Assembly (NCBI GenBank): GCA_052388135.1 | Contig: JBQTIM010000069.1 | Span: 4,290 to 68,289 of the forward strand | DNA from: Elusimicrobiota bacterium | Lineage (GTDB): Bacteria > Elusimicrobiota > Elusimicrobia > FEN-1173 | Reading direction: 5' to 3' | DNA length: 64,000 nucleotides | Part shown: piece by piece, positions 1-64,000 of the stretch | Layout of the letters: the number at the start of each line of letters is the position of its first letter | How positions within the stretch are numbered: position 1 is the stretch's first letter | The notes under the pieces: generated by a model | Told to the model about the DNA's origin: nothing | What the model saw: the letters and a program-made list of their open reading frames with translations, nothing else | Database searches by the model: none | Position numbers and translations under genes: made by a program

Positions 1-4
1 TAAA

Positions 5-1027
5 ATGGTGGTTGCTCTGCCCGGCAAGATTCTTGGCCTGCCTTATCAGCTCTCGCTTGCGAAGTCTTCCTTGGCCGGAGAAATTTTTACGCTCCTTTCT
101 GGAGATGTCTTTGATAGGCAGCCAGACACGGTTTTTGATTCGAGGTTCGGCAAACCTGCCGTGATAAGCATAAACGGCATGAAGAATAACGAAAGCCATG
201 GCATGGACATGCAGGAGTCCGTAATGGAGGCCTTCGGCGTTGAAAAAATGACGCGCATCGCGAATAACACCCACTGGTTGGGTCTGGGGGATATTCTCCA
301 AATGGTGGGTCACGAACTCTTCAGCGGGTTCGACAAGCCGGCCGTTAATGCGGCTGTGGCCATTCGGCAGGGCATCGAAGAAAAAGGCGAAGTCTACGTG
401 GTGGCCCACAGCCAAGGAACAGCCATATTCGCCATGGCCTTGCGGATGCTCACCAAGGAAGAGCGCTCCAAAATCCACTATTACGGCGCCGGGTCGGAAT
501 GGTTCATAGACGCCGAAAAAGAAGGTATAGCCAGCGCCCGGAATGTCTGGAACAGCCAGGACAAAATCCCGCGCATCAGCAACGATATAAATCCCATGGG
601 ATACATAAGAGGGCGAGGGCTCAGGGGTTGGGAAAAGGGAGGTGCCGGCGTCACCTCTTGGGCGCGTATCAACGAGGACAAAGACGGCAACAACCACCAT
701 TTCTTGACTTATTACCAAAAAGACATGCAGGCTTGGGCTGCTGGAAAAACTTCTGAGTTAGAGAGAAGCTATGCGACAAAAGACGGTAACCCGTTCTTAA
801 AGGCAGGGGCAAATGGCCAGATGGAAATGGTTCGCAATGGTTCTGTTGTCGCTGGGAACGCTTGGCATGGGACGGGTGGACAAAAATTTGAGCGAGGTGA
901 AGCCCTACTCGTTAGTCATGGGCAAGCGGTTCATCAGCAAAGTGGAAACCGCGATATTCCATTTTCAAGGGGAAAGAAAACTATTGATGGACCTGTTCGG
1001 AAGGTCGCCCCTTCCCGATCGGGATGA
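5..1027 (+). CDS. alpha/beta-hydrolase fold lipase/esterase-like protein with a GHSQG nucleophile-elbow motif ('VYVVAHSQGTAIF'). It may be 5'-truncated by the window edge, because the frame is open back to position 2. The segment has much lower GC than the rest of the window.
   Basis: 340-aa ORF in the track. The GxSxG serine-hydrolase motif is read directly from the translation. GC is ~50% against ~66% elsewhere. The last ~70 aa look less protein-like, and a second ORF overlaps from 813. Confidence 0.4.
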   Translation: MVVALPGKILGLPYQLSLAKSSLAGEIFTLLSGDVFDRQPDTVFDSRFGKPAVISINGMKNNESHGMDMQESVMEAFGVEKMTRIANNTHWLGLGDILQMVGHELFSGFDKPAVNAAVAIRQGIEEKGEVYVVAHSQGTAIFAMALRMLTKEERSKIHYYGAGSEWFIDAEKEGIASARNVWNSQDKIPRISNDINPMGYIRGRGLRGWEKGGAGVTSWARINEDKDGNNHHFLTYYQKDMQAWAAGKTSELERSYATKDGNPFLKAGANGQMEMVRNGSVVAGNAWHGTGGQKFERGEALLVSHGQAVHQQSGNRDIPFSRGKKTIDGPVRKVAPSRSG

Positions 1028-1295
1028 GGTGTCGACCTTCCCACATCGTTACGACGACATGATTATCCTGGGAGTGCTTCCGGCGGCCTCGAAATTCAAG
1101 ATAATCGGGATCAGGGAGCAAGGGTCGACCGCCAGCTCTTACACAAATCTATTGGTGGAAATCACGGAATCGAGCAATCCTCACTGGGTAGGCAAGGTGG
1201 TTTCGCCCTTAGGAATGACAACCTACGACCGGCAGACCAACCCGGTTCCCCAGTTCAAGCCCGAATACGTGGAGGAGCTGCCGGCGAAGCCGTAG
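813..1295 (+). CDS. small hypothetical protein with a hydrophobic N-terminus ('MARWKWFAMVLLSLGTLGMG'). The start is uncertain: in-frame Met codons at 918, 987 and 1059 would remove the 215-nt overlap with the upstream ORF.
   Basis: 160-aa ORF in the track with a signal-peptide-like N-terminus. It lies in the same low-GC region as the lipase-like ORF and directly upstream of the giant ORF. Confidence 0.25.
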   Translation: MARWKWFAMVLLSLGTLGMGRVDKNLSEVKPYSLVMGKRFISKVETAIFHFQGERKLLMDLFGRSPLPDRDEVSTFPHRYDDMIILGVLPAASKFKIIGIREQGSTASSYTNLLVEITESSNPHWVGKVVSPLGMTTYDRQTNPVPQFKPEYVEELPAKP

Positions 1296-1315
1296 CGCCT
1301 TCTTCGCGTGGGTTT

Positions 1316-4300
1316 TTGGCGGGAACCGCCAAGGTTTTTGGACGCATAGCGTCCGCCGTGGGGAATTTCTTTGGGCGTCTGTTTGGAAGGCCGGCGGGGG
1401 TTGAAGCGAAGCCGGAAACCATTCCGGCGGGCGTCTCTCCGCGGGAGTCGTTGTCGGCCCCGGCCCGAACTCTCACGGCCGAGGCTTCCCGGCCTGTTTA
1501 TGCCGACGGGCGGGTGTATGACCAGGGGCGGTTCTCTTGGGACGGGGAGGCTTGGCGGCTGGAAGGGCGGGGGCGCGCTCTGGAGAGCGGCTTCAACGGC
1601 ATTCGCGCGGAGGACGGCGGACGCCTGCCGGTCATCGTCGAATCGTCGCCGCAGGGAATTCAGGCCATGGGCATGGACTGGGAGGCCCTGGAAGGGCGCC
1701 GCCTTCTGGTTGAAAAACCCACCCGGCTTCCGGGCGCCGGAACCGTGTTCGCGGGTTCCTTCGACGTCAAGAACGGCGGGTTCCAATTTCACGAAGGCAG
1801 CCTTTACCGCTCCGAGGGCGAGCTTCACGCGCGCTTCGTCACGAAACAGAACGGCGAGCTGGCGCACTTCCCCGCCCGCCTGGAGGGCGATTCCTTCAGC
1901 CTCATCCTGACCGAAACCAAGCTGTCCACGGGGCAAACGGTCGCTTTCGCCGGTTCGCCGCTGACCGGCCGCATCCAGGATGGGCGCGCTTCCTTGAACG
2001 CCGGGCCGGCCGCCGCCCGCGTAAACCTTTCCGATAAGTTCGGCCGAAAGGCCCAGGGCGAGGTGCAGGTGTGGCTGGCGGAAGACGGGCTGAAAATGCG
2101 CGGGCTGGTCTCCGGCCAGACGTCCATCCCCGTTTCCCTGGTGTCCGGGTCTCCCCAAGCGGCGGATTCGGCGGCCGCGGGCGCCGCTCCGTCCGACCTT
2201 CCCGCCGGGCGCTACCGCGTCATGGCCGAGAAGGCGGGCCATTACTTCCTCGAAGGGGAAGTGGCCGTGGCCGAAACCGGCCTGGCGCCCTTCAGCGTCG
2301 ACACGCTGTTCCAGATGGCCCGAGGCGTGGGCTATCGCATGGGCGGCGTGGAGTTCCGGCAGGACGACGCCTTGCCGAATCAATTTTTCAAGCTTACGCG
2401 CCGGGTGGGAATCAGGGCGCCGGAAGGCGGCCGGATGAAAGACCTCTCCACCGGCCACGAAACGATTTTCGGCCCGGCCAACGAGCCCCTCTTTTTCATA
2501 AAACCCGATGAGAACGGAAAGAAGACCGTCCGCTCGGTGCAAGGCCAGGTCCTTCCGGCGGGCGTGCAGACCAACGCGCGCGGCGAAAAAGAGCTGGACG
2601 TCATGCTGGGCCCCGCCCGCCTGCAAGTCTTGCTGGAAACCCAAGACGACAAAACCTCCTACGTTTCCGATAGCCGCTGGCACGCCGCCGGCGACACGAC
2701 GGCCGCCCACGACGGAGTCAACGCCGCCGTCGGCGCCATGACCTTCGACGTGGGCCGCGCGCGCAAAGCCGCCGCGAGCCTCTGGAACCGCGCCGCCGAG
2801 GCCCGCGCCCAGGGCCTCTCCTGGAAAGAAACGGCCGACAGCCTCTGGCAAGAAACCAAAGCCGGCGCCCGGCAGATCTGGAACGAGGACATGGCCGGCC
2901 TTCGGCGCACTCAGCGGCTCGCGGGCCTCTATCTTATGCGGAACGGCATCGGCCTCTTCAAGGCCGGGGTCAACTTCTTCGGCACCAAAAGCATTCCCTA
3001 TTTCCAGCCCGTCCCGGTTAACCTCCTCAGGCATGTCCGCTTGAAGGGATCGTCTGAAAGCGTGGTGGACAAAGCCGAAACCTTCCTGGGCGCGGTGCTC
3101 CACGAGGCGGACAAAAAATACGTCGCGGCCAGGGACCAAGGAAACGAGGAAGTCGGCTTCTACTCCCTGGCCGAGCGCAGAGGCCAGTTCACGGCCCCCC
3201 AAATGCTGGCCCGCGGCGTCGGCCTCGGGGCGGAACAGTTGGGTCAGGGCTTTTTAACCTCTTTCTTCGGCGAAGCCCTTGAGGAATACCGCGGTATGAA
3301 TTTAGACGAGGCGGTTCTTAAAGAAATCAACATCGGTTGGGGCGGAATGAAGGAGTTGGCCAAGGGCGCCTTCACCAATTCCTACAAACAGGCCCCGACC
3401 GTGGTGGAAGCCACCAGGCAGGTCACCACATCCGTCGGCGCCATCGGCCTTATGGCCGTGGTCCCCGGTCGCGGTCTCGCGCGCGGATATCGCGCCGCCT
3501 CCCGCGTCACGGGAATCAGGCGCGTTGCCAGCGGGCTCAAAACCATGGCCGCGGACTCCGTACTCGGCGCGGTTGACATGGTCCTACCTCTCCCCATAGG
3601 CGTGGACGCCGGCGACATGGTCCGGGGCGTCGCGGGCGAATACCGGGCCGGCCGGGTCCGCGAAAGCCTGGGGTTGGGAACCAAAGACAACATCCAAGTG
3701 CTCACCCGGGACGGCCGCTACGTTTACCTGCGCGTCATGGGCGACGACGGCGCCTCCCTGCCGTCCTTGGCGCGCCTGGAGAACCTGGCCCAGCGAGCCG
3801 CCGAGAAGAATTTCGTGCTGGACTTGGAAATCGCCGGCGGCGAATCCGTGGCCCGGCAGCTTGAGGCGCGTCCGGAATACATGGCCGCCCTCAGCCGGGA
3901 AGGCCTGGCCCGCGTCGGCGATTACACCAACGGCCTGAAAAGCGGCGCCGTCAACCTGCGGTCCGCCGCCGTGGCGGAAGAGATGCGCTTCCGCTCTTTG
4001 AGCCTCAAAAAGGAAACTCAATTTCGCCTGGTCGATTCCGAATTGGCCGCCGGCCGGGCCAGAGAAGCGAAGTTAAAATCACTTGAATCCCAAGGGAATG
4101 TGAGGCAAACCGGTGCCTATCTGGCGGAAGCTAAAAGAAATCTTTCGGGGTGGAAGCGGTGGAAAGTCGGGCTCGCCGAGCTCCGGTGGCGTCGAGCCGA
4201 GCGAAGCCTACAGAATCTTGAGCGACGCGCGCAAAGAATTGAAGGAAGCCTATCAGATCACGCAAGAGACGGCGGCCATCCACAGGGAGCGGGAGTTGCG

Positions 4301-7300
4301 CCTCGCACAGGACTTGAAGGACCTGGAGGAGCAAGGTCAGCGCCAAGCCGAGCTGGCCAGGGACTTGAAGGCTTTGAGGGAACACTTCGAAGAGGAAGGG
4401 CGGAAAGCGCGGCAAGAGAAAGAACAAGCGCGGCAAGAGAAAGAACAAGCGCGGCAAGAGAAGCAGCAGGCGCAGCTAAAGATACAGCGTTACGAAGCCT
4501 TAGAGAAGAAATACAACAAGTGGAAACGCGAAATGGCGCGCTTGAAGGACAGCGATCCCGCTTACAAGACGAAATACGAATCGCTCATGAAGGAGAGACA
4601 AGCGCTCGAGGACGAGCTGAAAGCCTTGGAAGGGAAATAAAAGTTTACGACGGCCGGCTGTCCTGGCTCCAGGAGCGCGCGCGCTACCTCACCGAAGACC
4701 CCGCCGGCCGCCGCGTCTACGAAAGCGCCCTCACCCTCACGCCCGACTTCCGGGGCCTCTCCTCGGCCCGCGCCCGCCGGGGAGCCGGCGACGTTTCCCT
4801 GGACAATTTCCCGCTTTCGCCCGACGCTCCCCATCCTCATTCCGCGTTCCAAACGGTCTGGAAGGAATTCGGCCGCCTGGCCGCGGCCGAACGCGGCTCG
4901 TTCCTGATTCCCGAGCGCGGGATATTAAGCGCATTGAAGGATTTCCTGTCCTCTGAAAAAGGGCAAGTCCCGGGGGCTCCACCCCCGGCCCTGGGTGACT
5001 TTTCCTTTGCTCGTCCAAAGGAAAAGTCACCAAAAGGAAAGGACGCCCCCGGCGGCTTGCGCGGGCTGTTTTGGCGGCGGTCCGACACTCCGGCCCCTCA
5101 ACGGCCCATCGGGGCCATCGGGTCGGACCTCCCTCTCCGCCAAACCAACCCGCTCAGAGCGCCGCAGGGGGCCCCGGACGTCAACGACGCGTTGCCTGTG
5201 GATGGATTTTTTGCCCGGGCAATGCAAAGCCGCCATGCGGAAGCTTTCCTCAAGGGGGAAGGGAATTTTGCAGGGCGTAACGCTTACATTACAAAAGCAT
5301 CCGACTTGGATGGCGCAGAGACACCGATTCAAATCGCCGACCGGCTAAAGCTCACCAAGAAAGTGGGGGAGAGTATCGAGCTTTCCAGAGATGCCGACAC
5401 AGTCATAGTTTTCGGATATGATACGCCGACGCGCGCTCCGCCAGATTTGCGGGTCCCGACTCTCGAGGATGGAAGAAGTTATCCATTCACAACTGGAGGC
5501 GCCGCTACGGGCGGAGGGGCCTCTCAGTGGTTAGTAGGCAATGGATCGGTAATGGATTTGCAAGGAAAGGGATTTCGCGTTAAAGAAGTATATTCTGTCA
5601 ATGAGAGCGGGGTGCGATTAGCGTGGAAAACTGTTGCGAATCCAGACGGGACGTACTCGGTGACGGAGAAGGTTTTAACACCACCGAAGAATTCGAAAGC
5701 TACAATCAGCTCCATAAGCTTCTCGAAACGGTTCATCACATCCCTTTCGGAGCTTTTCTCCTCAAATGCAAAAACTGCCAACAGCTCTGGGTTGATGAAT
5801 CGGCTGGAAAGTCAGACAGTCCCGTCTACCGCAAGATCAGTCAGGACCAAGCAAGACTTAAGTTTCCAAACATTCCCCTGGGTTCATGAAGCCATTTCCG
5901 CAGTAAGCAATGCACAAGGCTCCGGGCTGGTTCCCTTTCGAAGCCCGCTTTCTTCGCTCAAATCCTTCGTGGCCCGGGTGTTCCGAAAGACAGCGGGGGA
6001 GGAAGGCGGCCCCGCGGTTCGCTCCACGGGCGGCGCGGACGGGTTAAGCCTTTATCTTCAGGGATTCTCCAAGGAGCTGGGCGAACACCGGGCGCGGTCC
6101 GGCGGTTCCTCCTCCTCTCAAAGCCTTTCCACCGTTCTCGAGGATTTCGGCCGGCGCTTGGAAGACCTCACCACATCCGAAAGCGCCCCCGCCCGCCCCC
6201 GCAGCGACCTTACGGACCCGAAAAGCCTGGAACTCTATTTAAAAGGTTTCGCCAGCGACATTGAAAAACTAACCAGCGACCAGCAGGGCAAGGCCATGAT
6301 CCCCGGCGACGGACCCATGGACGCGCTCAACGCCTACCTGGCGCGGGCTTTCCGGAAAACGGACATGGGCGAAGGCCCCGCCGCGCCGGGCCTTTCCGCA
6401 TCCTACCTCGGGCAAACGCAGTTTCCGCCTTCCGCCGCTCCCTCTTCGCGTTTCGACCGCTCGTCCAACGGATTCATGACCCACAAAGTCCCTCTGCAGG
6501 AGGGCAACCTGGAAGTGGTCTTGGTGCCGTCCAAATCCGCCTACTCGCCGCTCAGGTCCGACGCCGCGCCCGACGCCTGGGACGCGCCGCCCGTTCCCGG
6601 CCGCGACACCTCTTTCCGGCTGGAAGTGAAGCACGGCCCCGACGGCGACGAGATCGTCCTTTCCCGCCCCGGCAAAGGCCTGGCCAGCCTTGAAGACGCC
6701 GGTATCGGCCGGCCCGTGGGACCCGGCCGCATCCGCGTCCAATCCCGCCTGGAGGCCTTCGAGCTCATCCGAAAACAGGAAAGCCTGTCCAAAAACCAAC
6801 TGAACGGCCTCCTGGCCGACCTCAGCCGCGAGCTGGAAGCTTTGGCCAAGAATGAAGAAGGCAAGCTCGGCGCCGGACCGGACCGATCGAAACCCGGTTT
6901 GTTGAATAATGAGAGCGGCCGCTTATCCACGGACATGCTTTTGGCGCCGGTCTTGGCTCCCTGGAAGGCCGCGAAAAAGATTTTTTGGAAGAGCGGAGAG
7001 GCCCTGGAGAGATGGCTTCCGGAAACATGGCGCGCGGCGGCGGCGGAACGGCGCGTCGGAGCCCAGCTGGACGCCTTGGTGGATTTCCGGCTGGATCTGG
7101 AAAAAGGAGGGATGGGTTTTGAGGAAATCGTATCGCGCTATCATGAAATTGCTGGGAGCCGACTCGCTTTGGACGGCGGAGCGGATGGCGGAGCTCTATC
7201 GGGACGACTACGAGGCGGGTCTTCGCCGGTGGAGGCAACTGGGCCGCGTGGCGGAAGAATATCACGTTGGCTGGCTCAACTATCGGAAGCGATTGGAGCG

Positions 7301-8419
7301 CGAAGACGAAAAGGACCGGGAGAAAATCAGGGTGTTCTGGGAGAAGGCCCGGGAGTTGCAGAAAGGATTTCAGGATATAGAACGGAGGGGCGCGCTGAAA
7401 GAGCAGCAGGGCGAGCTCTTAATGAAGCGATACCAAGAGTGGCAGTCCAATACCAACGCGTTGTCCAAGAGCGATCCCGATTACGAGGCCAAAAAGCGGA
7501 TGTTGGAGGAAGAGCTCCGAGCGATCGAGCGGGAAATCACCCGGCTGGAGCAGGAGGACAAGCGGCCGCGGATGCCGCCGCCCCCGTCTACATAGGGAAA
7601 CTTTCTTCCTGGCTGGAAAAACAGCGGTCCGGCGCCGCTCTCGCCCCCGGCTTGGCGGCGGAACTGCGGGCCATGAAAGGCCAAGGCCGCCACGCGGAAG
7701 TTTTCCAGCGCGTCATGGCCGACGTGGTGGAGGACACCGGCTTAAAAATCATGATCCCCGAGCCCGACGCCCGCGGCTTGGCCAACCTGGCCGCCGGCGC
7801 CGCGGCCAAACCCGAATGGATGAAGGCCAAGTCCGACCCGCAAACGCGCTACGTCCTCTGGGATGACGCCAAGGCCCGGCATGGCGAAGCCTATTTGAAA
7901 GAGCACGGCAGCCGGCCCGTGGAGGTGGAAGTGGAGGGCGGACGCCGGATCCAGGCCGCCTCCGATGCCTGGGGCCGCCCCTTGTCCAAGGACGTGGATC
8001 CCACCATGGTGGAAGGCGCGGGCGTCGTGTTCCGCGATCCCGCGAAGATGGGCTATTCCACCCGCATCGCCAACGAAGCCCTGCAATGGGCCAACGCCAA
8101 ACTGAAAGAGCTCGGCTACGGCGAGGTCTTTCCCCACGGCCCCGCCAATCAATTTTCCAGAGCCCAGTCGCTGGCATACCCTCAGATCGCCTACGAGTTG
8201 ACGCCCGAAGGCGCTCTCCGCCGCTACCGCATTTCCGACGAGCGGCAAGCCCAGGCTTTCTTCCACAAAGCCCGCCAGCCCGGCAGCCCCGCCTGGAATT
8301 GGCCCTCGGACCTGTCCGTCCACGCCCGCGAGGCCCTTCCGTCTATCCCCGCGGATTTCGAGAAGGCCGGCCGGCACACAGGCCGCACGTATCCTCCGCG
8401 GGCCGACGCAGGGAATTAG
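1316..8419 (+). CDS. giant uninterrupted ORF (2367 aa) encoding hypothetical protein(s) with no recognisable enzymatic motif. It is probably a composite: two internal stretches (about 4190–4640 and 7143–7595) code better in the +1 frame, the 4972–5177 repeat element sits in-frame, and 5200–5950 is low-GC.
   Basis: There is no stop codon in this frame for 7.1 kb. At the observed base composition about 2% of random codons would be stops, so a chance open frame is excluded. Third-position GC is high over most of the ORF (checked by eye at 1316–4100, 4640–4960 and 7600–8419). It drops to ~40–45% across 4190–4640 and 7150–7595, where the +1 frame shows the G1-A2-S3 coding periodicity. Confidence 0.5.
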   Translation: MAGTAKVFGRIASAVGNFFGRLFGRPAGVEAKPETIPAGVSPRESLSAPARTLTAEASRPVYADGRVYDQGRFSWDGEAWRLEGRGRALESGFNGIRAEDGGRLPVIVESSPQGIQAMGMDWEALEGRRLLVEKPTRLPGAGTVFAGSFDVKNGGFQFHEGSLYRSEGELHARFVTKQNGELAHFPARLEGDSFSLILTETKLSTGQTVAFAGSPLTGRIQDGRASLNAGPAAARVNLSDKFGRKAQGEVQVWLAEDGLKMRGLVSGQTSIPVSLVSGSPQAADSAAAGAAPSDLPAGRYRVMAEKAGHYFLEGEVAVAETGLAPFSVDTLFQMARGVGYRMGGVEFRQDDALPNQFFKLTRRVGIRAPEGGRMKDLSTGHETIFGPANEPLFFIKPDENGKKTVRSVQGQVLPAGVQTNARGEKELDVMLGPARLQVLLETQDDKTSYVSDSRWHAAGDTTAAHDGVNAAVGAMTFDVGRARKAAASLWNRAAEARAQGLSWKETADSLWQETKAGARQIWNEDMAGLRRTQRLAGLYLMRNGIGLFKAGVNFFGTKSIPYFQPVPVNLLRHVRLKGSSESVVDKAETFLGAVLHEADKKYVAARDQGNEEVGFYSLAERRGQFTAPQMLARGVGLGAEQLGQGFLTSFFGEALEEYRGMNLDEAVLKEINIGWGGMKELAKGAFTNSYKQAPTVVEATRQVTTSVGAIGLMAVVPGRGLARGYRAASRVTGIRRVASGLKTMAADSVLGAVDMVLPLPIGVDAGDMVRGVAGEYRAGRVRESLGLGTKDNIQVLTRDGRYVYLRVMGDDGASLPSLARLENLAQRAAEKNFVLDLEIAGGESVARQLEARPEYMAALSREGLARVGDYTNGLKSGAVNLRSAAVAEEMRFRSLSLKKETQFRLVDSELAAGRAREAKLKSLESQGNVRQTGAYLAEAKRNLSGWKRWKVGLAELRWRRAERSLQNLERRAQRIEGSLSDHARDGGHPQGAGVAPRTGLEGPGGARSAPSRAGQGLEGFEGTLRRGRAESAARERTSAARERTSAAREAAGAAKDTALRSLREEIQQVETRNGALEGQRSRLQDEIRIAHEGETSARGRAESLGREIKVYDGRLSWLQERARYLTEDPAGRRVYESALTLTPDFRGLSSARARRGAGDVSLDNFPLSPDAPHPHSAFQTVWKEFGRLAAAERGSFLIPERGILSALKDFLSSEKGQVPGAPPPALGDFSFARPKEKSPKGKDAPGGLRGLFWRRSDTPAPQRPIGAIGSDLPLRQTNPLRAPQGAPDVNDALPVDGFFARAMQSRHAEAFLKGEGNFAGRNAYITKASDLDGAETPIQIADRLKLTKKVGESIELSRDADTVIVFGYDTPTRAPPDLRVPTLEDGRSYPFTTGGAATGGGASQWLVGNGSVMDLQGKGFRVKEVYSVNESGVRLAWKTVANPDGTYSVTEKVLTPPKNSKATISSISFSKRFITSLSELFSSNAKTANSSGLMNRLESQTVPSTARSVRTKQDLSFQTFPWVHEAISAVSNAQGSGLVPFRSPLSSLKSFVARVFRKTAGEEGGPAVRSTGGADGLSLYLQGFSKELGEHRARSGGSSSSQSLSTVLEDFGRRLEDLTTSESAPARPRSDLTDPKSLELYLKGFASDIEKLTSDQQGKAMIPGDGPMDALNAYLARAFRKTDMGEGPAAPGLSASYLGQTQFPPSAAPSSRFDRSSNGFMTHKVPLQEGNLEVVLVPSKSAYSPLRSDAAPDAWDAPPVPGRDTSFRLEVKHGPDGDEIVLSRPGKGLASLEDAGIGRPVGPGRIRVQSRLEAFELIRKQESLSKNQLNGLLADLSRELEALAKNEEGKLGAGPDRSKPGLLNNESGRLSTDMLLAPVLAPWKAAKKIFWKSGEALERWLPETWRAAAAERRVGAQLDALVDFRLDLEKGGMGFEEIVSRYHEIAGSRLALDGGADGGALSGRLRGGSSPVEATGPRGGRISRWLAQLSEAIGARRRKGPGENQGVLGEGPGVAERISGYRTEGRAERAAGRALNEAIPRVAVQYQRVVQERSRLRGQKADVGGRAPSDRAGNHPAGAGGQAAADAAAPVYIGKLSSWLEKQRSGAALAPGLAAELRAMKGQGRHAEVFQRVMADVVEDTGLKIMIPEPDARGLANLAAGAAAKPEWMKAKSDPQTRYVLWDDAKARHGEAYLKEHGSRPVEVEVEGGRRIQAASDAWGRPLSKDVDPTMVEGAGVVFRDPAKMGYSTRIANEALQWANAKLKELGYGEVFPHGPANQFSRAQSLAYPQIAYELTPEGALRRYRISDERQAQAFFHKARQPGSPAWNWPSDLSVHAREALPSIPADFEKAGRHTGRTYPPRADAGN
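4113..4640 (+). CDS. nested +1-frame ORF encoding a K/E/Q/R-rich coiled-coil protein with an ARQEKEQ x3 tandem repeat and the C-terminal motif 'DSDPAYKTKYESLMKERQALEDELKALEGK'. It is either the C-terminal domain of an upstream protein reached by a +1 shift near ~4190, or an independent small gene (GTG start with GAGG 9 nt upstream).
   Basis: 175-aa ORF in the track. GC3 is ~72% in this frame against ~45% for the giant frame over the same bases. Codon position 1 is G-rich and position 2 is A-rich. It is paralogous to the C-terminus of the ORF at 7143–7595 (SDPxY…K(K/E)R..LE(E/D)EL(R/K)A(I/L)E). Confidence 0.45.
   Translation: MPIWRKLKEIFRGGSGGKSGSPSSGGVEPSEAYRILSDARKELKEAYQITQETAAIHRERELRLAQDLKDLEEQGQRQAELARDLKALREHFEEEGRKARQEKEQARQEKEQARQEKQQAQLKIQRYEALEKKYNKWKREMARLKDSDPAYKTKYESLMKERQALEDELKALEGK
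4407..4469 (+). repeat. 3 x 21-bp tandem repeat (gcgcggcaagagaaagaacaa), encoding (ARQEKEQ)3 in the +1-frame coiled-coil ORF
   Basis: Read directly; the third copy is degenerate. Confidence 0.7.
4972..5177. repeat. structured ~207-nt repeat element, copy 1, lying in-frame inside the giant ORF
   Basis: About 80% identical to 29924–30130. It has a 13-bp hairpin with conserved loop GCUYGUCC and two nested long-range helices, and each helix shows compensatory substitutions between the two copies. Confidence 0.6.
7143..7595 (+). CDS. nested +1-frame ORF encoding a coiled-coil protein ('…SKSDPDYEAKKRMLEEELRAIEREITRLEQEDKRPRMPPPPST'), a paralogue of the 4113–4640 product.
   Basis: Internal ATG at 7143 within track ORF 6909..7595. 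GC3 is ~78% in this frame, while the giant frame translates the same bases into G/R/A-rich low-complexity sequence. The ORF upstream of 7143 in this frame is R/W-rich junk. Confidence 0.45.
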   Translation: MKLLGADSLWTAERMAELYRDDYEAGLRRWRQLGRVAEEYHVGWLNYRKRLEREDEKDREKIRVFWEKARELQKGFQDIERRGALKEQQGELLMKRYQEWQSNTNALSKSDPDYEAKKRMLEEELRAIEREITRLEQEDKRPRMPPPPST

Positions 8420-8459
8420 CCGAAGGCGTCCATCCCAAGCCCGCAACACTCCGAAGTCT

Positions 8460-10256
8460 ATGCGAACTCAGGTTCCGCCCCACAGCCCACCCAATGATCT
8501 GAATCCGCCGCCCCCCCGAATGGAAGCCGCGCCCGCCGATGCCGCGTTCACGGGCCGTACTTTGGCCGCTTTGGGCGCGGCCGGCGTTGTGTACACCCTG
8601 GCGCCCTGGACTTTGGCGGGGGCGTCCTTCCACTGGGGCGGCCTGGCGGTCTCGTTGCGTTCGCTGGGGAACGCCACGGCGGCCTTGCTCATCCTGGCAG
8701 GGGCGTCTCTTCTCGCCTCCGGCCGCCTTCGCCGCGCCGTCCTGAACGTTGCGGCGATTATAGACCGCCTGCCGTCCAAGAATCAAAACGCGCTCACGGC
8801 GGCGGCTTGCCTGGCTTATGCCGCGGCGGCCATCAGCCACAAGCTTTACGCTCAGCACACTTTGGCGACCCACGCCCTGGACCTGGGCTTTTTTTCCAAC
8901 ATTTGCTGGAACACCGCTTTCTCCGATGGCGCGCCGGAGGCCTGGTTCTACTCTTCCTTCATCGAGCGAAACTTCATGGGCGTCCACGTCAATTGGATAT
9001 TGTGGCCCCTGTCGTTCTTCTACCGATGGGGTGGAGACGCCCGGGTGCTTCTGGCCGCCCAAGTGCTGTTCACGGCGGCCGCGTTCCCGTTCCTGCTGGC
9101 CGCGGTGCGCCGCTTGACAGGCAGTTATTCCGCCGGCTTCCTGGCCTGCGTGATGATGGCGTGCTCCCCCTATATAGGACACACGGTCGCCAACGATTTC
9201 CATCCCGATCAATGGCAGTTGCCTTGCTTGATGGCCGCCCTTTGGGCCATGCTGCGAGGGTCGCGAAAGATGGTTCTCCTGTTCGGCGCCTTGGCTCTTC
9301 TGGCCAAGGAAGACGTCTCCTTCGTGCTGGCCGGGTTTGGAATATTTCTGGCCCTAAAGCCGGGCTGGCGAGGCACGGGAGCGGCCCTCTTCGCCCTGGC
9401 CGCGGCCGCCTTCGCCTTCCACACGCAGGTTTTCATTCCCCGCTTTCTGGAAGAGGGCGTCGAATCCCTTTTGTTCGCCCGATATCCCCTTTTGGGAGAC
9501 AGCTATTCCGAGATGGTTCGCAATATTTATTCAGCGCCGGAGGTTTATTGGGAAGCCGTGATATACGATCCGCTCAAATTCTGGCGGTGGGCCTCCATGT
9601 GGCTGCCCACGGCCGGCCTGGGGTTTCTCAGTCCGTCTTTCCTGATTCCGCCGGCCGTAAGCGCTGCCCCGCATCTGATGTCCCAGGCCGGCGCGCAACT
9701 GGAATTCAGGGACATCTACTCCTTGCCCAGCCAACCGTTCGTGTTCATGGGCGCCGCCTTCGGCCTGCGAAAGCTGATGCGGCGAAACGCCCTGGCCGGC
9801 CGGGAAGCGCTTTTGGCGGGAGTCTGTTTGATCGTCGCCGGCATAGGCGTGGTAAAATCCCCCCGGTTCTACCGCCCAAGGCTCGCAAGCCGGGCGGAAG
9901 CGTTCCATAGGATGAAGGCTCTGGTCCCTCCCGACGCCTCGGTGGCCGCCCAGCAGAACTTGGTCCCCCATTTTGACGCTCGCCGTTACGTGCAAATTTT
10001 CCCCATCGGCCTGCTTCTGGATGACATGACGAGCCGCTACAGGACGAACCCCGCCTATATCGCCGCGGACAGGGCGGAAAATTCCCTGCCGTTCAGCGCG
10101 GAGCAAAGGGACGCCGCCATCCGCTCCGCCGAGACCGACCCCCATTACGAAAAAATCTTCGATGAAAAAGACTTCGTCCTCCTCCGCCGCCGCGTTTCGG
10201 AAGAGCCCAACTGGACTGCGGTGCCTTTGAAGAGACATCCGACGGCAATTAAATGA
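8460..10256 (+). CDS. polytopic integral membrane protein, possibly DUF2079-like or a GT-C-fold glycosyltransferase-like protein
   Basis: 598-aa ORF with more than 10 hydrophobic helical segments throughout. The family assignment comes only from general resemblance of size and topology, without a diagnostic motif. Confidence 0.35.
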   Translation: MRTQVPPHSPPNDLNPPPPRMEAAPADAAFTGRTLAALGAAGVVYTLAPWTLAGASFHWGGLAVSLRSLGNATAALLILAGASLLASGRLRRAVLNVAAIIDRLPSKNQNALTAAACLAYAAAAISHKLYAQHTLATHALDLGFFSNICWNTAFSDGAPEAWFYSSFIERNFMGVHVNWILWPLSFFYRWGGDARVLLAAQVLFTAAAFPFLLAAVRRLTGSYSAGFLACVMMACSPYIGHTVANDFHPDQWQLPCLMAALWAMLRGSRKMVLLFGALALLAKEDVSFVLAGFGIFLALKPGWRGTGAALFALAAAAFAFHTQVFIPRFLEEGVESLLFARYPLLGDSYSEMVRNIYSAPEVYWEAVIYDPLKFWRWASMWLPTAGLGFLSPSFLIPPAVSAAPHLMSQAGAQLEFRDIYSLPSQPFVFMGAAFGLRKLMRRNALAGREALLAGVCLIVAGIGVVKSPRFYRPRLASRAEAFHRMKALVPPDASVAAQQNLVPHFDARRYVQIFPIGLLLDDMTSRYRTNPAYIAADRAENSLPFSAEQRDAAIRSAETDPHYEKIFDEKDFVLLRRRVSEEPNWTAVPLKRHPTAIK

Positions 10257-10369
10257 TAAGGCCGCTTTGCGCCTTATGAAGTATGATCTGACGACCCGGC
10301 TGTAATGGGCGGACTTCTTTTTAAGCCCAGGCGACAGCCGAAAATTCGACCGTGCATGAGGGATGCGCC

Positions 10370-11515
10370 ATGAAAAAATTCAAGCGAGTGATGGTCTTTC
10401 TAAGCTTAATCGCTCTTGCCTCAGGCCCATTGTTCGCCGGCGTGCCCAACCGTATCGTTTATCAGGGGCGGCTGACGAAATCGGGCGTGAGCGTAAGCGG
10501 GGCGCACACGTTCCGGGCCCGGCTCATTTCTGCCGGCGGCGCGGAAATATGGAACAGCGGGGATCTGGCGCTCACCCTGCCGCCCTCCGGAGACTTCACT
10601 CTGGTCCTCTCCCCGTCCGGCGTCAATTGGATCAACGATGACCCCAAACTCGAAATCTCCGTGGACGGCGACATCCTCAATCCCTCCGACACCTTCGCCG
10701 CCAGCCCCTACGCCATCGTCGCCTCGACTGCCCAATACGCCTTTGCCGCGGCCAACGCCGCCAGCGCGGATGCCGTGGCGAACGGAAGCGTCAACGACAA
10801 TTCCATAGCGGCGGGCGCCGGCATCGCCCTCTCCAAGCTGTCGCCGGGCGCGTTCCCGGCGGGAACCTATTCTTACGCCGGATCCAACGTGGCCTTCGGC
10901 GGCCCCGGCGTTTGGGATGCCGCCGGGAATCTGGGCATCGGGACGTCGTCCCCGGAAAAAAAGCTGGATGTGCGGGGCGAGGCGCGGAGCACCGTGGGTG
11001 GGGTGAATTTCCATATGGTTCCGGTGGGGACGGTCATCGCCTATGCGGGGGCCACGCCCCCCGCCGGCTGGTTGTTTTGCAACGGCCAGGCCGTGAGCCG
11101 AACCACATACGCGTCTCTATTCGGTGCCATCGGGACAATCTATGGGGCCGGCGACGGGTCCACAACATTCAATGTGCCGGATCTGCGGGGGCGCGTGGCC
11201 GTGGGGAAGGACGATATGGGCGGGGGAGCCGCCGGCCGCATGACCGCTTATATCAACGGTTCAAGCCTAGGCGCGAGCGGGGGAAGCCAATCCCATGCTT
11301 TGTCTGTTAGTCAGCTGCCCAGCGGTCCCGGAGGCCTGTATGGATTCGTCCGCAGATCTCTGCCGGGTGAGAATGTCACGGTATCGGCTGCCGATACTGT
11401 CGGTTCTGGCACCCAAATTGATATCGTTTCTACGAACTTAATAGGGGGAGACCAGGCCCACACCAACACCCAGCCCGGCCTTATTTTGAACTACATCATT
11501 TGCGCCGGGCAGTAG
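10370..11515 (+). CDS. secreted protein with a C-terminal phage tail-collar (T4 gp12-like / MdpB-type) domain
   Basis: Signal peptide 'MKKFKRVMVFLSLIALASGPLFA'. The C-terminal region 'IAYAGATPPAGWLFCNGQAVSRTTYASLFGAIGTIYGAGDGSTTFNVPDLRGRVAVG…QSHALSVSQLP…GGDQAHTNTQPGLILNYIICA' matches the collar-domain consensus as I recall it. A GAGGGA RBS lies 8 nt upstream of the ATG. Confidence 0.6.
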   Translation: MKKFKRVMVFLSLIALASGPLFAGVPNRIVYQGRLTKSGVSVSGAHTFRARLISAGGAEIWNSGDLALTLPPSGDFTLVLSPSGVNWINDDPKLEISVDGDILNPSDTFAASPYAIVASTAQYAFAAANAASADAVANGSVNDNSIAAGAGIALSKLSPGAFPAGTYSYAGSNVAFGGPGVWDAAGNLGIGTSSPEKKLDVRGEARSTVGGVNFHMVPVGTVIAYAGATPPAGWLFCNGQAVSRTTYASLFGAIGTIYGAGDGSTTFNVPDLRGRVAVGKDDMGGGAAGRMTAYINGSSLGASGGSQSHALSVSQLPSGPGGLYGFVRRSLPGENVTVSAADTVGSGTQIDIVSTNLIGGDQAHTNTQPGLILNYIICAGQ

Positions 11516-11598
11516 CGTTGATGTTGACGGTAAACCTTGACAAGAACAGAGTGCGGGCGTATTTTTAAGGGGAATATTGCCGGCAACCGGAGACCTGG

Positions 11599-12291
11599 AT
11601 GGGAATTTCTTTAATAATTAAGGGGCTAACCGCGCTTCTGATGGTGGGTGTTTTGGGTTACGGCGTTTATTTGAAATTGGAGAGAGCGCCCATCGCCGAC
11701 AACAGTCGGGCGGGGGGGGCAGGAATGGGCGGAGGCGTGGGAACCCCGGGGGCTCCAGGAGCGGCCGGCTTGCAGGGAAAAGGCGCGGCCGGCAACGCGG
11801 AAGGCCAAGCCGGAGGGTCGCCGGGAACGACAGGCGTTGGGCAAGCGGGCGAGTCTTCCCCGACCCCGGCGGAAGGAGAAACGCCGGCCAAAAATTCCGG
11901 GGCGGAAAAAGGAGGGAAACTTCCCGCGGTCCAAAAGGGCTTTTTCGCCCGGTTAATTGATTTCTTGGGATTGGGAGAATCCGGGAAAGGTGTAAAAGCT
12001 TTTTTCACCCGAGTTTGGAGCGGCGCCCGGTCGCTGGCCGGCTTGCGGAAGTCAACCGGCGAGGCGTCGCCTCCCCAGGGAAAAACGCCGCCGCCCAACA
12101 CCGACGTGGGCCGGCAACAAGAGGAAATGGCCGCCCAAATGCGGAAAGATCACGAGCAGAATTTAGCCATGCAGAAGCAGATACAAGAAACCATCCGCAT
12201 GAATCTTTCCATCCAGCAGGGAATCCGGGACACCTTGCAAAATCAACGCCAAATCAAGGAGCTTCAAAGGGCGCGAGAGACGTCGCGCTAG
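11599..12291 (+). CDS. hypothetical protein with an N-terminal TM anchor, a Gly/Ala/Pro-rich low-complexity middle and a C-terminal Q-rich helical segment
   Basis: 230-aa ORF. A sigma70-like promoter candidate lies upstream at 11548–11576 (TTGACA-N17-TATTTT). Confidence 0.35.
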   Translation: MGISLIIKGLTALLMVGVLGYGVYLKLERAPIADNSRAGGAGMGGGVGTPGAPGAAGLQGKGAAGNAEGQAGGSPGTTGVGQAGESSPTPAEGETPAKNSGAEKGGKLPAVQKGFFARLIDFLGLGESGKGVKAFFTRVWSGARSLAGLRKSTGEASPPQGKTPPPNTDVGRQQEEMAAQMRKDHEQNLAMQKQIQETIRMNLSIQQGIRDTLQNQRQIKELQRARETSR

Positions 12292-13458
12292 TCAGGCGCC
12301 CGGCAGGACTTTCCGGAACTGGCGTTTTCCCACCTTCAGTATCCCTTCCTCTTCAATGACAAGCGGCGCGTCCTCGGCGAGGGGGGTTCCGCGCCATTCC
12401 ACGGCGCCTTGTTTCAAAAGGCGGCGCGCCTCGTTTTTTGAGGGGGCGAGGCCGGCTTCCATGATGAGCTCGGCCGCGGGGATGGGGGAGCGCGAGGCGC
12501 GGTGGACGGGCATGTCTTCGGGCGCGGCGCGCCGGGAGAAAACCTTTTCAAAATCGGCCTGCGATTGCTCCGCCGCGGCGGCGCCGTGGTATCGCTCGGC
12601 GATCAGTTTCGCCAAGCGCTTTTTGGCTGCCATGGGGTGCAGGGTTTTGGTTTCCGTCAAATTTTCCTCGGTCAGCAGCTCGTAGTATTTCCACATCATT
12701 TCGTCGGAAACGGACATGACCTTGCCGAACATGTCGGCCGGTCTATCGCTCAGGGCGATGTGGTTGCCGTAGGACTTGGACATTTTCCGCACTCCGTCGG
12801 TGCCCTCCAGCAAAGGCAGGGTGAGAATGACCTGCGCTTCTTGGCCGGCGTCTTTCTGCATTTGCCTGCCCATGAGAAGGTTGAAAAGCTGGTCCGTTCC
12901 TCCCAGTTCCACGTCGGCTTTGACTTGGACGGAGTCGTAGCCTTGCATGAGGGGGTAGAGGAGCTCCAGCAGGGAAAGGGGACTGCCCTCCTTCAGGCGC
13001 TTGGCGAAATCCTCGCGCTCGGTGAGCTGTTGGACGGTGTGTTTGGCCAGGAGGCTCATGAGGCCGCCGGGGCCTTGGCGGGCGAAGAGGGGCCAGAGCC
13101 AATCGGAGTTTTTGTGGACCTCCACGGCGCCGGGGATGATTTTGCCCAGCTGTTCCATGTAAGCGCCGGTGTTCTTGTCCACGGCCTCGCGGCTGAGGGG
13201 CGGGCGGGTTTCGGAACGGCCGGAGGGATCGCCCACCATGGCGGTGTAGTCGCCTATGATGAAGACGACGGTGTGCCCCAGCTCCTGGAATTGGCGCAGT
13301 TTGTTGAGCACGACGGTGTGGCCCAGGTGGAGGTCCGGGGCGGTGGGGTCCACGCCGAGCTTGATGCGCAGAGGCTTTTTTTTCTCCAGCTTGGCGCGGA
13401 GCTCGGGTTCGGAGATGATCTGGACCGCCCCGCGCTTGATTTTTTCCAGGTCGGTCAT
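12292..13458 (-). CDS. tyrS: tyrosyl-tRNA synthetase
   Basis: HLGH ('DLHLGHTV') and KMSKS motifs are present, with an S4-like C-terminus. The first in-frame ATG after the class-I core lies at 13456–13458. The 5' part of the 701-aa track ORF is a spurious extension that overlaps the next gene. Confidence 0.85.
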   Translation of the reverse strand: MTDLEKIKRGAVQIISEPELRAKLEKKKPLRIKLGVDPTAPDLHLGHTVVLNKLRQFQELGHTVVFIIGDYTAMVGDPSGRSETRPPLSREAVDKNTGAYMEQLGKIIPGAVEVHKNSDWLWPLFARQGPGGLMSLLAKHTVQQLTEREDFAKRLKEGSPLSLLELLYPLMQGYDSVQVKADVELGGTDQLFNLLMGRQMQKDAGQEAQVILTLPLLEGTDGVRKMSKSYGNHIALSDRPADMFGKVMSVSDEMMWKYYELLTEENLTETKTLHPMAAKKRLAKLIAERYHGAAAAEQSQADFEKVFSRRAAPEDMPVHRASRSPIPAAELIMEAGLAPSKNEARRLLKQGAVEWRGTPLAEDAPLVIEEEGILKVGKRQFRKVLPGA

Positions 13459-13483
13459 GAGCGGTGCGGGGGCGCGGAGCTCG

Positions 13484-14614
13484 TCATGAGAGAAGAGCCG
13501 TCTTGAGGAACCTCTCGGGCCGGAACGCGGCTCCGGCGGGGTCCCATCGGCCGTCGGCGATGCCGTCGGCCATGTGGCGTCCGGTCCAGGGGGAGAGCAG
13601 GACGCCGTTGCGGAAATGGCCGGTGCAGAGGAACAGGCCCTCCCGCCCGGGGACGGGGCCGAGGATGGGCAGGCCGTCCGCCGCGGCGGGCCGCAGGCCG
13701 GCCCACGCGCCGAGGATCTCCCGCGAGCCGATTTCGGGGCACCACCGCCGGGCCCACTGCGAAAGCTTGTGCTGGCCTTCCACCGTGGGACGGACGTCGA
13801 AGCCGGCCCGCTCCTGCGTGGTGCCCACCAGCAGGCGGCCGTCGGCCTTGGGGGCGAAGTAGCCGCCTTCGGCGAAAACGGGTCCGGGGAAGAGGGCGGG
13901 CGATCCGTCCAGGATGAGGATTTGTCCCCGCACGGGTTCCAGGGCGATGGCAAAACCGGGAGACGGCAAAAGGAACGGGGTCCAAGCGCCGGCGGCCGCG
14001 ACCACGGAGGGTGAAAAAAAGTTTTGGCCCTGAAAAGAGACGCCGGCGATTTTGTCGCCTTCCCGCAGAAGCTCCGCGTGGGGGACGTTTTCCTCGAAAA
14101 CCACGCCCTGGCGGCGCGCCGCTTCGGCCAGGCCCTTGACCCATTGAAAGCTGTTGATCTGGCCGTCCCGAGGAAAATAGAGGGCGCCGGCCAGAGGCGC
14201 GGCCAGGCCTTTGAGCGCGCGGACGACTTGTTCCGTTTCCCACCATTCCACGGAATGGCCGCGCTCTTCCTGCCAACGCTTGCGGTCCAGAAGAACTTGA
14301 CGCTCTTCCGGCGTCTCGGCCACGCGCCAGACGCCGCCCGCTTCCCACTGCGGATCGATGCCGGAGGCTTCGCGGACCGCCGGCGCCAGGGACGCAAACA
14401 TGTCGCGGCTGGCCACGCAAGCGTCGAAAAAGGGGCCGGGCGCCGCCGCTTCCTCCTGGGCCGCCAGCATGCCGGCCGCGCCCCGGGAGGCGGCCCCGCC
14501 GATCCTGTCTTTTTCCACCACCAGCACGCGCAGGCGCTTGCGCGCCAAATGGTAGGCGACGGAGCACCCCGCCGCGCCCGCCCCGATGACGATGACGTCG
14601 AAGGAGCGGCTCAC
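13484..14614 (-). CDS. FAD-dependent oxidoreductase (glycine oxidase ThiO / D-amino-acid oxidase family)
   Basis: N-terminal dinucleotide-binding motif 'DVIVIGAGAAGCSVA'. Length and general conservation pattern fit the DAO family. Confidence 0.6.
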   Translation of the reverse strand: MSRSFDVIVIGAGAAGCSVAYHLARKRLRVLVVEKDRIGGAASRGAAGMLAAQEEAAAPGPFFDACVASRDMFASLAPAVREASGIDPQWEAGGVWRVAETPEERQVLLDRKRWQEERGHSVEWWETEQVVRALKGLAAPLAGALYFPRDGQINSFQWVKGLAEAARRQGVVFEENVPHAELLREGDKIAGVSFQGQNFFSPSVVAAAGAWTPFLLPSPGFAIALEPVRGQILILDGSPALFPGPVFAEGGYFAPKADGRLLVGTTQERAGFDVRPTVEGQHKLSQWARRWCPEIGSREILGAWAGLRPAAADGLPILGPVPGREGLFLCTGHFRNGVLLSPWTGRHMADGIADGRWDPAGAAFRPERFLKTALLS

Positions 14615-15735
14615 GCCGTTTCCGTTTCCAATTTAATCGCTCCGCCTCCCAGCACCTCGTCCCCGGCGTAGAAAACGGCGGCTTGGCCGGGCGTGACCGC
14701 CCGTTGCGGGACGGCCGGCGTCACCCGCGCTTGGCCGGGCGCGCCGTCCGTCAGTTGAATCCGACAGGGCGCGGGTTCGTGGCGGGAGCGGATTTTCACG
14801 CGGGCGTCCAACTCCGGCGCGGGGGGCGCGCCCCGCACCCAGCTGAGGTCCCGCACCCAAAAGCTTTCGGAAAGCGTTTCCTCATCCGAACCCACCACGA
14901 CGGTGTTGGTGCGGACGTCCAAATCCACAATGTAGGCCGGCTTGCCCAGGGAAAGGCCCAGGCCCTGCCGCTGTCCCCTCGTGTAGAAGGCCACGCCCTT
15001 GTGCGTGCCCAGAACGCGGCCGGCGGTGTCGCGGATGTCGCCGGGCCGCGCGGTGGAGGGCCGCGCCGCGCTCTCTTGGAATTGCGATTCCAGGTAGGCG
15101 GCGGCGTCGGCCCCGGGGACGAAGCAAATTTCCTGGCTGTCGGGCTTGTCCGCGGTTTTGAGGTTCCAGCGGCGGGCGATGTCGCGCACGGCCGGCTTGG
15201 TCAATTCGCCCAGCGGAAAGAGAATGCGGGCCAACTGTGCCTGCCTCAAATTGTAAAGGACGTAAGACTGGTCTTTGTGGGCGTCCGCCGCGCGGTGGAG
15301 ACGATAAATGGTGGCGTCTCCTTCCTGGAACGAAGACGCGCGGGCGTAATGGCCCGTGGCCACGGCGTCGGCGCCCAGGGCCACCGCCTTGGCCAGCAGA
15401 GCGTCGAACTTGACGAAGCGGTTGCAGGCGATGCAGGGGTTGGGCGTTTCGCCGGCGGCGTAGGCGCGGACGAAGGGGTCCATGATGTTGTCCTTGAAGA
15501 CGCCGGAAAAATCCAGCACGTAGTGGGGAACGCCCAGGCGCGCGCAGACGTCGCGGGCGTCGTCTATGTCGCGTGTGGAGCCGCAGCAGCCGAAGCCCGT
15601 CTCTTTTTTCAGCAGGCGGAGCGTCACGCCGATGACGCGGTGCCCCTGCTCGTGGAGCAAGGCCGCGGCCACGGATGAGTCCACGCCGCCCGACATGGCG
15701 ACGACGATGTGCTTATGAGTTGTGCCCATGTCCAT
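14611..15735 (-). CDS. mnmA: tRNA-specific 2-thiouridylase MnmA
   Basis: PP-loop 'VAMSGGVDSSVAA', the conserved Cys pair 'PNPCIACN' and 'QSYVLY' are all typical of MnmA/TrmU. Confidence 0.85.
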   Translation of the reverse strand: MDMGTTHKHIVVAMSGGVDSSVAAALLHEQGHRVIGVTLRLLKKETGFGCCGSTRDIDDARDVCARLGVPHYVLDFSGVFKDNIMDPFVRAYAAGETPNPCIACNRFVKFDALLAKAVALGADAVATGHYARASSFQEGDATIYRLHRAADAHKDQSYVLYNLRQAQLARILFPLGELTKPAVRDIARRWNLKTADKPDSQEICFVPGADAAAYLESQFQESAARPSTARPGDIRDTAGRVLGTHKGVAFYTRGQRQGLGLSLGKPAYIVDLDVRTNTVVVGSDEETLSESFWVRDLSWVRGAPPAPELDARVKIRSRHEPAPCRIQLTDGAPGQARVTPAVPQRAVTPGQAAVFYAGDEVLGGGAIKLETETA

Positions 15736-15745
15736 ACGCCCCGGT

Positions 15746-15826
15746 CGTCATGCCGGCGAAAGCCGGTATCCAGATGAATGGAAAGTTTCTATAAGCTGGA
15801 CCCCGGCTTTCGCCGGGGTGACGGTT
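15746..15826. repeat. dispersed hairpin repeat, a double module: cgtcaTgccggcgaaagccggTAtcc … ggaCCccggctttcgccggGGtgacg. GNRA-loop stems form a larger inverted structure in the iscU–mnmA spacer.
   Basis: Related modules occur at 30528–30560 and inside the 38551–38680 element. Confidence 0.5.
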
Positions 15827-15827
15827 C

Positions 15828-16211
15828 TTAAAGTGCTGGTCCCTTTTTCTGCCGGTTCGCGTAATCTTCCAAAGCCGACGTCAGCGCCTGTGCCGCCAGG
15901 ACGGAGCAGTGCATCTTGATGGGGGGAAGTCCGCCCAGGGCTTCGGCCACCTGTTCGTTGGTGACGGCGGCGAGCTCGGCCAGGGTTTTGCCCTGCACCA
16001 GTTCCGTAAGGATGGAAGACGTGGCGATGGCGGCGCCGCATCCGAAGGTCTTGAAAGAGGCCTTGGCCACTTTTCCGTCGGCGATTTTCAGGTAGAGGCG
16101 CAGAATGTCGCCGCACACCGGGCTTCCCGCCTTGCCCACGGCGTCGGCGTCGGGCAGGTCCCCGGTGTTGCGCGGATTCTGGAAATGGTCCATCACTTTG
16201 GGCGAATACAT
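15828..16211 (-). CDS. iscU: Fe-S cluster assembly scaffold protein (IscU/NifU N-terminal-domain type)
   Basis: 'MYSPKVMDHFQNPRNTGDL…GSPVCGDILRL…FKTFGCGAAIATSS…KMHCSVLA' carries the conserved Cys ligands. Its start overlaps the nifS stop as TAATG. The upstream part of the track ORF is spurious. Confidence 0.85.
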   Translation of the reverse strand: MYSPKVMDHFQNPRNTGDLPDADAVGKAGSPVCGDILRLYLKIADGKVAKASFKTFGCGAAIATSSILTELVQGKTLAELAAVTNEQVAEALGGLPPIKMHCSVLAAQALTSALEDYANRQKKGPAL

Positions 16212-17449
16212 TACCGTCGCGCCTTTTCTTCGGCCATTTTGTCTTCCCACAAGGGAGACATGTTGCGGAGCTTCTCCACCACGGGGGGGACGATTTCCAA
16301 GGCGGCGTCCACATCGGCTTCGGTGCTGAAAAGGCCCAGGGAGAAGCGCACGGTGCCGTGGATCATGTGCCGCGGAACGCCGATGGCGGTCAGCACGTGG
16401 GACGGCTCCAGCATGCCGGAGGCGCAGGCCGAGCCCGTGGAGCAGGCCAGGCCGGGGAGATCGGTTTTGTGCAGGGCGAACCCCGCCTGGTCCAAGGCCA
16501 AGACCAAGCCTTCGCCCTCCACGCATTCAAACGTGAGGTTGGTCGTGTTGGCCAGGCGTTCCGTGGGATGGCCGTTCACGCGCACGTAGGGGACGCGCTT
16601 CAGCAGGCCCTTTTCCAAGCGATCGCGCAGGGACCGGACGCGCGGTTCTTCCCGGGGGATCTCCCGGGCGGCCAGCGCGCAGGCCTCGCCGAGGCCCGCG
16701 GCCCCGGCCACGTTCTCGGTGCCGGCGCGGCGGTTTTTTTCGTGGGTGCCGCCGTGCAGGAGGGCGTGAAGCTTCACGCCTTTCCGGATGTAGAGCGCGC
16801 CGACGCCCTTGGGCGCGTAGAGCTTGTGGCCGGAAATCGTGAGCATGTCCACGGGCCAGGCTTTCACGTCCACGGGGATTTTTCCGGCGGACTGCACCGC
16901 GTCCGTGTGGAACAGGACGCGCCGGGCGCGGCAAAGCTCGCCCAGCTCTTGGATGGGCTCCACGGTGCCGATCTCGTTGTTGGCGGCCATGAGGGAGACC
17001 AGGATGGTGTCGGGCCGAAACGCCTTTTCCAGATCGGCGGGCCGGATGCGCCCGTGCTCGTCGACGGGCAGGCGCGTGACCTGGAAGCCGTGCTCCTTCT
17101 CCAAGTAATCGAAGACGTGCAGCACGGCGTGGTGCTCGATGACGCTGGTGATGAGGTGCGTGCCCTTGGAGCGGTGGGCGAAGGCCGCGCCCTGGATGGC
17201 CGTGTTGTTGGACTCGGTGCCGCAAGAGGTGAAAATGATTTCCGAAGGGTCGCCGGCGCCCAAAAAGGAGGCCACCCGCTCGCGGGCGTTTTCCAATGCC
17301 GCCCGCGCGGTTTGCCCGGCGGCGTGCAGGCTGGAAGGGTTCCCGTAGGCTCCGTCGTCGGTCAAATAAGGGCGCATGGCCTCGAACACTTCCGGCCGGA
17401 CGGGCGTGGTGGCGTTGTAATCGAGATAGATGAACTTGCCGGGCGCCAT
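16211..17449 (-). CDS. iscS: cysteine desulfurase (IscS/NifS)
   Basis: PLP-lysine motif 'SGHKLYAPKGVGALY' and active-site 'ACSTGSAC' are present. It lies between iscR and iscU. Confidence 0.85.
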   Translation of the reverse strand: MAPGKFIYLDYNATTPVRPEVFEAMRPYLTDDGAYGNPSSLHAAGQTARAALENARERVASFLGAGDPSEIIFTSCGTESNNTAIQGAAFAHRSKGTHLITSVIEHHAVLHVFDYLEKEHGFQVTRLPVDEHGRIRPADLEKAFRPDTILVSLMAANNEIGTVEPIQELGELCRARRVLFHTDAVQSAGKIPVDVKAWPVDMLTISGHKLYAPKGVGALYIRKGVKLHALLHGGTHEKNRRAGTENVAGAAGLGEACALAAREIPREEPRVRSLRDRLEKGLLKRVPYVRVNGHPTERLANTTNLTFECVEGEGLVLALDQAGFALHKTDLPGLACSTGSACASGMLEPSHVLTAIGVPRHMIHGTVRFSLGLFSTEADVDAALEIVPPVVEKLRNMSPLWEDKMAEEKARR

Positions 17450-17453
17450 GGGT

Positions 17454-17969
17454 TTAAGAGACCAGGGCGGGTTGGGATGGACGCGCGGCTTTGCGGGAAC
17501 GGGCCGGCGGCTCTCCCTCGCGGGCGAGGTCGGCGATGGACGTGGATTCCAGCACGTCGGAAATTCGGTTTTCCAGCTTCTTGCAGAACGTCCGGGACAG
17601 ACAGCCTTCCACGTCGCGGCAGTCGGGGCTGTAGTTTTCCGGAATGATGCAGAGGGCGGGGCCCAGGGGTCCCTCCAAGGCGGCCACGACGTCGCCGACG
17701 GAAATTTCCGAGGGGCCGCGGCGCAGGCGGTAGCCGCCCCGGGCGCCGCGCAGGGCCTCCACCAACCCGGCCTTCCGCAGGCGGGAGAAAATTTGCTCCA
17801 AGAAAGGCTGGGGCATGCCCTGACGCGAGGCGATGGCCGCCAGGGTGACGGGGGCGCGGACTCCGGTGAACGGCCGGTTTTTGCCGGCGGCGGGTTCGGT
17901 TTTCGCCTGCTGGGCCATGTCCACCAAGGCCCGCACGCCGTAGCTGACGCGGCTGGAAAGTTTAAGCAC
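17454..17969 (-). CDS. iscR: Rrf2-family transcriptional regulator (IscR-like)
   Basis: N-terminal wHTH 'MLKLSSRVSYGVRALVDMA' and Cys-containing C-terminal half. It sits upstream of iscS-iscU in the same orientation. Confidence 0.7.
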   Translation of the reverse strand: MLKLSSRVSYGVRALVDMAQQAKTEPAAGKNRPFTGVRAPVTLAAIASRQGMPQPFLEQIFSRLRKAGLVEALRGARGGYRLRRGPSEISVGDVVAALEGPLGPALCIIPENYSPDCRDVEGCLSRTFCKKLENRISDVLESTSIADLAREGEPPARSRKAARPSQPALVS

Positions 17970-18000
17970 CGCTAAATTGTATAAATTCCGACTAAAACCA

Positions 18001-19808
<1,808 letters not shown>

Positions 19809-19812
<4 letters not shown>

Positions 19813-21080
19813 GGCGGCGTTTCCCGCCCGCGCGCGGCGATTCGAACGGCGAGGCTCGCCGCGTCGGTTTCTTCCTGCGTGTGGTTCCGCAGGTCTTTCA
19901 GCAGAACTTTTCCGCGGGCCAGCTCGGACTCGCCCACGATGACGGCGTGGCCGGCTTTCCAAGCGTCGGCCCAGCGCAGCTGGGCTTTCAAACTTTTGTC
20001 GGCGGAGCCGATCTCGGCGGCGAGGCCGCTTTTCCGCAGTTCCTGGAGGATGCCGAAACCCGTCTCGCCGGTGCCCGGGCCGGCCAGGGCCACGAAGACG
20101 CGGGGGCCGTCCTCGGCGGGCTCTTTCGACAGGGAGTCGCCGTGGCGGGCGCGGGCGGCGCGGTCCATGCCCAGGGCGAAGCCGATGGCGGGCACGTCGG
20201 GGCCGCCCAGGGTTTTCACCAGGGAATCGTAGCGCCCGCCGGCGGCCAGGGCGTCTTGGCTGCCCAGGCCCGCGCCGGTGATCTCAAAAACCGTGCGGCT
20301 GTAATAATCCAGGCCGCGCACCAAGCGGTGGGCTTTTTCATAAAGAAAACCGACGGAGGCCAGAAGGGAGGCCAGCTCTTTGTCGTGGAGGCGGCAGGCC
20401 TCGCAGAGGGAATCGGCCACCACGGGGGCGCCGGTCAAGCGGGGGCCGTCGATCTTGCAGTCCAAACAGCGCAGGGGATTCTTGTCCAGCCGCCGCCGGC
20501 AGTCTTCGCAAAGCTCGCTTTGCCGGTCGGAAAGATATTTCACCAGGGCTTCCCGGTAAAGGGGGCGGCAGGCGGCGCACCCGAGGGAATTTAAAAGAAA
20601 TTTTGTCTCCGCCAGGCCGTAGGCGGCCAGCACGTCGCGGATCATCAAGAGCATGTCGGCGTCGGCTTGGGGAGAAGGGTTGCCGAAATGCTCGGCGCCG
20701 ATCTGCCAGAACTCGCGGTAGCGGCCGGCCTGGGGGCGCTCGGCCCGAAACATGGGGCCGATGTAAAAAAGTTTTTTGATGCCGGCGGTCCTGTCCCAGC
20801 CGCGCTCCAGGTAAGCGCGGACCACGCCGGCGGTTCCCTCCGGGCGCAGGGCCAGCTTGCGCCCGCCGCGGTCTTCGAACACGTACATCTCTTTCTCCAC
20901 GATGTCCGTGGCCTCTCCCACGGCGCGGGCGAACAGCTCCGCGTTCTCGAAGGCGGGCGTGCGGATCTCGGAATAGCCGTAGCGGCGGAAAACGGAGCGG
21001 GCGGCCTCCTCCAGCTGGTGGAAGGCCTGGGCTTCCCGGTCGGAAATGTCCCGGGTGCCCCGGGGCGCGGCGTATTTCAT
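19809..21080 (-). CDS. hisS: histidyl-tRNA synthetase
   Basis: 'RGTRDISDREAQAFHQLEEAARSVFRRYGYSEIRTPAFE', 'LRPEGTAGVVRAY' and 'GGRYDSL' are class-IIa HisRS motifs. Start taken as MKYAAP; its stop overlaps the aspS start. Confidence 0.85.
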
Positions 21081-21216
21081 AGCGTTAAAAGATACAAGAT
21101 AAGACTTGCGAAGGAAAGGCGGCCCGGCGGCTCTCCGGGCGGCGGCGGGGCGGGGCCGGTTTTGATCCGTTTGACAAAGCGAAGTTTCGGGGCTAAGTTT
21201 AATTGAGGTATAAACC

Positions 21217-23226
21217 ATGAGCCGGGCCGAGTGGCTGTTGTTTTTAAGGAAGATCCCTTTTTTCGCCGGGTTCAGCGACGACGAGCTCGACGGCGTCGCG
21301 GCCCGCATGACCTTGGAAGCCCTGCCCAAGGACGCGGTCCTGTTCCGCCAGGGCGACCCGGGGGACGCGCTTTACATCGTCTACTCGGGGCACTTGCGCG
21401 TGATGAGCGGGGAGAACGGCCAGTCGCGCATCCTGGCCCACGTGGGCCGCCGCGGCGACGTGTTGGGCGAGATGGCCCTTCTGACCGGCGAGCCGCGCCG
21501 CAACACGGTGGAGGCCGATTCCACCACGGAGCTTTTGGTCCTGCGGCGGAAAGATTTCGAACCTCTCCTGCGTGAGCGGCCCGCCATGGCCGTTCACATT
21601 TCCCGCTTCCTGTCCCGGCGCCTGGCGGACGTCATCAAGACCAAGACCGCGGCCACGGCGGGCAGCTGGACGCCGCGGATCCATCCCGTCATGAGCCACC
21701 TGTCCCTGCCCAACCGGGTGGTGTTCACGGTGAACCTGGCCTTGGCCCTGGCCGAGCAGACCCGGCGGAAAGTTCTGCTTCTGGACATCCACGACCAGGA
21801 GTCGGGCCTCTTCGCCATGTCCCTGGGGCTGGCGCCGGTGCGCAGCGGCGAGCGGTCCCTGCGGCACGAGGACCTGGCGTCGCCCGAAGTGCTGGCGCGG
21901 CTGACGGTGTATCACCCTTCGGGGCTCGAGCTCCTGAGCCTGCCCCTGTCGCTCATCGAGGGAAAGTTCTTCAGCTCCATCTACCCCTTGCTGGCCATCC
22001 TGCGCGAGGTCTACGACATCACCCTGCTGGTCATGCCCCCGCGCCTTTCGGCGGCGGCCCGGGCCGTTTTGGAGGAGTCGGACTCCCTGATTTACGTGGA
22101 GAAGGACTCGCCCTCGCCGGGGGACGCGGAGCTGCTGGAGGGTCTGGCCGGCTTCCGGACGGCGGACCAGATTTTCCGCGTGCAGCTGGCCGAGGGGCCT
22201 CCCATGCAGGGCGGACCGGCGGTGAACTTCCGGCTTCCCTGGCGGACCACCTTGGGGCGGGAGCGCATGGAGGCGCACAACGTTTTCCTGCCCGACGACG
22301 CGCCCCTGACGCGGCGCCTCATGGACCGCCTGGCGCGGCGCCTGGGCGGCCTGCGCATCGGCTTCGCCATGGGGTCGGGGGCGGCCTACGGCTACACCAT
22401 GATCGGCATGTTGAGGGTGATGGAGCGGCACGGCATTTTCCCCGACGTCATCGCCGGCACGTCCATCGGCGCGCTCATCGGCGCGTTCTACGCCGCGGGC
22501 AAGACGCCCGACGAGCTGGAGCGCATCGCCGTGAGCATCACCAAACGGAAGATGCTCGCTTTGGCCGATTTCACGGTGCCTTGGCAGGGCGTCCTGTTGG
22601 GCCGGGAGGTGCTGAAATTTTTGAAGGAGCATCTGGGCGACAAGACGTTCGAGGAGCTGGACACGCCCTTCGCCTGCGTGGCCACGAACATTCAAACCGG
22701 GGAAGAGGTGGTGCTGAAGCAGGGGAAAGCGGCGGAGGCGGTGCGGGCGTCCTTGTCCCTGCCGTTTTTTTTCCAGCCCTTCTTCCATCAAGGGAGCTAT
22801 TTGGTGGACGGCGGCCTGGTGAACCCGGTGCCCACGTCGGTGGTGGCGTCTTTGGGGGCGAACGTGCTCGTGTCGGTGAACCTCACCTGCCGCCCGTCGG
22901 AGAAGCGCTTCCCCGGCATGAAGCGCAGCAGCCGCCGCTATTCCTCCGCTTATTTGAAGGGCCCGAACATTTTTCAGGTGATGTTGAAAACGCTCTACAC
23001 CATGCAGTACGAGGTGGCGCTCACGCGGTCGGAGATTTCCCACGTCACGCTCACGCCGGACATCGCGGCCTTCGCCTGGTCGGAGTTTCACCGCGCTCCG
23101 GAGATCATCAAGGTGGGCGAGGAGCTCATGGAGGAAAGCCTGCCCAAGATCAAGGCGCTCCTGCCCTTCTACGCCGACACCTGCCGCGTGCCCCTGCGCC
23201 TGCCGGCCGCCTTAGGCCGGTATTAG
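21217..23226 (+). CDS. cyclic-nucleotide-binding domain protein fused to a patatin-like phospholipase
   Basis: N-terminal cNMP-binding fold ('FRQGDPGDALYIVYSGHLRV…GEMALLTGEPRRNTV'). C-terminal patatin domain with oxyanion 'GSGAAYG', nucleophile 'GTSIG' and 'DGG'. Confidence 0.75.
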   Translation: MSRAEWLLFLRKIPFFAGFSDDELDGVAARMTLEALPKDAVLFRQGDPGDALYIVYSGHLRVMSGENGQSRILAHVGRRGDVLGEMALLTGEPRRNTVEADSTTELLVLRRKDFEPLLRERPAMAVHISRFLSRRLADVIKTKTAATAGSWTPRIHPVMSHLSLPNRVVFTVNLALALAEQTRRKVLLLDIHDQESGLFAMSLGLAPVRSGERSLRHEDLASPEVLARLTVYHPSGLELLSLPLSLIEGKFFSSIYPLLAILREVYDITLLVMPPRLSAAARAVLEESDSLIYVEKDSPSPGDAELLEGLAGFRTADQIFRVQLAEGPPMQGGPAVNFRLPWRTTLGRERMEAHNVFLPDDAPLTRRLMDRLARRLGGLRIGFAMGSGAAYGYTMIGMLRVMERHGIFPDVIAGTSIGALIGAFYAAGKTPDELERIAVSITKRKMLALADFTVPWQGVLLGREVLKFLKEHLGDKTFEELDTPFACVATNIQTGEEVVLKQGKAAEAVRASLSLPFFFQPFFHQGSYLVDGGLVNPVPTSVVASLGANVLVSVNLTCRPSEKRFPGMKRSSRRYSSAYLKGPNIFQVMLKTLYTMQYEVALTRSEISHVTLTPDIAAFAWSEFHRAPEIIKVGEELMEESLPKIKALLPFYADTCRVPLRLPAALGRY

Positions 23227-23248
23227 CCCGCGCCGGACGAAAGAACCG

Positions 23249-23300
23249 CGAAGCGAAGTTCCGCCATCGGCGTGGCGGGGCTTCGTTCCGCGGTTTTTTT
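23249..23300 (+). terminator. intrinsic terminator candidate downstream of the patatin gene: a long imperfect hairpin followed by T7
   Basis: 'aaccgcgaagcgaagttccgccatcggcgtggcggggcttcgttccgcggttttttt'. The inner stem ccgcca/tggcgg is perfect and the outer stem has 2 mismatches in 15. Confidence 0.5.
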
Positions 23301-23456
23301 AGCTGGGATTCCCCGGTTGGGCGCGAGAACCAAGACGGAAAAGACGGGCCTTTCTACGAAAAATGAGAGCGCAGCGGGGACTACGGCCGAACTTTTTTGT
23401 GAAGGAAAAAGGCCCGAATTTTTCGTCGAATTCGCGATCCAACCGGGGAGTCCAGG

Positions 23457-24287
23457 TTAGACCAGGGCTTCCCAGCGGGGGCGTTGGGGCGGGGGGCGGC
23501 CGCTTTTCTCCCAGTCGTCCCGGCAGGGTTCCAGGTATTCGCACCAGCGGCAGCGCAGGGGCTCGAAGGCCCAGGGGAAGGCGTCCAGCCTCTGCACGTC
23601 CATGATTTTTTCAATGCGCCGGCTCAGGTTTTGGGCCACCTGCGCCATTTCCCAGGGAGCGGGGACGGGGAACAGGATGGGCTCCTGCAGCGCGACGCGG
23701 CCGTCGGCGCCGTCGCCCTTGACGAAGACGTCGAAGCAGAGGCCCGTGGGCGGACGGCCGAAGAGCTTTTCGCAGGCCCAGGCGTAGATCACCAGCTGGG
23801 TCTTGTCGGCCGAGCGGGCGTCGTAGGGTTTGCTCGACGTCTTGAAGTCGTGCATGACGCCCTGAGCGTCCATCAGGTCGAACTTGCCGGTGATCTGGTG
23901 GCCGCCCGGCAGGGGGATCCTGAAAAAGCATTCCACGCCCCGCGGCGCGGGCTGAAGGCCGGGCGCCCGGTCGCGCATGAAAAGCTCCACGAAGTGTTCG
24001 CCCATGGCGCGCAGATAATGGAACTCCGCCGGGCCCCGCAGCTGGTCGTCGGGGACTTTGAGCAGGCCTTCCTCCAGCTCGCGCCGGAACACGGCCATCA
24101 CCTCGGCCAGGGGCAGGTCCCGCCGCGTTTCGATCTTCTGCCGGAAATTCGCCTCCAGGGCGGCGTGCAGGGCCACGCCGAAGGCCAGCTCGGGTTTGGC
24201 CGGGGCGGGCATCTCCCGCACGTAGCGGTACTCGTACTTTTTCGGGCAGAAATAAAACGTGCTGACTTTGGAGTAAGAGGCGTTCAT
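23457..24287 (-). CDS. Cas4-like / RecB-family PD-(D/E)xK nuclease with a 4-Cys (Fe-S) signature. It is stand-alone, with no cas genes or CRISPR array in the window.
   Basis: N-terminal Cys ('FYFCPKKYEY') plus C-terminal 'CRWCEYLEPC' give the C-Xn-C-X2-C-X5-C pattern. 'DLMD…HDFK' is the nuclease core. Confidence 0.65.
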   Translation of the reverse strand: MNASYSKVSTFYFCPKKYEYRYVREMPAPAKPELAFGVALHAALEANFRQKIETRRDLPLAEVMAVFRRELEEGLLKVPDDQLRGPAEFHYLRAMGEHFVELFMRDRAPGLQPAPRGVECFFRIPLPGGHQITGKFDLMDAQGVMHDFKTSSKPYDARSADKTQLVIYAWACEKLFGRPPTGLCFDVFVKGDGADGRVALQEPILFPVPAPWEMAQVAQNLSRRIEKIMDVQRLDAFPWAFEPLRCRWCEYLEPCRDDWEKSGRPPPQRPRWEALV

Positions 24288-24342
24288 GACCAGCCGGCCG
24301 CGCGGCGCTGCGGCGGACCGCCGGCCCGCCTTTCGCCCGGCC

Positions 24343-25746
24343 TCATTTTTTCTCCGTCCCGCCCACGATGATTTTCGGGATGCGCAGGGTGGGCACCCCG
24401 TCGGCCACGGGGACGCCCTGGCCGTCCTTGCCGCAGGTGCCGATGGCCCAGCCCAGGTCGGAGCCCACGCGGTCTATGGAACGCAGGATCTCGGGGCCGT
24501 TGCCCAGGAGGGTGGCGCCCCGCACCAAGTGCTTGACGCGTCCGTTCTCCACCCAGTGGCCTTCGTCCACCTCGAAAACAAAGTCGCCCGTGGCGGTGTT
24601 CACCTGGCCGCCGCCCATGCGCGTGACGTAGAGGCCGCGCGCCAGGGACTGCACGATGGCCTGGGGCGATTCCTTGCCCGGCGCGATGAAGATGTTGGAC
24701 ATGCGCGGGATGGGTTTGTGGGCGTAGGATTCGCGCCGACCGCGGCCGTTGGAAGGCCGGCCGTCCTTTTTGGCGCAGCGGCGGTCGTAGAGGTAATCCT
24801 TCAGGACGCCCCGGTCCACCAGAACCGCCCGCCGGGCGGGGACGCCCTCGTCGTCGTAGAAGAAGGATCCGCGGCGGCCGGGCAGGGTGGGATCGTCCAC
24901 CACCGTGACCAGGGGCGAGGCCACCGTCTTGCCGATCTTGCCGGCGAAATGGGGCGAGGCGCCTTCCTGCACGGCGTCGGCCTCCAGCGCGTGCCCGATG
25001 GCCTCGTGGATGAGGGTGCCGCCGGCTTCCGACGCGATGACCACGGCCAGCTCCCCGGCGGGGGCGGGCGGGGCCATCAGCTTGGCGATGGCGCGCTTGG
25101 CGGCGATCTCGGCCGCCCATTCAGGCGGCACGCGCTCGAACATTTCGGCCCCCTCGATGCCGCCCACGGCCTCGTAGGCGGTCTGAAGCAGGTCCCCTTT
25201 GGCCGCGGTGACGTGGACGGAAAACACCAAATAGATGCGTTCCTCGACGAAGAGCTCTCCGGCCGAGTTCAGGCAGGCCACCCGCTTGACGCGCTGGCCG
25301 TAGGAGACCGTCACCTGCCGCACCATGGAATAGACGCGCGCGGCCTTGTCGGCCCGGGCCATGAGGGAGGCCTTGTTCTTGAGCGAGACGGCGTCGGGGT
25401 GGATGCGCACCTTGTGGACGAGCGCGGGGGCCGGCTTCCAGACGATCTTGCGGCGGACGGCGGGCAGGCGGCGGGCCAGGTCGCCCGCCAGGGCGGCGAA
25501 GCGCTCTTTCTCCCCGTCGTCCAGGCCGTCGGAGAGCGGCCGGCGGGCGTCGGCGTGGACGTAGTGCGTTTCCCGGCCGCGCAGACAGCGCAGGCCGGCG
25601 CCGCCGCCCGAACCCTGGACGATGTCCTCCAGCTTCTGGTCCTCCCAGCGCATGGCCAGGTGGGAAGACTCCTCCAAATAAACGTCGGCGAAGTCGCCCC
25701 GGCCCAGAAAGCCGGCGTAGAAATCGGCGTGGGGAACGAGGGTCAC
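24343..25746 (-). CDS. tldD: TldD/PmbA-family metalloprotease
   Basis: 467 aa. 'HEAIGH' zinc motif and the conserved C-terminal 'GGGQVNTATGDFVFEVDEG…VENG' block. Confidence 0.8.
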   Translation of the reverse strand: MTLVPHADFYAGFLGRGDFADVYLEESSHLAMRWEDQKLEDIVQGSGGGAGLRCLRGRETHYVHADARRPLSDGLDDGEKERFAALAGDLARRLPAVRRKIVWKPAPALVHKVRIHPDAVSLKNKASLMARADKAARVYSMVRQVTVSYGQRVKRVACLNSAGELFVEERIYLVFSVHVTAAKGDLLQTAYEAVGGIEGAEMFERVPPEWAAEIAAKRAIAKLMAPPAPAGELAVVIASEAGGTLIHEAIGHALEADAVQEGASPHFAGKIGKTVASPLVTVVDDPTLPGRRGSFFYDDEGVPARRAVLVDRGVLKDYLYDRRCAKKDGRPSNGRGRRESYAHKPIPRMSNIFIAPGKESPQAIVQSLARGLYVTRMGGGQVNTATGDFVFEVDEGHWVENGRVKHLVRGATLLGNGPEILRSIDRVGSDLGWAIGTCGKDGQGVPVADGVPTLRIPKIIVGGTEKK

Positions 25747-25783
25747 GATGGGGCGTTTCCCGGGCGGGAGGCGGGCGGGCGCG

Positions 25784-27376
25784 TCATTTGTCGGCCGCCG
25801 GCAGCGTGAAATAAATCATCGTGCCGCGGCCGGGGACGGAATCCACGCCCACTTCGCCGCCGTGGGCTTCCACGATGCGCTTGACGAGGGCCAGGCCCAG
25901 GCCCGCGCCCTCGACCTGCCCCGTGAAGGACTCCTCGATCTGGTAGAACTTCTGGAAAATTTTGTCGTGCTCCTCCGAAGGGATGCCCGGCCCGTCGTCC
26001 TCGACGGAAAGGCGCAGGCGACCGTTGATCAGGGCGCCGGAGACCCGCACGGATTTTTCCGTTTTGTCGTTGAACTTCACGGCGTTCTCCAGGAGGTTCT
26101 TGAAGACCTCGCGCAGGCGGTCCAGGTCGGCGCGGGCGCGCGGCAGGGAATCCAGGGACGCGTCCAGGTCCGCGCGGGCGCCGATGGAGTCCAAATAGGA
26201 CCTGAGCTGGGACGCGGCCTCTTGGACCGCCTGCTTGGCGTCCACGGGCCCCAACTGCAGGTTGAGCGTGTCCGACTCCACCATGCTGAAGGTGAGCAGC
26301 TTGTCCACCAGGCTGTTGAGCTGGAGCCCCTGGTTCATGATGGCGGTGAGGGCCTTCTTCTGGAAATCGTTGAGCTGCCCGCTGGCCAGCAGCATGGGCG
26401 CGTAGCCGGAAATGGTGACCAAGGGGGTCTTGAGCTTGTGGGACATGAGGGAAAGGAAGTTCCGCTTGAGCATTTCCTCTTTCCGCGCTTCGGTCACGTC
26501 GCGCAGGAGGATGAGGTGGCCCAGCAGCCGGCCCGAGCCGTCGGTGAGCCGGTTGACGGCGCCGGAGAGGACGAAACTTTTGCCTTCGCGGCGCACGAGC
26601 TCCAGCTCGGCGCTTTTCTCGCGCTCCTCCAGGGCCATCTCCAGGGGCGGGATCACGGCGAATCCCCGCATGAGGTCCTTAACCGACAGGCAATCGACGG
26701 CGTCCGCCGGCGATACGCCGAAGAGCCGCCCCGCCGCCGCGTTCATGAGGCGGATGGTCCCGGCCTCGTCCACCGCCAGCGCGCCGTCGGACATCTCGCG
26801 GAACACCATGGCCAGCTTCTCCTTCTCGGCTTTCACCTCGGAGAAGAGGCCGGCGTTCTCCAGGGCCACGGCGGCCTGGGAGGCGAAGGCTTCCAGCAAG
26901 CCCTGGTCTTGCACGGTGAAGGGGCGGCCGTCGCGGTGGTTGATGGCCTCCACCACGCCCAGCAGGCGGCCCTTGTTCAGCAGGGGCACGGCCAGGATCT
27001 GGCGCGTCGTGAACTCGCTTTTTTCGTCCACCTTGCCGGTCCAGCGCGGGTCGGAGCGCACGTCGTTGACGATGGCCGGCCGGCGGTTCTCCGCCACCCA
27101 GCCCGCCAGGCCCTCGCCCACTTTCAAGCGGACCTGCTTCAGCTCCCGCTCGGCCGCGCCCAGGGCGACGTTGAAGTAGAGCTCGCCGGCGCGCTCGTCC
27201 AGAAGAAGGATGGAGGCGGCCTCGGCCTTCACCACCCGGGCGGCCAGTTTCATGACCGATTCCAGCAAGTCGGCGTCGTCCAATTTGGAGGACAAAATCC
27301 GCGTGGCCTGCAGGAGCAGTTCGAAGTCCTGGGCCGAGAGGGCGGAAAGGGGAGGCGGCGCGTCGGGCATGGTCAA
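25784..27376 (-). CDS. cytoplasmic sensor histidine kinase (GAF–PAS–HisKA–HATPase_c)
   Basis: H-box 'LMSHKLKTPL', N/G boxes ('NLLENAVKF…DDGPGIP…GAGLGLALVKRIV') and an N-terminal GAF-like region. No TM segments. Confidence 0.75.
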   Translation of the reverse strand: MTMPDAPPPLSALSAQDFELLLQATRILSSKLDDADLLESVMKLAARVVKAEAASILLLDERAGELYFNVALGAAERELKQVRLKVGEGLAGWVAENRRPAIVNDVRSDPRWTGKVDEKSEFTTRQILAVPLLNKGRLLGVVEAINHRDGRPFTVQDQGLLEAFASQAAVALENAGLFSEVKAEKEKLAMVFREMSDGALAVDEAGTIRLMNAAAGRLFGVSPADAVDCLSVKDLMRGFAVIPPLEMALEEREKSAELELVRREGKSFVLSGAVNRLTDGSGRLLGHLILLRDVTEARKEEMLKRNFLSLMSHKLKTPLVTISGYAPMLLASGQLNDFQKKALTAIMNQGLQLNSLVDKLLTFSMVESDTLNLQLGPVDAKQAVQEAASQLRSYLDSIGARADLDASLDSLPRARADLDRLREVFKNLLENAVKFNDKTEKSVRVSGALINGRLRLSVEDDGPGIPSEEHDKIFQKFYQIEESFTGQVEGAGLGLALVKRIVEAHGGEVGVDSVPGRGTMIYFTLPAADK

Positions 27377-27546
27377 GTCCCGGCAACAACGCCGGGGCGG
27401 ATGCGGGGGATGTCGCGGAGGCGGAAGCCGTTCGGCCGTTGCCGATGGAATGGATTCGGCATGGGACGAAGTATATCAAATCATGAGCGCGCGGCAACGC
27501 GCGGGCCCATTTTCAACGAGGCGTTCGAACGGGGTTTCGCCGCCCG

Positions 27547-27771
27547 CTACCACAGGCAGGTCTGGACTTTCCGCGCCAGCAGGCGGGCGGCGTCGGCCAG
27601 GCGCGGGTGGGCCTCGGGGGTCTCGCGGCGGCGGGCTGGCGGCCTGGGTGTCGTAGCCCGGCCGCAGGGGCAGGCATCGGGCCCCGGCCGGGCCCGGTTG
27701 CAAAAGCGGCAGCGGCTCAGGCCGCGGACCACCAGCCAAAAGCAAAGCGCGTCGAACGGGTTGAAAAACAT
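27547..27771 (-). CDS. small Cys-containing hypothetical protein (74 aa) in the 600-bp divergent intergenic region
   Basis: GC3 is ~88% in this frame and GAGAGG sits 8 nt upstream of the ATG. The composition is odd (R/P-rich, 'CRFC…CPC'). It overlaps other small ORFs. Confidence 0.2.
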   Translation of the reverse strand: MFFNPFDALCFWLVVRGLSRCRFCNRARPGPDACPCGRATTPRPPARRRETPEAHPRLADAARLLARKVQTCLW

Positions 27772-27875
27772 GGGACACCTCTCGATCCTTCATCGGGGCC
27801 GGAACCTGGGCGGCGGAGCGGATTTCGGTGAGGGTGTCAGGATAGCATACAAAAGTATTCTAGTCAAGGGCGGGT

Positions 27876-27904
27876 TTGACAAAGTTTTCCCGCAGAGATA
27901 GAAT
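27876..27904 (+). promoter_or_regulatory. sigma70-type promoter candidate: TTGACA (27876–27881), 17-nt spacer, TAGAAT (27899–27904)
   Basis: Near-consensus hexamers with optimal spacing, ~85 nt upstream of the DUF1805 gene start. Confidence 0.55.
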
Positions 27905-27988
27905 GAGAAATCCTTCCGCCGAGAGCCCTTCCAGCTGTTCGCCTCATCGGTTCTGAGGCTGCCGCCAGAGAAACGAGGTCATGCTGCC

Positions 27989-28276
27989 ATGAGAACACGC
28001 GATATTTCCCTGGGCCCTAAAAAGGCCGTCGGTTTCGAGATCAATCTGCCGGGCGCTCCCCTGCTTTTGGCGCGGGGAGAGAAGGGCTACGTCATGTGCG
28101 GGTATTTGGACATGGCCGTGGCCGATAAATTCGGCCAAGCCGCCGCCGTGGTGCGCGGAATCAAAACTTTGGATGAATTGTTGGAGAGCCCCGTGGCCGA
28201 CGTGTCCGTTCAGGCCAAGCGCCGCGGCGTCAAGCCCGGCATGACGGGGCGCCAAGCGCTCCAAAAGCTCGCCTGA
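27989..28276 (+). CDS. DUF1805-family small protein (YunC-like)
   Basis: 95 aa. 'GYVMCGYLDMAVADKFGQAAAVVRGIKTLDELL' matches my recollection of the DUF1805 core. Confidence 0.5.
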   Translation: MRTRDISLGPKKAVGFEINLPGAPLLLARGEKGYVMCGYLDMAVADKFGQAAAVVRGIKTLDELLESPVADVSVQAKRRGVKPGMTGRQALQKLA

Positions 28277-28316
28277 TCGCCGGTCCTGGGCCGCGCGCCG
28301 GCCTCCCCCCGACTTT

Positions 28317-29822
28317 ATGACCGATCCCGCGGAACCCGAACTTTCTCTGCACGGCCTCGCCCTGGGCGGCGACGCCGTGGCCCGGCAAGAGGGGCGCGTG
28401 GTCTTCGTCCCTTACGGCGCGCCCGGCGACCGCGTGCGGACCGCCCGCTGGGAAGCCCGCAAGAATTTCGCCAAGGCTTGGATCTCGTCCATCGTCGAAC
28501 CCGCGCCCGAGCGCGTAGCCGCCCCCTGCCCCTATTTCTTCAAGCCCGGCGCCGCGCCGGAGACCGTCTGCGGCGGCTGCGACTGGCAGCAGTTGGACTA
28601 CGCCGCCCAAGCCCGGGCGAAGCGGCAACTTCTCATCGAGGCTTTCCAGCGCGTGGGCCGCATCGCCAAGCCGCCCGTGGAGGAAACCCTGGCCGCGGAG
28701 TCGCCTTGGCGCTACCGCAACAAGGCCCAAATTCCCTTTGCGCCCGCGGGCGGGCCGGACAACCCGGCCGGCGGCCTGAAAGCCGGTTTCTACGCGCCCG
28801 CCAGCCACAACATCGTCCCCTTCGACGATTGCCTGGTCCAGCCCGAGCCCGCCGTGGCCCTCTTCCGTTCCGTCAAAGAATGGTTCGCCCGCCACCCGGC
28901 GGCCGCCTACGATCAATCCACGGAACAAGGCTGGCTCCGCCACCTGCTGATCCGCGTCGGCGCCGGCGGAAACCTGCTCGCCGCCCTGGTGACCAAGGAC
29001 GAGGGCTTCCCCAACGCCGTGGCCTTCGCCGAATATTTGTCCGCCGCCAACCCGGGCCTGCGCAGTTTGTTTCAAAACGTGAACCCCAAGCCGGGCAGCG
29101 TGGTGCTGGGACCCCAGTGGCGGCACCTGTGGGGGAAACGGTATTTGGAGGAAACTCTCCTGGGCCTGCGCTTCCGGCTGTCCCCCGGAACTTTTTTCCA
29201 GGTGAACCGCGAGATGGCGGAGAAGCTTTATCAAAAAGTCGCGGAGTTCGCCGACCTGAAGCTCGAGGACCACGCCCTGGAGCTTTACGCGGGCGTGGGC
29301 GCCATCGCCCAACTCCTGGCGCGCAAGGCCAAATACGTTTGGGCCGTGGAAGACAACGCCCAGGCCGTGGAGGACGCCATCGAAAGCGCCAAGGAGAACG
29401 GCGTTTCCAACGTGCGCTTCTACCAGGGCCGCTGCGAGGACGTGCTGACCCGCGGCCGCTTCAGCCGGGGCGTGGACGACGTGCTGGGCGCCGTGGTGCT
29501 GGATCCGCCCCGCGCCGGCTGCGAACAATCGGTTCTGAAGGCCGTCATGCGCCTGGCCCCGGCGAAAATCGTTTACGTGTCCTGCGATCCCGCCACCCTG
29601 GCCCGCGACGCGCGCTACCTGTCCACCGGCGGCTACCTCCTGCGCCGCAGCGTTCCCGTGGACCTGTTTCCCCAGACCGCCCACGTGGAAAGCGTTTCCC
29701 TGTTCATGCCTTCCGGCGCGCCGCTCTCCGTTCCGCCCCCAGCGCCGCGCCCCCCGCAAAAAAATTTCCGCCCCGGCGCCCGGGATAAAAACCGCCCCTG
29801 GCGAGCCCTGCGGAAAAAGTAG
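28317..29822 (+). CDS. rlmD: 23S rRNA (uracil-C5)-methyltransferase RlmD/RumA family (TRAM domain, Fe-S Cys cluster, SAM MTase)
   Basis: N-terminal TRAM, 'CPYFFKPGAAPETVCGGCDWQ' Cys cluster, SAM motif 'LELYAGVGAI', 'VLDPPRAG', catalytic 'YVSCDPATLARD'. The ~40-aa basic C-terminal tail is unusual. Confidence 0.8.
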   Translation: MTDPAEPELSLHGLALGGDAVARQEGRVVFVPYGAPGDRVRTARWEARKNFAKAWISSIVEPAPERVAAPCPYFFKPGAAPETVCGGCDWQQLDYAAQARAKRQLLIEAFQRVGRIAKPPVEETLAAESPWRYRNKAQIPFAPAGGPDNPAGGLKAGFYAPASHNIVPFDDCLVQPEPAVALFRSVKEWFARHPAAAYDQSTEQGWLRHLLIRVGAGGNLLAALVTKDEGFPNAVAFAEYLSAANPGLRSLFQNVNPKPGSVVLGPQWRHLWGKRYLEETLLGLRFRLSPGTFFQVNREMAEKLYQKVAEFADLKLEDHALELYAGVGAIAQLLARKAKYVWAVEDNAQAVEDAIESAKENGVSNVRFYQGRCEDVLTRGRFSRGVDDVLGAVVLDPPRAGCEQSVLKAVMRLAPAKIVYVSCDPATLARDARYLSTGGYLLRRSVPVDLFPQTAHVESVSLFMPSGAPLSVPPPAPRPPQKNFRPGARDKNRPWRALRKK

Positions 29823-29923
29823 TTTAATTTAGATGTTGTGGCAGCCCCGCCAGGCCGCCGGGAATCCCCGACGGCCGTTTCGGTGTTTTGTGCGGGTTTA
29901 ATTGAGGGCAACGACCACATCGA

Positions 29924-30130
29924 AGGGGCTCCACCCCTTCACCCGGCCATACTTTCTTTTTGCTTGTCCAAAAAGAAAGTATGGAGAAAGAAAAAGGACA
30001 CCCCGGTGGCCTGCGCGCGCCGTTTTCGCGGCGGCCCGACATTCCGGCCCCTCAACAGCCCATCGGGGCCATCAGGTCGGGCCTCCCGCTTCCGCGAAAA
30101 CGGCGTGCTCGAACCGCCACAGGGGCCCGA
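29924..30130. repeat. structured ~207-nt repeat element, copy 2, intergenic between rlmD and an AT-rich islet
   Basis: See copy 1. The P1 stem reads auacuuucuuuuu/aaaaagaaaguau here versus ugacuuuuccuuug/caaaggaaaaguca in copy 1. P2 reads cgccguuuucgcgg/ccgcgaaaacggcg versus ggcuguuuuggcgg/ccgccaaaacagcc. P3 reads ggcccgac/gucgggcc versus gguccgac/gucggacc. Confidence 0.6.
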
Positions 30131-30169
30131 AAGGCTTAGATTTGGACAATACAGCCGAATAATTCAAAA

Positions 30170-30553
30170 ATGAAAACTTTAAAAATAATCCTATTCCTTT
30201 TCATTCTCTTCGCAAGCGCATTCCTTGTTTTAGGATATGCCCTTACCCATGTGTTCATTGAAAAATATCCTTTATACATTTTTAGTGCTGTAGGCGCCTT
30301 TATGTCTGCTTTGGCTACTTCTTGTTTGGCTGTAATCGGATGGTTTGTAAGCAAAATTATAGGACGCTTTAATCGAGGATATGATGCTTTAGTTAAAAGC
30401 CAACCATTACAAAACGAATATCAATTAATGATTTCTGATAACGCGGCACTATTGGGAAAGTATGGCTGGGTCCAGGGGTGGAGCCCCTGGAAAACAAAAC
30501 TGAATTCTAAAACTTACTCCACCAGCTCTGGATACCGGCTTTCGCCGGTATGA
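30170..30553 (+). CDS. small hypothetical membrane protein (two TM helices) in an AT-rich (~38% GC) islet
   Basis: 127-aa ORF. Low-GC codon usage unlike the rest of the window. Its 3' end overlaps one arm of the dispersed hairpin element. Confidence 0.4.
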   Translation: MKTLKIILFLFILFASAFLVLGYALTHVFIEKYPLYIFSAVGAFMSALATSCLAVIGWFVSKIIGRFNRGYDALVKSQPLQNEYQLMISDNAALLGKYGWVQGWSPWKTKLNSKTYSTSSGYRLSPV

Positions 30554-30620
30554 CGGTCTATCGACCCGACAAAAAAGCGGTGAGATCCTTCGCGTTGCTC
30601 AGGATGACACGCAAATTTAA

Positions 30621-33600
30621 ATGAACCAACTTCAAACACAAACATCCAACGTCCTCCGCGTGAGCGGCCTCCCCGGCGGCGCCGAAGCCTGGTGGCTCTG
30701 GCGGGAGCGGGAAAATCTGGGGCGCGTCCTGGCGCTGACGCGGTCCGACGAGCGGGCCCAGGAGCTGGCGGAGGATTTCGAGGCGCTGGAGCGCTGGCAA
30801 GACCCGGGTTCGCCCGGCCGCGCGGCCTATTTTCCCGAGGAGGAGCCCGACCAGCAGGTGGCGGCGCTTTCCCGCTGGCTGCTGGGCTGGCCGGCGGGAG
30901 AGCTCACGTCGGCGCAGGCCGGCCGCCGGGAAACGGACGTCCCCTTGTTGGCGGCCGCCTGGCCCCTGGCCAAAGAGAGCCTGCCCGCGCCGGAGGAGTT
31001 CCGCCGGGCGCACCGCGACCTGCGCGTGGGGGAGCGTCTGGACCGCGGAGAATTGATCGCCCATCTGGCGCGCGCGGGCTACAGCCGCGTGGACGCCGTG
31101 GAGCAAAGCGGGGAGATGGCCGTGCGCGGCGAGGTCCTGGACCTGTGGTCGCCGGGCTGGGAGGTGCCCCTGCGCGCCCTTTGGCCCTTCGACCGCATCG
31201 AGTCCCTGCGCAAAATAGATTTGTCCACCCAGCGCTCGACGGACGCGGTGGACGCGGCCACGGTCCGCCCCGCGTCCCTGTCGGGTCCGTGGGCGGCGGG
31301 ACGCGCGACGCTCATGGATTATTTGGGCGGCGGCACGCTCTTCGCCTCCAACCTGCCCGAGGAGGGGCGTCCGGCGCGGGAGGGGAAAACCGTTTTGCGC
31401 GTGGAGCTGGGCGCCGCCGACCGGGAGGAGAAATTTTTGCCGCCGCCGGCCGCGCCGGGCCCGGCGGCCGCCGCGTTCTTCGCCGCCGAAATCAAGAAAT
31501 GGATGGAAGCCGGCTGGACGGCCGCGATCTTCTGCCACAACCCCGGCGAGCAGGAGCGCCTGGAGGAAATCCTCCTGGAGCAGGACCGGTCCCTGTCCGC
31601 CTTTTTCGAGGCCCGCCCGTCCGCCGGCCCCGACGGACGGGAGGCGCCCGCCCGCCGGCTGGACTTCCCCATCGGCAACCTCAACCGCGGATTTTTGGAT
31701 CCGGAAAACAAGCGGGCCGTGCTCTGCAACGCCCAGATTTTCGGCCGCGCGCGGCGGCGCCTCCGCCTGCCCAAGTTCATCGGCGGCAAGTCCCTGGCCG
31801 GCGTCTCGGACCTGGCCAAGGGCGATTACGTGGTGCACGAGCAGTTCGGCGTGGGCCGCTACACCGGCCTGCGCCGCGTGAAAGCCGCCGGTGTGGAGGC
31901 GGATTACCTCACGCTGGAATACAAGGGCGGCGACCGCGTGCGGGTGCCTCTCTTCGAGTTCAAGCAGGTGCAGAAGTTCGTGGGCGCCGAAGGGAAAAAG
32001 CCCAAGCTGTCCTCCCTGGACACGGCGGCGTGGGAGCGCGCCAAGGAGAAAGTGAAGGAGGAGGTGGCCGCCCTGGCGCGGGACCTGCTGGCGCGGGCCG
32101 CCAAGCGCGCCGCCTTGGCGGGCACGGCTTTCCCGCCGGATTCCCACATGGAAAAAGAGTTCGGCGATTCCTTCCTCTATGAGCTGACGCCGGACCAGGC
32201 CCGGGCCATCCGCGAGGTGAAGGCCGACATGGTGTCGCCCCGTCCCATGGACCGGCTGGTCTGCGGCGACGTGGGCTACGGCAAGACCGAGGTGGCCATG
32301 CGGGCGGCGTTCAAGGCCGCGTCGGCGGGCCGCCAGGTGGCGGTGCTGGTGCCCACCACCATTCTGGCGGAGCAGCACGGCCGCAACTTCCGCGAGCGGT
32401 TCGCCGACTACCCCATTTCCGTGGCGGTGCTGTCGCGCTTTTCCGCGCCGGCGGAGCAAAAGCGCATCGTGGCGGACCTGCGCCGCGGCGTGCTGGACAT
32501 CGTGGTGGGGACGCACCGCCTGCTCTCGCCCGACGTGGCGTTCAAGAACCTGGGCCTCATCATCGTGGACGAGGAGCACCGCTTCGGCGTGAAGCAGAAG
32601 GAGCGCCTGGCCGCCTTCCGCGACGTGGTGGACGTTCTGGCCCTGTCGGCCACGCCCATCCCGCGCACGCTGGGGTCCGCTCTCGGCGGCCTGAAGGCCA
32701 TGTCCCTCATCGAAAGCCCGCCCGAGGGCCGCCTGCCCATCGCCACCCACGTGGGCCCCTTCGACGAAGGCGTCGTGGCCGCGGCGCTGGAGCACGAGCT
32801 TCAGCGGGGCGGCCAGGTGTTTTACGTGCACAACCGGGTGGGCTCCCTGGACTCCCGCCGCCAGTGGCTGGAAGGCCTGCTGAAGGCGCGGGGCCTCCAG
32901 GCCAAGATCGGCGCCGCCCACGGACAGATGACCGGCGCCCAGCTGGAAAAAATCATGTGGGACTTTCTGCACAAGAAGCACGACATCCTGCTTTCCACCA
33001 GCATCATCGAGTCCGGCCTGGACATCCCGTCGGTGAACACGCTGGTGGTGGAGGAAGCGGAGGACTTCGGCCTCTCCCAGCTTTATCAACTGAGGGGCCG
33101 CGTGGGCCGCGAGCGGCAGAAGGCCTATTGCTATCTTTTCCACTCGGCCCGCACGCTGAGCGAAGACGCGGAAAAACGCCTGGGAGCCCTGCGCGAGTTC
33201 GCTTCCCTCGGCGCGGGGTTCAACTTGGCCCTGCGGGACTTGGAGATCCGCGGCGCCGGCAACCTTTTGGGCCCCCAACAGCACGGGTTCGTCAACGCGG
33301 TGGGCATCGCCCTCTACGGCCGGCTGCTTTCCGACGAGATCCGCCGCCAGAGGGACGGCGCCCCGGCCGACGACGCCGGCGCCGAGCCCGCCCTGGAGCT
33401 GCCCGTTTCCGCCTACCTGCCGGAAGATTACATGCCGTCGGAGGGGGACCGGGTGGCGTTTTACAAGCGGCTGTTGGACGCGCCGGCCTCCGGGCTCGAC
33501 GCCCTCCGCGCCGAATTGGAGGACCGCTGCGGACGCCTGCCCGCCCCCGCCGCCGCCCTTTTCGAGGTGGCCGAACTGCGCCACGCGGCGAAAAAGAAAA

Positions 33601-33812
33601 AAGCCGCGCGGGTGTCGCTCGTCCGCGACGGCCTGGAGGTCCATTTCGAGAACAACGTCTCGTTTTCCCCGGCGACGCTGGAAAACCTCGTCAAGACCCA
33701 CGGCCCCGCCTTCTCGTTCCTGCCGGGCCCGCCCTTCGGCATGCGCTGGGAGCCGGCTCCGCCCGAGCCTCTGCTGGCGTGGGTCAAAAATTTCTTGTCA
33801 ACCCTCGATTGA
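30621..33812 (+). CDS. mfd: transcription-repair coupling factor
   Basis: 1063 aa. UvrB-homology N-terminus, DEEH helicase motifs ('IIVDEEHRFGV', Walker A 'GDVGYGKTEVA'), TRG motif region and C-terminal domain. Confidence 0.9.
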   Translation: MNQLQTQTSNVLRVSGLPGGAEAWWLWRERENLGRVLALTRSDERAQELAEDFEALERWQDPGSPGRAAYFPEEEPDQQVAALSRWLLGWPAGELTSAQAGRRETDVPLLAAAWPLAKESLPAPEEFRRAHRDLRVGERLDRGELIAHLARAGYSRVDAVEQSGEMAVRGEVLDLWSPGWEVPLRALWPFDRIESLRKIDLSTQRSTDAVDAATVRPASLSGPWAAGRATLMDYLGGGTLFASNLPEEGRPAREGKTVLRVELGAADREEKFLPPPAAPGPAAAAFFAAEIKKWMEAGWTAAIFCHNPGEQERLEEILLEQDRSLSAFFEARPSAGPDGREAPARRLDFPIGNLNRGFLDPENKRAVLCNAQIFGRARRRLRLPKFIGGKSLAGVSDLAKGDYVVHEQFGVGRYTGLRRVKAAGVEADYLTLEYKGGDRVRVPLFEFKQVQKFVGAEGKKPKLSSLDTAAWERAKEKVKEEVAALARDLLARAAKRAALAGTAFPPDSHMEKEFGDSFLYELTPDQARAIREVKADMVSPRPMDRLVCGDVGYGKTEVAMRAAFKAASAGRQVAVLVPTTILAEQHGRNFRERFADYPISVAVLSRFSAPAEQKRIVADLRRGVLDIVVGTHRLLSPDVAFKNLGLIIVDEEHRFGVKQKERLAAFRDVVDVLALSATPIPRTLGSALGGLKAMSLIESPPEGRLPIATHVGPFDEGVVAAALEHELQRGGQVFYVHNRVGSLDSRRQWLEGLLKARGLQAKIGAAHGQMTGAQLEKIMWDFLHKKHDILLSTSIIESGLDIPSVNTLVVEEAEDFGLSQLYQLRGRVGRERQKAYCYLFHSARTLSEDAEKRLGALREFASLGAGFNLALRDLEIRGAGNLLGPQQHGFVNAVGIALYGRLLSDEIRRQRDGAPADDAGAEPALELPVSAYLPEDYMPSEGDRVAFYKRLLDAPASGLDALRAELEDRCGRLPAPAAALFEVAELRHAAKKKKAARVSLVRDGLEVHFENNVSFSPATLENLVKTHGPAFSFLPGPPFGMRWEPAPPEPLLAWVKNFLSTLD

Positions 33813-33829
33813 TTCTATAGAATCGGAAA

Positions 33830-34702
33830 ATGTACAAGCCCCTTGGGCGCAAGCCGTTTTTACCGATCTTTTTATTGTGTTTCGCCGCGGCCGGCTGCCG
33901 TGAAAAGGAGCCCGTCCTGGCCCGGGTGGGCTCCGAAACCATCACCGAGGCGGAGTTTCGCCGCGAGGCGGCCCGCCAGCCTTTTTCGGGCGAGGATTAT
34001 TTGTCCACCCTCCCCGGACGCAAGGAATTTCTCGAGGTGCTGATCCGGCGCAAGCTCCTCATGGCCGAGGCCCGGCGGGCCCGGTTCGACGAGTCCGAAG
34101 CCGTGCGGCGCCGCCTGCAGGAGCTGGAGGACGATTTCCGCCGTCAGCTGGCCGAGAACCGCGAGCGCGTGGTGATGGGCGAGTTCCTCCGGTCCATCAA
34201 GGACAAGGACCTGGCCGTGACCGAGGAGGAAGTGAAGGATTTCTGGTTCCGGGAATCGGAGATCCGCGCCGGCCATATTTTGTTCAGTTCCAGCGCCGCG
34301 GCCCGGGACGCGTCGGCCCGACTGGCCAAGGGCGAAAAATTTGAAACGCTGGCCCGCCTTTATTCCGAGGACAAGGCCACAGCGGCCCAGGGCGGGGACC
34401 TGGGCTACTTCATGCGCGGCACGCTGGTCCCTGAGTTCGAGGAGGCGGCCTTCGCCTTGAAGACGGGCGAAACCAGCGGCGTCGTTTCCTCGCCTTACGG
34501 CCGCCACATCATCCGCAAGACGGGCGAGCGCCCTTTGTCGGCGCGGCCCTTCGAGCAGGTGCGGGAGCCGGCCCGGGCCGTGCTCGAGAAGCGCAAGTTC
34601 CAAAGCTGGATCGACGAGGCCCGCGGTCGCCATAAAATTTTCACCGACGTGCCGGCGCTGGAGGGTTTGGCCCTCCGCCCGCCGGAAGCGACGCAAAATT
34701 AG
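33830..34702 (+). CDS. periplasmic parvulin-type peptidyl-prolyl isomerase (PpiC/PrsA-like)
   Basis: Signal-peptide/lipobox-like N-terminus. PpiC domain 'AGHILF…GGDLGYFMRGTLVPEFEEAAFALKTGETSGVVSSPYGRHII'. Confidence 0.75.
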   Translation: MYKPLGRKPFLPIFLLCFAAAGCREKEPVLARVGSETITEAEFRREAARQPFSGEDYLSTLPGRKEFLEVLIRRKLLMAEARRARFDESEAVRRRLQELEDDFRRQLAENRERVVMGEFLRSIKDKDLAVTEEEVKDFWFRESEIRAGHILFSSSAAARDASARLAKGEKFETLARLYSEDKATAAQGGDLGYFMRGTLVPEFEEAAFALKTGETSGVVSSPYGRHIIRKTGERPLSARPFEQVREPARAVLEKRKFQSWIDEARGRHKIFTDVPALEGLALRPPEATQN

Positions 34703-34714
34703 GAGGAACACCCT

Positions 34715-35950
34715 TTGAACAACCGACGATACGCCGCCCTCATCGCCCTCGCGCTCCTGGCCGCTCTGCCCGCGGCCGCCGCCAAGGTGGTCAACCGCAC
34801 CATCGCCACGGTCAACGGCGAGGCCATCCTGCTGTCCGAGTTTGAGAAGAACTGGGAAGCGTTCATGGACCAGCAGGAAAAAATGCTGCCTCCCGACCGC
34901 CGCACGCCCGCCTGGGAGAAGGAAGCCAAGGGGCGCATGCTCCAGCAGATGATCGACGACCGCCTTTTGCTTCAGGAGGCCAAGAAGCGCAAGACCCGCG
35001 TGGGCCAGCGCGATTTCGAGAACGGCAAGGTGCAGGTGAAAAGCCGCTTCCTGCCCGACGAGGGGCGCCAGGAGCTCGAGCGCATCGTGCAGAAAGCCAT
35101 GGCCGACAAGCCCCAGGACCCCGGCTCCCTCGACCCGGCCGGCGGCGTGGACCTGTCCGCGGCCTGGAAAGAGCTGGCCAAGAGCAAGCCCTCCGCGGTC
35201 AAGGAGGCGGAATCCCGGTTCAAGGAAGAGCTGGCCAAGGAAGGCCTGACGGAAAAGAAATTCGAGGACCGCATCCGCGACCAGCTCAGCGTGGTGCAGC
35301 TCACCGGCCAAGAGGTGCGGACGCGCACGAAGGAGCCCTCGGACGCCGAAGCGCGCGCGCTTTTCGACGATCTGATGCGCGTGATGGAAGGCAAGGAGGT
35401 CAAGGACAGGGACGCCGAGGCCCAGGCGGACCTTCAGTCCATGGCCCGCTACTTCGGCGCCCAGGCCTCCGAGCAGGTGCGGGCGCGCCACATCCTCATC
35501 CGGCTGGAGCCCAACGCGTCCTTCAAAGACAAGTCCGCGGCGAAGCGCAAGCTCGAGGACCTGCGCAAGAAAATTTCCGGCGGCGCCGATTTCGCCGAGG
35601 CCGCGCGCGAGATTTCCGACGACAAGGCCAGCGCCCAGGCGGGCGGCGACCTGGGCTTTTTCGGCCGCGGCCAGATGGTCCAGCCTTTTGAGAAAGCCGC
35701 ATTCGATCTGAAGAAGCCCGGCGACCTGTCGCCCGTGGTGGAAACCGAGTTCGGGCTGCACCTCATCCGGCTGGAGGAGAAGAAGCCCGCCGGCCGCTTG
35801 AAGTTCGACGAGGTGCGGGACCAGCTCAAAGAATATTTGTATCGCGCCCAGCAGCAGGAAACCTTCGAGCGCTTCGTGCAGGACCTGCGCAAAGGCGCCT
35901 CCATCAAGATCGTCATGGACCCCGCCGCGGCGGAGGCGAATAAGAAGTAA
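34715..35950 (+). CDS. SurA-like periplasmic chaperone / parvulin PPIase
   Basis: Signal peptide, SurA-N-like helical region and PpiC domain 'ARHILIRL…GGDLGFFGRGQMVQPFEKAAFDLKKPGDLSPVVETEFGLHLIRL'. Confidence 0.7.
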   Translation: MNNRRYAALIALALLAALPAAAAKVVNRTIATVNGEAILLSEFEKNWEAFMDQQEKMLPPDRRTPAWEKEAKGRMLQQMIDDRLLLQEAKKRKTRVGQRDFENGKVQVKSRFLPDEGRQELERIVQKAMADKPQDPGSLDPAGGVDLSAAWKELAKSKPSAVKEAESRFKEELAKEGLTEKKFEDRIRDQLSVVQLTGQEVRTRTKEPSDAEARALFDDLMRVMEGKEVKDRDAEAQADLQSMARYFGAQASEQVRARHILIRLEPNASFKDKSAAKRKLEDLRKKISGGADFAEAAREISDDKASAQAGGDLGFFGRGQMVQPFEKAAFDLKKPGDLSPVVETEFGLHLIRLEEKKPAGRLKFDEVRDQLKEYLYRAQQQETFERFVQDLRKGASIKIVMDPAAAEANKK

Positions 35951-36151
35951 GGCGTGGGCCGTTCGGCGCGAGAGCGGTTGCGGGCCGTCCATCGCGGAGG
36001 CCCGGCTCGTGCGGCCCCAATCCCATGCTTGCGTTCCATTTACCGACAAACCCCCGGCTGTGAATCCCGAAACAAGGGTCGCGGCCGGGGGTTTGTTCTG
36101 TGACGGCGGTTCAGGGCGGAAAATTTTGGAATTGACCTTCAAGGCGTTTTG

Positions 36152-37237
36152 ATGGTTTCTCGTTCCCGGCCGCCCGCGTCCTTGCGCCCCCTGCTGGCCG
36201 TCACGCTGGGCGATCCCGCCGGAATCGGGCCCTGGACGGCGGCGGCCGCTGCCTTGGATCCCGGCCTGCGCCGCCTCTGCCGGCCGCTCCTGGTGGGCGA
36301 CGCCTGGGTCGCGCGGCGCTGCGGCGCCCGCGTTCTGCCCCTGGCCGATCCGGACGAATACATCGACCGCCCGGGCGTCCTCAACGTCCTCCACGCGCCG
36401 CATCCCCGCATACGGGAACTGGTCCCCGGCCGTCCGCAAAAAATCGGCGGGGAGTCCGCTTCTCTCTCCGTTCAAATCGCCGCTTCCCTGGCCATGCAGG
36501 GCCGCGTCGCCGCCGTGGTGACGGGTCCGGTCTCCAAAGAATCTTTCCGCCTGGCCGGCGTGCCCTTCCCTGGGCACACGGAGCTGCTCGCGGCCCTCTC
36601 CGGCGTTGCGCGGTCGGAAATGCTCATGGCGGCCGGGCGGCTCCTGGCCCTTCTCATCACGCGGCACGTTCCTTTGTCGGCCGTTCCCCGCCGGCTCACC
36701 GTGAAAGCGATTTCGGATTCGGTCCGTTCGGCCGACGCGTGGTTGAAACGAGCGCTCGGGACCGGACGTCGTCCCCAGTGGGCTTTGTGCGGGCTCAATC
36801 CCCACGCGGGGGACAACGGCCTTCTGGGCCGGGAGGAAATCAGCACGGTGGCGCCGGCCGCCGCGGCCTTGCGCAAGCTCGGAGTGGACATCGCCGGCCC
36901 GCTCCCCGCCGACGTGGCCTGGGGCAAACACGCCGCCGGCTCTTTCGACGCGGTGGCGTGCCTCTACCACGACCAGGGGATGATCCCGCTCAAGGCCTCC
37001 CGCGCCGGCCCCGTGGTCAACATCACCGCCGGCCTTCCTTGGACGCGCACGTCCCCGGGCCACGGCACCGCTTTCGATTTGGCCGCCGCCCCGCGCCCCG
37101 GCCGCCGCGCCGACCCCGCCGCCACCATCGCGGCCGCCCATTGGGCCTTGCGCGTCGCCGAAAATTTCCGTCCGCGGGGCGGAGCCGCGCGGCCGGGGCG
37201 TCCGCCAAGAGCGGCGGGAAAGCGAAGCGCCCGTTGA
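36152..37237 (+). CDS. pdxA: 4-hydroxythreonine-4-phosphate dehydrogenase
   Basis: 'AVTLGDPAGIGP', 'NPHAGDNG' and 'HGTAFDLA' are PdxA signature blocks. The track ORF begins with TTG at 36149; the ATG at 36152 was taken. The basic C-terminal tail is unusual. Confidence 0.8.
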   Translation: MVSRSRPPASLRPLLAVTLGDPAGIGPWTAAAAALDPGLRRLCRPLLVGDAWVARRCGARVLPLADPDEYIDRPGVLNVLHAPHPRIRELVPGRPQKIGGESASLSVQIAASLAMQGRVAAVVTGPVSKESFRLAGVPFPGHTELLAALSGVARSEMLMAAGRLLALLITRHVPLSAVPRRLTVKAISDSVRSADAWLKRALGTGRRPQWALCGLNPHAGDNGLLGREEISTVAPAAAALRKLGVDIAGPLPADVAWGKHAAGSFDAVACLYHDQGMIPLKASRAGPVVNITAGLPWTRTSPGHGTAFDLAAAPRPGRRADPAATIAAAHWALRVAENFRPRGGAARPGRPPRAAGKRSAR

Positions 37238-37400
37238 GAGCGGACCGATCTTCGGCCGCGGCGGCCGCCGGTCGGGCGAAAGCCCCAGCCCGGAAATTTC
37301 CGGAGCCGGCGCCCTCCGGACGCCGTCCGATAACACGAACCCCGTCTTTGAACCCCGCGGTCGAAGTTCGCGGGGGAAAAAATCCGAGGGAGGGCCAGGG

Positions 37401-38480
37401 ATGAAAAGATTTCCAAGGCCGGTCGCGGCGCGCCGCCCGCCCGCCAACGCGTCCGGCTTCCGCCGGCTTCTGCTCTGCGCTTTGTTCTCTTCGCCCTGGC
37501 CGGCGGCCGCGGAGCTGGACCACCGCTCGCGCTGGAGCGTGGGCATCGAGGCGGGCCGGGCGTTCCCCGTTTCTCCGTCCGAATTTTCCCAGCCCAACGA
37601 TTCGGGGCCCGGTTACGGCGCGCGCCTGCGCCAGGACCTGACGGAGCGCTGGTCTGCGGCGGCGGTGTTTTCCAGCCAGAGCTTCCGCCGCAAGGAGCAG
37701 GCGTCCCAGAAGACCGTCACCCAGCCCCTGATGTTCATGGGTTTCCTTTCCCTGGCGCGGACGGCGTCCTGGAACCCCTACCTGGCGGGCGGCCTGGGTT
37801 TCAGCCGCAACCAGCGCACGGTTTTTTCCGTGCGGCACCACTGGACCAAGCTCACCGGCGCCCTGGGCGCGGGCGTGGAGTACACCTTGAGCCCGGTGGT
37901 TTCCGTCGGCGTGGAGGGGCTGTACCGCTATTTCCCGCGGCCGTCCATCGCCGAGAAGGCTTTCCAGACGGCCACGGCCTCGGCCCTCATCAACTTCTAC
38001 ATTCCGGATTCCTGGATTCCCGACCGGCCCCGCCGGCCGCTGGTCATTCGGGAGGCGCCGCCGGCGATTCCCGAGCCTCCCGCCCCCACGCCCCAGGAGC
38101 AGGCCCAGGCCGAGCTGAACCGGGTGCAGGAGGACATGTTCTCCAAAAAGATTTCGTCCATCCGCTTCGAGACCGGGCAGGCCGTTTTGCTGGAGTCGTC
38201 CTACGAAACGCTGGACATCGTGGGAACCATCTTGCGGCGGTATCCCGAGCTCGGCGTGCGCGTGGTGGGGCACACCGACGAGGTGGGCGGCGACATGGAC
38301 AACAAGGCCCTGTCCGCCGCGCGGGCCGAGGCGGTGCGGCAGTACCTCGTTGAAAACTTCTCCCTGCCGGCCGAAAAGATCGCCACCGCCGGCATGGGCG
38401 AAACGCAGCCCGTGGCCGACAACACGACGGAGGAAGGCAAGGCCATGAACCGGCGGGTGGAGTTCCTCATCATCAAGTAA
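37401..38480 (+). CDS. OmpA-family outer-membrane protein (N-terminal beta-barrel-like region, C-terminal OmpA/MotB peptidoglycan-binding domain)
   Basis: Signal peptide. C-terminal 'VVGHTDEVGGDMDNKALSAARAEAVRQYL…NRRVEFLI'. Confidence 0.8.
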   Translation: MKRFPRPVAARRPPANASGFRRLLLCALFSSPWPAAAELDHRSRWSVGIEAGRAFPVSPSEFSQPNDSGPGYGARLRQDLTERWSAAAVFSSQSFRRKEQASQKTVTQPLMFMGFLSLARTASWNPYLAGGLGFSRNQRTVFSVRHHWTKLTGALGAGVEYTLSPVVSVGVEGLYRYFPRPSIAEKAFQTATASALINFYIPDSWIPDRPRRPLVIREAPPAIPEPPAPTPQEQAQAELNRVQEDMFSKKISSIRFETGQAVLLESSYETLDIVGTILRRYPELGVRVVGHTDEVGGDMDNKALSAARAEAVRQYLVENFSLPAEKIATAGMGETQPVADNTTEEGKAMNRRVEFLIIK

Positions 38481-38550
38481 AAGGGGAAAGCCGGGAGAGG
38501 GGCCGCCCGGCCGTCGTTCCGGAGAAGTTTCCGCTGCGGCGGCTAAAACC

Positions 38551-38680
38551 AATGCGGTTCAATTAATGTGTGTCACCCCGGCGAAAGCCGGGGCCCAGGC
38601 AGTAAAACTGGTTTTTAAGCAACTATTTAACGCCCTGGATACCGGCTTCCGCCGGTAAGACGGCTTAATTGAACTGCATT
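38551..38680. mobile_element. MITE-like element with imperfect terminal inverted repeats (aatgcggttcaattaa / ttaattgaactgcatt), two GNRA-loop hairpin modules inside, and a 12-bp direct repeat gcggctaaaacc on both flanks (38539–38550 and 38681–38692)
   Basis: Inverted and direct repeats read directly from the sequence. The internal modules match the hairpin repeats at 15746–15826 and 30528–30560. Confidence 0.5.
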
Positions 38681-38684
38681 GCGG

Positions 38685-40301
38685 CTAAAACCCCTGTTCG
38701 GAGGCGATGGTGACGACGGTGCGGCTCTCGCCCCGCACGGGTTTCAAGGCGTACGCCACGTCGGCGCGCAGGACGTTGCCGACGCTGGAGCGCGTGATGT
38801 GGAACCTCAGGCCGGCCCCGACGTTCATCTTCAGGTTGCGCAAATCGATTTTCTTCCCGGGCTCCCAAACGTTCCCCGCGTCGAAAAACGCGGCCGAACC
38901 CAGTCCCAGCACGCGCCAGAGGTCGGGCACGAGGAAGAGCCGGTGCTCCAGATTGGCCAGGAGCAGTTTGTTGCCCGACAGCTGGTTGAGCTGGTAGCCC
39001 CGCAGGCCGGAATCGCCGCCCAGAAGTATCTGGGAGTCGGGCGCGGGATGGAGGATGTGCTCGGCTTGAAAGTGCAGGGCCAGCGTCTGGCGGGGGGAAT
39101 AGTGGTGGTAGTATTCCCAATCGAGGCGGGGCGTGGTGTCGCGCCAGGCGCCGTCCTCGTAGCGCCCCTGGCCCCGGAAGGTGGCCAGCCAAAAGTGAGA
39201 GGGGCCCAGCCGTCGCCCCGCGAAGGATTCCAGGCTTAAAAAGCCGGCGCGGCGCGAGCCCGCCGCCCAGGGTCCGGAAAATCCCGGCGTCGCCTGCAGG
39301 GACGGCCCGAGGTTGAAATCCTCCTCGCGGTCGTACAGCTTGATGTTCTCAACGGAAAGAAAGTCGACTTTTTCCGCGTGGACGCTGGCCTCGGCCACGG
39401 CGTAGCGCCGGCCCTCGGCCGCGTTGCCGGCGGCGCCGGAGGTGAGCCGCTCCTCCAGGTAGCGGCCGCCCAGCCCTCCGCGGCGTATGCGGCTGGGCGT
39501 GGAGCCGAAGGAAAGCGCGCCGCCGGCCGCCACGGAGCGCACCCGCTCGTTGAACTTGAACGCCTCCACGCCGTCCTTATAAACCCGGTTCACGCGATCC
39601 TCGTCCTGGCCCGACGCCGAGACGGACCAGTGCGTCACCGACGAGAAAAAGGGCCGCGCCAGGGTGAGGTTGCGGCCGCGGCCGTTGTCGCCCTCGGCGT
39701 AGTCCGCGTTCAGCCGCAGGCGCGTGCCCCCGAGGTTCGGGTCCCCGTAGGACAAGGACCGCCGCGCCCCGCCCATCTCCTCGCGGTAGATGTAGCTCAC
39801 CTGCTTGCCGTAGCCCAGGAAATTCTTTTCGCGGATGCCGATCTTGCCGTGGATGTCGTCGCCCACGGTCTCGAAGCTGAGGATGGGCTCCGTGGTCCAA
39901 GTCTCCTGCACGCGCACTTCCAGGTCGACCTCGTCGTCGTCCACGGGCACGGCCCGCACTTTCACCCGCCGCAGGCGCAGAATGCGCCGCAGGGCCCGCT
40001 CCGATTCCCGGGCCAGCCGGGGATCGTAGGCCTCCCCTTCCTGCATAAGGAGCTCGTTCTTGATCACCCGCTCCTTGGTGGAAAAATGGAGGGCGTTGAT
40101 GACGCGGTAGGGCGTCTTGTTTTCCTTCTTGAGCTTGGTGTTGAAAATGTCCGTGCGGAGGATGCGGATGTGGCGGATGCGCTTGCCCTGGGGCCGCCAC
40201 TTTTTGGACCAGGCGTCGGCGGGCAGCAGGAAGGGCCAAAGCAGCAGCAGGCAAAAGGCGAGGGCCCGGCGGGGGAGGCGCGGGCGCGGGCGGGATGTCA
40301 T
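38685..40301 (-). CDS. Omp85-family outer-membrane protein (BamA/TamA-like: POTRA plus C-terminal beta-barrel)
   Basis: Signal peptide. 538 aa with the C-terminal aromatic end '…IASEQGF', and a barrel-like alternating pattern in the C-terminal two-thirds. Confidence 0.7.
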   Translation of the reverse strand: MTSRPRPRLPRRALAFCLLLLWPFLLPADAWSKKWRPQGKRIRHIRILRTDIFNTKLKKENKTPYRVINALHFSTKERVIKNELLMQEGEAYDPRLARESERALRRILRLRRVKVRAVPVDDDEVDLEVRVQETWTTEPILSFETVGDDIHGKIGIREKNFLGYGKQVSYIYREEMGGARRSLSYGDPNLGGTRLRLNADYAEGDNGRGRNLTLARPFFSSVTHWSVSASGQDEDRVNRVYKDGVEAFKFNERVRSVAAGGALSFGSTPSRIRRGGLGGRYLEERLTSGAAGNAAEGRRYAVAEASVHAEKVDFLSVENIKLYDREEDFNLGPSLQATPGFSGPWAAGSRRAGFLSLESFAGRRLGPSHFWLATFRGQGRYEDGAWRDTTPRLDWEYYHHYSPRQTLALHFQAEHILHPAPDSQILLGGDSGLRGYQLNQLSGNKLLLANLEHRLFLVPDLWRVLGLGSAAFFDAGNVWEPGKKIDLRNLKMNVGAGLRFHITRSSVGNVLRADVAYALKPVRGESRTVVTIASEQGF

Positions 40302-40611
40302 TTCTCCCCATTATACCGCTTGCGGTGGCCCTTGCCAAACGGCCCGCTTTGCGATAAAATCTTACCTCGCTGTAAATCCGCACACTTTCCGATTCCGCCC
40401 GGGGTCCCCGGTCAACGCCGGGGCCGGCCCTCCGTCAAGGAGGACCGCGGGAGGCGACGAGAGTGGAGGCCGCGCCGATGCCGGCGCGGAAAAAAACCGA
40501 ACGAGCGCACCGGCTCCGCGAGAAAAGCGGAAGCCCGACCGTGTTCTGTTTACAGCGGACGCCTACGCGGCGGCCGCTTTTTTTTATGAGCCCGGTGCCC
40601 AAGGAGACGAG

Positions 40612-41388
40612 ATGGCTACGATATCCATGAAAGCTTTGCTGGAAGCCGGGGTCCACTTCGGCCACCAGACGCGGCGTTGGAACCCGAAGATGGCCAAATA
40701 CATTTTCGGCAGCCGCAACAACATCCACATCATAGACCTGCAGAAGACCGTCAAGGAGCTGAAAAAGGCCTTGGCCTACGTGAAGGAGCTGGCGGTCTCC
40801 GGCGAGACCCTCCTCTTCGTCGGAACGAAGAAGCAGGCGCGCGAGGCCGTGGCCCAGGAAGCCCAGCGCTGCAACATGCCCTACATCCGCGACCGCTGGC
40901 TGGGCGGCACCCTCACCAACTTCGAGACCGTGCGCCGCTCCGCCCGCCGCCTGGGCGAGCTGGACCGCATGAAGCAGAGCGGCATCTTCGCCTCCCTTTC
41001 CAAAAAGGAGGCCATGCGCCGGGAGAAGGACATCAAGCGGCTGTCCAAGTCCTTGGACGGCATCAAGACCATGGAGAGCCTGCCCTCGGCCGTGTTCATC
41101 GTGGACCCGGTTCAGGAGATGACGGCCATTTTGGAGGCCCGCCGCATGGAGATCCCCATCGTGGGCATCTGCGACACCAACTGCGACCCCGACCTCATCG
41201 ACTACCCCATCCCCGGCAACGACGACGCCATCCGGGCCGTGCGGTTCTTCTGCAAGATCATCGCCGACACGGTGCTGGAGGGCGTGCAGGCGGCCCAGAA
41301 GGCCGCCGCGGCCGAGACGCCGGCGGAAGAACCCGCCGTCCAGGCTCCCGAGCCCGTGGCGACGCCCGCCGACGTCACCGCCGGTTAA
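40612..41388 (+). CDS. rpsB: 30S ribosomal protein S2
   Basis: 'LLEAGVHFGHQTRRWNPKM' is the canonical S2 N-terminus. AAGGAG RBS. The track ORF is 5'-extended. Confidence 0.95.
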   Translation: MATISMKALLEAGVHFGHQTRRWNPKMAKYIFGSRNNIHIIDLQKTVKELKKALAYVKELAVSGETLLFVGTKKQAREAVAQEAQRCNMPYIRDRWLGGTLTNFETVRRSARRLGELDRMKQSGIFASLSKKEAMRREKDIKRLSKSLDGIKTMESLPSAVFIVDPVQEMTAILEARRMEIPIVGICDTNCDPDLIDYPIPGNDDAIRAVRFFCKIIADTVLEGVQAAQKAAAAETPAEEPAVQAPEPVATPADVTAG

Positions 41389-41398
41389 GGGGCGCGTT

Positions 41399-42274
41399 AT
41401 GGCCGACATTTCTCCCGAACTCGTCCGCAAGCTCCGCGAAACCACCGGCGCGGGCATGATGGACTGCAAGCGCGCCCTGGAGGCCTCGAGCGGAGATTTC
41501 GACAAGGCCGTGAAGGTCTTGCGCGAAAAGGGCGCCGCCTCCGCCGCCAAGCGGGCCGGCCGCGCCACCGCCGCGGGCTGGGTGGCCTCGTGGATAGACC
41601 CCGCCGGAAAATCCGCCGTTCTTCTGGAGCTCAACTGCGAAACGGATTTCGTGGCCCGCACCGACGACTTCAAGGCCCTGGTGCAGGACCTGGTGCAGAA
41701 AGCCGGCACGGCCGCGCCGGAATGGTCCGGCCCCGCCGACGCGCCGCAGGACCGCCTCCGCGACCTGGCCGCCAAGCTGGGCGAGAACGTCTCCCTGCGC
41801 CGCTTCCAGCGCTACGGGTCCAACGGAGGCTCCGTCCTCCACTCTTCCTACATCCACCCCTCGGGCGGTTTGGGCTCGGTGGGCGTCCTCATCGAGCTGG
41901 CCGCCGACAAGGCCGAGGCCCTGCAATCCGCGGAGGCCAAGGCCCTCGCCAAGGATCTCGCCATGCAAGTGGCCGCCTCCAGCCCCCGCTGGGTGAGCCG
42001 GGAAGAAATCCCCGCCGACGTTTTGGAGCAGGAAAAATCCATCGCCCGCGAGCAGGCCCGGCGCGACAACAAGCCCGAAGCCATCTGGGACAAAATCGTC
42101 CAAGGCAAGGTCCAGCAGTTTTGCCGCCAGTTCTGCCTCCTGGAGCAGCCCTTCGTCAAGGACGAAAGCCAGAAAATGTCCGTGGGGCAGGTGGTGGAGC
42201 AGGTGTCCAAAAAAGTGGGCGCCGCCCTGGCCCCGAAGCGGTTCGTGCGCTACCGGGTGGGGGAGGAAGAATAG
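41399..42274 (+). CDS. tsf: elongation factor Ts
   Basis: 'LVRKLRETTGAGMMDCKRAL' UBA-like N-terminus. It follows rpsB. Confidence 0.9.
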   Translation: MADISPELVRKLRETTGAGMMDCKRALEASSGDFDKAVKVLREKGAASAAKRAGRATAAGWVASWIDPAGKSAVLLELNCETDFVARTDDFKALVQDLVQKAGTAAPEWSGPADAPQDRLRDLAAKLGENVSLRRFQRYGSNGGSVLHSSYIHPSGGLGSVGVLIELAADKAEALQSAEAKALAKDLAMQVAASSPRWVSREEIPADVLEQEKSIAREQARRDNKPEAIWDKIVQGKVQQFCRQFCLLEQPFVKDESQKMSVGQVVEQVSKKVGAALAPKRFVRYRVGEEE

Positions 42275-42283
42275 GGATGAACG

Positions 42284-42315
42284 GCGTGAATGGTGAATCG
42301 TGAACAGTGAATCGA
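42284..42315. repeat. GTGAAT-type heptamer repeat array (ggcgtgaatggtgaatcgtgaacagtgaatcg) in the tsf–pyrH spacer; a single arm
   Basis: Read from the sequence. Related inverted pairs lie at 43739–43844 and 60772–60871. Confidence 0.5.
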
Positions 42316-43113
42316 AACGTCCACGGCACGACCATCCATGTTAAACCGCCCCCATCCGCCGTTCGCTCTGCGCGATCCGCGCCTCGGCTCGTGAGCGCGC
42401 GCCGCGTCGTCCTCAAGCTGTCGGGCGAGGCCCTGGCCGGGGACGGCCGCTCGGGCATAGACCTGAAGTCTCTTTTCGAGATCGCCAAGGAATTGAAATC
42501 CGCCCGCGGCGCCGACCATCAAATCGCCGTGGTGGTGGGCGGCGGCAACATTTGGCGCGGCGCCCGCGGCCAGGGGCTGGAGCTGGACCGCACCATTTCC
42601 GACAACATGGGCATGCTGGCCACCCTGGTCAACGCCCTGGCCCTGCAGGACGCCCTGGAGCAGCTGGGCGTGCGCACCCGCGTTCTCTCGGCGCTGGAAA
42701 TCGCCAAGGTGGCCGAACCCTACATCCGGCGGCGCGCCATCCGCCATTTGGAAAAGGGCCGCGTGGTGATCTTCGCCGCCGGCACCGGCAGCCCCTATTT
42801 CTCCACGGACACCGCGGCGGCCCTGCGCGCCTCGGAGATCGAGGCCCACGTCATTTTAAAGGCCACCCAGGTGGACGGCGTCTACGATTCCGACCCGCGC
42901 AAAAACGCCAAGGCCAGGCGCTACACGGAGCTGTCCCACGGCGAGGCCTTGAGGAAGCGGCTGGGCGTCATGGACGCCACGGCCCTTTCCCTCTGCATGG
43001 AGAACCGCATCCCCATCCGCGTGTTCAACATGCACGCGCCGGGCAACATCCGCCGCGCCATCGCCGGCGGGAAGATCGGAACGCTGATCAAGCCGGACGA
43101 CAAGCAAGGGTAA
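42307..43113 (+). CDS. pyrH: UMP kinase. The true start is more likely the GTG at 42391, giving [15 protein letters not shown].
   Basis: '[12 protein letters not shown]' and '[11 protein letters not shown]'. Its 5' end overlaps a GTGAAT-repeat element. Confidence 0.85.
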
Positions 43114-43152
43114 CGCGCGCCGCGCGCCCTTAAGACGAGGAGAAGACTCTCT

Positions 43153-43728
43153 ATGATCTCCAGCCAGCCTCAAGTGCAAACCATCCTTCAGCAGGCGGAA
43201 GAGAAAATGAAAAAGGCCCTGGACGGCCTACGCCAGGAGTTTTCGGGCCTGCGCACGGGCCGCGCCTCGGCGGCCCTCCTGGACAACATCCGCGTGGAGA
43301 GCTACGGGTCCCACGTCCCCTTGAAGCAGGTGGCGGCGGTGGGCGTGCCGGACGGGCGGACGCTGGAGATCCGGCCCTGGGATGCGGGCACCCTGTCCGC
43401 CATCGAGAAGGCCATCCAGGCGTCGGACCTGGGCCTCACGCCGGCCAACGACGGCAAGATCATCCGCCTCTCCATCCCGTCCATGACCGAGGACCGGCGC
43501 CGCGACATGGCCCGCGTGGTCAAAAAGATCGCCGAGGATTTCCGCGTCTCCATCCGCAACGACCGCCGCGAGGCCATGGAGAAGATCAAGAAAGCCGAGA
43601 AGGACAAAGTCCTTTCCGAGGACCAGCGCAAGACCGCCGAGGAGGCCCTCCAGAAGCAGACGGACCTCTACGTGAAGAAGGTGGACGAAGCCGCCGCGGC
43701 CAAGGAAAAAGAATTGATGGAAGTTTGA
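43153..43728 (+). CDS. frr: ribosome recycling factor
   Basis: 191 aa with an RRF-like helical bundle pattern. 'LLDNIRVESYGSHVPLKQVAAV'. Confidence 0.9.
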   Translation: MISSQPQVQTILQQAEEKMKKALDGLRQEFSGLRTGRASAALLDNIRVESYGSHVPLKQVAAVGVPDGRTLEIRPWDAGTLSAIEKAIQASDLGLTPANDGKIIRLSIPSMTEDRRRDMARVVKKIAEDFRVSIRNDRREAMEKIKKAEKDKVLSEDQRKTAEEALQKQTDLYVKKVDEAAAAKEKELMEV

Positions 43729-43738
43729 GGGAGAAGAA

Positions 43739-43844
43739 CGGCGTGAATTGTGAACAGTGAATGGTGAATAGAAAAATCAAAACATCGGCTTGGCTCCGGC
43801 TTTTGGACTTTCCCGTTCACTATTCACGATTCACCATTCACGCC
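43739..43844. repeat. inverted pair of GTGAAT-type heptamer arrays (about 32 nt each) separated by ~42 nt, in the frr–uppS spacer
   Basis: Arm 1 is ggcgtgaattgtgaacagtgaatggtgaatag. Arm 2 is cgttcactattcacgattcaccattcacgcc, whose reverse complement is ggcgtgaatggtgaatcgtgaatagtgaacg. Confidence 0.55.
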
Positions 43845-43861
43845 TTCGCTCCGCGCCTTCC

Positions 43862-44611
43862 ATGAGCCGCGCCGCCGCGCCGGCGCCCGCCGCCTCCAAA
43901 GACGACGATCTCCTCCGCCGCATCGACCGCAACCGGCTGCCGCGGCACATCGCCGTCATCATGGACGGCAACGGCCGCTGGGCCAAGAAGAAGGGCTGGC
44001 CGAGGCTTCTGGGGCACAAGGCCGGCGCCGAGAGCGTGCGGGAGGCCGTGCGCGTCTGCGGCGAGCTGGGCGTGGAGGCGCTGACCCTCTACGCGTTCTC
44101 CACGGAAAATTGGCTGAGGCCCGCCGCCGAGGTGAAGGGCCTCATGAGCCTCCTGGTGCGCACCCTGCGGCGGGAGACGGCGGAACTGGACAAGAACAAC
44201 GTGCGCCTGCGCGCCATCGGCCGCCTGGCGGCCCTGCCGGCGGAGGTGCGGGCCGAGCTGAACCGCGCCGCGGGGGCGCTGAAGGGCAACTCGGGCCTGA
44301 TCCTCAACCTGGCCCTCAACTACGGCGGCCGCCAGGAAATCGTGGATTCCGTTCAGGCGCTTCTGGCCGCCGGCGCCAAGACGGTGGACGAGGCGGCCAT
44401 CAGCCGACATCTCTACACCGCCGGCCTGCCGGACCCGGACCTGCTCATCCGCACGTCGGGCGAGCGCCGGCTTTCCAATTTTCTCCTCTGGCAGTCGGCC
44501 TACGCCGAGATCTACATTTCGCCCGTTCTCTGGCCGGATTTCCGCCGCCGGCACATCTACGAAGCCGTGCTGGACTACCAGTCCCGCGAGCGCCGGTTCG
44601 GCGGACTCTAA
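43862..44611 (+). CDS. uppS: undecaprenyl diphosphate synthase (cis-prenyltransferase)
   Basis: 'HIAVIMDGNGRWA' and 'LTLYAFSTENWLRP'. The 5' part of the track ORF overlaps a repeat element. Confidence 0.9.
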   Translation: MSRAAAPAPAASKDDDLLRRIDRNRLPRHIAVIMDGNGRWAKKKGWPRLLGHKAGAESVREAVRVCGELGVEALTLYAFSTENWLRPAAEVKGLMSLLVRTLRRETAELDKNNVRLRAIGRLAALPAEVRAELNRAAGALKGNSGLILNLALNYGGRQEIVDSVQALLAAGAKTVDEAAISRHLYTAGLPDPDLLIRTSGERRLSNFLLWQSAYAEIYISPVLWPDFRRRHIYEAVLDYQSRERRFGGL

Positions 44612-44760
44612 AGGCAATGATGTGTGAAGGCAATGATGAAGGATGAATTAAGAATGATGAAAAAAACCGAATGGGCGCCGCTGAATTATGAACGGTAAAT
44701 TTATGAGAAAAACAGCCCGCCTGTTTTCATCCTTCATCCTTCATCATTCATCATTCTAAA
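44596..44760. repeat. inverted pair of ATGAAGGATGA-type short repeats in the uppS–cdsA spacer
   Basis: '…gaaggcaatgatgaaggatgaattaagaatgatgaaaaaaac…' pairs with '…gttttcatccttcatccttcatcattcatcattc…'. Confidence 0.45.
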
Positions 44761-44761
44761 T

Positions 44762-45610
44762 ATGGTGCTCCCCCGCCTTCTCACCGCGCTGGCCGCGGCG
44801 CCTATTTTTCTTTGGGTCCTTCATCTGGGCGGGCCGCCTTTCGCGGTCTTCATGTTCTTTCTCGTCTTGCTGGCGGCCTGGGAGTTCCACCTCATGGCGG
44901 AGGAAGGCGGCTACGCCGGCCAATCGTGGTGGGGCGTGGCGGCCGCCGGCCTGGTGGCCCTCGCCCTGATTTTTCCGGGCCTGCGGCCGGACATGGCTCT
45001 GCCGCGGCAGGCGCCCGCCCTGGCGGTGGCGTCGGCGATTTTCGTTCTCTTCGCGCGCGAGCTGGCGCGGGGGGACAAGAGCCTTTCCATGCTGAGGCTG
45101 GGCACGTCGTTGAGCGGACTGTTCCTCGTGGCTTGGCCGCTGGGCCATCTGATCTTGCTGAGGGACCTGCGGGGGCCGGGAGATCTTTTCCAGGTGGGGC
45201 GGGGAGCGGCGTTCTTCCTGGTGCTGTTGATCTGGGCCCAGGACGTGGCGGCCTGGGCGGCGGGCCGCGCCCTGGGGCGGCATCGCCTGGCGCCGCAGGT
45301 GAGCCCGGGCAAGACCTGGGAAGGCGGCGCGGCGGGCCTGGCGGCGGCGGTCCTGGCGGGCCTGGCGGCGCGCGAGTTTTTTCTGGCGGGAGCGTTCTCG
45401 CGGGGCGAGGCGGCGGCCCTGGCGGCGGTCTTGGGCGTGCTGGCCCAGTTTTCAGATTTGGCCGAATCCCTGATGAAGCGCTGTTTCGGCGTCAAGGATT
45501 CCTCCCAGCTCCTGCCCGGCCACGGCGGCGTTCTGGACCGTTTCGACTCGTTCCTTTTCTCGGCCCCTTTCCTTTATTTTTATTTGATCATCACCGGCCG
45601 GGCGGGATAG
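44762..45610 (+). CDS. cdsA: phosphatidate cytidylyltransferase
   Basis: 'SPGKTWEG' and 'GHGGVLDRFDS'. Confidence 0.85.
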   Translation: MVLPRLLTALAAAPIFLWVLHLGGPPFAVFMFFLVLLAAWEFHLMAEEGGYAGQSWWGVAAAGLVALALIFPGLRPDMALPRQAPALAVASAIFVLFARELARGDKSLSMLRLGTSLSGLFLVAWPLGHLILLRDLRGPGDLFQVGRGAAFFLVLLIWAQDVAAWAAGRALGRHRLAPQVSPGKTWEGGAAGLAAAVLAGLAAREFFLAGAFSRGEAAALAAVLGVLAQFSDLAESLMKRCFGVKDSSQLLPGHGGVLDRFDSFLFSAPFLYFYLIITGRAG

Positions 45611-45614
45611 GCGC

Positions 45615-46802
45615 ATGAAGAGGATCGCCATCCTGGGCTCCACGGGCTCCATCGGCGTGAACGCCCTGGACGTGTTGAGGCGGCTGAACCGGTCCAACGG
45701 CGCGCGGCCGTCCTATCAGGCCTGGGGCTTGGCGGCGGACAAGAACGTGGGCGCCCTGAAAAAACAGATTTTGGAGTTTCGCCCATCGGCGGCCGCGGTG
45801 GCGGACCCGCGCGCCGCGGCCGAGCTGAAAACCTGGGCGCGCCGGCGCGCGCCGCGCCTTAAAGTGTGGGAAGGGCGGGCGGGCCTGGAGCGCCTGGCGG
45901 CCGCGCCCGAGACGGATCTTTTGCTTTCTGGCGTCGTGGGCGCGGCGGGCCTGGCGCCGCTCATGGCGGCGGTGCGGGCGGGCAAGAAAGTGGCCCTGGC
46001 CAACAAGGAATCCCTGGTGGCGGCGGGCGGACTGATCACCGCCGAAGCGAAGCGTTCCGGCGCGGAGCTGATTCCCGTGGACAGCGAGCACTCGGCCATG
46101 TTCCAATGCCTGCAATCCTCGCCCCGGCGGCACATCCGCCGGCTCATCCTGACGGCGTCGGGCGGCGCTTTCTACAAACGCAAAGGCTCTTTGGACAAGG
46201 TGACGGCGCGGCAGGCGCTCAACCACCCGACGTGGAAAATGGGCGACAAGATCACCATAGACTGCGCCACGCTCATGAACAAGGGCCTGGAAGCCATCGA
46301 GGCGCACCATTTGTTCGGCGTGCCCATGGACAAGATCGGCATCGTGGTCCATCCCCAGTCCATCGTGCACTCCCTGGTGGAGTTCTCGGACGGCGCCATG
46401 CTGGCCCAGCTGTCCCACCCGGACATGCGCCTGCCGATCCAATACGCGCTGACGCACCCGGACCGCCTGCCCACGCCCCTGCGGACGCTGGAGCTGGAGG
46501 AGGTCCGCCGGCTGGATTTCCGGGCTCCGAATTTCCGCCGGTTCCCCTGCCTGGAGCTGGCTCTCTCGGCGGGCCGCCGCGGCGGCACCTGGCCGGCGGC
46601 GCTCAACGGGGCCAACGAGGACGCGGTGCGGGCTTTCCTCGAAGGCCGCCTCTCGTTTTTGGGAATCCCGCGGGTCATCCGACGGGTGCTGGAGAAGCAC
46701 AAGCCGAATTTGCGCCCCGCGCTGGAGGATGTTCACGCGGCCGATGAGTGGTCGCGGCGGGAAGCGGAAGCCGTTATTGATAGAATGAAGGAAGGCGGAT
46801 GA
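45615..46802 (+). CDS. dxr: 1-deoxy-D-xylulose 5-phosphate reductoisomerase
   Basis: 'IAILGSTGSIG', 'LANKESLV' and 'VDSEHSA'. Confidence 0.9.
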   Translation: MKRIAILGSTGSIGVNALDVLRRLNRSNGARPSYQAWGLAADKNVGALKKQILEFRPSAAAVADPRAAAELKTWARRRAPRLKVWEGRAGLERLAAAPETDLLLSGVVGAAGLAPLMAAVRAGKKVALANKESLVAAGGLITAEAKRSGAELIPVDSEHSAMFQCLQSSPRRHIRRLILTASGGAFYKRKGSLDKVTARQALNHPTWKMGDKITIDCATLMNKGLEAIEAHHLFGVPMDKIGIVVHPQSIVHSLVEFSDGAMLAQLSHPDMRLPIQYALTHPDRLPTPLRTLELEEVRRLDFRAPNFRRFPCLELALSAGRRGGTWPAALNGANEDAVRAFLEGRLSFLGIPRVIRRVLEKHKPNLRPALEDVHAADEWSRREAEAVIDRMKEGG

Positions 46803-46878
46803 GGAGCGGAGCAAATCCCGCCGCCGGCGCTTCGCGCGCCGTTCGTCCGGCGTCCGCCGCCGACTCTGAGGAGGGTCC

Positions 46879-48018
46879 ATGTCCATTTTGATCAGCGCCC
46901 TGGCCATCGTGCTGGTGTTCGGGGTGGTTATCTTCGTCCACGAGTTCGGCCATTTCATCGTCGCCAAGAAGTCCGGCGTGAAGGTGGACCGCTTTTCCTT
47001 CGGCTTGGGGCCGGAAATTTTCGGCTTCAACTGGGGCGAGACCCGCTACTGCGTCGCCTGGATTCCCCTGGGCGGCGAGGTGCGCATGGCGGGCGAGGCC
47101 GCCTTCGAGGAGGGCGACCCCGACAAGCCGCCCCAGCCCCGGGACCCGCGCGAATTTTTCGCCAAGCCCTGGTACCGCCGCATCCCCATCGTGGTGGCGG
47201 GCCCGGCCATGAACTACGTGCTGGCGTTCCTGATTTTTTCCGTCATGGCCCTGACCTGGGGCGACCCCCGCATCTCCCCCGAGCCCGTCATCGGCGAAGT
47301 GATGGCCGGCTACCCGGCCGAGGAAGCCGGCCTGCGGGCGGGGGACCGCGTGCTTTCTTTGGACGGAAAGCCCGTGGCCGCCTGGACGGAGATGGCCGAA
47401 GGGATCCACGGGCGGGCCGACCAGGCGGTGGCCGTGGAATACAAGCGGGGCGAGGAAACCGGCACGGTGCGGCTCACCCCGCGCCTCGGGCCCGAAGGCC
47501 GCGGCCTCATCGGCGTCACGCCTTCCACCGTTTTCGACAAAGTGGGCTTCTGGACCGCCTGGGTCCGCGGCGCCCAGCAGACCTGGATGTGGACGGAATA
47601 CACCCTCCGCTACCTGGGAGAAAAACTCGTCAAGCGCGAGAAGCCGGAGCTGTCGGGCCCCCTGGGCATCGCCACCGTGGTGGCCAAGGCGACGCGGGCC
47701 GGCGTCCAGGACATGCTCTACCTCATCGCCCTCATTTCCGTGGGCATCGGCCTCTTCAACCTGTTCCCCATCCCGCTCCTGGACGGCGGTCACCTCATGT
47801 TCTACCTTTGGGAAGGCATCACCAAGCGCCCCGTCACCCGCCGCGCCATGTCCGTGGCCAACACCCTGGGGCTTTCCCTGCTCCTCACCGTGCTGGTCTT
47901 CGCCACCTACAGCGACATCCAGCGCATGCGGGGCGGAAAAGGCGGGGACACGGAGACGTCCCAGCCGAAGGACGCCGGCGCCGCCGAAACAAAACCCGAG
48001 AGCCCCGCCGTTCCATGA
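46879..48018 (+). CDS. rseP: site-2 protease RseP (zinc metalloprotease with PDZ domain)
   Basis: 'HEFGH' in the first TM helix, a PDZ segment, and 'LNLLPIPxLDGG'-type motif 'FNLFPIPLLDGGH'. Confidence 0.85.
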   Translation: MSILISALAIVLVFGVVIFVHEFGHFIVAKKSGVKVDRFSFGLGPEIFGFNWGETRYCVAWIPLGGEVRMAGEAAFEEGDPDKPPQPRDPREFFAKPWYRRIPIVVAGPAMNYVLAFLIFSVMALTWGDPRISPEPVIGEVMAGYPAEEAGLRAGDRVLSLDGKPVAAWTEMAEGIHGRADQAVAVEYKRGEETGTVRLTPRLGPEGRGLIGVTPSTVFDKVGFWTAWVRGAQQTWMWTEYTLRYLGEKLVKREKPELSGPLGIATVVAKATRAGVQDMLYLIALISVGIGLFNLFPIPLLDGGHLMFYLWEGITKRPVTRRAMSVANTLGLSLLLTVLVFATYSDIQRMRGGKGGDTETSQPKDAGAAETKPESPAVP

Positions 48019-48081
48019 GTCTCTTCTCCTCCGGCCCCGCGTGCTGAAGTTCCGCCTCGCCGCCTCGCGGCGCGCCCTTTC

Positions 48082-49782
48082 ATGAGGCTTTCCCGCGCCC
48101 TCGCCCCGACGCTGCGCGAGCCGCCCCGCGACGCCGACAGCGTCTCGGCCAAACTCATGCTGCGGGCCGGCCTCGTGCGCAAGGTGGCGGCGGGCCTTTA
48201 CGAGTGGCTGCCTCTGGGCCTGCGGGTCCTGCGCAAGGTGGAGCGCATCATCCGCGAGGAGATGGACCTCATCGGCGGCCAGGAAGTTTCCCTGCCCGTC
48301 CTCCAGCCCAAATCGTTGTGGGAGGAAACCGGCCGCTGGCAGGTCTACGGCAAAGAGCTCATGCGCCTCTCCGACCGCAAGGACGCCGAGTTCTGCCTGG
48401 CCCCCACCGCCGAGGAGGTCATCACCGACCTGGCGCGGCGCGAGGTGCGCTCCTACCGCGAGCTCCCGCTCCTGCTCTACCAGTTCGGGGCCAAGTTCCG
48501 GGACGAGATCCGCCCGCGCTTCGGCGTCATGCGCGCGCGCGAGTTCCTCATGAAAGACGCCTACTCCTTCCACGCCGACGAGGAAAGCCTGGAGGGAACC
48601 TACCGCGCGGCCTACGAGGCCTACAAGAAAATCTTCACCCGCTGCGGCCTGGACTTCCGTCCCGTGGAGGCCCAAAGCGGCGCCATCGGCGGCAGTTTCT
48701 CCCACGAGTTCATGGTGCTGGCGGAAACGGGCGAGGAAGCCATCGCCTCCTGCGCCTGCGGCTACGCGGCCAACGCCGAACGCGCCGAGATCAAGGACGG
48801 CGGCCCCGCGGAGAAGCCCGAACAACCCCAGCCTCTCCAAGAAGTGGACACCCCGGGCGCCTGGACCGTGGAGGCCGTGGCGAAGCTCCTGGGCGAGCCG
48901 CCGGAAAAATTCATCAAGACCCTCTTTTACGTGGCCGACGGAAAACCCGTGGTGGCCCTGGTGCGCGGCGACGCGGAGCTCAACGAGGCCAAACTGCAAA
49001 GGCTGCTCGGCGCGAAACTCCTGCACAAGGCTTCCGACGAGGTTTACCGCCAGGCGGCGGGCTGCGACGTGGGTTTCGCCGGGCCCGGCGGCCTCAAGGC
49101 CCCCGTCTACGCGGACCACGGCCTGCGGCACCTCGCCAACGCCGTGTCCGGCGCGGGAAAAAAAGACAAGCATCTTAAGAACATCAATTTCGGCCGCGAT
49201 TACGGCGTGGAGGCCTTCGCCGACCTTCGCGTGGCCAAGCCCGGCGACGCCTGCCCCCGCTGCGGCCGGCCGCTGACCTTCTCCCGCGGCATCGAGGTGG
49301 GCCACGTGTTCAAGCTGGGCACGAAATACTCCGAAGCTTTGCAAGCCGGCTTCCTGACGGAAAAAGGCGCCAAGGCGCCTTTCCTCATGGGCTGCTACGG
49401 CATCGGCGTCAGCCGCGTCGTAGCCGCCGCCATCGAGCAGCGCCACGACGACGCCGGCATCGCCTGGCCGCCCGCCCTGGCGCCCTACCACGTGCTGGTT
49501 TTGCCCTTGAACGTCACCCACCCCGGCGTCCTGTCCGCCGCGGAAAAAATCTACGCCGAGCTGGCCGCCCGGGGCGTGGAAGTTCTGCTGGACGACCGCG
49601 ACCGCCGCGCCGGCGAAAAGTTCGCCGACGCGGACCTGCTGGGCATCCCCTGGCGCGTGGTGGTCGGCGAGAAGAAGCTGGCCGCCGGTCTGGCCGAGCT
49701 CAAGCGCCGCTCCTCCCCCCAGGCCGAAGACGTGCCGCTGGACGTTGTGCCGGACCGCCTCCTCAAAGACCTCTCCGCCTAA
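48082..49782 (+). CDS. proS: prolyl-tRNA synthetase (bacterial type with editing insertion)
   Basis: Class-II motifs 'FRDEIRPRFGVMRAREFLMKDAYSF' and 'GCYGIGVSR'. Confidence 0.9.
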   Translation: MRLSRALAPTLREPPRDADSVSAKLMLRAGLVRKVAAGLYEWLPLGLRVLRKVERIIREEMDLIGGQEVSLPVLQPKSLWEETGRWQVYGKELMRLSDRKDAEFCLAPTAEEVITDLARREVRSYRELPLLLYQFGAKFRDEIRPRFGVMRAREFLMKDAYSFHADEESLEGTYRAAYEAYKKIFTRCGLDFRPVEAQSGAIGGSFSHEFMVLAETGEEAIASCACGYAANAERAEIKDGGPAEKPEQPQPLQEVDTPGAWTVEAVAKLLGEPPEKFIKTLFYVADGKPVVALVRGDAELNEAKLQRLLGAKLLHKASDEVYRQAAGCDVGFAGPGGLKAPVYADHGLRHLANAVSGAGKKDKHLKNINFGRDYGVEAFADLRVAKPGDACPRCGRPLTFSRGIEVGHVFKLGTKYSEALQAGFLTEKGAKAPFLMGCYGIGVSRVVAAAIEQRHDDAGIAWPPALAPYHVLVLPLNVTHPGVLSAAEKIYAELAARGVEVLLDDRDRRAGEKFADADLLGIPWRVVVGEKKLAAGLAELKRRSSPQAEDVPLDVVPDRLLKDLSA

Positions 49783-49946
49783 TTCCCGCCCTCCGTTCCT
49801 CCGCCGGACCCCCGACGGAACTCCGCCTGTTTTGGTTACAAAGATGTTACATCAAATTTACAAAAACTTAATGCGGCCTTAAGGCGTCCGGAATAGACTA
49901 GTCATAGGCCGAAGGAAGCATCGCTTCAAATTCGTCAATCGGCCGC

Positions 49947-49980
49947 CCCTTTAAAGCCGCCCGCCCCCCCGGGCGGCTTT
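49947..49980 (+). terminator. intrinsic terminator: 8-bp perfect GC stem gccgcccg/cgggcggc, 6-nt C loop, then T8
   Basis: Read directly from 'gccgcccgcccccccgggcggctttttttt', ~165 nt after the proS stop. Confidence 0.7.
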
Positions 49981-50015
49981 TTTTTGCCCGCCGATGCCCG
50001 TGGGCGAGATTTTGC

Positions 50016-50044
50016 TTGAAAAAGGCCTCAAATCGTCGCATAAT
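50016..50044 (+). promoter_or_regulatory. sigma70-type promoter candidate: TTGAAA, 17-nt spacer, CATAAT
   Basis: Optimal spacing, ~60 nt upstream of ATG 50105. Confidence 0.5.
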
Positions 50045-50104
50045 GTCTCTTCCGCCGGCTCTTCCGCCAGGGTCCGGCCCACCCGTCTCCGAATCGAGGA
50101 ATCC

Positions 50105-50578
50105 ATGCCGTTCGACGACACCATATTTTTCAAGCAGAACGCCGAGCTCATCCAATTTTTCGGCGACCTCACCGACGACCAACTCCGGGAGCTCACGGCC
50201 GTCATCGAGCGCGACACCTACGACAGCGGCCGCACCGAGCTGTTTCAGGGGGAGATGACGCACAACTTCTACATCGTCAAGCGGGGGCGCGTCACCGTCA
50301 CCGCCCGCGACACCAAGCAGAAGGACAAGATCATCCTGGCGGAGCTGAAGGCCGGAGATTTCTTCGGCGAGATATCCCTTTTGGAGGCCACCACGGCCAC
50401 CGCCACCATAAAAGTGGTGGAGGACGGCACCGAAATCCTCACCATTCCCCGGGACGCCTTCCAGAACCTCCTGCGGGAAGCGCCCCACCTGGAAGGCGCC
50501 CTGCGCCGGCGCATCGCCGCACGCAAGGAACAAAAAACGCAGGCCTTCAAGAAGCCCGAGGACGACGAGGTCGTCTAA
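50105..50578 (+). CDS. cyclic-nucleotide-binding domain protein (single cNMP domain, ~157 aa)
   Basis: 'FFKQNAELIQFFGDLTDDQL…GEMTHNFYIVKRGRVTV…GDFFGEISLL'. Start taken at MPFDD, because the upstream part of the track ORF covers the promoter. Confidence 0.65.
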   Translation: MPFDDTIFFKQNAELIQFFGDLTDDQLRELTAVIERDTYDSGRTELFQGEMTHNFYIVKRGRVTVTARDTKQKDKIILAELKAGDFFGEISLLEATTATATIKVVEDGTEILTIPRDAFQNLLREAPHLEGALRRRIAARKEQKTQAFKKPEDDEVV

Positions 50579-50721
50579 GCGCCTTCTCCGTTCCAAATCC
50601 GCGTTCCCACCCGTCTGAAAATCGCCCGCCTACGTCCCGGTCCCCCGCTCTTGAGGCGGGCACGCGCTTCCATGAGAAAAGTGTTGAAGAGACGCCCCAA
50701 TTCGCATAAGCTTATAGCCGC

Positions 50722-53625
50722 ATGAAAAAGAGTTGGGTGATGGACACGTTGGTGGGAATTTCTTTGAGCCTGGCCGTGGCGGCCGCGGCGTTCTTCCGCT
50801 GGCCCGTGACGGAGGCCTTGGAGAGCCGGCTCTACGACCTGCGCCTCCAGCATTCCCCCAAAGCCCCCCTGTCGGATCAAATCCTCTTCGTGGCCATAGA
50901 CGACGCCAGCCTGGAATCCGCGGGCCGCTGGCCCTGGCCGCGGAGCTACATCGGCCAGATGGTCCAGCAGATCGGCGCCGGGCGGCCCAAGGTCATCGGC
51001 GTCAATATTTTCTTTACCGAAGCGGACGAGAACCAGGGCTTGGAGCGCGTCCGCAACCTCCGCCAGCAGTACGTCGAGGCCGCCGGCGACCCGGCCATCG
51101 CCACCCTGCAGGCGCTCGTGAAAAAGGACAGGAAACTGCGGTGGGCGGAGACCGTCCTGGATCCTCTCTTGGACATGGACATCCTGTTCGCCGAGGCCGA
51201 GGACAGCCTGGACAACGACCGCGCCCTGGCCCTGGCCCTGCAGGAAACCCCCCGCGTGGTCCTGCCCATGACGTTCACGAGTCTGGAGGCTCCTCTGGCC
51301 GGGGAGCCGCCCGAGCTGCTGGACCGCATGAAAACCCGCGCCCTGGCGGAAGGCGAGCCGACGCCCCGGTCGGCGGTTCCGGAGGGTTACGCTCCCCTCC
51401 TTCCCCTGGAAAAATTTGCCGGCGCCGCGGCCGGCCTCGGCCACAGCAACATCTTCAAGGACTGGGACGGCTCCGTGCGGCGCGAGGCGCCGGTGGTCCG
51501 CTACCAGGGCCGCCTGTTTCCCTCACTGGCTTTGGAGATGGCCCGCGTGGCCCGCGGCCTGGCGCCGGAGGACGAGAAGGTGTCGCCCGGGCGCGACGTC
51601 CTTCTGGGCGAAACGCGCATTCCTCTCGACGGAGAAAGCCGCGCGCTCATCAATTTCCCGTCGTCGTTTTCCGACCTCAAGACGGTGTCCGCCGTGGACG
51701 TCCTGGCGGAAAAAATCCCGCCCGAAACCTTCAAGGACAAGCTGGTGCTGCTCGGCCCCATGGCCTCGGGCCTGGGCACGCTTTTCGTGACGCCGGTGGA
51801 AGCCAACTACCCCGACAGCGGCGTCATCGTCACCTCTCTGCAGAACATTTTGGGCGGCTCGTTCCTCCAGAGGCCGGCGTGGGCTTTCCAGGCGGAGATG
51901 GGCGCCTTGCTGGCGGTGGCCTTGTTCGTGTCGTTCCTCCTGCCGCACCTGCGGGCCCGCATGGGCGCCCTTTGCGCTCTCTTGCTCCTCATCGCGCTGG
52001 GCGCCGCCGGCGCCTATCTTTTCGTGGCCCAAAAAATCTGGGTGAAGATTTTCTACGGCATGGCGCTTTTGGTTCTGGGCTACGGCCTCATCACCCTGCG
52101 GCGCTTCTTCTTCACGGAGCGGCGCAAGGAGCTCGTGGAGGCGGAGAGCATCGAGACCAACAAGATGCTGGGCCTCTCTTTCCAAGGCCAGGGCATGCTC
52201 GACATGGCCTTCGATAAGTTCCGCAAGTGCCCCGTGGACGACGCCATGAAGGACCTGCTCTACAACCTCGCCCTGGATTTCGAGCGCAAGCGCCAGTTCA
52301 ACAAAGCCGCCGTGGTCTACGAGCACATCGGCAGGACCGACCCGGGCTACAAAGACATCAAGGAACGCCAGAAGGGCGCCAAAACGGCGGGCGACACCAT
52401 GATCGCCGGTCCGGGCCTGGGAGGCAAGCGCGAGGGCACTCTGGTCATGGAGGGTTCCACCGTCAAGCCAACGCTGGGGCGCTACGAAATCGAAAAAGAG
52501 CTGGGCCGCGGCGCCATGGGCGTCGTCTACCTGGGCCGCGACCCCAAGATCAACCGCCAGGTGGCCATCAAGACGCTGCGCTTCAACGACGAGGTGGAGG
52601 AATCCGCCGTCAAGATGGTGCGCGAGCGTTTTTTCCGCGAGGCCGAGTCCGCCGGCACTTTGAACCACCCCAACATCATCCGCATCTTCGACGCCGGCGA
52701 AGACAACGAGGTTTCCTACATCGCCATGGAGCTTCTGGCCGGCGAGGATTTGAAAAAATACACGGACAAGGCCAGCCTCCTGCCGCCCCCGCAGGTGATG
52801 GAGTACGCGGCCTTGATCGCCGACGCGCTGGACTACGCCCACGCCAACGGCGTCATTCACCGCGACATCAAGCCCGCCAACATCATGCGCCTGAAGGACG
52901 GCACCCTGCGCGTCACGGACTTCGGCATCGCCCGCATCGCGGCGTCCTCCAAGACCCAGACCGGCACGGTCATGGGCACGCCCAGCTACATGTCGCCCGA
53001 GCAGATCGCCGGCAAAAAGGTGGACGGCCGCGCGGACCTGTTCTCCCTCGGCGTCATGCTCTACGAGATGCTGACGGGGGAAAAGCCTTTCGACGGGGAC
53101 AGCATCGCCACGCTCCTTTTCCGCATCTCCAACGAGGTCCACCCCGACCCGCGCTTGAAGGCCTCCGACCGCGTGTCCGTCGCCGCTCGGGCCGTCATCG
53201 ACAAGGCCCTGGCCAAGGACCCGGTCCTGCGCTATCAGCGCGGAAGCGAAATGGCGGCCGACCTGCGGGAGGCTTTGAAGACCCCCGGCGCTGCGCCGGC
53301 CAACGCCGCGCGGCCGCCGGTGGAGGAGGAGGTTCCCGTTCCTCCGGCCGACCAGGCCGTCGCGCCCGCGGCCGAGCCGCCCGCGGCCGCGGCCGAGCCG
53401 CCGCCCGATGTTTCTTTCCCCGACATGGGCGCCGGCATCGCCGCCGCCCTGGGAGGACTGACGACGGCGCCGGAGCCCCCGGCCGATCCCTACCCGCCCC
53501 CGAACGCCGCCGAACCCAACGGCCATGGGGCGGAAACCGGAAACGAAAAACCCCTTTCTTCGGAAACCGTCCGCCTGCCGCCCGGCGAAGTCCAATTTCC
53601 CGACGACACCTTGAAAATGCCATGA
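50722..53625 (+). CDS. membrane sensor Ser/Thr protein kinase: N-terminal extracytoplasmic CHASE2-like domain, TM helices, and C-terminal Hanks-type kinase domain with a Pro/Ala-rich tail
   Basis: Kinase motifs 'LGRGAMGVVYLG', 'VAIK', 'HRDIKPANI', 'DFG' and 'GTPSYMSPE'. The N-terminal ~400 aa with flanking TM segments is CHASE2-like. Confidence 0.8.
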   Translation: MKKSWVMDTLVGISLSLAVAAAAFFRWPVTEALESRLYDLRLQHSPKAPLSDQILFVAIDDASLESAGRWPWPRSYIGQMVQQIGAGRPKVIGVNIFFTEADENQGLERVRNLRQQYVEAAGDPAIATLQALVKKDRKLRWAETVLDPLLDMDILFAEAEDSLDNDRALALALQETPRVVLPMTFTSLEAPLAGEPPELLDRMKTRALAEGEPTPRSAVPEGYAPLLPLEKFAGAAAGLGHSNIFKDWDGSVRREAPVVRYQGRLFPSLALEMARVARGLAPEDEKVSPGRDVLLGETRIPLDGESRALINFPSSFSDLKTVSAVDVLAEKIPPETFKDKLVLLGPMASGLGTLFVTPVEANYPDSGVIVTSLQNILGGSFLQRPAWAFQAEMGALLAVALFVSFLLPHLRARMGALCALLLLIALGAAGAYLFVAQKIWVKIFYGMALLVLGYGLITLRRFFFTERRKELVEAESIETNKMLGLSFQGQGMLDMAFDKFRKCPVDDAMKDLLYNLALDFERKRQFNKAAVVYEHIGRTDPGYKDIKERQKGAKTAGDTMIAGPGLGGKREGTLVMEGSTVKPTLGRYEIEKELGRGAMGVVYLGRDPKINRQVAIKTLRFNDEVEESAVKMVRERFFREAESAGTLNHPNIIRIFDAGEDNEVSYIAMELLAGEDLKKYTDKASLLPPPQVMEYAALIADALDYAHANGVIHRDIKPANIMRLKDGTLRVTDFGIARIAASSKTQTGTVMGTPSYMSPEQIAGKKVDGRADLFSLGVMLYEMLTGEKPFDGDSIATLLFRISNEVHPDPRLKASDRVSVAARAVIDKALAKDPVLRYQRGSEMAADLREALKTPGAAPANAARPPVEEEVPVPPADQAVAPAAEPPAAAAEPPPDVSFPDMGAGIAAALGGLTTAPEPPADPYPPPNAAEPNGHGAETGNEKPLSSETVRLPPGEVQFPDDTLKMP

Positions 53626-53707
53626 CCCGCGCGGGGGGGGGCAGGAGCGTTGAGGGCGAGAAAAATCAGGCGCGCGGTCCGCGCGCTCTCCGCCGGAGGT
53701 TTCCGTC

Positions 53708-54544
53708 GTGAAAATTTCCTCCGCCGGCCTCACGGATCCCGGCCAGGTCCGACGGAACAACGAAGACAGCTATTGGGTGGAGCCGGAGACGGGCCTCTAC
53801 ATCGTGGCCGACGGCATGGGCGGCCACGCCGCCGGAGAGGTGGCCAGCCGCATGGCGGTGGAGGTGATCCGCGAGCAAGTTTCGGCGGGCCTCGCCTCCG
53901 GGCGCATCCCCGCGGTGGGGGACAAGATGCTCCACGTGTCCCAGCGGGCCCGCCTCCTGGGCGCCGCCGTGCAGATGGCCAACGACGTGATTTTTTCCGC
54001 CGCCCAGGAGAACTTGGAAAAAAAGGGCATGGGCACCACCCTGGTGGCGATCCTGCTGGACAAGTCCCGTTTCGCCGTGGCGCACGTGGGCGACAGCAGG
54101 CTCTACCTCCATCGGTCGGGCCGGCTGGAGCAGCTCACCCGCGATCACTCCGTGGTGGCCGAGCAGGTGGCCCGCGGCCTCATCACGGCGGCCCAGGCGG
54201 AAACTTCGGATTTACGGAACGTGCTGTCGCGGGCCCTGGGCGTGGCGCCGGAGGTGCGGGTGGACGTGGACGAGCACCCCTTCCGGTCCGGCGATTCCCT
54301 GCTCCTCTGCTCCGACGGCCTCTATCGCGTGGTCCCCGATGACGATATGGGGCGGGAGCTGGCGCGGCGCGACCCTCCCGCCGAAACCTGCCGGCGGCTC
54401 GTCGAAGCGGCCAACGGCGCCGGCGGACCCGACAACATCACCGTCGTCCTCATCCGACGGGAGAAAACGGCTTTGTGGCCCCGCATCGCGGGGTATTTCA
54501 ATCCAGGAAAGGGCCTCCAGCGCTATGGTCAAGCTCCTTCTTAA
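53708..54544 (+). CDS. PP2C-family Ser/Thr protein phosphatase
   Basis: 'GQVRRNNEDS', 'VADGMGGHAAGEVAS' and 'LLCSDGL'. Confidence 0.85.
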   Translation: MKISSAGLTDPGQVRRNNEDSYWVEPETGLYIVADGMGGHAAGEVASRMAVEVIREQVSAGLASGRIPAVGDKMLHVSQRARLLGAAVQMANDVIFSAAQENLEKKGMGTTLVAILLDKSRFAVAHVGDSRLYLHRSGRLEQLTRDHSVVAEQVARGLITAAQAETSDLRNVLSRALGVAPEVRVDVDEHPFRSGDSLLLCSDGLYRVVPDDDMGRELARRDPPAETCRRLVEAANGAGGPDNITVVLIRREKTALWPRIAGYFNPGKGLQRYGQAPS

Positions 54545-55235
54545 ATTCAACGCGGCGGTGATCCGGGAATTCCCCTTCGACAAGGACCAGGTCACCATCG
54601 GCCGCAAGCCGGACAACGACATCGTCATAGACAACCCCGCCGTCTCGGGCTTGCACGCCCGCATCGTGAAGCAGGGCGGGGACTACCTTCTGGAGGATAT
54701 GCAAAGCACCAACGGCACGTACCTCCACGAGCGCAAGATCGTCAAGGCCAGCCTCCGCCACAAGGACGAGGTGGGCGTGGCCAAGCACACCATCGTCTTC
54801 TTGAACGACGAGGAGGCTCCCGCCGCCGTCCCGGCCGCGCCCGCCAAATCGGCCTCTCCCGACGCCACCATGGTCATCGCCGCGCCGGCCCCCGCTTCCA
54901 AAGAGGCCAAGGCCGTCGACGTGGTGGGAGGTTTGCGCGTGGTCAAAGGCCAGACCACCGCCGCCCAGTTCAGCTTGGTGGGCCTCACCACCTATATAGG
55001 TAAGTCGGACCAGGCCGCCATCCGCTTGAAAGGCCTTTTCGCCCCCGACCTCGCCGCCTGCGTGGCCCGCCAGCCCGAGGGTTACTATTTGAAGGCCATC
55101 AAACCCAAGTCGGTCAAGCACAACCACCAAGTGGTGACGGACCAAATCCCCCTCCAAGAAGGGGATTTGATCGAGGTGGGGAACCTTCAATTGGTTTTTT
55201 ACCACCAAAGCGCCGCCGGGCCGCTGTCCGGATAG
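54525..55235 (+). CDS. FHA-domain protein, apparently with two FHA-like modules
   Basis: 'VTIGRKPDNDIVIDNPAVSGLHARIV…STNGTYLH'. Start taken at MVKLLLKF, overlapping the phosphatase stop by 20 nt. Confidence 0.7.
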   Translation: MVKLLLKFNAAVIREFPFDKDQVTIGRKPDNDIVIDNPAVSGLHARIVKQGGDYLLEDMQSTNGTYLHERKIVKASLRHKDEVGVAKHTIVFLNDEEAPAAVPAAPAKSASPDATMVIAAPAPASKEAKAVDVVGGLRVVKGQTTAAQFSLVGLTTYIGKSDQAAIRLKGLFAPDLAACVARQPEGYYLKAIKPKSVKHNHQVVTDQIPLQEGDLIEVGNLQLVFYHQSAAGPLSG

Positions 55236-55334
55236 GCGGCCGAGCCGGGCCTTGAAATCCGGCCGGAGCGGACTTAAAATTATCGGGAGATATTCTTGCG
55301 GGCGTTGAGGCGATTTACCATAATGGGGGCGGTT

Positions 55335-57032
55335 ATGAAAAAGAGCTTAACGCTTGTCGCGCTGGGGTTCTTCTTGGCCGCGCCGTCCCTCCGGGCGGCG
55401 GAGTTGAAATCCGTGAGGGGCTCAGCGCAGGTGCAGCGCGCCGGCGCCCAATCCTGGGCGGCCGCCAAGTCCGGTTCCCGCGTGAAAGACGGCGACACCG
55501 TCAAGACCGGCCCCGGCTCCCAGACCGACATCCTGCTTCCCCAGGGCCACCGCCTTCTGGTGCGCGAGCGCACCACTTTAAAAATAGATTCCTCCAACCC
55601 CGACGACATGCGTCTTTCCCTGGCCGCCGGCCGCGTGCGCGCCTTCGTCGCCAAACTCAGAAAGCGCAACAAATTCGAGATGCGCACCCCCGTGGCCGTG
55701 GCGTCGGTGCGCGGCACCGTTTTTGAGTTGGAGGTGGGGGAAGACCAGTCCTCGCGGCTGTCCGTCCTGGAAGGAAGCGTCAACTACCGCGACTTGGCCG
55801 GCCTGGGAAGCGACGTTTTGGTTCTTCAGGGCAACAGTGTGCTCATTGAGCCCGGCGCCGCGCCGCGCGCGCCCGAGCCGCTGCCCGCCGACATGAGCGA
55901 AGGTCTCATGCCCGACCGGGAAGACCTCCAGGCCCGGTTCGATCTCAAGGCCGAGGTCGCCCGCGAGACGGGCCTGCAGGCCTTCAAGGACTACTTCCAG
56001 ACCGACGCCGCCCAGGAGATGAAGACCGCCCAATACCAGGAAGGCAAGACGCTCATCGACGCCTTCGGCCACCGCGTCCGCCTGGAGGAATACATCACCC
56101 GCCCCGCGCCCGAGCAATTTTCCTTCGTGGCCCTCAACACGCGCGAGGACCGCTTCGACTTCACCCGCTTCGACCTCTACGCCGCCAAGCCCCTGCCCGA
56201 GGACCTGGGCTCCGTCAACCTGTTTCGCCAGCCCGGCTCCGGCCCCATGGACAACTGGGCCGTCAAGACCCACCGCCTGTCCTCCAACGGCGGCGATTAC
56301 TACCGCGAATGGCAGGACGGCGGCGCGCCCGTGCCAATGACGGGAACCGACGGGCCTTACAAGCAGGTGGTCTTCAACGACTGGTTCGTGGAGGTTCGTG
56401 GCGCCGGCAGCGAGCCCACGCTCCTTTCCCACTGGCAGCCCCACCCCGATTTCAAGAGCGGTCTCAATCCCGATGTGAACGCAACGCGCGACAAGAACGA
56501 TAGGGATCTGGACGGCAGCCAGGACATCCCCAGCGGCTACGAGGACTTTCTGTCCGGCGGTGCCGGCACCGTGGGCGACGACCGGCCCATAGACTTGGCT
56601 GGATTCAGCGCCGCCGACCGCCTGAAGGCCTTCGACATGCCCGCCGTGGCTTCCGCCTACGCCCTCAGCGAGGGCTACCGGCGCGAAAGCGTGGCTGTCT
56701 TGGACGGATTGACGCTGGCGGAAATCAGGGCCCGCTTCCCGGACGGCAACGACCGGGTCCGCTTCATCCTCCACAGCACGGAGTTCGGCAACCAAAGCGT
56801 CTACAAGCGGGCCGAAGTTACCGGCGGCTCCGACATCACGGTGCGCAACAACACCTACTACATTTCCGACGAGGGCCGGCGCCTCAACGCCGGGCAGGCC
56901 TCGACCATCGGTTCGCGCCTGGACGGCTTGAACCTCCAGGACGTGTTCACCTCGCCCACTCTGATGGGCGGCCGCAAAATAGACGTCGTCATCAGCCCCG
57001 GCATTTTCCGCCGGGCCAACCTCCTCGACTAG
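55335..57032 (+). CDS. secreted FecR-domain protein with a long conserved C-terminal region of unknown function (paralogue 1)
   Basis: Signal peptide. FecR-like 'SVRGSAQVQRAGAQSWAAAKSGSRVKDGDTVKTGPGSQ…RTPVAVASVRGTVFELEV'. About 60% identity with the next ORF along the whole length. Confidence 0.6.
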   Translation: MKKSLTLVALGFFLAAPSLRAAELKSVRGSAQVQRAGAQSWAAAKSGSRVKDGDTVKTGPGSQTDILLPQGHRLLVRERTTLKIDSSNPDDMRLSLAAGRVRAFVAKLRKRNKFEMRTPVAVASVRGTVFELEVGEDQSSRLSVLEGSVNYRDLAGLGSDVLVLQGNSVLIEPGAAPRAPEPLPADMSEGLMPDREDLQARFDLKAEVARETGLQAFKDYFQTDAAQEMKTAQYQEGKTLIDAFGHRVRLEEYITRPAPEQFSFVALNTREDRFDFTRFDLYAAKPLPEDLGSVNLFRQPGSGPMDNWAVKTHRLSSNGGDYYREWQDGGAPVPMTGTDGPYKQVVFNDWFVEVRGAGSEPTLLSHWQPHPDFKSGLNPDVNATRDKNDRDLDGSQDIPSGYEDFLSGGAGTVGDDRPIDLAGFSAADRLKAFDMPAVASAYALSEGYRRESVAVLDGLTLAEIRARFPDGNDRVRFILHSTEFGNQSVYKRAEVTGGSDITVRNNTYYISDEGRRLNAGQASTIGSRLDGLNLQDVFTSPTLMGGRKIDVVISPGIFRRANLLD

Positions 57033-57035
57033 CTC

Positions 57036-58793
57036 GTGCGAGCGCCGGCCGCCCTCTTCCTGCTGGCCTTCGCGGCCGCGCCTCTGGCCGCCGCTCCGGC
57101 GGAACTGCGCTCCCTGCGCGGAACCGTTGAAATCCGCAAAGCCGGCTCCGGGGCGTGGGTGGCCGTCTCCTCCGGCGCCCGCGTGGGCAACGGCGATTCC
57201 CTCCGCACCGCCGAGAACGCCCGGGCCGAAATGGCCATGCCCCAGGGCCACCGGCTTACGCTCCGCCAAAAGACCACTCTCCGCATGGATTCCTCCGACC
57301 CGAAAGACACCCGGTTCAGCCTCACGGTGGGCCGCGTGCGCGCCTTCGTCGCCAAGCTCAAGAAGCGCGACAAATTTGAAATGCGCACCCCCGTGGCCGT
57401 GGCTTCCGTCCGCGGCACCGTGTTTGAAATGGACGTGAGGGAGGACTTCACGTCCCGCCTCTCGGTTTTGGAAGGGGACGTGGGTTACAAGGACCTGGCC
57501 GGACTGGCCGGCGAGTTCGTCGTTTCCGGAGGACAGAGCGTGGTGGTGGACGCGGGCGGCGTCGGCAAGCCCGAAACCGTCCCTCCGGATGTCCTCCTGG
57601 ATAAGGAGCCCGGGGAGCCTGAGAAAATCCCCGAAGGCGAAAAACCCGGGGAAAAGAAGGAGGAAAAGAAAGAGGAGAAAGCGGAAGAAAAGAAAAAAGA
57701 TCTCCGCGGCCGCCGGGATAAGGACGATCCCAAGGGCAAAATTTCCGCGCGCGAGGAGGCGCGGCAGGAATTCCGCGTTGAGATGGAGAAAGAGATCAGC
57801 CTGGACGCCTTCCGGGATTTCATTCAAACCGACGTCGCCCAGGAATTGCAGCAGAACGAATATCAGAAGGGGACCACGCTCATAGACGCCTTCGGCCGCC
57901 GCGTGCGCATGGAGGAATACATCACCCGCCCGGCCAAGAACCAGTATTCCTTCATCTCCCTCAACACCCGCGAAGACCGCTTCGACCGCACCCAGTTCGA
58001 CGTCTACGCCCGCGACGCCCTCCCGGAGGATCTCAGCTCCGTCAATTTGTTCCGCCAGGAGAAACCCATGGACAACTGGGCCGAGAAAACCCATTACATC
58101 TCTTCCAATGACAAGGGCGATTATTATCGGGAATGGCGCGACGGCGGCCAGCAGGTCTTTATGCAGGATAAGAACTTCCACCAGGTGGTCTTCGACCATT
58201 GGTATATAGAAGTGAAAGGCGATGGCGAGGCCGTCCTTCTTTCCCACTGGGTGCCCGACGCCAATTTCCGCAGAGGGACCTTCGACGCGACGCAGTCCCG
58301 CGACGAACAGGCGCTCAAGGACGACGGCCTCCTGGACATCCCCTCCGGCTACGACGAGTACGGCCATACGACCGGCACCGTGGGCGACGATCGCTACGTG
58401 GACGATTTCGACAATAAAACGCGCATGGCCTATTTCACGGACAGCCGCGTCGCCGACAAATACCGGCTGAGCGAAGGCTATTCCCGTAAAAGCCGGCCGC
58501 TTTACGACGACGTGTTCACCATGGATTCCGCCCAGCAGCAGAAGGCCGGCAAGTTCTCCCGCGAGGACACTTACTTCCACCCTGACAACAAGATATTCCT
58601 CCGCACGGACACCTACACCCTCACCGACGAAGGCGGCCGTGTGCCGCTGGGCAAACTGCAGGAAACCGGTTTCGGGCCCGACGGGCTCAACGTGCAGAGG
58701 GTGTTCAGCTCCTCGCTCCTGCCCAAACGCAACATCGACGTGATTTTCGACAACGCCGTGCTTCTCAAGCAAGCCGGCCATCTGGAGAGATAA
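57036..58793 (+). CDS. secreted FecR-domain protein (paralogue 2) with an inserted K/E-rich acidic linker
   Basis: GTG start. 'SLRGTVEIRKAGSGAWVAVSSGARVGNGDSL…RTPVAVASVRGTVFEMDV'. The conserved C-terminal blocks 'TLIDAFGRRVRMEEYITRPA', 'SLNTREDRFD' and 'PMDNWAEKTH' are shared with the upstream ORF. Confidence 0.6.
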   Translation: MRAPAALFLLAFAAAPLAAAPAELRSLRGTVEIRKAGSGAWVAVSSGARVGNGDSLRTAENARAEMAMPQGHRLTLRQKTTLRMDSSDPKDTRFSLTVGRVRAFVAKLKKRDKFEMRTPVAVASVRGTVFEMDVREDFTSRLSVLEGDVGYKDLAGLAGEFVVSGGQSVVVDAGGVGKPETVPPDVLLDKEPGEPEKIPEGEKPGEKKEEKKEEKAEEKKKDLRGRRDKDDPKGKISAREEARQEFRVEMEKEISLDAFRDFIQTDVAQELQQNEYQKGTTLIDAFGRRVRMEEYITRPAKNQYSFISLNTREDRFDRTQFDVYARDALPEDLSSVNLFRQEKPMDNWAEKTHYISSNDKGDYYREWRDGGQQVFMQDKNFHQVVFDHWYIEVKGDGEAVLLSHWVPDANFRRGTFDATQSRDEQALKDDGLLDIPSGYDEYGHTTGTVGDDRYVDDFDNKTRMAYFTDSRVADKYRLSEGYSRKSRPLYDDVFTMDSAQQQKAGKFSREDTYFHPDNKIFLRTDTYTLTDEGGRVPLGKLQETGFGPDGLNVQRVFSSSLLPKRNIDVIFDNAVLLKQAGHLER

Positions 58794-58797
58794 AACC

Positions 58798-60009
58798 ATG
58801 AAAAAAACTTTCGTTGCCTTCGTCCTTTCGGCGTTCGCGGCGACCGGCGCGCGGGCCGAGGTGCAGTGGGCCCCGTTCCTGGACGCCGAGGTTTTCGGCG
58901 GCCGGTCCACCTTCTCCGGCGACGACGTCGACGGCCTGAACGGCTCCCTGCGCTTCGTCCCGGGCCTGCGCCTGTCGGAGAAGCTTTCTCTCCTGCCCGC
59001 GCTGGCCTTCGCCTACCGCAAGTCCCGCGACGTGCAGGAACTGGCCGGCGGCGGCTTCCTCACCCAACAGGCCCAGACGCGCTCGGCGTCCCTCAAGGGC
59101 ATCCACGCCCTGGGCGATTCTTGGAAGGGCAAGGCCTACGTCTCCTACCGTCAGGAGCTCCTCAAGGAAACGTCCGACGAGGACTGGGGCGACGGACTCT
59201 TCGACCACGACAAGACGGCCGTGGGACTGGAGGCCGAGCGCGAGGGGTCCCTCTGGAAAAGCCTCCGCTTCGGGCTCGACTATTACCAGACGCGCTTCCC
59301 CAATTTCCAGACTCTCGCCAGCAAACAGCTGGGCTCGGAGATCAACGCCGGAACCGACGTTCTGGACTTCGATTCCGTGGACGGCTCCCTGGGCGCCGAC
59401 CTTTCCCTGGGCCAGGGGTCTTTGCTCTCGAGTTACCTGCTGGTGTCCAATCGCGATTTTTCCGACCAAAAGATCGTGAGGCGGGACGGGACCTTCTCCG
59501 GCGATTTGCGCAACGACCTTTACTCCTATTTGTCGCTCGGTTGGCGGCGCCAGCTTCCCACGGTCTCCCTTTTCGGCATGGGCGTGGAAAGCCTGGCCGG
59601 CGTGGACGCTTCCTACGCCCGCCTGGATTCCAACCAGCACAGCTACGACGCCTCGCGCACCCGCTTCAACGAGAACTACTACGACTACGGCGAGATCGGC
59701 GGCGGGCCCCGCATCAACCTGCGCTTTAAAGAGAAGCTTTCGGCCGGCTTCGCCTTCATCTATTCCGTGCGGGACTACGCCGCCCGCCCCGTCCAAAACG
59801 TGGACGGCAGCTATCCGGCGGCCGGCGAGGCCATCTCCACCAAGACCAACACCTTCCGCTGGTCCCTGGGCTATCCCCTGGTCAAGGGCTTGAGCGCGCG
59901 CCTGCAGGGCGCCCTCCAGCACGCCGATTCCAACATGGATTACGAGACCGTCTACCGCTACAACTACTCCTCCTCAAGCTATTTCGCGGGCCTGGCCTAC
60001 CAGTTTTAA
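58798..60009 (+). CDS. outer-membrane beta-barrel protein, family unknown
   Basis: Signal peptide 'MKKTFVAFVLSAFAATGARA'. Alternating hydrophobic strands, many Y/G/D/S residues, and the C-terminal '…LAYQF' (terminal Phe) typical of OMP beta-signals. Confidence 0.6.
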   Translation: MKKTFVAFVLSAFAATGARAEVQWAPFLDAEVFGGRSTFSGDDVDGLNGSLRFVPGLRLSEKLSLLPALAFAYRKSRDVQELAGGGFLTQQAQTRSASLKGIHALGDSWKGKAYVSYRQELLKETSDEDWGDGLFDHDKTAVGLEAEREGSLWKSLRFGLDYYQTRFPNFQTLASKQLGSEINAGTDVLDFDSVDGSLGADLSLGQGSLLSSYLLVSNRDFSDQKIVRRDGTFSGDLRNDLYSYLSLGWRRQLPTVSLFGMGVESLAGVDASYARLDSNQHSYDASRTRFNENYYDYGEIGGGPRINLRFKEKLSAGFAFIYSVRDYAARPVQNVDGSYPAAGEAISTKTNTFRWSLGYPLVKGLSARLQGALQHADSNMDYETVYRYNYSSSSYFAGLAYQF

Positions 60010-60011
60010 CC

Positions 60012-60075
60012 CGAATCCCCCGGTCGGATCGCGGGATTCGACGTAAAATCCGGGGCTTTTTCCTTCACGAAAAAG
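60012..60075 (+). terminator. tandem hairpins after the OMP gene: cgaatccc…gggattcg, then gcttttt…aaaaagc
   Basis: Inverted repeats read from the sequence. The T-tract is weak (only 'cttttt'). Confidence 0.3.
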
Positions 60076-60180
60076 CTCGACCGTAGTCCGGGTTACGCTC
60101 TCACTTTTTCGTTTCGTAAAAAACCCCCGTCTTTTCCGTCTCGGTCCTCGCGCCCGACCGGGGAACCCGGGTAACCGCTC

Positions 60181-60265
60181 TTGACCCGGGAGCGGCGACT
60201 GTGGTAAGATAAAACCCGTCGCCGCTCCTCCCGAGAAAGTGGCTGCCGTTCGAGCCACTTTTTTT
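60181..60265 (+). promoter_or_regulatory. promoter candidate (TTGACC, 18 nt, TAAGAT) followed in the leader by the hairpin gtggctgccgttcgagccac plus T7 (60239–60265), all upstream of rimP. This is a leader terminator/attenuator-like arrangement.
   Basis: Hexamers and spacing read directly. The hairpin plus U-run lies between the -10 element and the rimP RBS (GGAGG 7 nt before ATG 60301). Confidence 0.45.
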
Positions 60266-60300
60266 GTTTCCAGCCGGGGCGGCGAAAGCGGAGGCCGCCC

Positions 60301-60792
60301 ATGGGCGTCGCGCAAGATTTGGAGAACCTCGCCCGGCCCTCTTTGGAGCAGGCCGGCCTGGAGTTGGTGGACGTGGAATACCGCCGCGAGCCGCAGGGCT
60401 GGGTGTTGCGCTTCTACTTGGACAAACCCGGCGGATTCTCGCTGACGGACTGCGAGGAATGGAACGACCGCCTGGGCCGCGCGGTGGACGAAAGCGGACT
60501 CATCCCCCACGGGTATTCGCTGGAAGTGTCGTCCCCCGGGCTGAACCGGCCCTTGAAGAAGCCGGAGGATTTCCGCCGGTTCCTGGGCGTGGAGGCCGTG
60601 ATCAAGCTTTTCGCCGCCCGCGCCGGCCAGAAAAATTTTCACGGGCGCCTGGCGGCCCTGGAGGGGGAAGAACTGGTCCTGGACGACCGCACCTCCGGCC
60701 GCGTCCGCCTGCCGCTGGCGGAGATCGCCAGCGCGCGACTGGACCCGGAGATAGATTTTAATAAAGAGAGAGGCGTGAACAGCGAATCGTGA
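60301..60792 (+). CDS. rimP: ribosome maturation factor RimP
   Basis: 163 aa with a DUF150-like pattern. 'LELVDVEY…LRFYLDKPGG…LEVSSPGLNRPL'. It immediately precedes nusA. Confidence 0.8.
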   Translation: MGVAQDLENLARPSLEQAGLELVDVEYRREPQGWVLRFYLDKPGGFSLTDCEEWNDRLGRAVDESGLIPHGYSLEVSSPGLNRPLKKPEDFRRFLGVEAVIKLFAARAGQKNFHGRLAALEGEELVLDDRTSGRVRLPLAEIASARLDPEIDFNKERGVNSES

Positions 60793-60871
60793 CGGTGAAT
60801 AGGAAGAACCAAAGCATGCGAACAGTTGCTTTCGCCGTTCCCCTTCACCATTCACGATTCACCATTCACGC
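60772..60871. repeat. inverted pair of GTGAAT-type heptamer arrays in the rimP–nusA spacer. Arm 1 overlaps the last rimP codons.
   Basis: Arm 1 is ggcgtgaacagcgaatcgtgacggtgaatagg. Arm 2 is ccccttcaccattcacgattcaccattcacgcc. Confidence 0.55.
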
Positions 60872-60886
60872 CGTTTAAAGGAAATT

Positions 60887-62341
60887 ATGGCTCAACAAAC
60901 CAAAAGCGACTTATTGCCGGTCCTGGAGCAGATCGAGCGCGACAAGGGCCTCAAAAAAGAGGACATCCTGCACATGATCGAGCAGGCCCTGGTGTCGGCT
61001 TACCGCAAGCACGCCGGCCAGCAGGTCAACGTGGAAGCGACCATCGACGCCGAGTCGGGCCAGATCAAGGCTTTCGTCGTGAAAACCGTGGTGGAGCAGG
61101 TGGCGGACCCGGCCCTGGAAATGTCCGTGGCCGAAGCCAAAAAATTCAAGCCCGGCGCCGAGGCGGGGACCGAGATCAAGATCCCCGTGGACCCCGAGGA
61201 GTTCGCCCGCATCGCCGCCCAGACCGCCAAGCAGGTGCTGGTGCAGAAGATCCGCGAGACCGAGCGCGAAAGCCTCTACGGGGAATACAAGCCCCGCGAG
61301 GGCGTGCTCATCAACGGCGCGGTGCATCGTTTCTCCAGCCGCAACGTCATCGTGGACCTGGGCCGCGCCGAAGGCATTTTGCCCGTGCGCGAGCAGGTGC
61401 GCCGCGAGCGCTGGATGGTGGGCGACCGCATCCGCGCCCTCATCCTCAAGGTGGAAAAAGGCCCCCGCGGCCCCGAGATCATTTTGTCCCGGGCCCACGC
61501 CGACTTCGTCAAGCGCCTCTTCGAGCAGGAAGTTCCCGAAATTTACGAAAAGACCGTGGAGGTGGTGGAGGTGGTGCGCGAGCCCGGCCTCCGCTCCAAG
61601 GTCGTGGTGCGGAGCAACAATCCCAAGGTGGACCCCATCGGCGCCTGCGTGGGCGTGAAGGGCTCCCGCGTGCGGCCCATCATCAACGAGCTGCAGGGCG
61701 AGCGCATTGATTTGGTGTCCTATTCCCAGGACGCTTCCGCTTACATCTCCTCCGCCCTGTCGCCGGCCAAGCCGTCGTCGGTGTCCATCGTCAGCCTGGA
61801 GGAGAAAAAGGCCGACGTCGTGGTGCCCGACGACCAGCTCTCGCTGGCCATCGGCAAGGGCGGCCAGAACGTGCGCCTGGCGGCGAAGCTCACGGGCTGG
61901 CACATCGACGTCCACTCCGAGTCGCAGAAGCGCGAGTCCGCCCAAGCCGCGGCCGCCGCCCTGTTGTCGGGGCTGGGGCAATTGGAAGGCGTGGGGCCCA
62001 AAACCTCCGAAATTTTGCAGAAGGGCGGCTGGGGCGACGTGAACCGCCTGGCCGAGGCCAAACCCGAGGACCTGACCCATCTGTCGGGCATCGGCGAGAA
62101 GACGGCGGAAAAGATCATCGAGTCGGCCAAGAATTACCTGGCCGCCCGCGCCGCGCGGGAGGCCGAAGAAGCCGCCGCTGAGGCCGCACCCGCCGAGGAG
62201 GCGTCCCCCGAGGCCGAAGCGGAACCCGCCGCCGCGGACGAAAGCGCGGCGCCCGCCGAGGAATCTCCCGCCGAGCCGGAAGCGGAAGCGCCGGCGGAGC
62301 CGTCCGGCGGCGAACCCGCTCCCGAACCGGAAAAGGAATAA
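60887..62341 (+). CDS. nusA: transcription termination/antitermination factor NusA (with an acidic C-terminal extension)
   Basis: N-terminal domain, S1 and KH modules ('[15 protein letters not shown]', '[20 protein letters not shown]') and an HhH region. Confidence 0.9.

Positions 62342-64000
<1,659 letters not shown>

Follow-up and report, generated by a model that had tools for sequence, protein, structure and literature searches.

Comparison of the spacer between two convergent outer-membrane protein genes with the corresponding loci of relatives revealed a recent, genuine insertion in the window, i.e., the whole 64-kb stretch of Elusimicrobiota DNA that was analysed. The inserted DNA is IS4-type, non-coding and of a kind already known. 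The feature is very probably a non-autonomous transposable element (MITE) of 130-132 bp with terminal inverted repeats (TIRs) of 16-17 bp of the IS4-subgroup type, the whole interior of which is occupied by a REP-like inverted doublet (Table 1). The insertion is polymorphic between the source of the window and a relative of approximately 95.7% nucleotide identity.

Layout of the element and the empty site in relatives

Regarding the ends of the element, the TIRs at 38551-38566 and 38665-38680 (AATGCGGTTCAATTAA versus the reverse complement AATGCAGTTCAATTAA) agree with one mismatch, as the first-pass annotation had it, and the 12-mer GCGGCTAAAACC, which that annotation had placed on both flanks, is indeed present as exactly two exact copies in the window (38539-38550 and 38681-38692), adjoining the TIRs without a gap. 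No further matches to the TIRs were detected elsewhere in the window, even at three mismatches (0.25 expected by chance). Since c38550 and g38681 are complementary, a TIR of 17 bp in which both are counted, with a 10-bp duplication, and a TIR of 16 bp with a 12-bp duplication are equally allowed, and the single known copy therefore has two boundary options, 132 bp in the first case and 130 bp in the second. A scan for this layout (inverted repeats of at least 14 nt with at most one mismatch, a span of at most 500 nt and abutting direct repeats of at least 8 nt) detected one site in the window and none in 100 Markov-1 random sequences.

Table 1. Coordinates of the element, its flanking genes and other REP-like modules in the window.
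Feature	Position	Strand	Remarks
REP-like doublet (type A on plus strand, type B on minus strand)	15747..15822		Between nifU-like and mnmA genes; outside the element; no IS4-type ends
Single REP-like module, same family	30528..30554	-	No IS4-type ends
OmpA-family gene, OMP beta-barrel and OmpA domain	37401..38480	+	Pfam OmpA and OMP_b-brl; convergent with Omp85 gene
Left target-site duplication CGGCTAAAAC	38540..38549		Full repeat 38539-38550; generated by the insertion, distal to Omp85
Left TIR CAATGCGGTTCAATTAA	38550..38566	+	IS4-subgroup type; first base may belong to the duplication
REP-like hairpin module type B GTCACCCCGGCGAAAGCCGGGGCCCAG	38572..38598	+	GAAA loop
AT-rich spacer (loop) between inverted REP-like modules	38599..38634		
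REP-like hairpin module type A, inverted, GTCTTACCGGCGGAAGCCGGTATCCAG on minus strand	38635..38661	-	GGAA loop on minus strand, UUCC on plus strand
Right TIR, CAATGCAGTTCAATTAA on minus strand	38665..38681	-	
Right target-site duplication CGGCTAAAAC	38682..38691		Full repeat 38681-38692; includes Omp85 stop codon 38685-38687 and last codons
BamA/TamA (Omp85) family gene	38685..40301	-	Pfam Omp85; element 3-4 bp past its stop codon

The relative was found in JGI metagenomes, in which an Omp85 protein (P0124) is 97% identical to that of the window and two contigs (L361 and L362) are collinear with window positions 37225-45199 at approximately 95.7% nucleotide identity. The BLAST alignment of the relative is interrupted at window positions 38550/38681, where its two segments overlap by 12 nt on the side of the relative, and in a multiple alignment both contigs have a single GCGGCTAAAACC and one clean 142-bp gap, which corresponds to the element and one copy of the repeat. 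This is the opposite of what the first-pass annotation had named as evidence against an insertion, an orthologous locus carrying the same sequence including both 12-mers; the comparison with relatives that it had called for yielded an empty site, which bears out its reading of the feature as a MITE-like, non-autonomous transposon insertion. Its suggestion that a 12-bp duplication is long for most IS families and that the repeat may instead be part of the element is not supported, since the 12-mer is present once at the empty site and is therefore target DNA. Neither the ends nor the doublet are present at the empty site, and the stand-alone doublet at 15747-15822 is found at the same place in the relative, which indicates that the element moved as one piece. 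In more distant relatives (Omp85 53-58% identical) the SurA-PdxA-OmpA / Omp85 gene order is kept with spacers of 4-20 bp, and the element is absent.

Folding of the whole element gives one long hairpin (-73 to -78 kcal/mol), followed on the Omp85 strand by GUUUUAG from the duplicated target. So stable a hairpin between convergent genes would suit an ancient structured intergenic region, for example a bidirectional terminator, with repeats that arose by chance or by local duplication, but this explanation is refuted by the empty site, the feature being present neither in the 95.7% identical relative nor at any syntenic locus of the more distant ones; the random sequences show that the layout was not reached by chance, and Rfam gave no match to the element at E<1 save a spurious microRNA, so that an ancient origin retains practically no credibility. 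Window-wide, there were no Rfam matches at gathering thresholds and no tRNA genes, and a simple terminator scan of the window did not flag the element.

Ends, coding capacity and proposed mobilization

The IS4 subgroup is characterized by ends of the form -AATR--------WTW---- and direct repeats of 10-13 bp (De Palmenaer et al., 2008; PMC2266710 Table 1). Both ends of the element, CAATGCGGTTCAATTAATGT and CAATGCAGTTCAATTAAGCC, fit this signature, and the end sequence CAATGCRGTTCAATTAA agrees with the ends of actual IS4-family elements at as many as 17 of 19 positions, a figure reached by the right end against the right end of an IS4-family element on E. coli plasmid NZ_CP062888. The ends of E. 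coli IS4 are TAATGCCGATCAGTTAAGG with a duplication of 12 bp, and IS4-family elements of an E. coli plasmid, Burkholderia, Ralstonia and Streptomyces have ends (T/C)AATGCCGTTCA.TTAAG or CAATGCCGTTG with duplications of 10-12 bp; this range was found in six real IS4-family elements measured in the same way as the element. The matched IS4-family elements are from Proteobacteria and Actinomycetota. At the level of sequence the ends thus resemble those of IS4, the assignment being based on approximately 17 bp of end sequence and the duplication length. Since the ends fit a subgroup with duplications of 10-13 bp, the 10-12 bp repeat, which had been thought long for most families, is a normal IS4-family target duplication. 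The weaker IS4Sa signature (CA------T, duplication 8-10 bp) is also satisfied by the element ends. The end signatures of IS231, IS10, IS50, ISPepr1, IS701 and ISH3 were compared as well and did not fit, that of the IS231 subgroup (CAT-------AA--TAA; PMC2266710) showing a misfit at position 3.

The element has no coding capacity, all six frames of the 132 bp being short or stop-ridden, and a YREK-motif DDE transposase is absent from it. As there is no open reading frame, the element is not itself an insertion sequence and is at most a non-autonomous IS4 derivative. The same ends and duplication would be expected of a full-length IS4-family insertion from which an internal deletion later removed the transposase gene, leaving a dead one-off remnant, and the single copy seen in the searched data agrees with such a history. 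The 98-bp interior, however, is exactly a resident REP-like doublet and not an IS leftover, a transposase fragment is absent, and insertion, near-total deletion and gain of the doublet would all be needed within the short divergence from the empty-site relative; a decayed insertion sequence is therefore improbable.

Regarding the mobilization of the MITE, we infer both the identity and the location of the transposase, which would be an IS4-family DDE enzyme supplied in trans from a gene outside the window and recognizing both ends. By analogy with Tn5 and Tn10, studied relatives in the IS4 family, the element would have moved by cut-and-paste, with insertion into staggered cuts approximately one helical turn apart, the repair of which would account for the duplicated 10-12 bp. 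The target was G-CGGCTAAAAC-C, spanning the stop codon of the Omp85/BamA-like gene. Searches with tblastn in the window and the fetched metagenome loci detected neither a homolog of the IS4 transposase (query IS4 InsG) nor a homolog of the REP-associated tyrosine transposase, RAYT (query E. coli RayT, a test of low sensitivity).

The element may be multi-copy. Neither the 64-kb window nor approximately 29 kb of the close relative yielded another element with the same ends, and a scan of JGI metagenome contigs for the junction of TIR and REP module gave 0 matches. Six-frame peptides of the element, compared with a collection of 5.8 billion proteins, retrieved peptides coded by the REP sequence alone and no end-coded words. 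The 16-mer end had 102 single chance matches in a scan of viral contigs; in representative genomes, among the matches listed (at least 119), all were single and came either from unrelated taxa of high AT content or from coding sequence that is conserved, such as lepA of Bacilli. Literature searches on the repeat sequences and their peptide readings found nothing relevant.

The REP-like doublet inside and outside the element

The 98-bp interior consists of two palindromic modules of approximately 27 nt, inverted and separated by a short spacer, with 1-5 nt between the ends and the doublet. The first-pass annotation had described two GNRA hairpin modules in the interior, of which the number stands, but the modules are not both GNRA on one strand, the plus-strand loops being GAAA and UUCC; the GAAA loop on the plus strand and the GGAA loop on the minus strand identify the modules as an inverted doublet. 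Five REP-like modules are present in the window, including a second doublet (Table 1), and this stand-alone doublet is conserved in place in the relative. The module is also very widespread in metagenomes (at least 120 stretches), in which the same doublet was found inside several unrelated inverted-repeat shells. One of the metagenomic groups is a MITE family with ends TGATGNNCTCGTAAAAAGTC, 4-bp duplications and many copies (loci L231, L248, L262, L283, L294 and others). The shells around the doublet comprise the IS4-type shell described here (10-12 bp duplication) and, in other lineages, one of the form TGATG...CTCGTAAAAAGTC with a duplication of 4 bp; there are at least two more inverted-repeat shells.

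A tentative explanation is that unrelated DDE transposon families may enclose the REP-like doublet (GTCAYNCCGGCGRAAGCCGGNRYCCAG and its inverted copy) between their ends as a portable palindromic cargo. If so, REP-type palindromes would have a general way of acquiring new means of mobility or, equally, new MITE families could form around palindromes that were already present. Such packaging would help account for the very wide spread of the module in environmental bacteria. The occurrence of the same doublet in shells with unrelated ends and duplication lengths is a modest, testable lead on the formation of MITEs and the spread of REP-type palindromes.

The several unrelated shells in metagenomes could also reflect targeting of palindrome centers by doublets, and the element could then have been assembled in two steps, a minimal element of ends only being inserted first and the REP doublet, moved like a REPIN by another enzyme, entering between the ends, so that the composite never moved as a unit. 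The stand-alone doublet in the same genome (15747-15822) and the mere 1-5 nt between the ends and the doublet would be compatible with such nesting. However, the same site would have had to be hit twice, independently, after divergence from the 95.7% identical relative, in which it is fully empty, and the one comparable stand-alone doublet has not moved over this time. Also counting against nesting, no ends-only element of approximately 40 bp is known for IS4, and nesting is improbable.

REPINs are REP doublets that are moved by RAYT transposases (PMC3116915, PMC3337134). The presence of a REP-like inverted doublet and the folding of the element into one long hairpin, as described for REPINs in the same two papers, would be consistent with a REPIN with long arms, in which the whole palindrome including the outer arms was moved by a RAYT. 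Against this, the sequence of the outer arms matches that of IS4-family ends, such arms are lacking from the remaining REP modules of the window, and a tblastn search of the window with E. coli RayT, which is a weak test, detected no RayT homolog. Enzymes of the IS200/IS605 type, RAYTs included, insert without target duplication; the empty site proves a 10-12 bp duplication of the target, by which mobilization of the whole palindrome by a RAYT is largely refuted and becomes very improbable.

Consequences for the locus and comparison with known systems

Pfam agrees with the first-pass assignment of the neighboring genes to the OmpA and Omp85 families. The right copy of the repeat includes the Omp85 stop codon (cta at 38685-38687), as had been noticed before, and the protein ends in ...SEQGF. 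The Omp85 reading frame is intact and the C-terminus is identical in the element-free relative; since the duplication restores the stop codon, the Omp85 protein is unchanged. Through the element, the spacer between the convergent genes has grown from approximately 62 bp to 204 bp. Neither gene product is altered by the insertion, and any effect would fall on transcript 3' ends, where the hairpin may influence termination or stability of both convergent transcripts.

The locus documents a recent transposition in an uncultured Elusimicrobiota lineage for which the filled and the empty site are both in hand. The insertion would imply that an IS4-family transposase is active there now or was so recently, and it provides a strain-level marker. 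Regarding annotation, caution is warranted, as the long hairpin that follows the bamA-like gene consists of mobile DNA and is not a conserved regulatory structure.

Compared with members of the IS4 subgroup, the element shares NAATG at positions 1-5, TTA at positions 14-16 and a duplication of 10-12 bp (10-13 bp in the family), but it differs in its length of 130-132 bp versus 1400-1650 bp, the absence of a transposase gene, the REP-like doublet that forms its interior, and the Elusimicrobiota host. Among non-autonomous relatives, the IS231-derived mobile insertion cassettes of Bacillus cereus (MIC231) are cited in PMC2266710 (its refs 2 and 3). The element is like MIC231 in being non-autonomous and bounded by IS4-family ends with a duplication of approximately 10-12 bp, and mobilization in trans would be a further likeness; it is unlike MIC231 in that its ends are not of the IS231 subgroup (position 3) and its cargo is a palindromic repeat alone. 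MIC231 elements are reportedly non-autonomous, with IS4-family ends, mobilized in trans and flanked by duplications of approximately 10-12 bp, and they are said to be much larger than 130-132 bp and to carry passenger genes.

Similarly, the TGATGNNCTCGTAAAAAGTC-ended metagenomic MITEs, which are approximately 135-160 bp in size, also have short TIRs around the same REP-like doublet. Their end sequences are unrelated to those of the element, their duplications are 4 bp as opposed to 10-12 bp, and they have many copies whereas one copy is known here; the unrelated ends and the different duplication length point to a different transposase family for the TGATGNNCTCGTAAAAAGTC-ended MITEs. With REPINs the element has in common two inverted palindromic modules with a short spacer and a module that is repeated in intergenic regions, while the target duplication of 10-12 bp and the IS4-type ends set it apart. 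A GTAG start is typical of enterobacterial and pseudomonad REPs, whereas the modules of the element start with GTCA.

Filled and empty sites at the OmpA/Omp85 spacer

The spacer between the OmpA-family and Omp85-family genes and the corresponding site of a close relative are a classical filled/empty site pair. The relative was located via the 90% cluster that contains the window's Omp85 protein (itself 100% identical to NCBI MGQ0644419.1 of an Elusimicrobiota metagenome-assembled genome), of which JGI member P0124 is 97% identical to the window protein and lies on contigs L361 (sample 3300072688) and L362 (sample 3300072972), both collinear with window positions 37225-45199 at ~95.7% nucleotide identity. 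The BLAST alignment to the relative breaks exactly at 38550 and 38681, the two pieces sharing 12 nt in the relative, whose 61-bp spacer (...ttccgctgcg GCGGCTAAAACC cctgttcgg...) contains the 12-mer once, and the multiple alignment has one clean 142-bp gap, equal to the element plus one repeat copy. The first-pass annotation had proposed this comparison and had suggested that the direct repeat may belong to the element; since the 12-mer is single at the empty site, it is target DNA and not element DNA. The empty site lacks the entire end-doublet-end unit, and the Omp85 C-terminus (...TIASEQGF) is unchanged by the insertion. In the next relatives obtained by homology search, with Omp85 proteins only 53-58% identical, the SurA-PdxA-OmpA / Omp85 arrangement is kept with convergent-gene spacers of 4-20 bp, and no trace of the element was detected in their OmpA/Omp85 spacers.

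Regarding other differences, contig L363 of the close relative has larger indels against the window, one of ~1.5 kb in or near a giant gene and another of ~0.2 kb near a Collar-domain gene, with 94-97% identity outside them.

IS4-type ends and target duplication

The element and its flanks read gcggctaaaacc / aatgcggttcaattaa / tgtgt / GTCACCCCGGCGAAAGCCGGGGCCCAG / 33-36 nt AT-rich spacer / CTGGATACCGGCTTCCGCCGGTAAGAC / ggc / ttaattgaactgcatt / gcggctaaaacc, where the 16-mers aatgcggttcaattaa and ttaattgaactgcatt are reverse complements with one mismatch and have no further match in the window at up to 3 mismatches, and gcggctaaaacc occurs exactly twice in the window. The layout, the identity of both flanking genes and the position of the Omp85 stop codon within the right-hand repeat copy were all as first described. 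Because c38550 is complementary to g38681, the inverted repeat measures 17 bp if the duplication is taken as 10 bp, and 16 bp if it is taken as 12 bp. When the window was scanned without bias for inverted repeats that adjoin direct repeats with no gap, this site alone was found; 100 random sequences matched to the window in first-order composition gave none.

The ends CAATGCGGTTCAATTAATGT and CAATGCAGTTCAATTAAGCC agree at all specified positions with the signature of the IS4 subgroup (-AATR--------WTW----; direct repeats of 10-13 bp, size 1400-1650 bp; PMC2266710, Table 1), in which a 12-bp duplication, earlier thought long for an insertion sequence, is normal. Ends were also read directly from IS4 of E. 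coli K-12 (TAATGCCGATCAGTTAAGG, 12-bp duplication) and from plasmid-collection elements found with the IS4 transposase, namely from an E. coli plasmid (CAATGCCGTTCACTTAAGC, 11 bp), Burkholderia (TAATGCCGTTCAGTTAAGG, 12 bp), Ralstonia (TAATGCCGTTCAGTTAAGC, 12 bp) and two Streptomyces elements (CAATGCCGTTG..., 10 bp); counted from the tip in one common register, the element's right end and that of the E. coli plasmid element agree at 17/19 positions. As no coding capacity was found in the element and no IS4 transposase homologue in the window, the element is non-autonomous with IS4-type ends and is a MITE in structure.

DNA with IS4-type ends and a REP-like doublet entered G-CGGCTAAAAC-C, a target that includes the Omp85 stop codon, and duplicated 10-12 bp of it. 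Going by what is established for the IS4 family, a DDE transposase of that family encoded elsewhere would have bound both ends and transferred the DNA by cut-and-paste to target cuts offset by roughly one helical turn, to which IS4-family duplications correspond (PMC2266710). No partner transposase was found, the six-frame peptide search with the element returned REP-coded peptides only, a genome-collection scan with the 16-mer end gave chance and coding-sequence matches and no second copy among the matches listed, and the end/module junction had no match in metagenome contigs. That the element is an isolated leftover of a once complete insertion sequence is very improbable, and a two-step nested origin is hardly less so, since in either case a larger number of events would have to fit into the brief interval after divergence from the empty-site relative.

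REP-like interior and other repeats

Between the ends lie 98 bp, made up almost wholly of two inverted copies of the 27-nt hairpin module GTCAYNCCGGCGRAAGCCGGNRYCCAG, for which we found no description in the literature and which in one frame reads V(I/M/T)PAKAG(I/V)Q. The second doublet in the window is also present at the corresponding site in the close relative and is therefore older than the split, whereas the element at 38550 is not. The module is extremely widespread in environmental metagenomes: the exact 27-nt pattern was detected in at least 120 stretches (loci L226-L345) on contigs of 39-70% G+C; many are doublets among the matches listed, mostly inverted and 15-45 nt apart, with a single same-strand array.

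In metagenome loci this doublet is also enclosed by at least one MITE shell that is abundant and unrelated, having TGATGNNCTCGTAAAAAGTC ends and 4-bp duplications, and by further inverted-repeat shells; it may therefore be recurrent cargo of different transposon families, which is a lead and not a finding. The abundant family (~135-160 bp, TGATGNNCTCGTAAAAAGTC ... GACTTTTTACGAGNNCATCA; duplications e.g. aagt, aatt, aatc, atgt, aaca, actt, ctct) has a modular interior, often this doublet and in other copies palindromic modules of another kind (e.g. GTCATTGCGAG...CTCGCAATGAC), and adjacent copies were seen.

Folding of the whole element yields a single long hairpin, at -73 kcal/mol for the plus strand and -78 kcal/mol for the minus strand (z-scores about -5 to -6). 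The element had no Rfam family match, and it now places a strong hairpin within the 3' portions of the two convergent transcripts. GUUUUAG, a product of the target duplication, follows the hairpin on the Omp85 strand, and the hairpin might therefore serve as a terminator or 3' stabiliser; a simple terminator scan did not flag the element.

Further repeats were observed in the window. A second palindromic repeat family, made of GTGAAYN heptads (AACGGCGTGAATGGTGAATCGTGAACAGTGAAT), includes an inverted pair ~35 nt apart at 43737-43844. An intergenic ~140-nt repeat (84% identical over 104 nt) has an AT-rich hairpin (cttttcctttg...caaaggaaaag) ahead of a GC-rich conserved stretch (ggcccctcaacRgcccatcggggccatc) and, having no Rfam match, could be either an RNA not yet classified or a further repeat element. 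The 33-nt inverted repeat at 29924-30488 encloses ~500 bp, including a markedly AT-rich segment with a 127-aa ORF; in a 65% G+C genome this looks like foreign or mobile DNA, and the REP-like singlet comes directly after it. A ~130-nt repeat (85-88% identical) matched no tRNA or Rfam family, and the tandem AAGCGCGGCAAGAGAAAGAAC unit, if translated in frame, would give a lysine- and arginine-rich repeat.

Coordinates of the element, its neighbours and other repeats
Feature	Sequence	Position	Detail
OmpA-family gene	window	37401-38480	+ strand
Element with both 12-mers	window	38539-38692
Omp85/BamA-TamA gene	window	38685-40301	- strand
Second GTCAYNCCGGCGRAAGCCGGNRYCCAG doublet	window	15747-15822	no IS4-type ends
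GTCAYNCCGGCGRAAGCCGGNRYCCAG singlet	window	30528-30554	no IS4-type ends
Example GTCAYNCCGGCGRAAGCCGGNRYCCAG loci	L231; L248; L294	10748-10816; 238-305; 13117-13185
Four-module array	L256	8864-9309	same strand
TGATGNNCTCGTAAAAAGTC-end MITEs	L231; L248; L262	10719-10852; 208-342; 5945-6079
TGATGNNCTCGTAAAAAGTC-end MITEs	L283; L294	3057-3191; 13080-13214
TGATGNNCTCGTAAAAAGTC-end MITEs	L318, L319, L333, L339 and others
GAGACCTTTGAATTTCT shell	L306, L312
GGGGYATAAGCGCTAAC shell	L226
Indels against L363	window	8338-8379; 10732-11423
GTGAAYN-heptad arms	window	42280-42328; 43737-43768; 43804-43844; 60827-60875	four arms
~140-nt repeat	window	5000-5140; 29946-30090	two copies
Inverted repeat, 33 nt	window	29924-29956; 30456-30488	91% complementary
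AT-rich segment	window	30160-30455
127-aa ORF	window	30170-30553	hydrophobic N-terminus
~130-nt repeat	window	23306-23431; 60036-60168	two copies, opposite strands
21-nt tandem unit	window	4405-4482	three units

Comparison with known mobile elements

The interior of the element is similar to REPINs (PMC3116915, PMC3337134), REP doublets moved by RAYT transposases; RAYT-type insertion is excluded for this event by the proven target duplication. With the IS4 subgroup the element shares its ends and way of working, but it has no transposase and so is not itself an insertion sequence. Non-autonomous IS4-family derivatives are already known, among them MIC231 cassettes (IS231 subgroup; cited in PMC2266710), and the element is best filed as a further case of this kind.

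Follow-up and report, generated by a model that had tools for sequence, protein, structure and literature searches.

The short spacers of two translation-related operons in an Elusimicrobiota bacterium contain arrays of heptanucleotide repeats, which raises the question of whether these arrays are regulatory devices of the operons or repeats of another origin. Reports of heptanucleotide arrays date back to 1990 and cover cyanobacteria, Geobacter, Beggiatoaceae and other bacteria; they include the STRR sequences of cyanobacteria (Mazel et al. 1990) and the LSSR of prokaryotes (Mrazek et al. 2007). Their origin and function are unsettled, and the class, long known, is still unexplained. An initial annotation of the 64-kb stretch of DNA analysed here (the window) had proposed that the arrays serve as transcription attenuators or terminators, as operator arrays for a repeat-binding regulator, or as mRNA processing or stability elements. 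We examined the anatomy of the arrays, their counterparts in related genomes and their likeness to known repeat systems.

Anatomy of the elements and their operons

Four repeat elements, designated E1–E4, occupy short spacers within the rpsB–proS and rimP–nusA–infB units (Table 1). They are about 100–125 nt long, and their arms are tandem heptanucleotide arrays. Coordinates, motif counts and Tandem Repeats Finder all placed the arrays where they had been annotated. E1, E2 and E3 are built from GTGAAY+N heptamers (type A) and E4 from GATGAAK heptamers (type B). Within a unit, six positions are conserved and only the seventh varies freely; the pattern at this variable position (G, C, A) is common to the three type-A loci of the window, as is a 12–13 nt outer end, RAACGGCGTGAAT. 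Every sense-strand unit contains TGA, and a sense array closes all three frames. When one mismatch or fewer was allowed, GTGAAYNGTGAAY matched the window 13 times (0.42 expected; 13 reached in 0 of 100 shuffles), in every case within E1–E3. The four matches to GATGAANGATGAA (0.25 expected) all fell in E4. Tandem Repeats Finder reported a period of 7 or 14 at each arm, the period-7 arms comprising 3.7–4.4 copies with 77–95% matches.

Table 1. Coordinates of genes, transcription signals and element arms in the window
Feature	Position	Strand	Basis or remark
Promoter-like site TTGCCA-17-TAAAAT upstream of rpsB	40332..40360	+	Promoter scan
tsf	41399..42274	+	NCBIfam TIGR00116, E 1e-73
E1 left arm, type A	42283..42312	+	GGC then GTGAAT-G, GTGAAT-C, GTGAAC-A, GTGAAT
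E1 degenerate right-arm remnant	about 42356..42372	-	Alignment with sister strain L150
pyrH (true start about 42391)	42391..43113	+	NCBIfam TIGR02075; 240-aa gene call in L150
frr	43153..43728	+	NCBIfam TIGR00496
E2 left arm, type A, 4 heptamers	43740..43769	+	Inverted repeat I1
E2 inner part	43770..43814	.	Partly self-complementary
E2 right arm, type A	43815..43844	-	GTGAAY on minus strand
uppS	43862..44611	+	NCBIfam; 249-aa homologue at 98% identity
E4 left arm, type B, GATGAAK heptamers	44632..44663	+	Inverted repeat I4: 32 nt, 84% complementary
E4 right arm, type B (TTCATCN)	44724..44755	-	Tandem Repeats Finder: 4.4 copies, 95% matches
cdsA	44762..45610	+	NCBIfam scan
Canonical terminator after proS	49941..49988	+	Hairpin + T8; inverted repeat I12
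rimP	60301..60792	+	Pfam RimP_N + RimP_C
E3 left arm, type A	60772..60800	+	Last 6 codons and TGA stop (60790-60792) of rimP
E3 right arm, type A	60843..60872	-	Followed by GTT TAA at 60873-60878
nusA	60887..62341	+	Pfam NusA_N + KH_5

Each element differed in some detail from its first description. E1, which starts 9 nt 3' of the tsf stop (42272-42274), had been taken for a single arm; it is a decayed pair, with a degenerate right arm (CCGCCGTTCGCTCTGCG) that is clearer in a sister strain, where GTTCACAATTCGC is retained. The arms of E2, located between the frr stop (43726-43728) and a point 17 nt ahead of the uppS ATG, do pair, but the supposed loop of about 42 nt is wrong, since the inner part prolongs the stem to a 7-nt terminal loop. 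E3 is a type-A inverted pair at the rimP–nusA junction, as annotated, but is not purely intergenic: the rimP TGA lies inside its left arm. The GTT TAA that follows its right arm is apparently the ancestral end of rimP, and nusA retains its own AAGGA. For E4, the prediction of a different repeat unit was right, but the unit is a heptamer (period 7, 95% matches) and not an 11-mer; its left arm is less regular than its right arm, which stops 6 nt short of the cdsA ATG.

E2 folds into a hairpin of -47.8 to -55.7 kcal/mol (z -6.6 to -7.9), E3 into one of about -48 to -49.1 kcal/mol on the sense strand (z -7.5) and E4 into one of -45.0 kcal/mol (z -4.2), whereas the fold of E1 in the window was not significant (z -0.59). 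When the two strands were compared, the sense strand had no advantage, and the antisense strand of E3 folded better (-63.5 vs -47.9 kcal/mol); folding thus gives no support to RNA-level selection. A search of 39-47 kb against Rfam 15 at a permissive E-value returned only chance miRNA-like matches (at most 26 bits, against gathering thresholds of at least 67). Homology of the E2 and E3 loops was considered and dropped, because their inner parts were not significantly alike (10/22 positions, permutation p 0.12); common descent of the whole elements is accordingly based on the arms and ends only.

The arrays also affect gene annotation. The ORFs listed for pyrH (from 42307) and uppS (from 43790) are false extensions that read through an array, as had been suspected; the genes truly start at about 42391 and 43862. 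A false extension also occurs at cdsA in the sister strain L150. Conversely, an array may provide the stop codon of a real gene, as in rimP.

The unit that holds E1, E2 and E4 presumably begins at the promoter-like site upstream of rpsB and ends at the canonical terminator after proS; a second canonical U-tract terminator is located in the rimP leader (60235-60266). Within the window, the elements are indeed confined to spacers of two co-directional, translation-related units, but the inference of a dedicated regulatory device from this confinement is unsupported. By an approximate census, GTGAAY arrays among the matches listed lie mostly between genes and sometimes inside antisense ORFs, in many phyla.

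Turnover between strains and occurrence across phyla

It is the comparison with relatives that decides how E1–E4 are to be read. Where proteins are 69–81% identical, the genes of the relatives abut and the elements are absent. In L152/L153, whose UppS is 81% identical, the tsf-pyrH-frr-uppS-cdsA genes abut or overlap with spacers of 0-21 nt, the spacers of L156 and L158 are short and plain, and those at rimP|nusA measure 12-15 nt in relatives at 74% and 69% identity. Paired arrays were not found in L152, L155, L156, L158 and L691. In L154, the frr|uppS spacer contains a GGGGCCN pair, and uppS|cdsA contains GTTCCNN together with ACTCGGC, the latter arrays being unpaired (z -0.35). L157 carries paired arrays at three junctions, built from GTGGGAR at uppS|cdsA, from GTGGCRA at moeA|tatA and from a GTGAAT-type unit at ispB|moeA. 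The frr|uppS, uppS|cdsA and rimP|nusA junctions repeatedly hold different hairpin elements, an occupancy that could reflect selection for a hairpin there and not mere tolerance.

Differences extend to strains that are nearly identical in their proteins. In the sister strain L150 (97–98% protein identity to the window), E1 differs by about one unit and the left arm of E2 has decayed (fold z -0.73 vs -6.6 in the window); the E1, E2 and E4 folds of this strain are no better than those of shuffled sequences (z -0.7 to -1.9). At rimP|nusA, the type-A element of the window is replaced at the same place by a type-B hairpin (-38.7 kcal/mol, z -5.9) in L688/L689, whose RimP is 97% identical and whose upstream flank is near-identical. 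An old allelic polymorphism that recombination has spread could also account for this A/B difference; among the strains compared, there was no empty-site/filled-site pair that would prove insertion. Unit number also varies elsewhere, with 8 units in L124 and 5 in L125 at one locus. Both in the relatives compared and in the published cases (PMC2700814; PMC4679880), genomes have either many arrays or none.

A scan of a 596-Gb genome collection gave at least 120 matches. Given that about 140 chance matches to the three-unit pattern are expected, only arrays of four or more units and pairs count as evidence. Among the matches listed, Acidobacteriota, Armatimonadota, Bacillota, Bacteroidota, Planctomycetota and Geobacter are represented by GTGAAY arrays of at least four units and by inverted pairs. 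Carriers in culture include Methylotuvimicrobium buryatense 5G (NZ_KB455575.1, about 2,347,655-2,347,723; 10 units), Mesorhizobium sp. L-8-3 (NZ_AP023262.1, about 8,348,514-8,348,645; 19 units), Petroclostridium sp. X23 (NZ_CP124862.1, about 2,294,353-2,294,519; an inverted pair) and Terrimonas ferruginea DSM 30193. The exact 23-mer recurs in 28 metagenome loci of 41-69% GC. Inverted partners outnumber well-separated direct ones (8 strict pairs vs 2). The DNA retrieved for comparison contained 385 arrays of period 7, as against 25-36 for periods 5, 6 and 8; these 385 arrays comprise more than 130 different units, and TGA/TCA is the most enriched trinucleotide in unrelated heptamer units (75/145 vs 38 expected, z 7.1). 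Control scans of viral contigs could not demonstrate specificity of GTGAAY or of period 7: (GTGAAYN)x3 gave at least 120 matches, (GAGTAYN)x3 97 and (GGATAYN)x3 85, while GTGAAY gave 108 at period 8 and at least 120 at period 6. Single arrays between co-directional ORFs were oriented sense in 21 cases and antisense in 9. We regard this count as confounded: no ORF can continue through a sense array, and ORFs drawn to their most upstream start take in antisense arrays, as in 33 'inside antisense ORF' cases.

Origin of the elements and possible effects on expression

Taken together, E1–E4 are fast-changing, strain-specific DNA and not conserved regulatory switches. We consider the best explanation, with a probability of roughly 0.55, to be that they are REP/BIME-like dispersed palindromic repeats of two families, the arms of which are heptanucleotide arrays of the STRR/LSSR class. 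New units would arise by replication slippage, inverted pairs would form or be repaired through intrastrand template switching, and whole elements would be copied or exchanged between loci by some route. No target-site duplication was seen at the ends of E2 or E3, which makes a single-strand (REPIN-like) or recombinational route more likely than cut-and-paste. The elements would persist just 3' of the stop codons of co-directional genes, where arrays would be tolerated because the TGA in each sense unit closes all frames and leaves the gene undamaged.

Any effect on expression would be exerted via an mRNA hairpin. In the operon mRNA, the elements are predicted to fold into stems of -38 to -56 kcal/mol without U-tracts, which would break translational coupling and could serve as a 3' exonuclease barrier or an RNase III site. 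The ratio of upstream to downstream products would thereby be altered, but such a change would be incidental and evolutionarily transient and would not amount to conserved control. Judged by anatomy, mRNA processing or stability is the only one of the three proposed roles that is still allowed, since the long hairpins sit in polycistronic mRNA; no conservation, covariation or sense-strand bias accompanies them. The evidence lends no support to a conserved role as attenuator or operator. An operator-array role is unlikely because the elements are absent in some same-operon relatives, unrelated heptamers replace them in others and even strains at 97-98% protein identity differ.

The hairpins might instead be selected post-transcriptional elements, namely RNase III sites, 3'-exonuclease barriers or translation uncouplers that provide a step-down from the highly expressed tsf, frr and rimP to following genes such as uppS and cdsA. 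The very stable stems internal to inferred transcription units are consistent with such selection, as is the presence of different hairpin-forming elements at the same junctions in the window, L154, L155 and L157; the rimP|nusA junction in particular retains a strong hairpin in two sister strains despite an entirely different sequence, and REP elements of E. coli are known for effects of this kind. However, in relatives that share the operon the genes overlap and the hairpin is absent, the sister-strain E1, E2 and E4 folds lie within the shuffle range, the L154 uppS|cdsA arrays do not pair, and the sense strand has no advantage, the antisense strand of E3 being the better folder. On balance we regard selection for hairpins as unlikely, while giving it real weight.

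We find it doubtful that the heptamer-array hairpins form a distinct intergenic class found across phyla, which a hitherto unrecognised, lineage-specific and period-7-specific activity makes or moves and which is kept as operon 'punctuation'. Such an activity might come from a mobilising enzyme or be inherent in replication or repair, and the 'punctuation' would consist of an all-frame stop pad, with a TGA per unit, followed by a hairpin. Observations that fit this proposal are the A/B swap between near-identical strains, the many-or-none distribution among genomes, the excess of period 7 and the enrichment of TGA/TCA.

Two further explanations appear improbable. The first is local simple-sequence expansion, in which polymerase slippage multiplies a 7-nt seed in place, with no copying between loci and no function. 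Among long simple-sequence repeats, heptanucleotides were the commonest in the survey of Mrazek et al. 2007 (summarised in PMC4679880), and the dominant heptamer period, the high diversity of units within one genome and the differences in unit number between strains suit such expansion; it does not account for the same unit, the G, C, A pattern and the 12-13 nt outer end at three loci of the window, for the occupation of one site by an unrelated element in a strain at 97% identity, or for inverted partners being much commoner than well-separated direct ones. The second, of similarly low probability, holds that the arrays are binding sites for a repeat-recognising protein (of DNA, single-stranded DNA or RNA) that governs a lineage-specific global regulon, with candidates of the cold-shock, S1 or KH type or of the IHF/HU type. 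Conservation of six unit positions with the seventh free is as in binding-site arrays, lineages have many arrays or none (PMC2700814; PMC4679880), and heptamer arrays gave modest reporter effects in Nostoc (bioRxiv 10.1101/2022.06.06.494920). Yet the many different heptamers in one genome would need many binders, the unit family at one site can switch between strains, a candidate protein was not found and, by our reasoning, a 7-bp spacing is awkward for a binder of duplex DNA.

Intrinsic terminators or attenuators that halt transcription between genes, the role first proposed, are very improbable: strong stems do lie 3' of stop codons, but none is followed by a U-tract (tails CCTTCGCT, CGTTTAAA and TCTAAATA), the terminator scan was blank at the elements although the organism uses canonical U-tract terminators elsewhere, and the promoter scan found no promoter-like site in the element spacers for the essential uppS, cdsA, dxr, nusA and infB.

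Comparison with known repeat systems

This analysis adds the phylum Elusimicrobiota and two unit families to the known heptanucleotide arrays, together with evidence that hairpin-forming doublets are common in many phyla. It also provides a clean natural comparison of two near-identical strains: at one junction their elements differ in type, and at another the hairpin is intact in one strain and decayed in the other.

In E. coli, REP/BIME elements are known to affect mRNA stability. Like REP/BIME and REPINs, E1–E4 are short palindromic extragenic repeats that lie after stops within operons, form inverted doublets with long hairpins, vary between strains at a given site and have no target-site duplication. 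In Proteobacteria, each REP unit forms an imperfect palindrome, carries a conserved GTAG on its 5' side and is linked to a RAYT (Y1) transposase; in contrast, the arms here are direct heptamer arrays, GTAG is beside none of them, and RAYT was not seen in the window, in which none of the 30 large ORFs scanned has a transposase domain. The elements have the inverted ends of a MITE, but no duplication and no related IS in the window, and a BLAST search of E2 against plasmids gave no match.

Several short motifs were considered and rejected. CRP half-sites, DnaA boxes, parS half-sites, attC core sites, RSS heptamers and the 16S 3' tail do not match the direct 7-nt periodicity. Growth of arrays from overlapping GTGA/ATGA stop/start junctions is likewise unsupported in the window, where 9-12 nt separate the arrays from stops and 6-17 nt separate them from starts.

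With cyanobacterial STRR and prokaryotic LSSR (summarised in PMC4679880), the elements share tandem 7-nt units (at least three head-to-tail copies at every arm), a mostly intergenic position at many loci (type A at three spacers of the window), several unit families per genome and a variable copy number, as between the window and L150 at E1 and between L124 and L125. STRR/LSSR have been described as plain direct arrays, a description that includes neither hairpin doublets nor same-site replacement.

The TAACTGA repeats of marine Beggiatoaceae, cyanobacteria and Bacteroidetes are arrays of 2-6 heptamer units that lie within translation operons and close every forward frame with a stop (MacGregor 2015, PMC4679880). 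They resemble the elements here in unit length, in their occurrence in translation-related operons, in a patchy phylogenetic distribution and in all-frame stops that limit overlap of gene 3' ends to a few codons. Nearly all are single direct arrays right upstream of start codons, where they take the place of a ribosome-binding site, with only one inverted set; unlike these, three of the four elements here are inverted pairs, the sense arrays adjoin the upstream gene's stop, and the next start lies 6-17 nt past the antisense arm.

In G. metallireducens, paired tandem 7-9-mers on opposite strands, absent from G. sulfurreducens, have been reported as 'global regulator sites' of classes 1-3 (Aklujkar et al. 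2009, PMC2700814). Their units (MTYCTGA, GTTGCTYN and TCTCCGTS) differ from those of the window, and their IHF/HU-like binding is inferred only, while hairpin formation and turnover have been analysed only for the elements here. In arrangement, E2, E3 and E4 agree with these sites: in each case two sites of 3-5 tandem 7-9-nt units face each other from opposite strands across a gap of variable length, both are intergenic and intra-operon (e.g., proB–proA in Geobacter), and both are multi-copy in one species and missing from a close relative.

Anatomy and setting of the heptamer elements

We assign a probability of roughly 0.55 to the reading that E1–E4, four repeat elements in operon spacers, are dispersed palindromic repeats of a REP/BIME-like kind, with arms composed of heptanucleotide simple-sequence arrays. 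The arrays that the initial annotation placed in these spacers are real. In the window, the two-unit type-A motif (GTGAAY+N heptamers) occurred 13 times against 0.42 expected, always within E1–E3, and the type-B motif (GATGAAK heptamers) 4 times against 0.25 expected, always within E4; Tandem Repeats Finder gave every arm a period of 7 or 14. E1, E2 and E3 share their ends, and E2, E3 and E4 folded at -55.7, -49.1 and -45.0 kcal/mol, respectively (z -6.6, -7.5 and -4.2 relative to shuffled sequences). The inverted pair proposed after frr has its arms where they were placed, but its loop of ~42 nt does not hold because the stem continues into it, and E1, described as a single arm, has a decayed right arm. 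The uppS/cdsA unit does differ from GTGAAY, although it is itself a heptamer, and, as had been suspected, the extended ORFs of pyrH and uppS are artefacts.

Coordinates of the elements, surrounding features and heptamer arrays of related loci (genes assigned with NCBIfam/Pfam)
Feature	Position	Remark
Promoter-like site	40332-40360	Upstream of rpsB
tsf	41399-42274	
E1	42283-42312	tsf/pyrH; GGC, then four GTGAAY+N units
pyrH	about 42391-43113	
frr	43153-43728	
E2	43740-43769, 43815-43844	frr/uppS; type-A arms
uppS	43862-44611	
E4	44632-44663, 44724-44755	uppS/cdsA; arms of GATGAAK units
cdsA	44762-45610	
dxr, rseP, proS		After cdsA
Terminator	49941-49988	3' of proS; canonical hairpin + T8
Promoter-like site and hairpin	60178-60266	Upstream of rimP; TTGACC…TAAGAT, then hairpin + T7 (GAAAGTGGCTGCCGTTCGAGCCACTTTTTTTG)
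rimP	60301-60792	
E3	60772-60800, 60843-60872	rimP/nusA; type-A arms
nusA	60887-62341	
infB		With rimP and nusA
L154 arrays	3661-3745, 4475-4574, 7860-7894, 10215-10244	Related contig
L157 arrays	3323-3435, 4652-4741, 10738-10829	Related contig

The window belongs to the Elusimicrobiota, the group under which the nearest homologues of its UppS and RimP are filed. E1, E2 and E4 would lie inside one transcription unit and E3 inside another. The promoter-like sequence and hairpin upstream of rimP resemble an attenuator in the leader of rimP-nusA-infB, an operon that in E. coli is autoregulated by NusA. Between a gene of unidentified function ending at 60009 and this promoter region lies an imperfect inverted repeat without heptamers (60045-60134; 41-nt arms, 71% complementary). 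The N-terminal part of infB contains imperfect 27-nt tandem repeats encoding Pro/Ala-rich sequence (62643-62895), an ordinary low-complexity region of IF2.

Several other features of the window were recorded. An A+T-rich island (30128-30656; <40% G+C within a window of 65%), flanked by a tRNA methyltransferase-like gene and mfd, is probably acquired DNA; its 127-aa ORF (30170-30553) has a third-position G+C of 0.37 and no Pfam match. A 2367-aa ORF (1316-8419) without Pfam domains has several low-G+C patches and a tandem repeat with perfect copies of a 21-nt unit (2.8 copies at 4405-4462). After it come genes (10352-11515 region) for a membrane protein with DUF2079 and for a protein bearing a phage tail collar domain. 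Adjoining an mnmA-like gene, an inverted repeat at 15746-15823 (28-nt arms, 86% complementary) carries a GCCGGCGAAAGCCGG-type hairpin in each arm and is a palindromic element of a different kind from E1–E4.

Turnover in a sister strain and in relatives

The sister strain, represented by L150/L151 and L688/L689 and with proteins 97-98% identical, differs from the window by about one unit in E1 and in the loop of E4. Its E2 has near-identical flanks but a decayed left arm, and folds no better than shuffles (z -0.73). At the place of E3 it has a type-B element of four GGATGAA followed by five TTCATCN units (-38.7 kcal/mol, z -5.9), and the rimP/nusA spacers of relatives of 74% and 69% identity measure 12-15 nt. 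The presence of unrelated elements at one site in near-identical strains points to insertion, replacement or allelic exchange rather than slippage in place. The rimP/nusA pair had been taken to be confined to the spacer; the pair was confirmed, whereas the rimP frame enters the left arm of E3 and ends at a TGA of the array (…NKERGVNSES-stop, 60772-60792), so that the array supplies GVNSES and the stop codon. What appears to be the ancestral end, GTT TAA, persists directly 3' of E3 (60873-60878). RimP of the sister strain ends in …PEIKIKDEG-stop, from its different element, and that of element-free relatives in …DFKKEV-stop.

The inner part of the E4 hairpin contains a small ORF (MMKKTEWAPLNYER-stop, 44654-44698; MMKESEWASLDRNGGL-stop in the sister strain), which is probably not a gene, since the changes between strains look neither synonymous nor conservative. 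The start of the public cdsA call in L150 (7308, as against 44762 in the window) falls inside the E4 element, a further case in which the arrays mislead annotation.

The same operon was compared among eight contigs of related Elusimicrobiota. Genes abut or overlap without elements in L152/L153 (UppS 81% identical), spacers are short and plain in L156 and L158, and L155 has a palindromic element of a different kind at frr/uppS; heptamer arrays are absent from L152, L155, L156, L158 and L691. L154 (80%) has an inverted GGGGCCN-type pair at frr/uppS, mutually non-pairing GTTCCNN and ACTCGGC arrays at uppS/cdsA, and further arrays at rseP/proS and farther downstream, while L157 (75%) has a GTGGGAR pair at uppS/cdsA, a GTGGCRA pair at moeA/tatA and a GTGAAT-type pair at ispB/moeA. 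These families (GGGGCCN, GTTCCNN, ACTCGGC, CACTTCC, GTGGCRA and GTGGGAR), often in inverted pairs, occupy the same spacers as the window elements or neighbouring ones. Given that relatives have either no elements or other ones, E1–E4 are not ancestral to the operon. Lineages have either many heptamer arrays or none, with the same junctions struck repeatedly, and we regard the comparison with relatives as the decisive evidence. Such repeated occupation, like the replacement of hairpin by hairpin at rimP/nusA, would also be expected if the hairpins were selected processing or stability elements; this main rival is nevertheless unlikely in view of the relatives lacking elements and the decayed hairpins of the sister strain. 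The strain pair is a natural comparison that makes the expression question testable.

Distribution of heptamer arrays

Three successive GTGAAY+N units occurred at no fewer than 120 loci when each species was represented by a single genome; about 140 chance matches were calculated, and plain three-unit matches therefore prove little. Among the matches listed, many loci had 4-19 units and 8 had strict inverted pairs, the carriers of these pairs being Pyrinomonadaceae, Armatimonadota, Petroclostridium, Prevotellaceae, Planctomycetota, Geobacter and Chitinophagaceae. An exact 23-mer common to E1, E2 and E3 was found at 28 metagenome loci (41-69% G+C), mostly directly after a stop codon and in single arms or pairs (e.g., sucB/lpdA); at one of them, unit number varies among strains.

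In 1.11 Mb of fetched DNA, 385 arrays had period 7, as against 25-36 for periods 5, 6 and 8 (about ten to one), and more than 130 different units were used. TGA/TCA was the top enriched trinucleotide in units without GTGAA (75/145 vs 38 expected from permuted units). Control scans of viral contigs did not single out GTGAAY or period 7 there, and we make no claim for GTGAAY as a privileged hexamer. In L138/L140, an array of ATTCACN units that is open in all frames (L140, about 1036-1062) apparently shares its reading frame with the N-terminal region of an ORF for an ABC-transporter ATPase (…PFTIHDSPFTPLTPFTNSQEEFWALNDVSFEI…), indicating that antisense-oriented arrays can be absorbed into coding sequence.

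Origin of the elements and comparison with known repeats

The proposed terminator or attenuator role is not supported: a U-tract is lacking after every stem, a terminator scan was blank at the elements, and U-tract terminators are used by the same organism at other sites. No Rfam family matches the elements, the promoter scan detected in these spacers only a weak site before frr, and folding has no sense-strand advantage, E3 folding much better on the antisense strand. The arrays as such stand, and their regulatory interpretation is upheld in part only. As dispersed repeats, the elements would gain units by slippage and paired arms by template switching, may spread without target-site duplication, and would be tolerated 3' of stop codons because every sense unit contains TGA; any influence of the hairpin in the mRNA on translational coupling and on the stability of the transcript would be incidental.

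These repeats belong to an already known, unexplained kind. Heptamers are the commonest long simple-sequence repeats according to Mrazek et al. (2007), as summarised in PMC4679880, and in Nostoc the reporter effects of heptamer arrays were modest and unexplained (bioRxiv 10.1101/2022.06.06.494920). Multi-copy pairs of tandem 7-9-mers, one array on each strand, are present in Geobacter metallireducens, where a 2009 annotation listed them as putative sites for global regulators; G. sulfurreducens has none (PMC2700814). TAACTGA arrays, with stops in all forward frames, lie inside translation operons of Beggiatoaceae, cyanobacteria and Bacteroidetes (PMC4679880).

Follow-up and report, generated by a model that had tools for sequence, protein, structure and literature searches.

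Genes for CHASE2 receptors and for FecR-domain proteins have been found side by side in Burkholderia, where the adjacency was noted in the 'BiofilmReg' operon (PMC5192318), and in Campylobacterota, where a CHASE2 cyclase is encoded beside a FecR-domain outer-membrane protein (PMC9239204). In Sinorhizobium meliloti, the outer-membrane barrel NsrA is required by the CHASE2 cyclases CyaK and CyaD1/D2 for signal perception (PMC7529298, PMC13001267). In Pseudomonas aeruginosa, the outer-membrane protein TagQ is described as binding TagR in the periplasm, and the two act upstream of PpkA, PppA, and Fha1 (PMC7817224). Here, we compare these systems with a gene cluster from a metagenome-assembled genome of an uncultured Elusimicrobiota lineage.

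The cluster lies in the 64,000-nucleotide stretch of DNA analyzed here (the window). Its six genes, all on the forward strand, encode in order a CHASE2 Ser/Thr kinase, a PP2C phosphatase, a double-FHA protein, the FecR-like proteins FecR-A and FecR-B, and a predicted 16-strand outer-membrane barrel (OMP) (Table 1). All six are real and lie where the initial annotation had placed them, although two starts were revised. The FHA gene starts at 54525 (MVKLL; 236 aa) and not at 54339, since a sibling contig carries a gene call of 236 aa, and FecR-A starts at 55335 (MKKSL), since the resulting 565-aa protein has the same length as P0001, with 100% identity in the searched C-terminal region. The cluster also extends upstream by one further gene, which encodes a cNMP-binding protein, is conserved together with the cluster, and was assigned its start by alignment to the L001 orthologue. 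A terminator-like hairpin after proS is the upstream boundary of the cluster. The first 20 nt of the FHA gene coincide with the end of the PP2C gene, a 99-nt gap containing a promoter candidate precedes FecR-A, and the OMP gene starts 4 nt past FecR-B. In the window's clade, both flanks (proS upstream and rimP-nusA downstream) are syntenic; the annotated neighbors of the cluster (about 43.8 to 62.3 kb) are housekeeping genes, with no T6SS gene among them.

Table 1. Features of the cluster and of its upstream boundary, in window coordinates
Feature	Position	Strand	Evidence
Terminator-like hairpin after proS	49953..49980	+	11-bp stem, 8 GC pairs, then T run
Sigma-70-like promoter candidate before cNMP gene	50016..50044	+	TTGAAA-17-CATAAT, 10/12 matches, consensus match only
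cNMP-binding gene	50105..50578	+	Pfam cNMP_binding, 67 bits
Receptor Ser/Thr kinase	50722..53625	+	PF05226 and PF00069
PP2C phosphatase, Stp1/IreP type	53708..54544	+	NCBIfam NF033484; Pfam PP2C_2 and PP2C
Double-FHA-like protein	54525..55235	+	FHA PF00498; two Yop-YscD_cpl stretches
Sigma-70-like promoter candidate, FHA gene/FecR-A gap	55252..55280	+	TTGAAA-17-TAAAAT, 10/12 matches, consensus match only
FecR-A	55335..57032	+	FecR PF04773
FecR-B	57036..58793	+	FecR PF04773; tandem paralogue of FecR-A
Outer-membrane beta-barrel (OMP)	58798..60009	+	AlphaFold 16-strand barrel; C-terminal Phe

The kinase (967 aa) combines a CHASE2 domain (194 bits against a gathering score of 26.3) with a Pkinase domain (193 bits; residues 588 to 839). 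All five active-site motifs (GxGxxG, VAIK, HRD, DFG, and SPE) are present, and the protein is therefore probably an active Hanks-type Ser/Thr kinase. Its predicted topology runs from TM1 (residues 6 to 27) through CHASE2 (about residues 19 to 401), three further TM segments within residues 389 to 459, a linker, and the Hanks kinase to a Pro-rich tail; with TM segments on either side, CHASE2 faces the periplasm, as expected of a membrane receptor. Orthologues occur throughout the phylum (752 matches at E ≤ 1e-20, the best 120 of which are at least 47% identical). The phosphatase scores 250.4 bits with the Stp1/IreP model, whose cutoff is 230, and the FHA protein scores 74.5 bits with PF00498 against a gathering score of 20.7, as expected of a phosphothreonine reader; its closest solved relatives are the FHA domains of GarA/OdhI, and Yop-YscD_cpl matches it at two stretches. 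Both proteins lack TM segments and are predicted to be cytoplasmic, as is the small cNMP protein (157 aa), which likewise lacks TM segments and consists of nothing but its cNMP-binding domain. An assignment of the FHA protein to T6SS TagH/Fha1 was rejected (TIGR03354 at 51 bits, below its cutoff of 120; no T6SS genes around the cluster).

FecR-A comprises a signal peptide, a FecR/PupR-like beta domain, a long helix, and an unrecognized C-terminal domain of ~330 aa. PF04773 matches it at 62 bits and FecR-B (585 aa) at 57 bits, over the gathering score, and the domain has the PupR/BDI_1681 fold. The two proteins are 45% identical over their full length (BLASTP, 262/582 with gaps; 49% in the family alignment), rather than ~60% as first estimated. 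The four conserved C-terminal blocks quoted in the initial annotation are present in the paralogues, and the K/E-rich insertion it saw in the second is real, with 47% K+E over about 70 residues of the linker between the two domains of FecR-B. A homologue of FecR-B that is 91% identical (P0014) lies on a sibling contig, which has the same layout. For the C-terminal domain, we found neither a Pfam model nor a solved-structure relative; the domain forms 395 clusters, and each cluster with a named source comes from Elusimicrobiota. Assignment to Leptospira LipL45/Lsa33/Lsa19 was rejected, with 58, 49, and 42 bits against NCBIfam cutoffs of 350, 420, and 250 and only the FecR domain aligning.

The OMP (403 aa) ends in ...AYQF, with a C-terminal Phe, and is modeled by AlphaFold as a 16-strand barrel (pLDDT 91.7, pTM 0.85). 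By Pfam and AlphaFold, it is barrel over its whole length and lacks both a plug and an STN domain. Neither POTRA domains nor Bac_surface_Ag or porin Pfam signatures were found, and the OMP was not classed as a TpsB/Omp85 transporter or classical porin. By eye, FecR-A, FecR-B, and the OMP each begin with a probable signal peptide, and the topology reading gave no hydrophobic segment in these proteins beyond the N-terminal stretch.

A FecR/PupR-type transmembrane anti-sigma factor was also considered and rejected. Unlike FecA-FecR-FecI and PupB-PupR, the cluster has FecR-like proteins with neither an anti-sigma N-terminal domain nor a TM segment, no sigma gene, ECF or other, by Pfam and gene annotation, and a barrel with no plug, STN domain, or TonB-dependent receptor signature; the inner-membrane step would here fall to CHASE2.

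The initial annotation had suggested that the genes could form one linked module, an idea to be abandoned if the FecR-like pair turned up without the kinase, phosphatase, and FHA genes. By that test an obligate module does not hold. Gene neighborhoods show two modules, kinase-PP2C-FHA and FecR-like plus OMP, each conserved separately across Elusimicrobiota; they come together only in the window's clade. In three of three distant Elusimicrobiota genomes (L098, L099, and L100), no FecR or OMP gene lies within 8 kb of the triad. The FecR-like/OMP pair is multicopy and almost exclusive to Elusimicrobiota; among the 35 loci with well-covered flanks, 30 lack kinase, PP2C, and FHA genes within about 10 kb and 28 have no CHASE2 gene nearby.

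The pair itself is tightly organized. As defined in this analysis, the class consists of a gene for the IDAFGxRVRLEEY...LNTRxDRFD C-terminal domain directly upstream of a 16-strand OMP gene, an arrangement found in the window and, for a FecR-like gene before an OMP gene, in 53 of the 64 loci that extend far enough upstream. Viewed from the FecR side, nearly every metagenome locus that extends far enough downstream includes an OMP gene, usually right after the FecR-like gene. Stop and start codons often overlap or lie 2 to 4 nt apart; this order and spacing suggest that the two proteins form a stoichiometric pair. The usual cassette continues with a giant surface protein whose C terminus is FlgD_ig/CHU_C-like (present in 26 of the 35 loci) and a PorV/UPF0164-like barrel. 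Some cassettes also adjoin signaling genes of cytoplasmic type, namely a FIST-cyclase gene (L141) or genes for small cNMP-binding proteins (L057 and L079); such neighbors would be as compatible with control of the cassette as with input from it.

Within the window's clade, all members (L001, L007, L008, L009, L012, L095, L101, and L102) keep the two modules juxtaposed, with the cNMP gene immediately before the kinase gene. All OMPs from kinase-linked loci group in one clade, implying that they had one origin. L070 has a kinase-PP2C-FHA set convergent to a cassette, seen from the last 101 residues of the kinase only, with CHASE2 unconfirmed there. The flanking proS and rimP-nusA genes are syntenic too, and the kept adjacency could be simple inheritance. 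Two autonomous modules may thus have met once in the clade ancestor and stayed together through proS...rimP-nusA synteny with no functional link, as the separate occurrence of each module, the single origin of the linked OMPs, the promoter-like site before FecR-A, and the two unrelated genes inserted between the FHA and FecR genes in L009 would all allow. We regard this explanation as somewhat unlikely: the FHA-to-FecR gap is only 2 nt in L001, and CHASE2 and FecR genes keep company elsewhere.

This company was apparent when the window's CHASE2 domain was searched against plasmids by tblastn (51 records). In all eight loci inspected, from eight genera of Alpha- and Betaproteobacteria, a FecR-domain gene lies immediately beside the CHASE2 gene, with Pfam scores over the gathering score in every case. 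The outputs of these receptors are cyclases or, presumably, histidine kinases in operons with a response regulator, and the C-terminal extensions of the FecR proteins vary (none, LysM, or weak TbpB-like hits). In Elusimicrobiota, CHASE2-cyclase genes adjoin FecR-OMP cassettes in two arrangements (upstream in L005; downstream in L025, L065, and L130), and the OMPs of these loci belong to a different clade from the kinase-linked ones; this independent adjacency to the same cassette family speaks against a lack of functional link. By a rough estimate, a given CHASE2 gene would fall within 10 kb of a cassette by chance in a few percent of cases. In the window, the gene for the secreted FecR protein and the CHASE2 gene share a strand and are separated by 1.7 kb, which holds no genes besides those for PP2C and FHA. 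The pairing of CHASE2 with FecR genes is thus a recurrent one, and this makes it more probable that the kinase receives its input from the envelope proteins.

The predicted topology of the cluster bears on the same question. The kinase, with its four TM segments around CHASE2, is the sole protein predicted to span the inner membrane, and no other inner-membrane export component is encoded in the cluster; FecR-A, FecR-B, and the OMP have no predicted cytoplasmic part. Together with the adjacency of CHASE2 and FecR genes in 8/8 loci and the CHASE2 cyclases beside the cassette, this leads us to propose, with a probability of roughly one-half, as the most likely reading, that the FecR-like proteins together with the barrel serve as an extracytoplasmic arm providing input to the kinase and not as an export machine under its control.

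The initial annotation had suggested a possible envelope signaling or export module controlled by phosphorylation. Its envelope signaling part stands, with the arrow probably reversed in view of the recurrent CHASE2/FecR adjacency. Its export part would have the kinase/PP2C/FHA switch govern an export or envelope machine made of the FecR-like proteins and barrel, in the manner of T6SS PpkA/PppA/Fha. Such triads do gate secretion machines (PMC7817224), the FHA protein weakly matches TagH and the YscD cytoplasmic domain, and a role in secretion or anchoring is plausible for a pair whose neighbors at most other loci are a PorV-like barrel and a giant surface protein that bears a CTD. We nevertheless judge this control very unlikely. 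It is hard to fit to envelope proteins that carry predicted signal peptides and lack a cytoplasmic part; the kinase aside, no protein of the cluster offers a cytoplasmic or inner-membrane part to be phosphorylated or to bind the FHA protein. The cluster also encodes no ATPase, inner-membrane channel, or cargo, the TagH score stays below its cutoff, and the triad is conserved with no such machine nearby.

The same cassette context raises another explanation, in which the FecR-like/OMP pair serves mainly for transport or anchoring, for example as a channel whose plug or adaptor lies in the periplasm and which handles giant adhesins encoded elsewhere in the genome, and the signaling neighbors regulate only its expression, via cNMP or phosphorylation. 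The giant protein and PorV-like barrel of the canonical cassette, the presence of such a cassette elsewhere in genomes with the kinase-type cluster, and the cNMP-binding proteins and non-CHASE2 cyclases beside other cassettes are consistent with this role. We consider it improbable for the window, in whose clade the giant-protein and PorV-like genes are missing beside the pair; the structural matches of the barrel, moreover, are generic.

Read as a receptor with an input arm, the cluster shares with the CHASE2-FecR systems of Burkholderia, Campylobacterota, and the eight plasmid loci a periplasmic-CHASE2 receptor beside a PF04773 protein with a signal peptide, an interchangeable output domain, and a FecR protein with a lineage-specific extra domain. 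It differs from them in its output (a Hanks Ser/Thr kinase with PP2C and FHA proteins, not a histidine kinase or cyclase), in the PP2C and FHA genes that part the FecR genes from the CHASE2 gene, in having two FecR paralogues, and in their C-terminal domain, so far restricted to Elusimicrobiota and paired with a 16-strand barrel; the same kinase also occurs in other Elusimicrobiota with no FecR neighbor. By role, the proposed system may be likened to NsrA-CyaK, with trans-envelope input to an inner-membrane CHASE2 receptor, although NsrA is much larger than the window's barrel (its barrel portion is residues 600 to 1200) and the NsrA/CyaK output is cAMP. A comparable likeness of role may hold for TagQRST-PpkA-PppA-Fha1, where a membrane Hanks kinase is preceded in the pathway by an outer-membrane and a periplasmic protein, with PP2C opposing and FHA reading; the window differs in its lack of T6SS genes and in an FHA protein that fails the TagH model.

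In the mechanism that we propose, the first module consists of the receptor kinase with its periplasmic CHASE2 sensor, the opposing PP2C, and the cytoplasmic double-FHA phosphothreonine reader, headed in the window's clade by the small cNMP-binding protein. The second consists of a secreted periplasmic FecR/PupR-type protein with a phylum-specific C-terminal domain, duplicated here as FecR-A and FecR-B, followed closely by the 16-strand barrel. The barrel and the FecR-like C-terminal domain would form an outer-membrane-associated complex, and the signal, a change at or in the outer membrane, would pass through the FecR domain to CHASE2 by direct contact. CHASE2 input would then switch the cytoplasmic kinase, phosphothreonine would be read by the FHA protein, and PP2C would reset the system.

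Seven co-oriented genes stand in one row on the plus strand of the window, as judged by ORF listing and translation (see table). These analyses and the domain scores bear out the six genes of the initial annotation; its gene positions stand except that two starts were moved, and a cNMP-binding gene was added to the cluster. The kinase carries five of five catalytic motifs, and its predicted topology runs from a first transmembrane (TM) segment through CHASE2 and three TM segments to the kinase domain. The cNMP-binding, PP2C, and FHA proteins contain no hydrophobic segment, and in FecR-A, FecR-B, and the outer membrane protein (OMP) the sole hydrophobic stretch is N-terminal and reads by eye as a putative signal peptide. 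Over their full length, FecR-A and FecR-B share 45% identity, rather than the ~60% first claimed; the motif blocks quoted for them are present, and the K/E-rich insertion ascribed to the second paralogue was located, with mixed charge, in the inter-domain linker of FecR-B.

Genes of the kinase-FecR-OMP cluster in the window
Gene	Position	Strand	Length	Evidence and remarks
cNMP-binding protein	50105-50578	+	157 aa	Pfam; start from alignment to orthologue
Receptor kinase	50722-53625	+	967 aa	CHASE2 194 bits; Pkinase 193 bits
PP2C phosphatase	53708-54544	+	278 aa	Stp1/IreP model 250 bits (cutoff 230)
Double-FHA protein	54525-55235	+	236 aa	FHA 74.5 bits; gene call in siblings also 236 aa
FecR-A	55335-57032	+	565 aa	FecR 62 bits
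FecR-B	57036-58793	+	585 aa	FecR 57 bits
OMP	58798-60009	+	403 aa	C-terminal ...AYQF; no family match (Pfam, NCBIfam)

The cluster is flanked by housekeeping genes (uppS, cdsA, dxr, rseP, and proS upstream; rimP and nusA downstream). A strong terminator-like hairpin lies 3′ of proS, and candidate promoter-like sites lie 5′ of the cNMP gene and in the 99-nt gap ahead of FecR-A. Horizontal transfer of the cluster was considered and rejected, its GC content (0.61 to 0.70) being like that of the flanks. Minus-strand ORFs of up to 1,110 aa lie opposite real genes (55578-58910, 51523-53760, and 46774-49521); we take them for shadow ORFs of the kind common in high-GC DNA, and two antisense ORFs just outside the cluster, one of them 46774-49521, had no Pfam match. 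Elsewhere in the window, a 669-aa protein (21217-23226, plus strand) combines cNMP-binding and patatin-like phospholipase domains. The same architecture adjoins a TPR-FecR-CHASE2-cyclase cluster on Paracoccus pAMI5 (L088; such handles denote database loci compared with the window), and a patatin gene is also found near the kinase triad in L100.

The C-terminal region of the FecR-like proteins matches no Pfam or NCBIfam model. In a word-indexed search it had 49 relatives, 48 with a precomputed FecR domain, and a profile of the C domain alone retrieved just 395 clusters (defined at 50% identity) from 1.84 billion cluster representatives at an E value of ≤1e-3. This search, proposed in the initial annotation, delimits a family whose named members are all Elusimicrobiota; a few relatives stand alone, without a FecR domain. 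Database entries 100% identical to the OMP and to the searched C-terminal region of FecR-A are labeled as an Elusimicrobiota metagenome-assembled genome. Structure prediction, likewise proposed, gave confident AlphaFold2 models with family alignments for FecR-A (pLDDT 89.7) and for the OMP (pLDDT 91.7, pTM 0.85), the latter a 16-strand barrel. For the confidently predicted fold of the C-terminal domain, no solved-structure relative was found. Structural matches to the OMP are spread evenly over many barrels of 16 to 18 strands (CdiB, 20.9; OprP, 19.9; porins, about 19; PelB/AlgE, about 17 to 18), and assignment to one particular family is not possible. Of its 294 relatives in a species-representative genome collection, the best 80 almost all carry Elusimicrobiota labels, with more than one copy in several genomes. 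A 63-sequence OMP alignment held no stretch conserved enough for a scan pattern, and a 10-sequence alignment was used.

Two assignments of the FecR-like proteins were rejected: membership with LipL45, Lsa33, and Lsa19 (scores far under cutoffs, with the alignment covering the FecR domain alone) and a classical FecR anti-sigma factor (no TM segment, no sigma gene). In one locus (L097:6760-8993), a FecR-less, 330-aa copy of the C domain is immediately preceded by genes for an ECF sigma factor and a zf-HC2 anti-sigma factor, and the contig ends just 3′ of this stand-alone gene. In L028, L029, L041, L048, L050, and L082 (e.g., L028:7524-14177), a FecR-less OMP paralogue keeps the same housekeeping surroundings (CDP-alcohol phosphatidyltransferase, LeuA-like, OMP, GAF-PAS histidine kinase, PmbA/TldD).

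The initial annotation had suggested that the kinase, phosphatase, and FHA genes (the triad) could form one linked module with the FecR pair and OMP. Comparison of gene neighborhoods preserves this unit in a single OMP clade and separates its halves elsewhere. The order cNMP, CHASE2-kinase, PP2C, FHA, FecR, OMP, free of the giant-protein and PorV-like genes described below, is confined to a clade comprising the window, L001 (= L002, L010), L007, L008, L009, L012, L095, L096, L101, and L102; it lies between proS and rimP wherever flanks are covered. A tandem duplication of FecR was observed in the window and its 91%-identical siblings alone. In L009 (5453-8224), genes for a 304-aa and a 540-aa protein (the latter in a GAF-PAS histidine-kinase cluster, c4) lie between the FHA and FecR-like genes. 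The kinase itself is found phylum-wide (752 matches at an E value of ≤1e-20, the best 120 at least 47% identical). In three distant genomes, kinase, PP2C, and FHA stand by themselves as a unit of three genes, and none of these genomes has a FecR or OMP gene less than 8 kb away; most FecR-OMP loci have no triad. The proposed unit is therefore two autonomous modules, and under the refuting condition set in the initial annotation these are not an obligate linked module.

We called ORFs in 86 loci plus the window, searched them with HMMs from the window's domains (one iteration round), and clustered them by BLAST. Upstream coverage reaches 1.8 kb or more in 64 non-identical OMP loci, and in 53 of them a FecR-like/C-domain gene directly precedes the OMP on the same strand; a scan starting from FecR recovered this pairing as well. 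The usual arrangement is a cassette of four genes, sometimes permuted, encoding the FecR-like protein, the OMP, a giant protein (1,400 to 3,400 aa) with CarboxypepD_reg repeats and a FlgD_ig/CHU_C-like (T9SS-CTD-like) C terminus, and an ~310-aa protein matching UPF0164 and PorV (FadL-like barrels). It was observed in L003, L006, L025, L034, and about 40 further loci (e.g., L034:8322-19695), and clade genomes also have an ordinary cassette elsewhere (e.g., L010/L034, L008/L038, and L009/L054). Flanks are well covered in 35 FecR-OMP loci; the giant protein occurs in 26 of these, a CHASE2 gene of any kind in 7, and the full triad in 5. The literature searched held no description of the cassette and nothing relevant on Elusimicrobia and PorV.

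No member of the giant-protein or PorV-like families was found in the window. A 2,367-aa ORF (1316-8419, plus strand) is unrelated to the giant proteins and has no Pfam match; it is followed by a DUF2079 membrane protein (8460-10256) and a phage tail collar-domain protein (10352-11515). Near other cassettes, a FIST-cyclase (L141:2-2101, minus strand) and a cyclase incomplete at the contig edge (L113:3-1110, minus strand), neither of them CHASE2, are divergent from the cassette, and in L057 and L079 small cNMP-binding proteins are encoded between OMP and giant protein. Genes of cyclic-nucleotide signaling thus recur around the cassette.

A tblastn search of plasmids with the window's CHASE2 domain led to loci in eight genera (Methylosinus, Paracoccus, Paraburkholderia, Eleftheria, Ensifer, Ruegeria, Burkholderia, and Paroceanicella). 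A Pfam-confirmed FecR-domain gene is the immediate neighbor of the CHASE2 gene in all eight of these unrelated loci. The outputs are cyclases or, where a response regulator is in the operon, presumably histidine kinases, and the C-terminal extensions of the FecR proteins vary. CHASE2 is mentioned very rarely in the literature searched, and a few papers note its FecR partner in passing: the pairing is mentioned for Burkholderia in a paper that lists what CHASE2 domains sense as unknown (PMC5192318), and in Campylobacterota the partner is called a FecR-domain outer membrane protein (PMC9239204).

The adjacency of the two modules in the window is probably meaningful. This is suggested by the CHASE2-FecR pairs in all eight plasmid loci and in the literature, and by CHASE2-cyclases that flank the cassette in another Elusimicrobiota clade in two arrangements (L005; L025, L065, and L130). 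It is further suggested by topology and fold, as the kinase is the sole cluster protein predicted to link periplasm and cytoplasm and the FecR fold contacts outer membrane transducers in the FecR and PupR systems. In L070, a kinase-PP2C-FHA set, its kinase gene cut off at the locus end, is convergent to a cassette. Against a meaningful juxtaposition, the modules are conserved separately, the whole neighborhood is syntenic, and a possible internal promoter and the two-gene insertion in L009 lie between the two halves; adjacency without function would account for these observations, and we consider it unlikely in view of the recurrent pairing. Also against it, the FIST-cyclase and the small cNMP-binding proteins near some cassettes would be as compatible with control of the cassette as with input from it. 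The envelope proteins might instead serve in transport or anchoring, with the signaling genes simply regulating them, an explanation to which we give still less weight. The phosphorylation-controlled export module of the initial annotation is the least probable: by predicted topology, its envelope half presents nothing accessible to a cytoplasmic kinase.

We give roughly even odds (about 0.5) to a reading in which the FecR-like proteins and the barrel serve as an input relay to the kinase via CHASE2. Genes, predicted topology, folds, and co-occurrence statistics are results of the analysis; that FecR, CHASE2, and the OMP make contact, which way information flows, and what serves as signal and as substrate are inferences. 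In this reading, barrel and C domain of the FecR-like proteins would associate at the outer membrane in one complex, and the FecR domain would relay a change there to CHASE2. The kinase would then phosphorylate targets read by the FHA protein, and PP2C would reset the system. Such a relay has experimental precedents: outer membrane input of this kind resembles Sinorhizobium meliloti NsrA, an outer membrane barrel needed by CHASE2 cyclases (PMC7529298 and PMC13001267), and the flow to a kinase-PP2C-FHA set resembles Pseudomonas aeruginosa, where TagQ and TagR are upstream of PpkA, PppA, and Fha1 (PMC7817224).

The component families are known, and the CHASE2-FecR pairing is already in the literature, its mechanism unexplained there. 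New here are the Ser/Thr-kinase, PP2C, and FHA output for CHASE2-FecR; the FecR C-terminal domain, which defines a small family restricted, among named members, to one phylum; its constant pairing with a 16-strand barrel; and the clade-specific docking of the two modules. The most intriguing by-product, the cassette, lies outside the window and brings to light a four-gene envelope system in a phylum whose envelope has hardly been studied by experiment; the host is uncultured. That CHASE2 regularly has a secreted FecR-domain protein as its partner points to co-sensing by a protein rather than to a small-molecule ligand, and the window cluster adds a Ser/Thr-kinase version with an outer membrane barrel attached. 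As a speculative extension that we regard as improbable, the FecR-like protein and barrel may together make up the center of an Elusimicrobiota-specific outer membrane device not described so far, which would usually handle or anchor giant surface proteins with a T9SS-like C-terminal domain, alongside a PorV-like barrel dedicated to this task. Via the FecR domain, the state of the device would be read by the phylum-wide CHASE2 kinase and, in other clades, by CHASE2 cyclases; the window would hold a stripped-down, sensing-only version. If the wider reading is true, FecR-domain proteins would be the long-sought general input of CHASE2 receptors.
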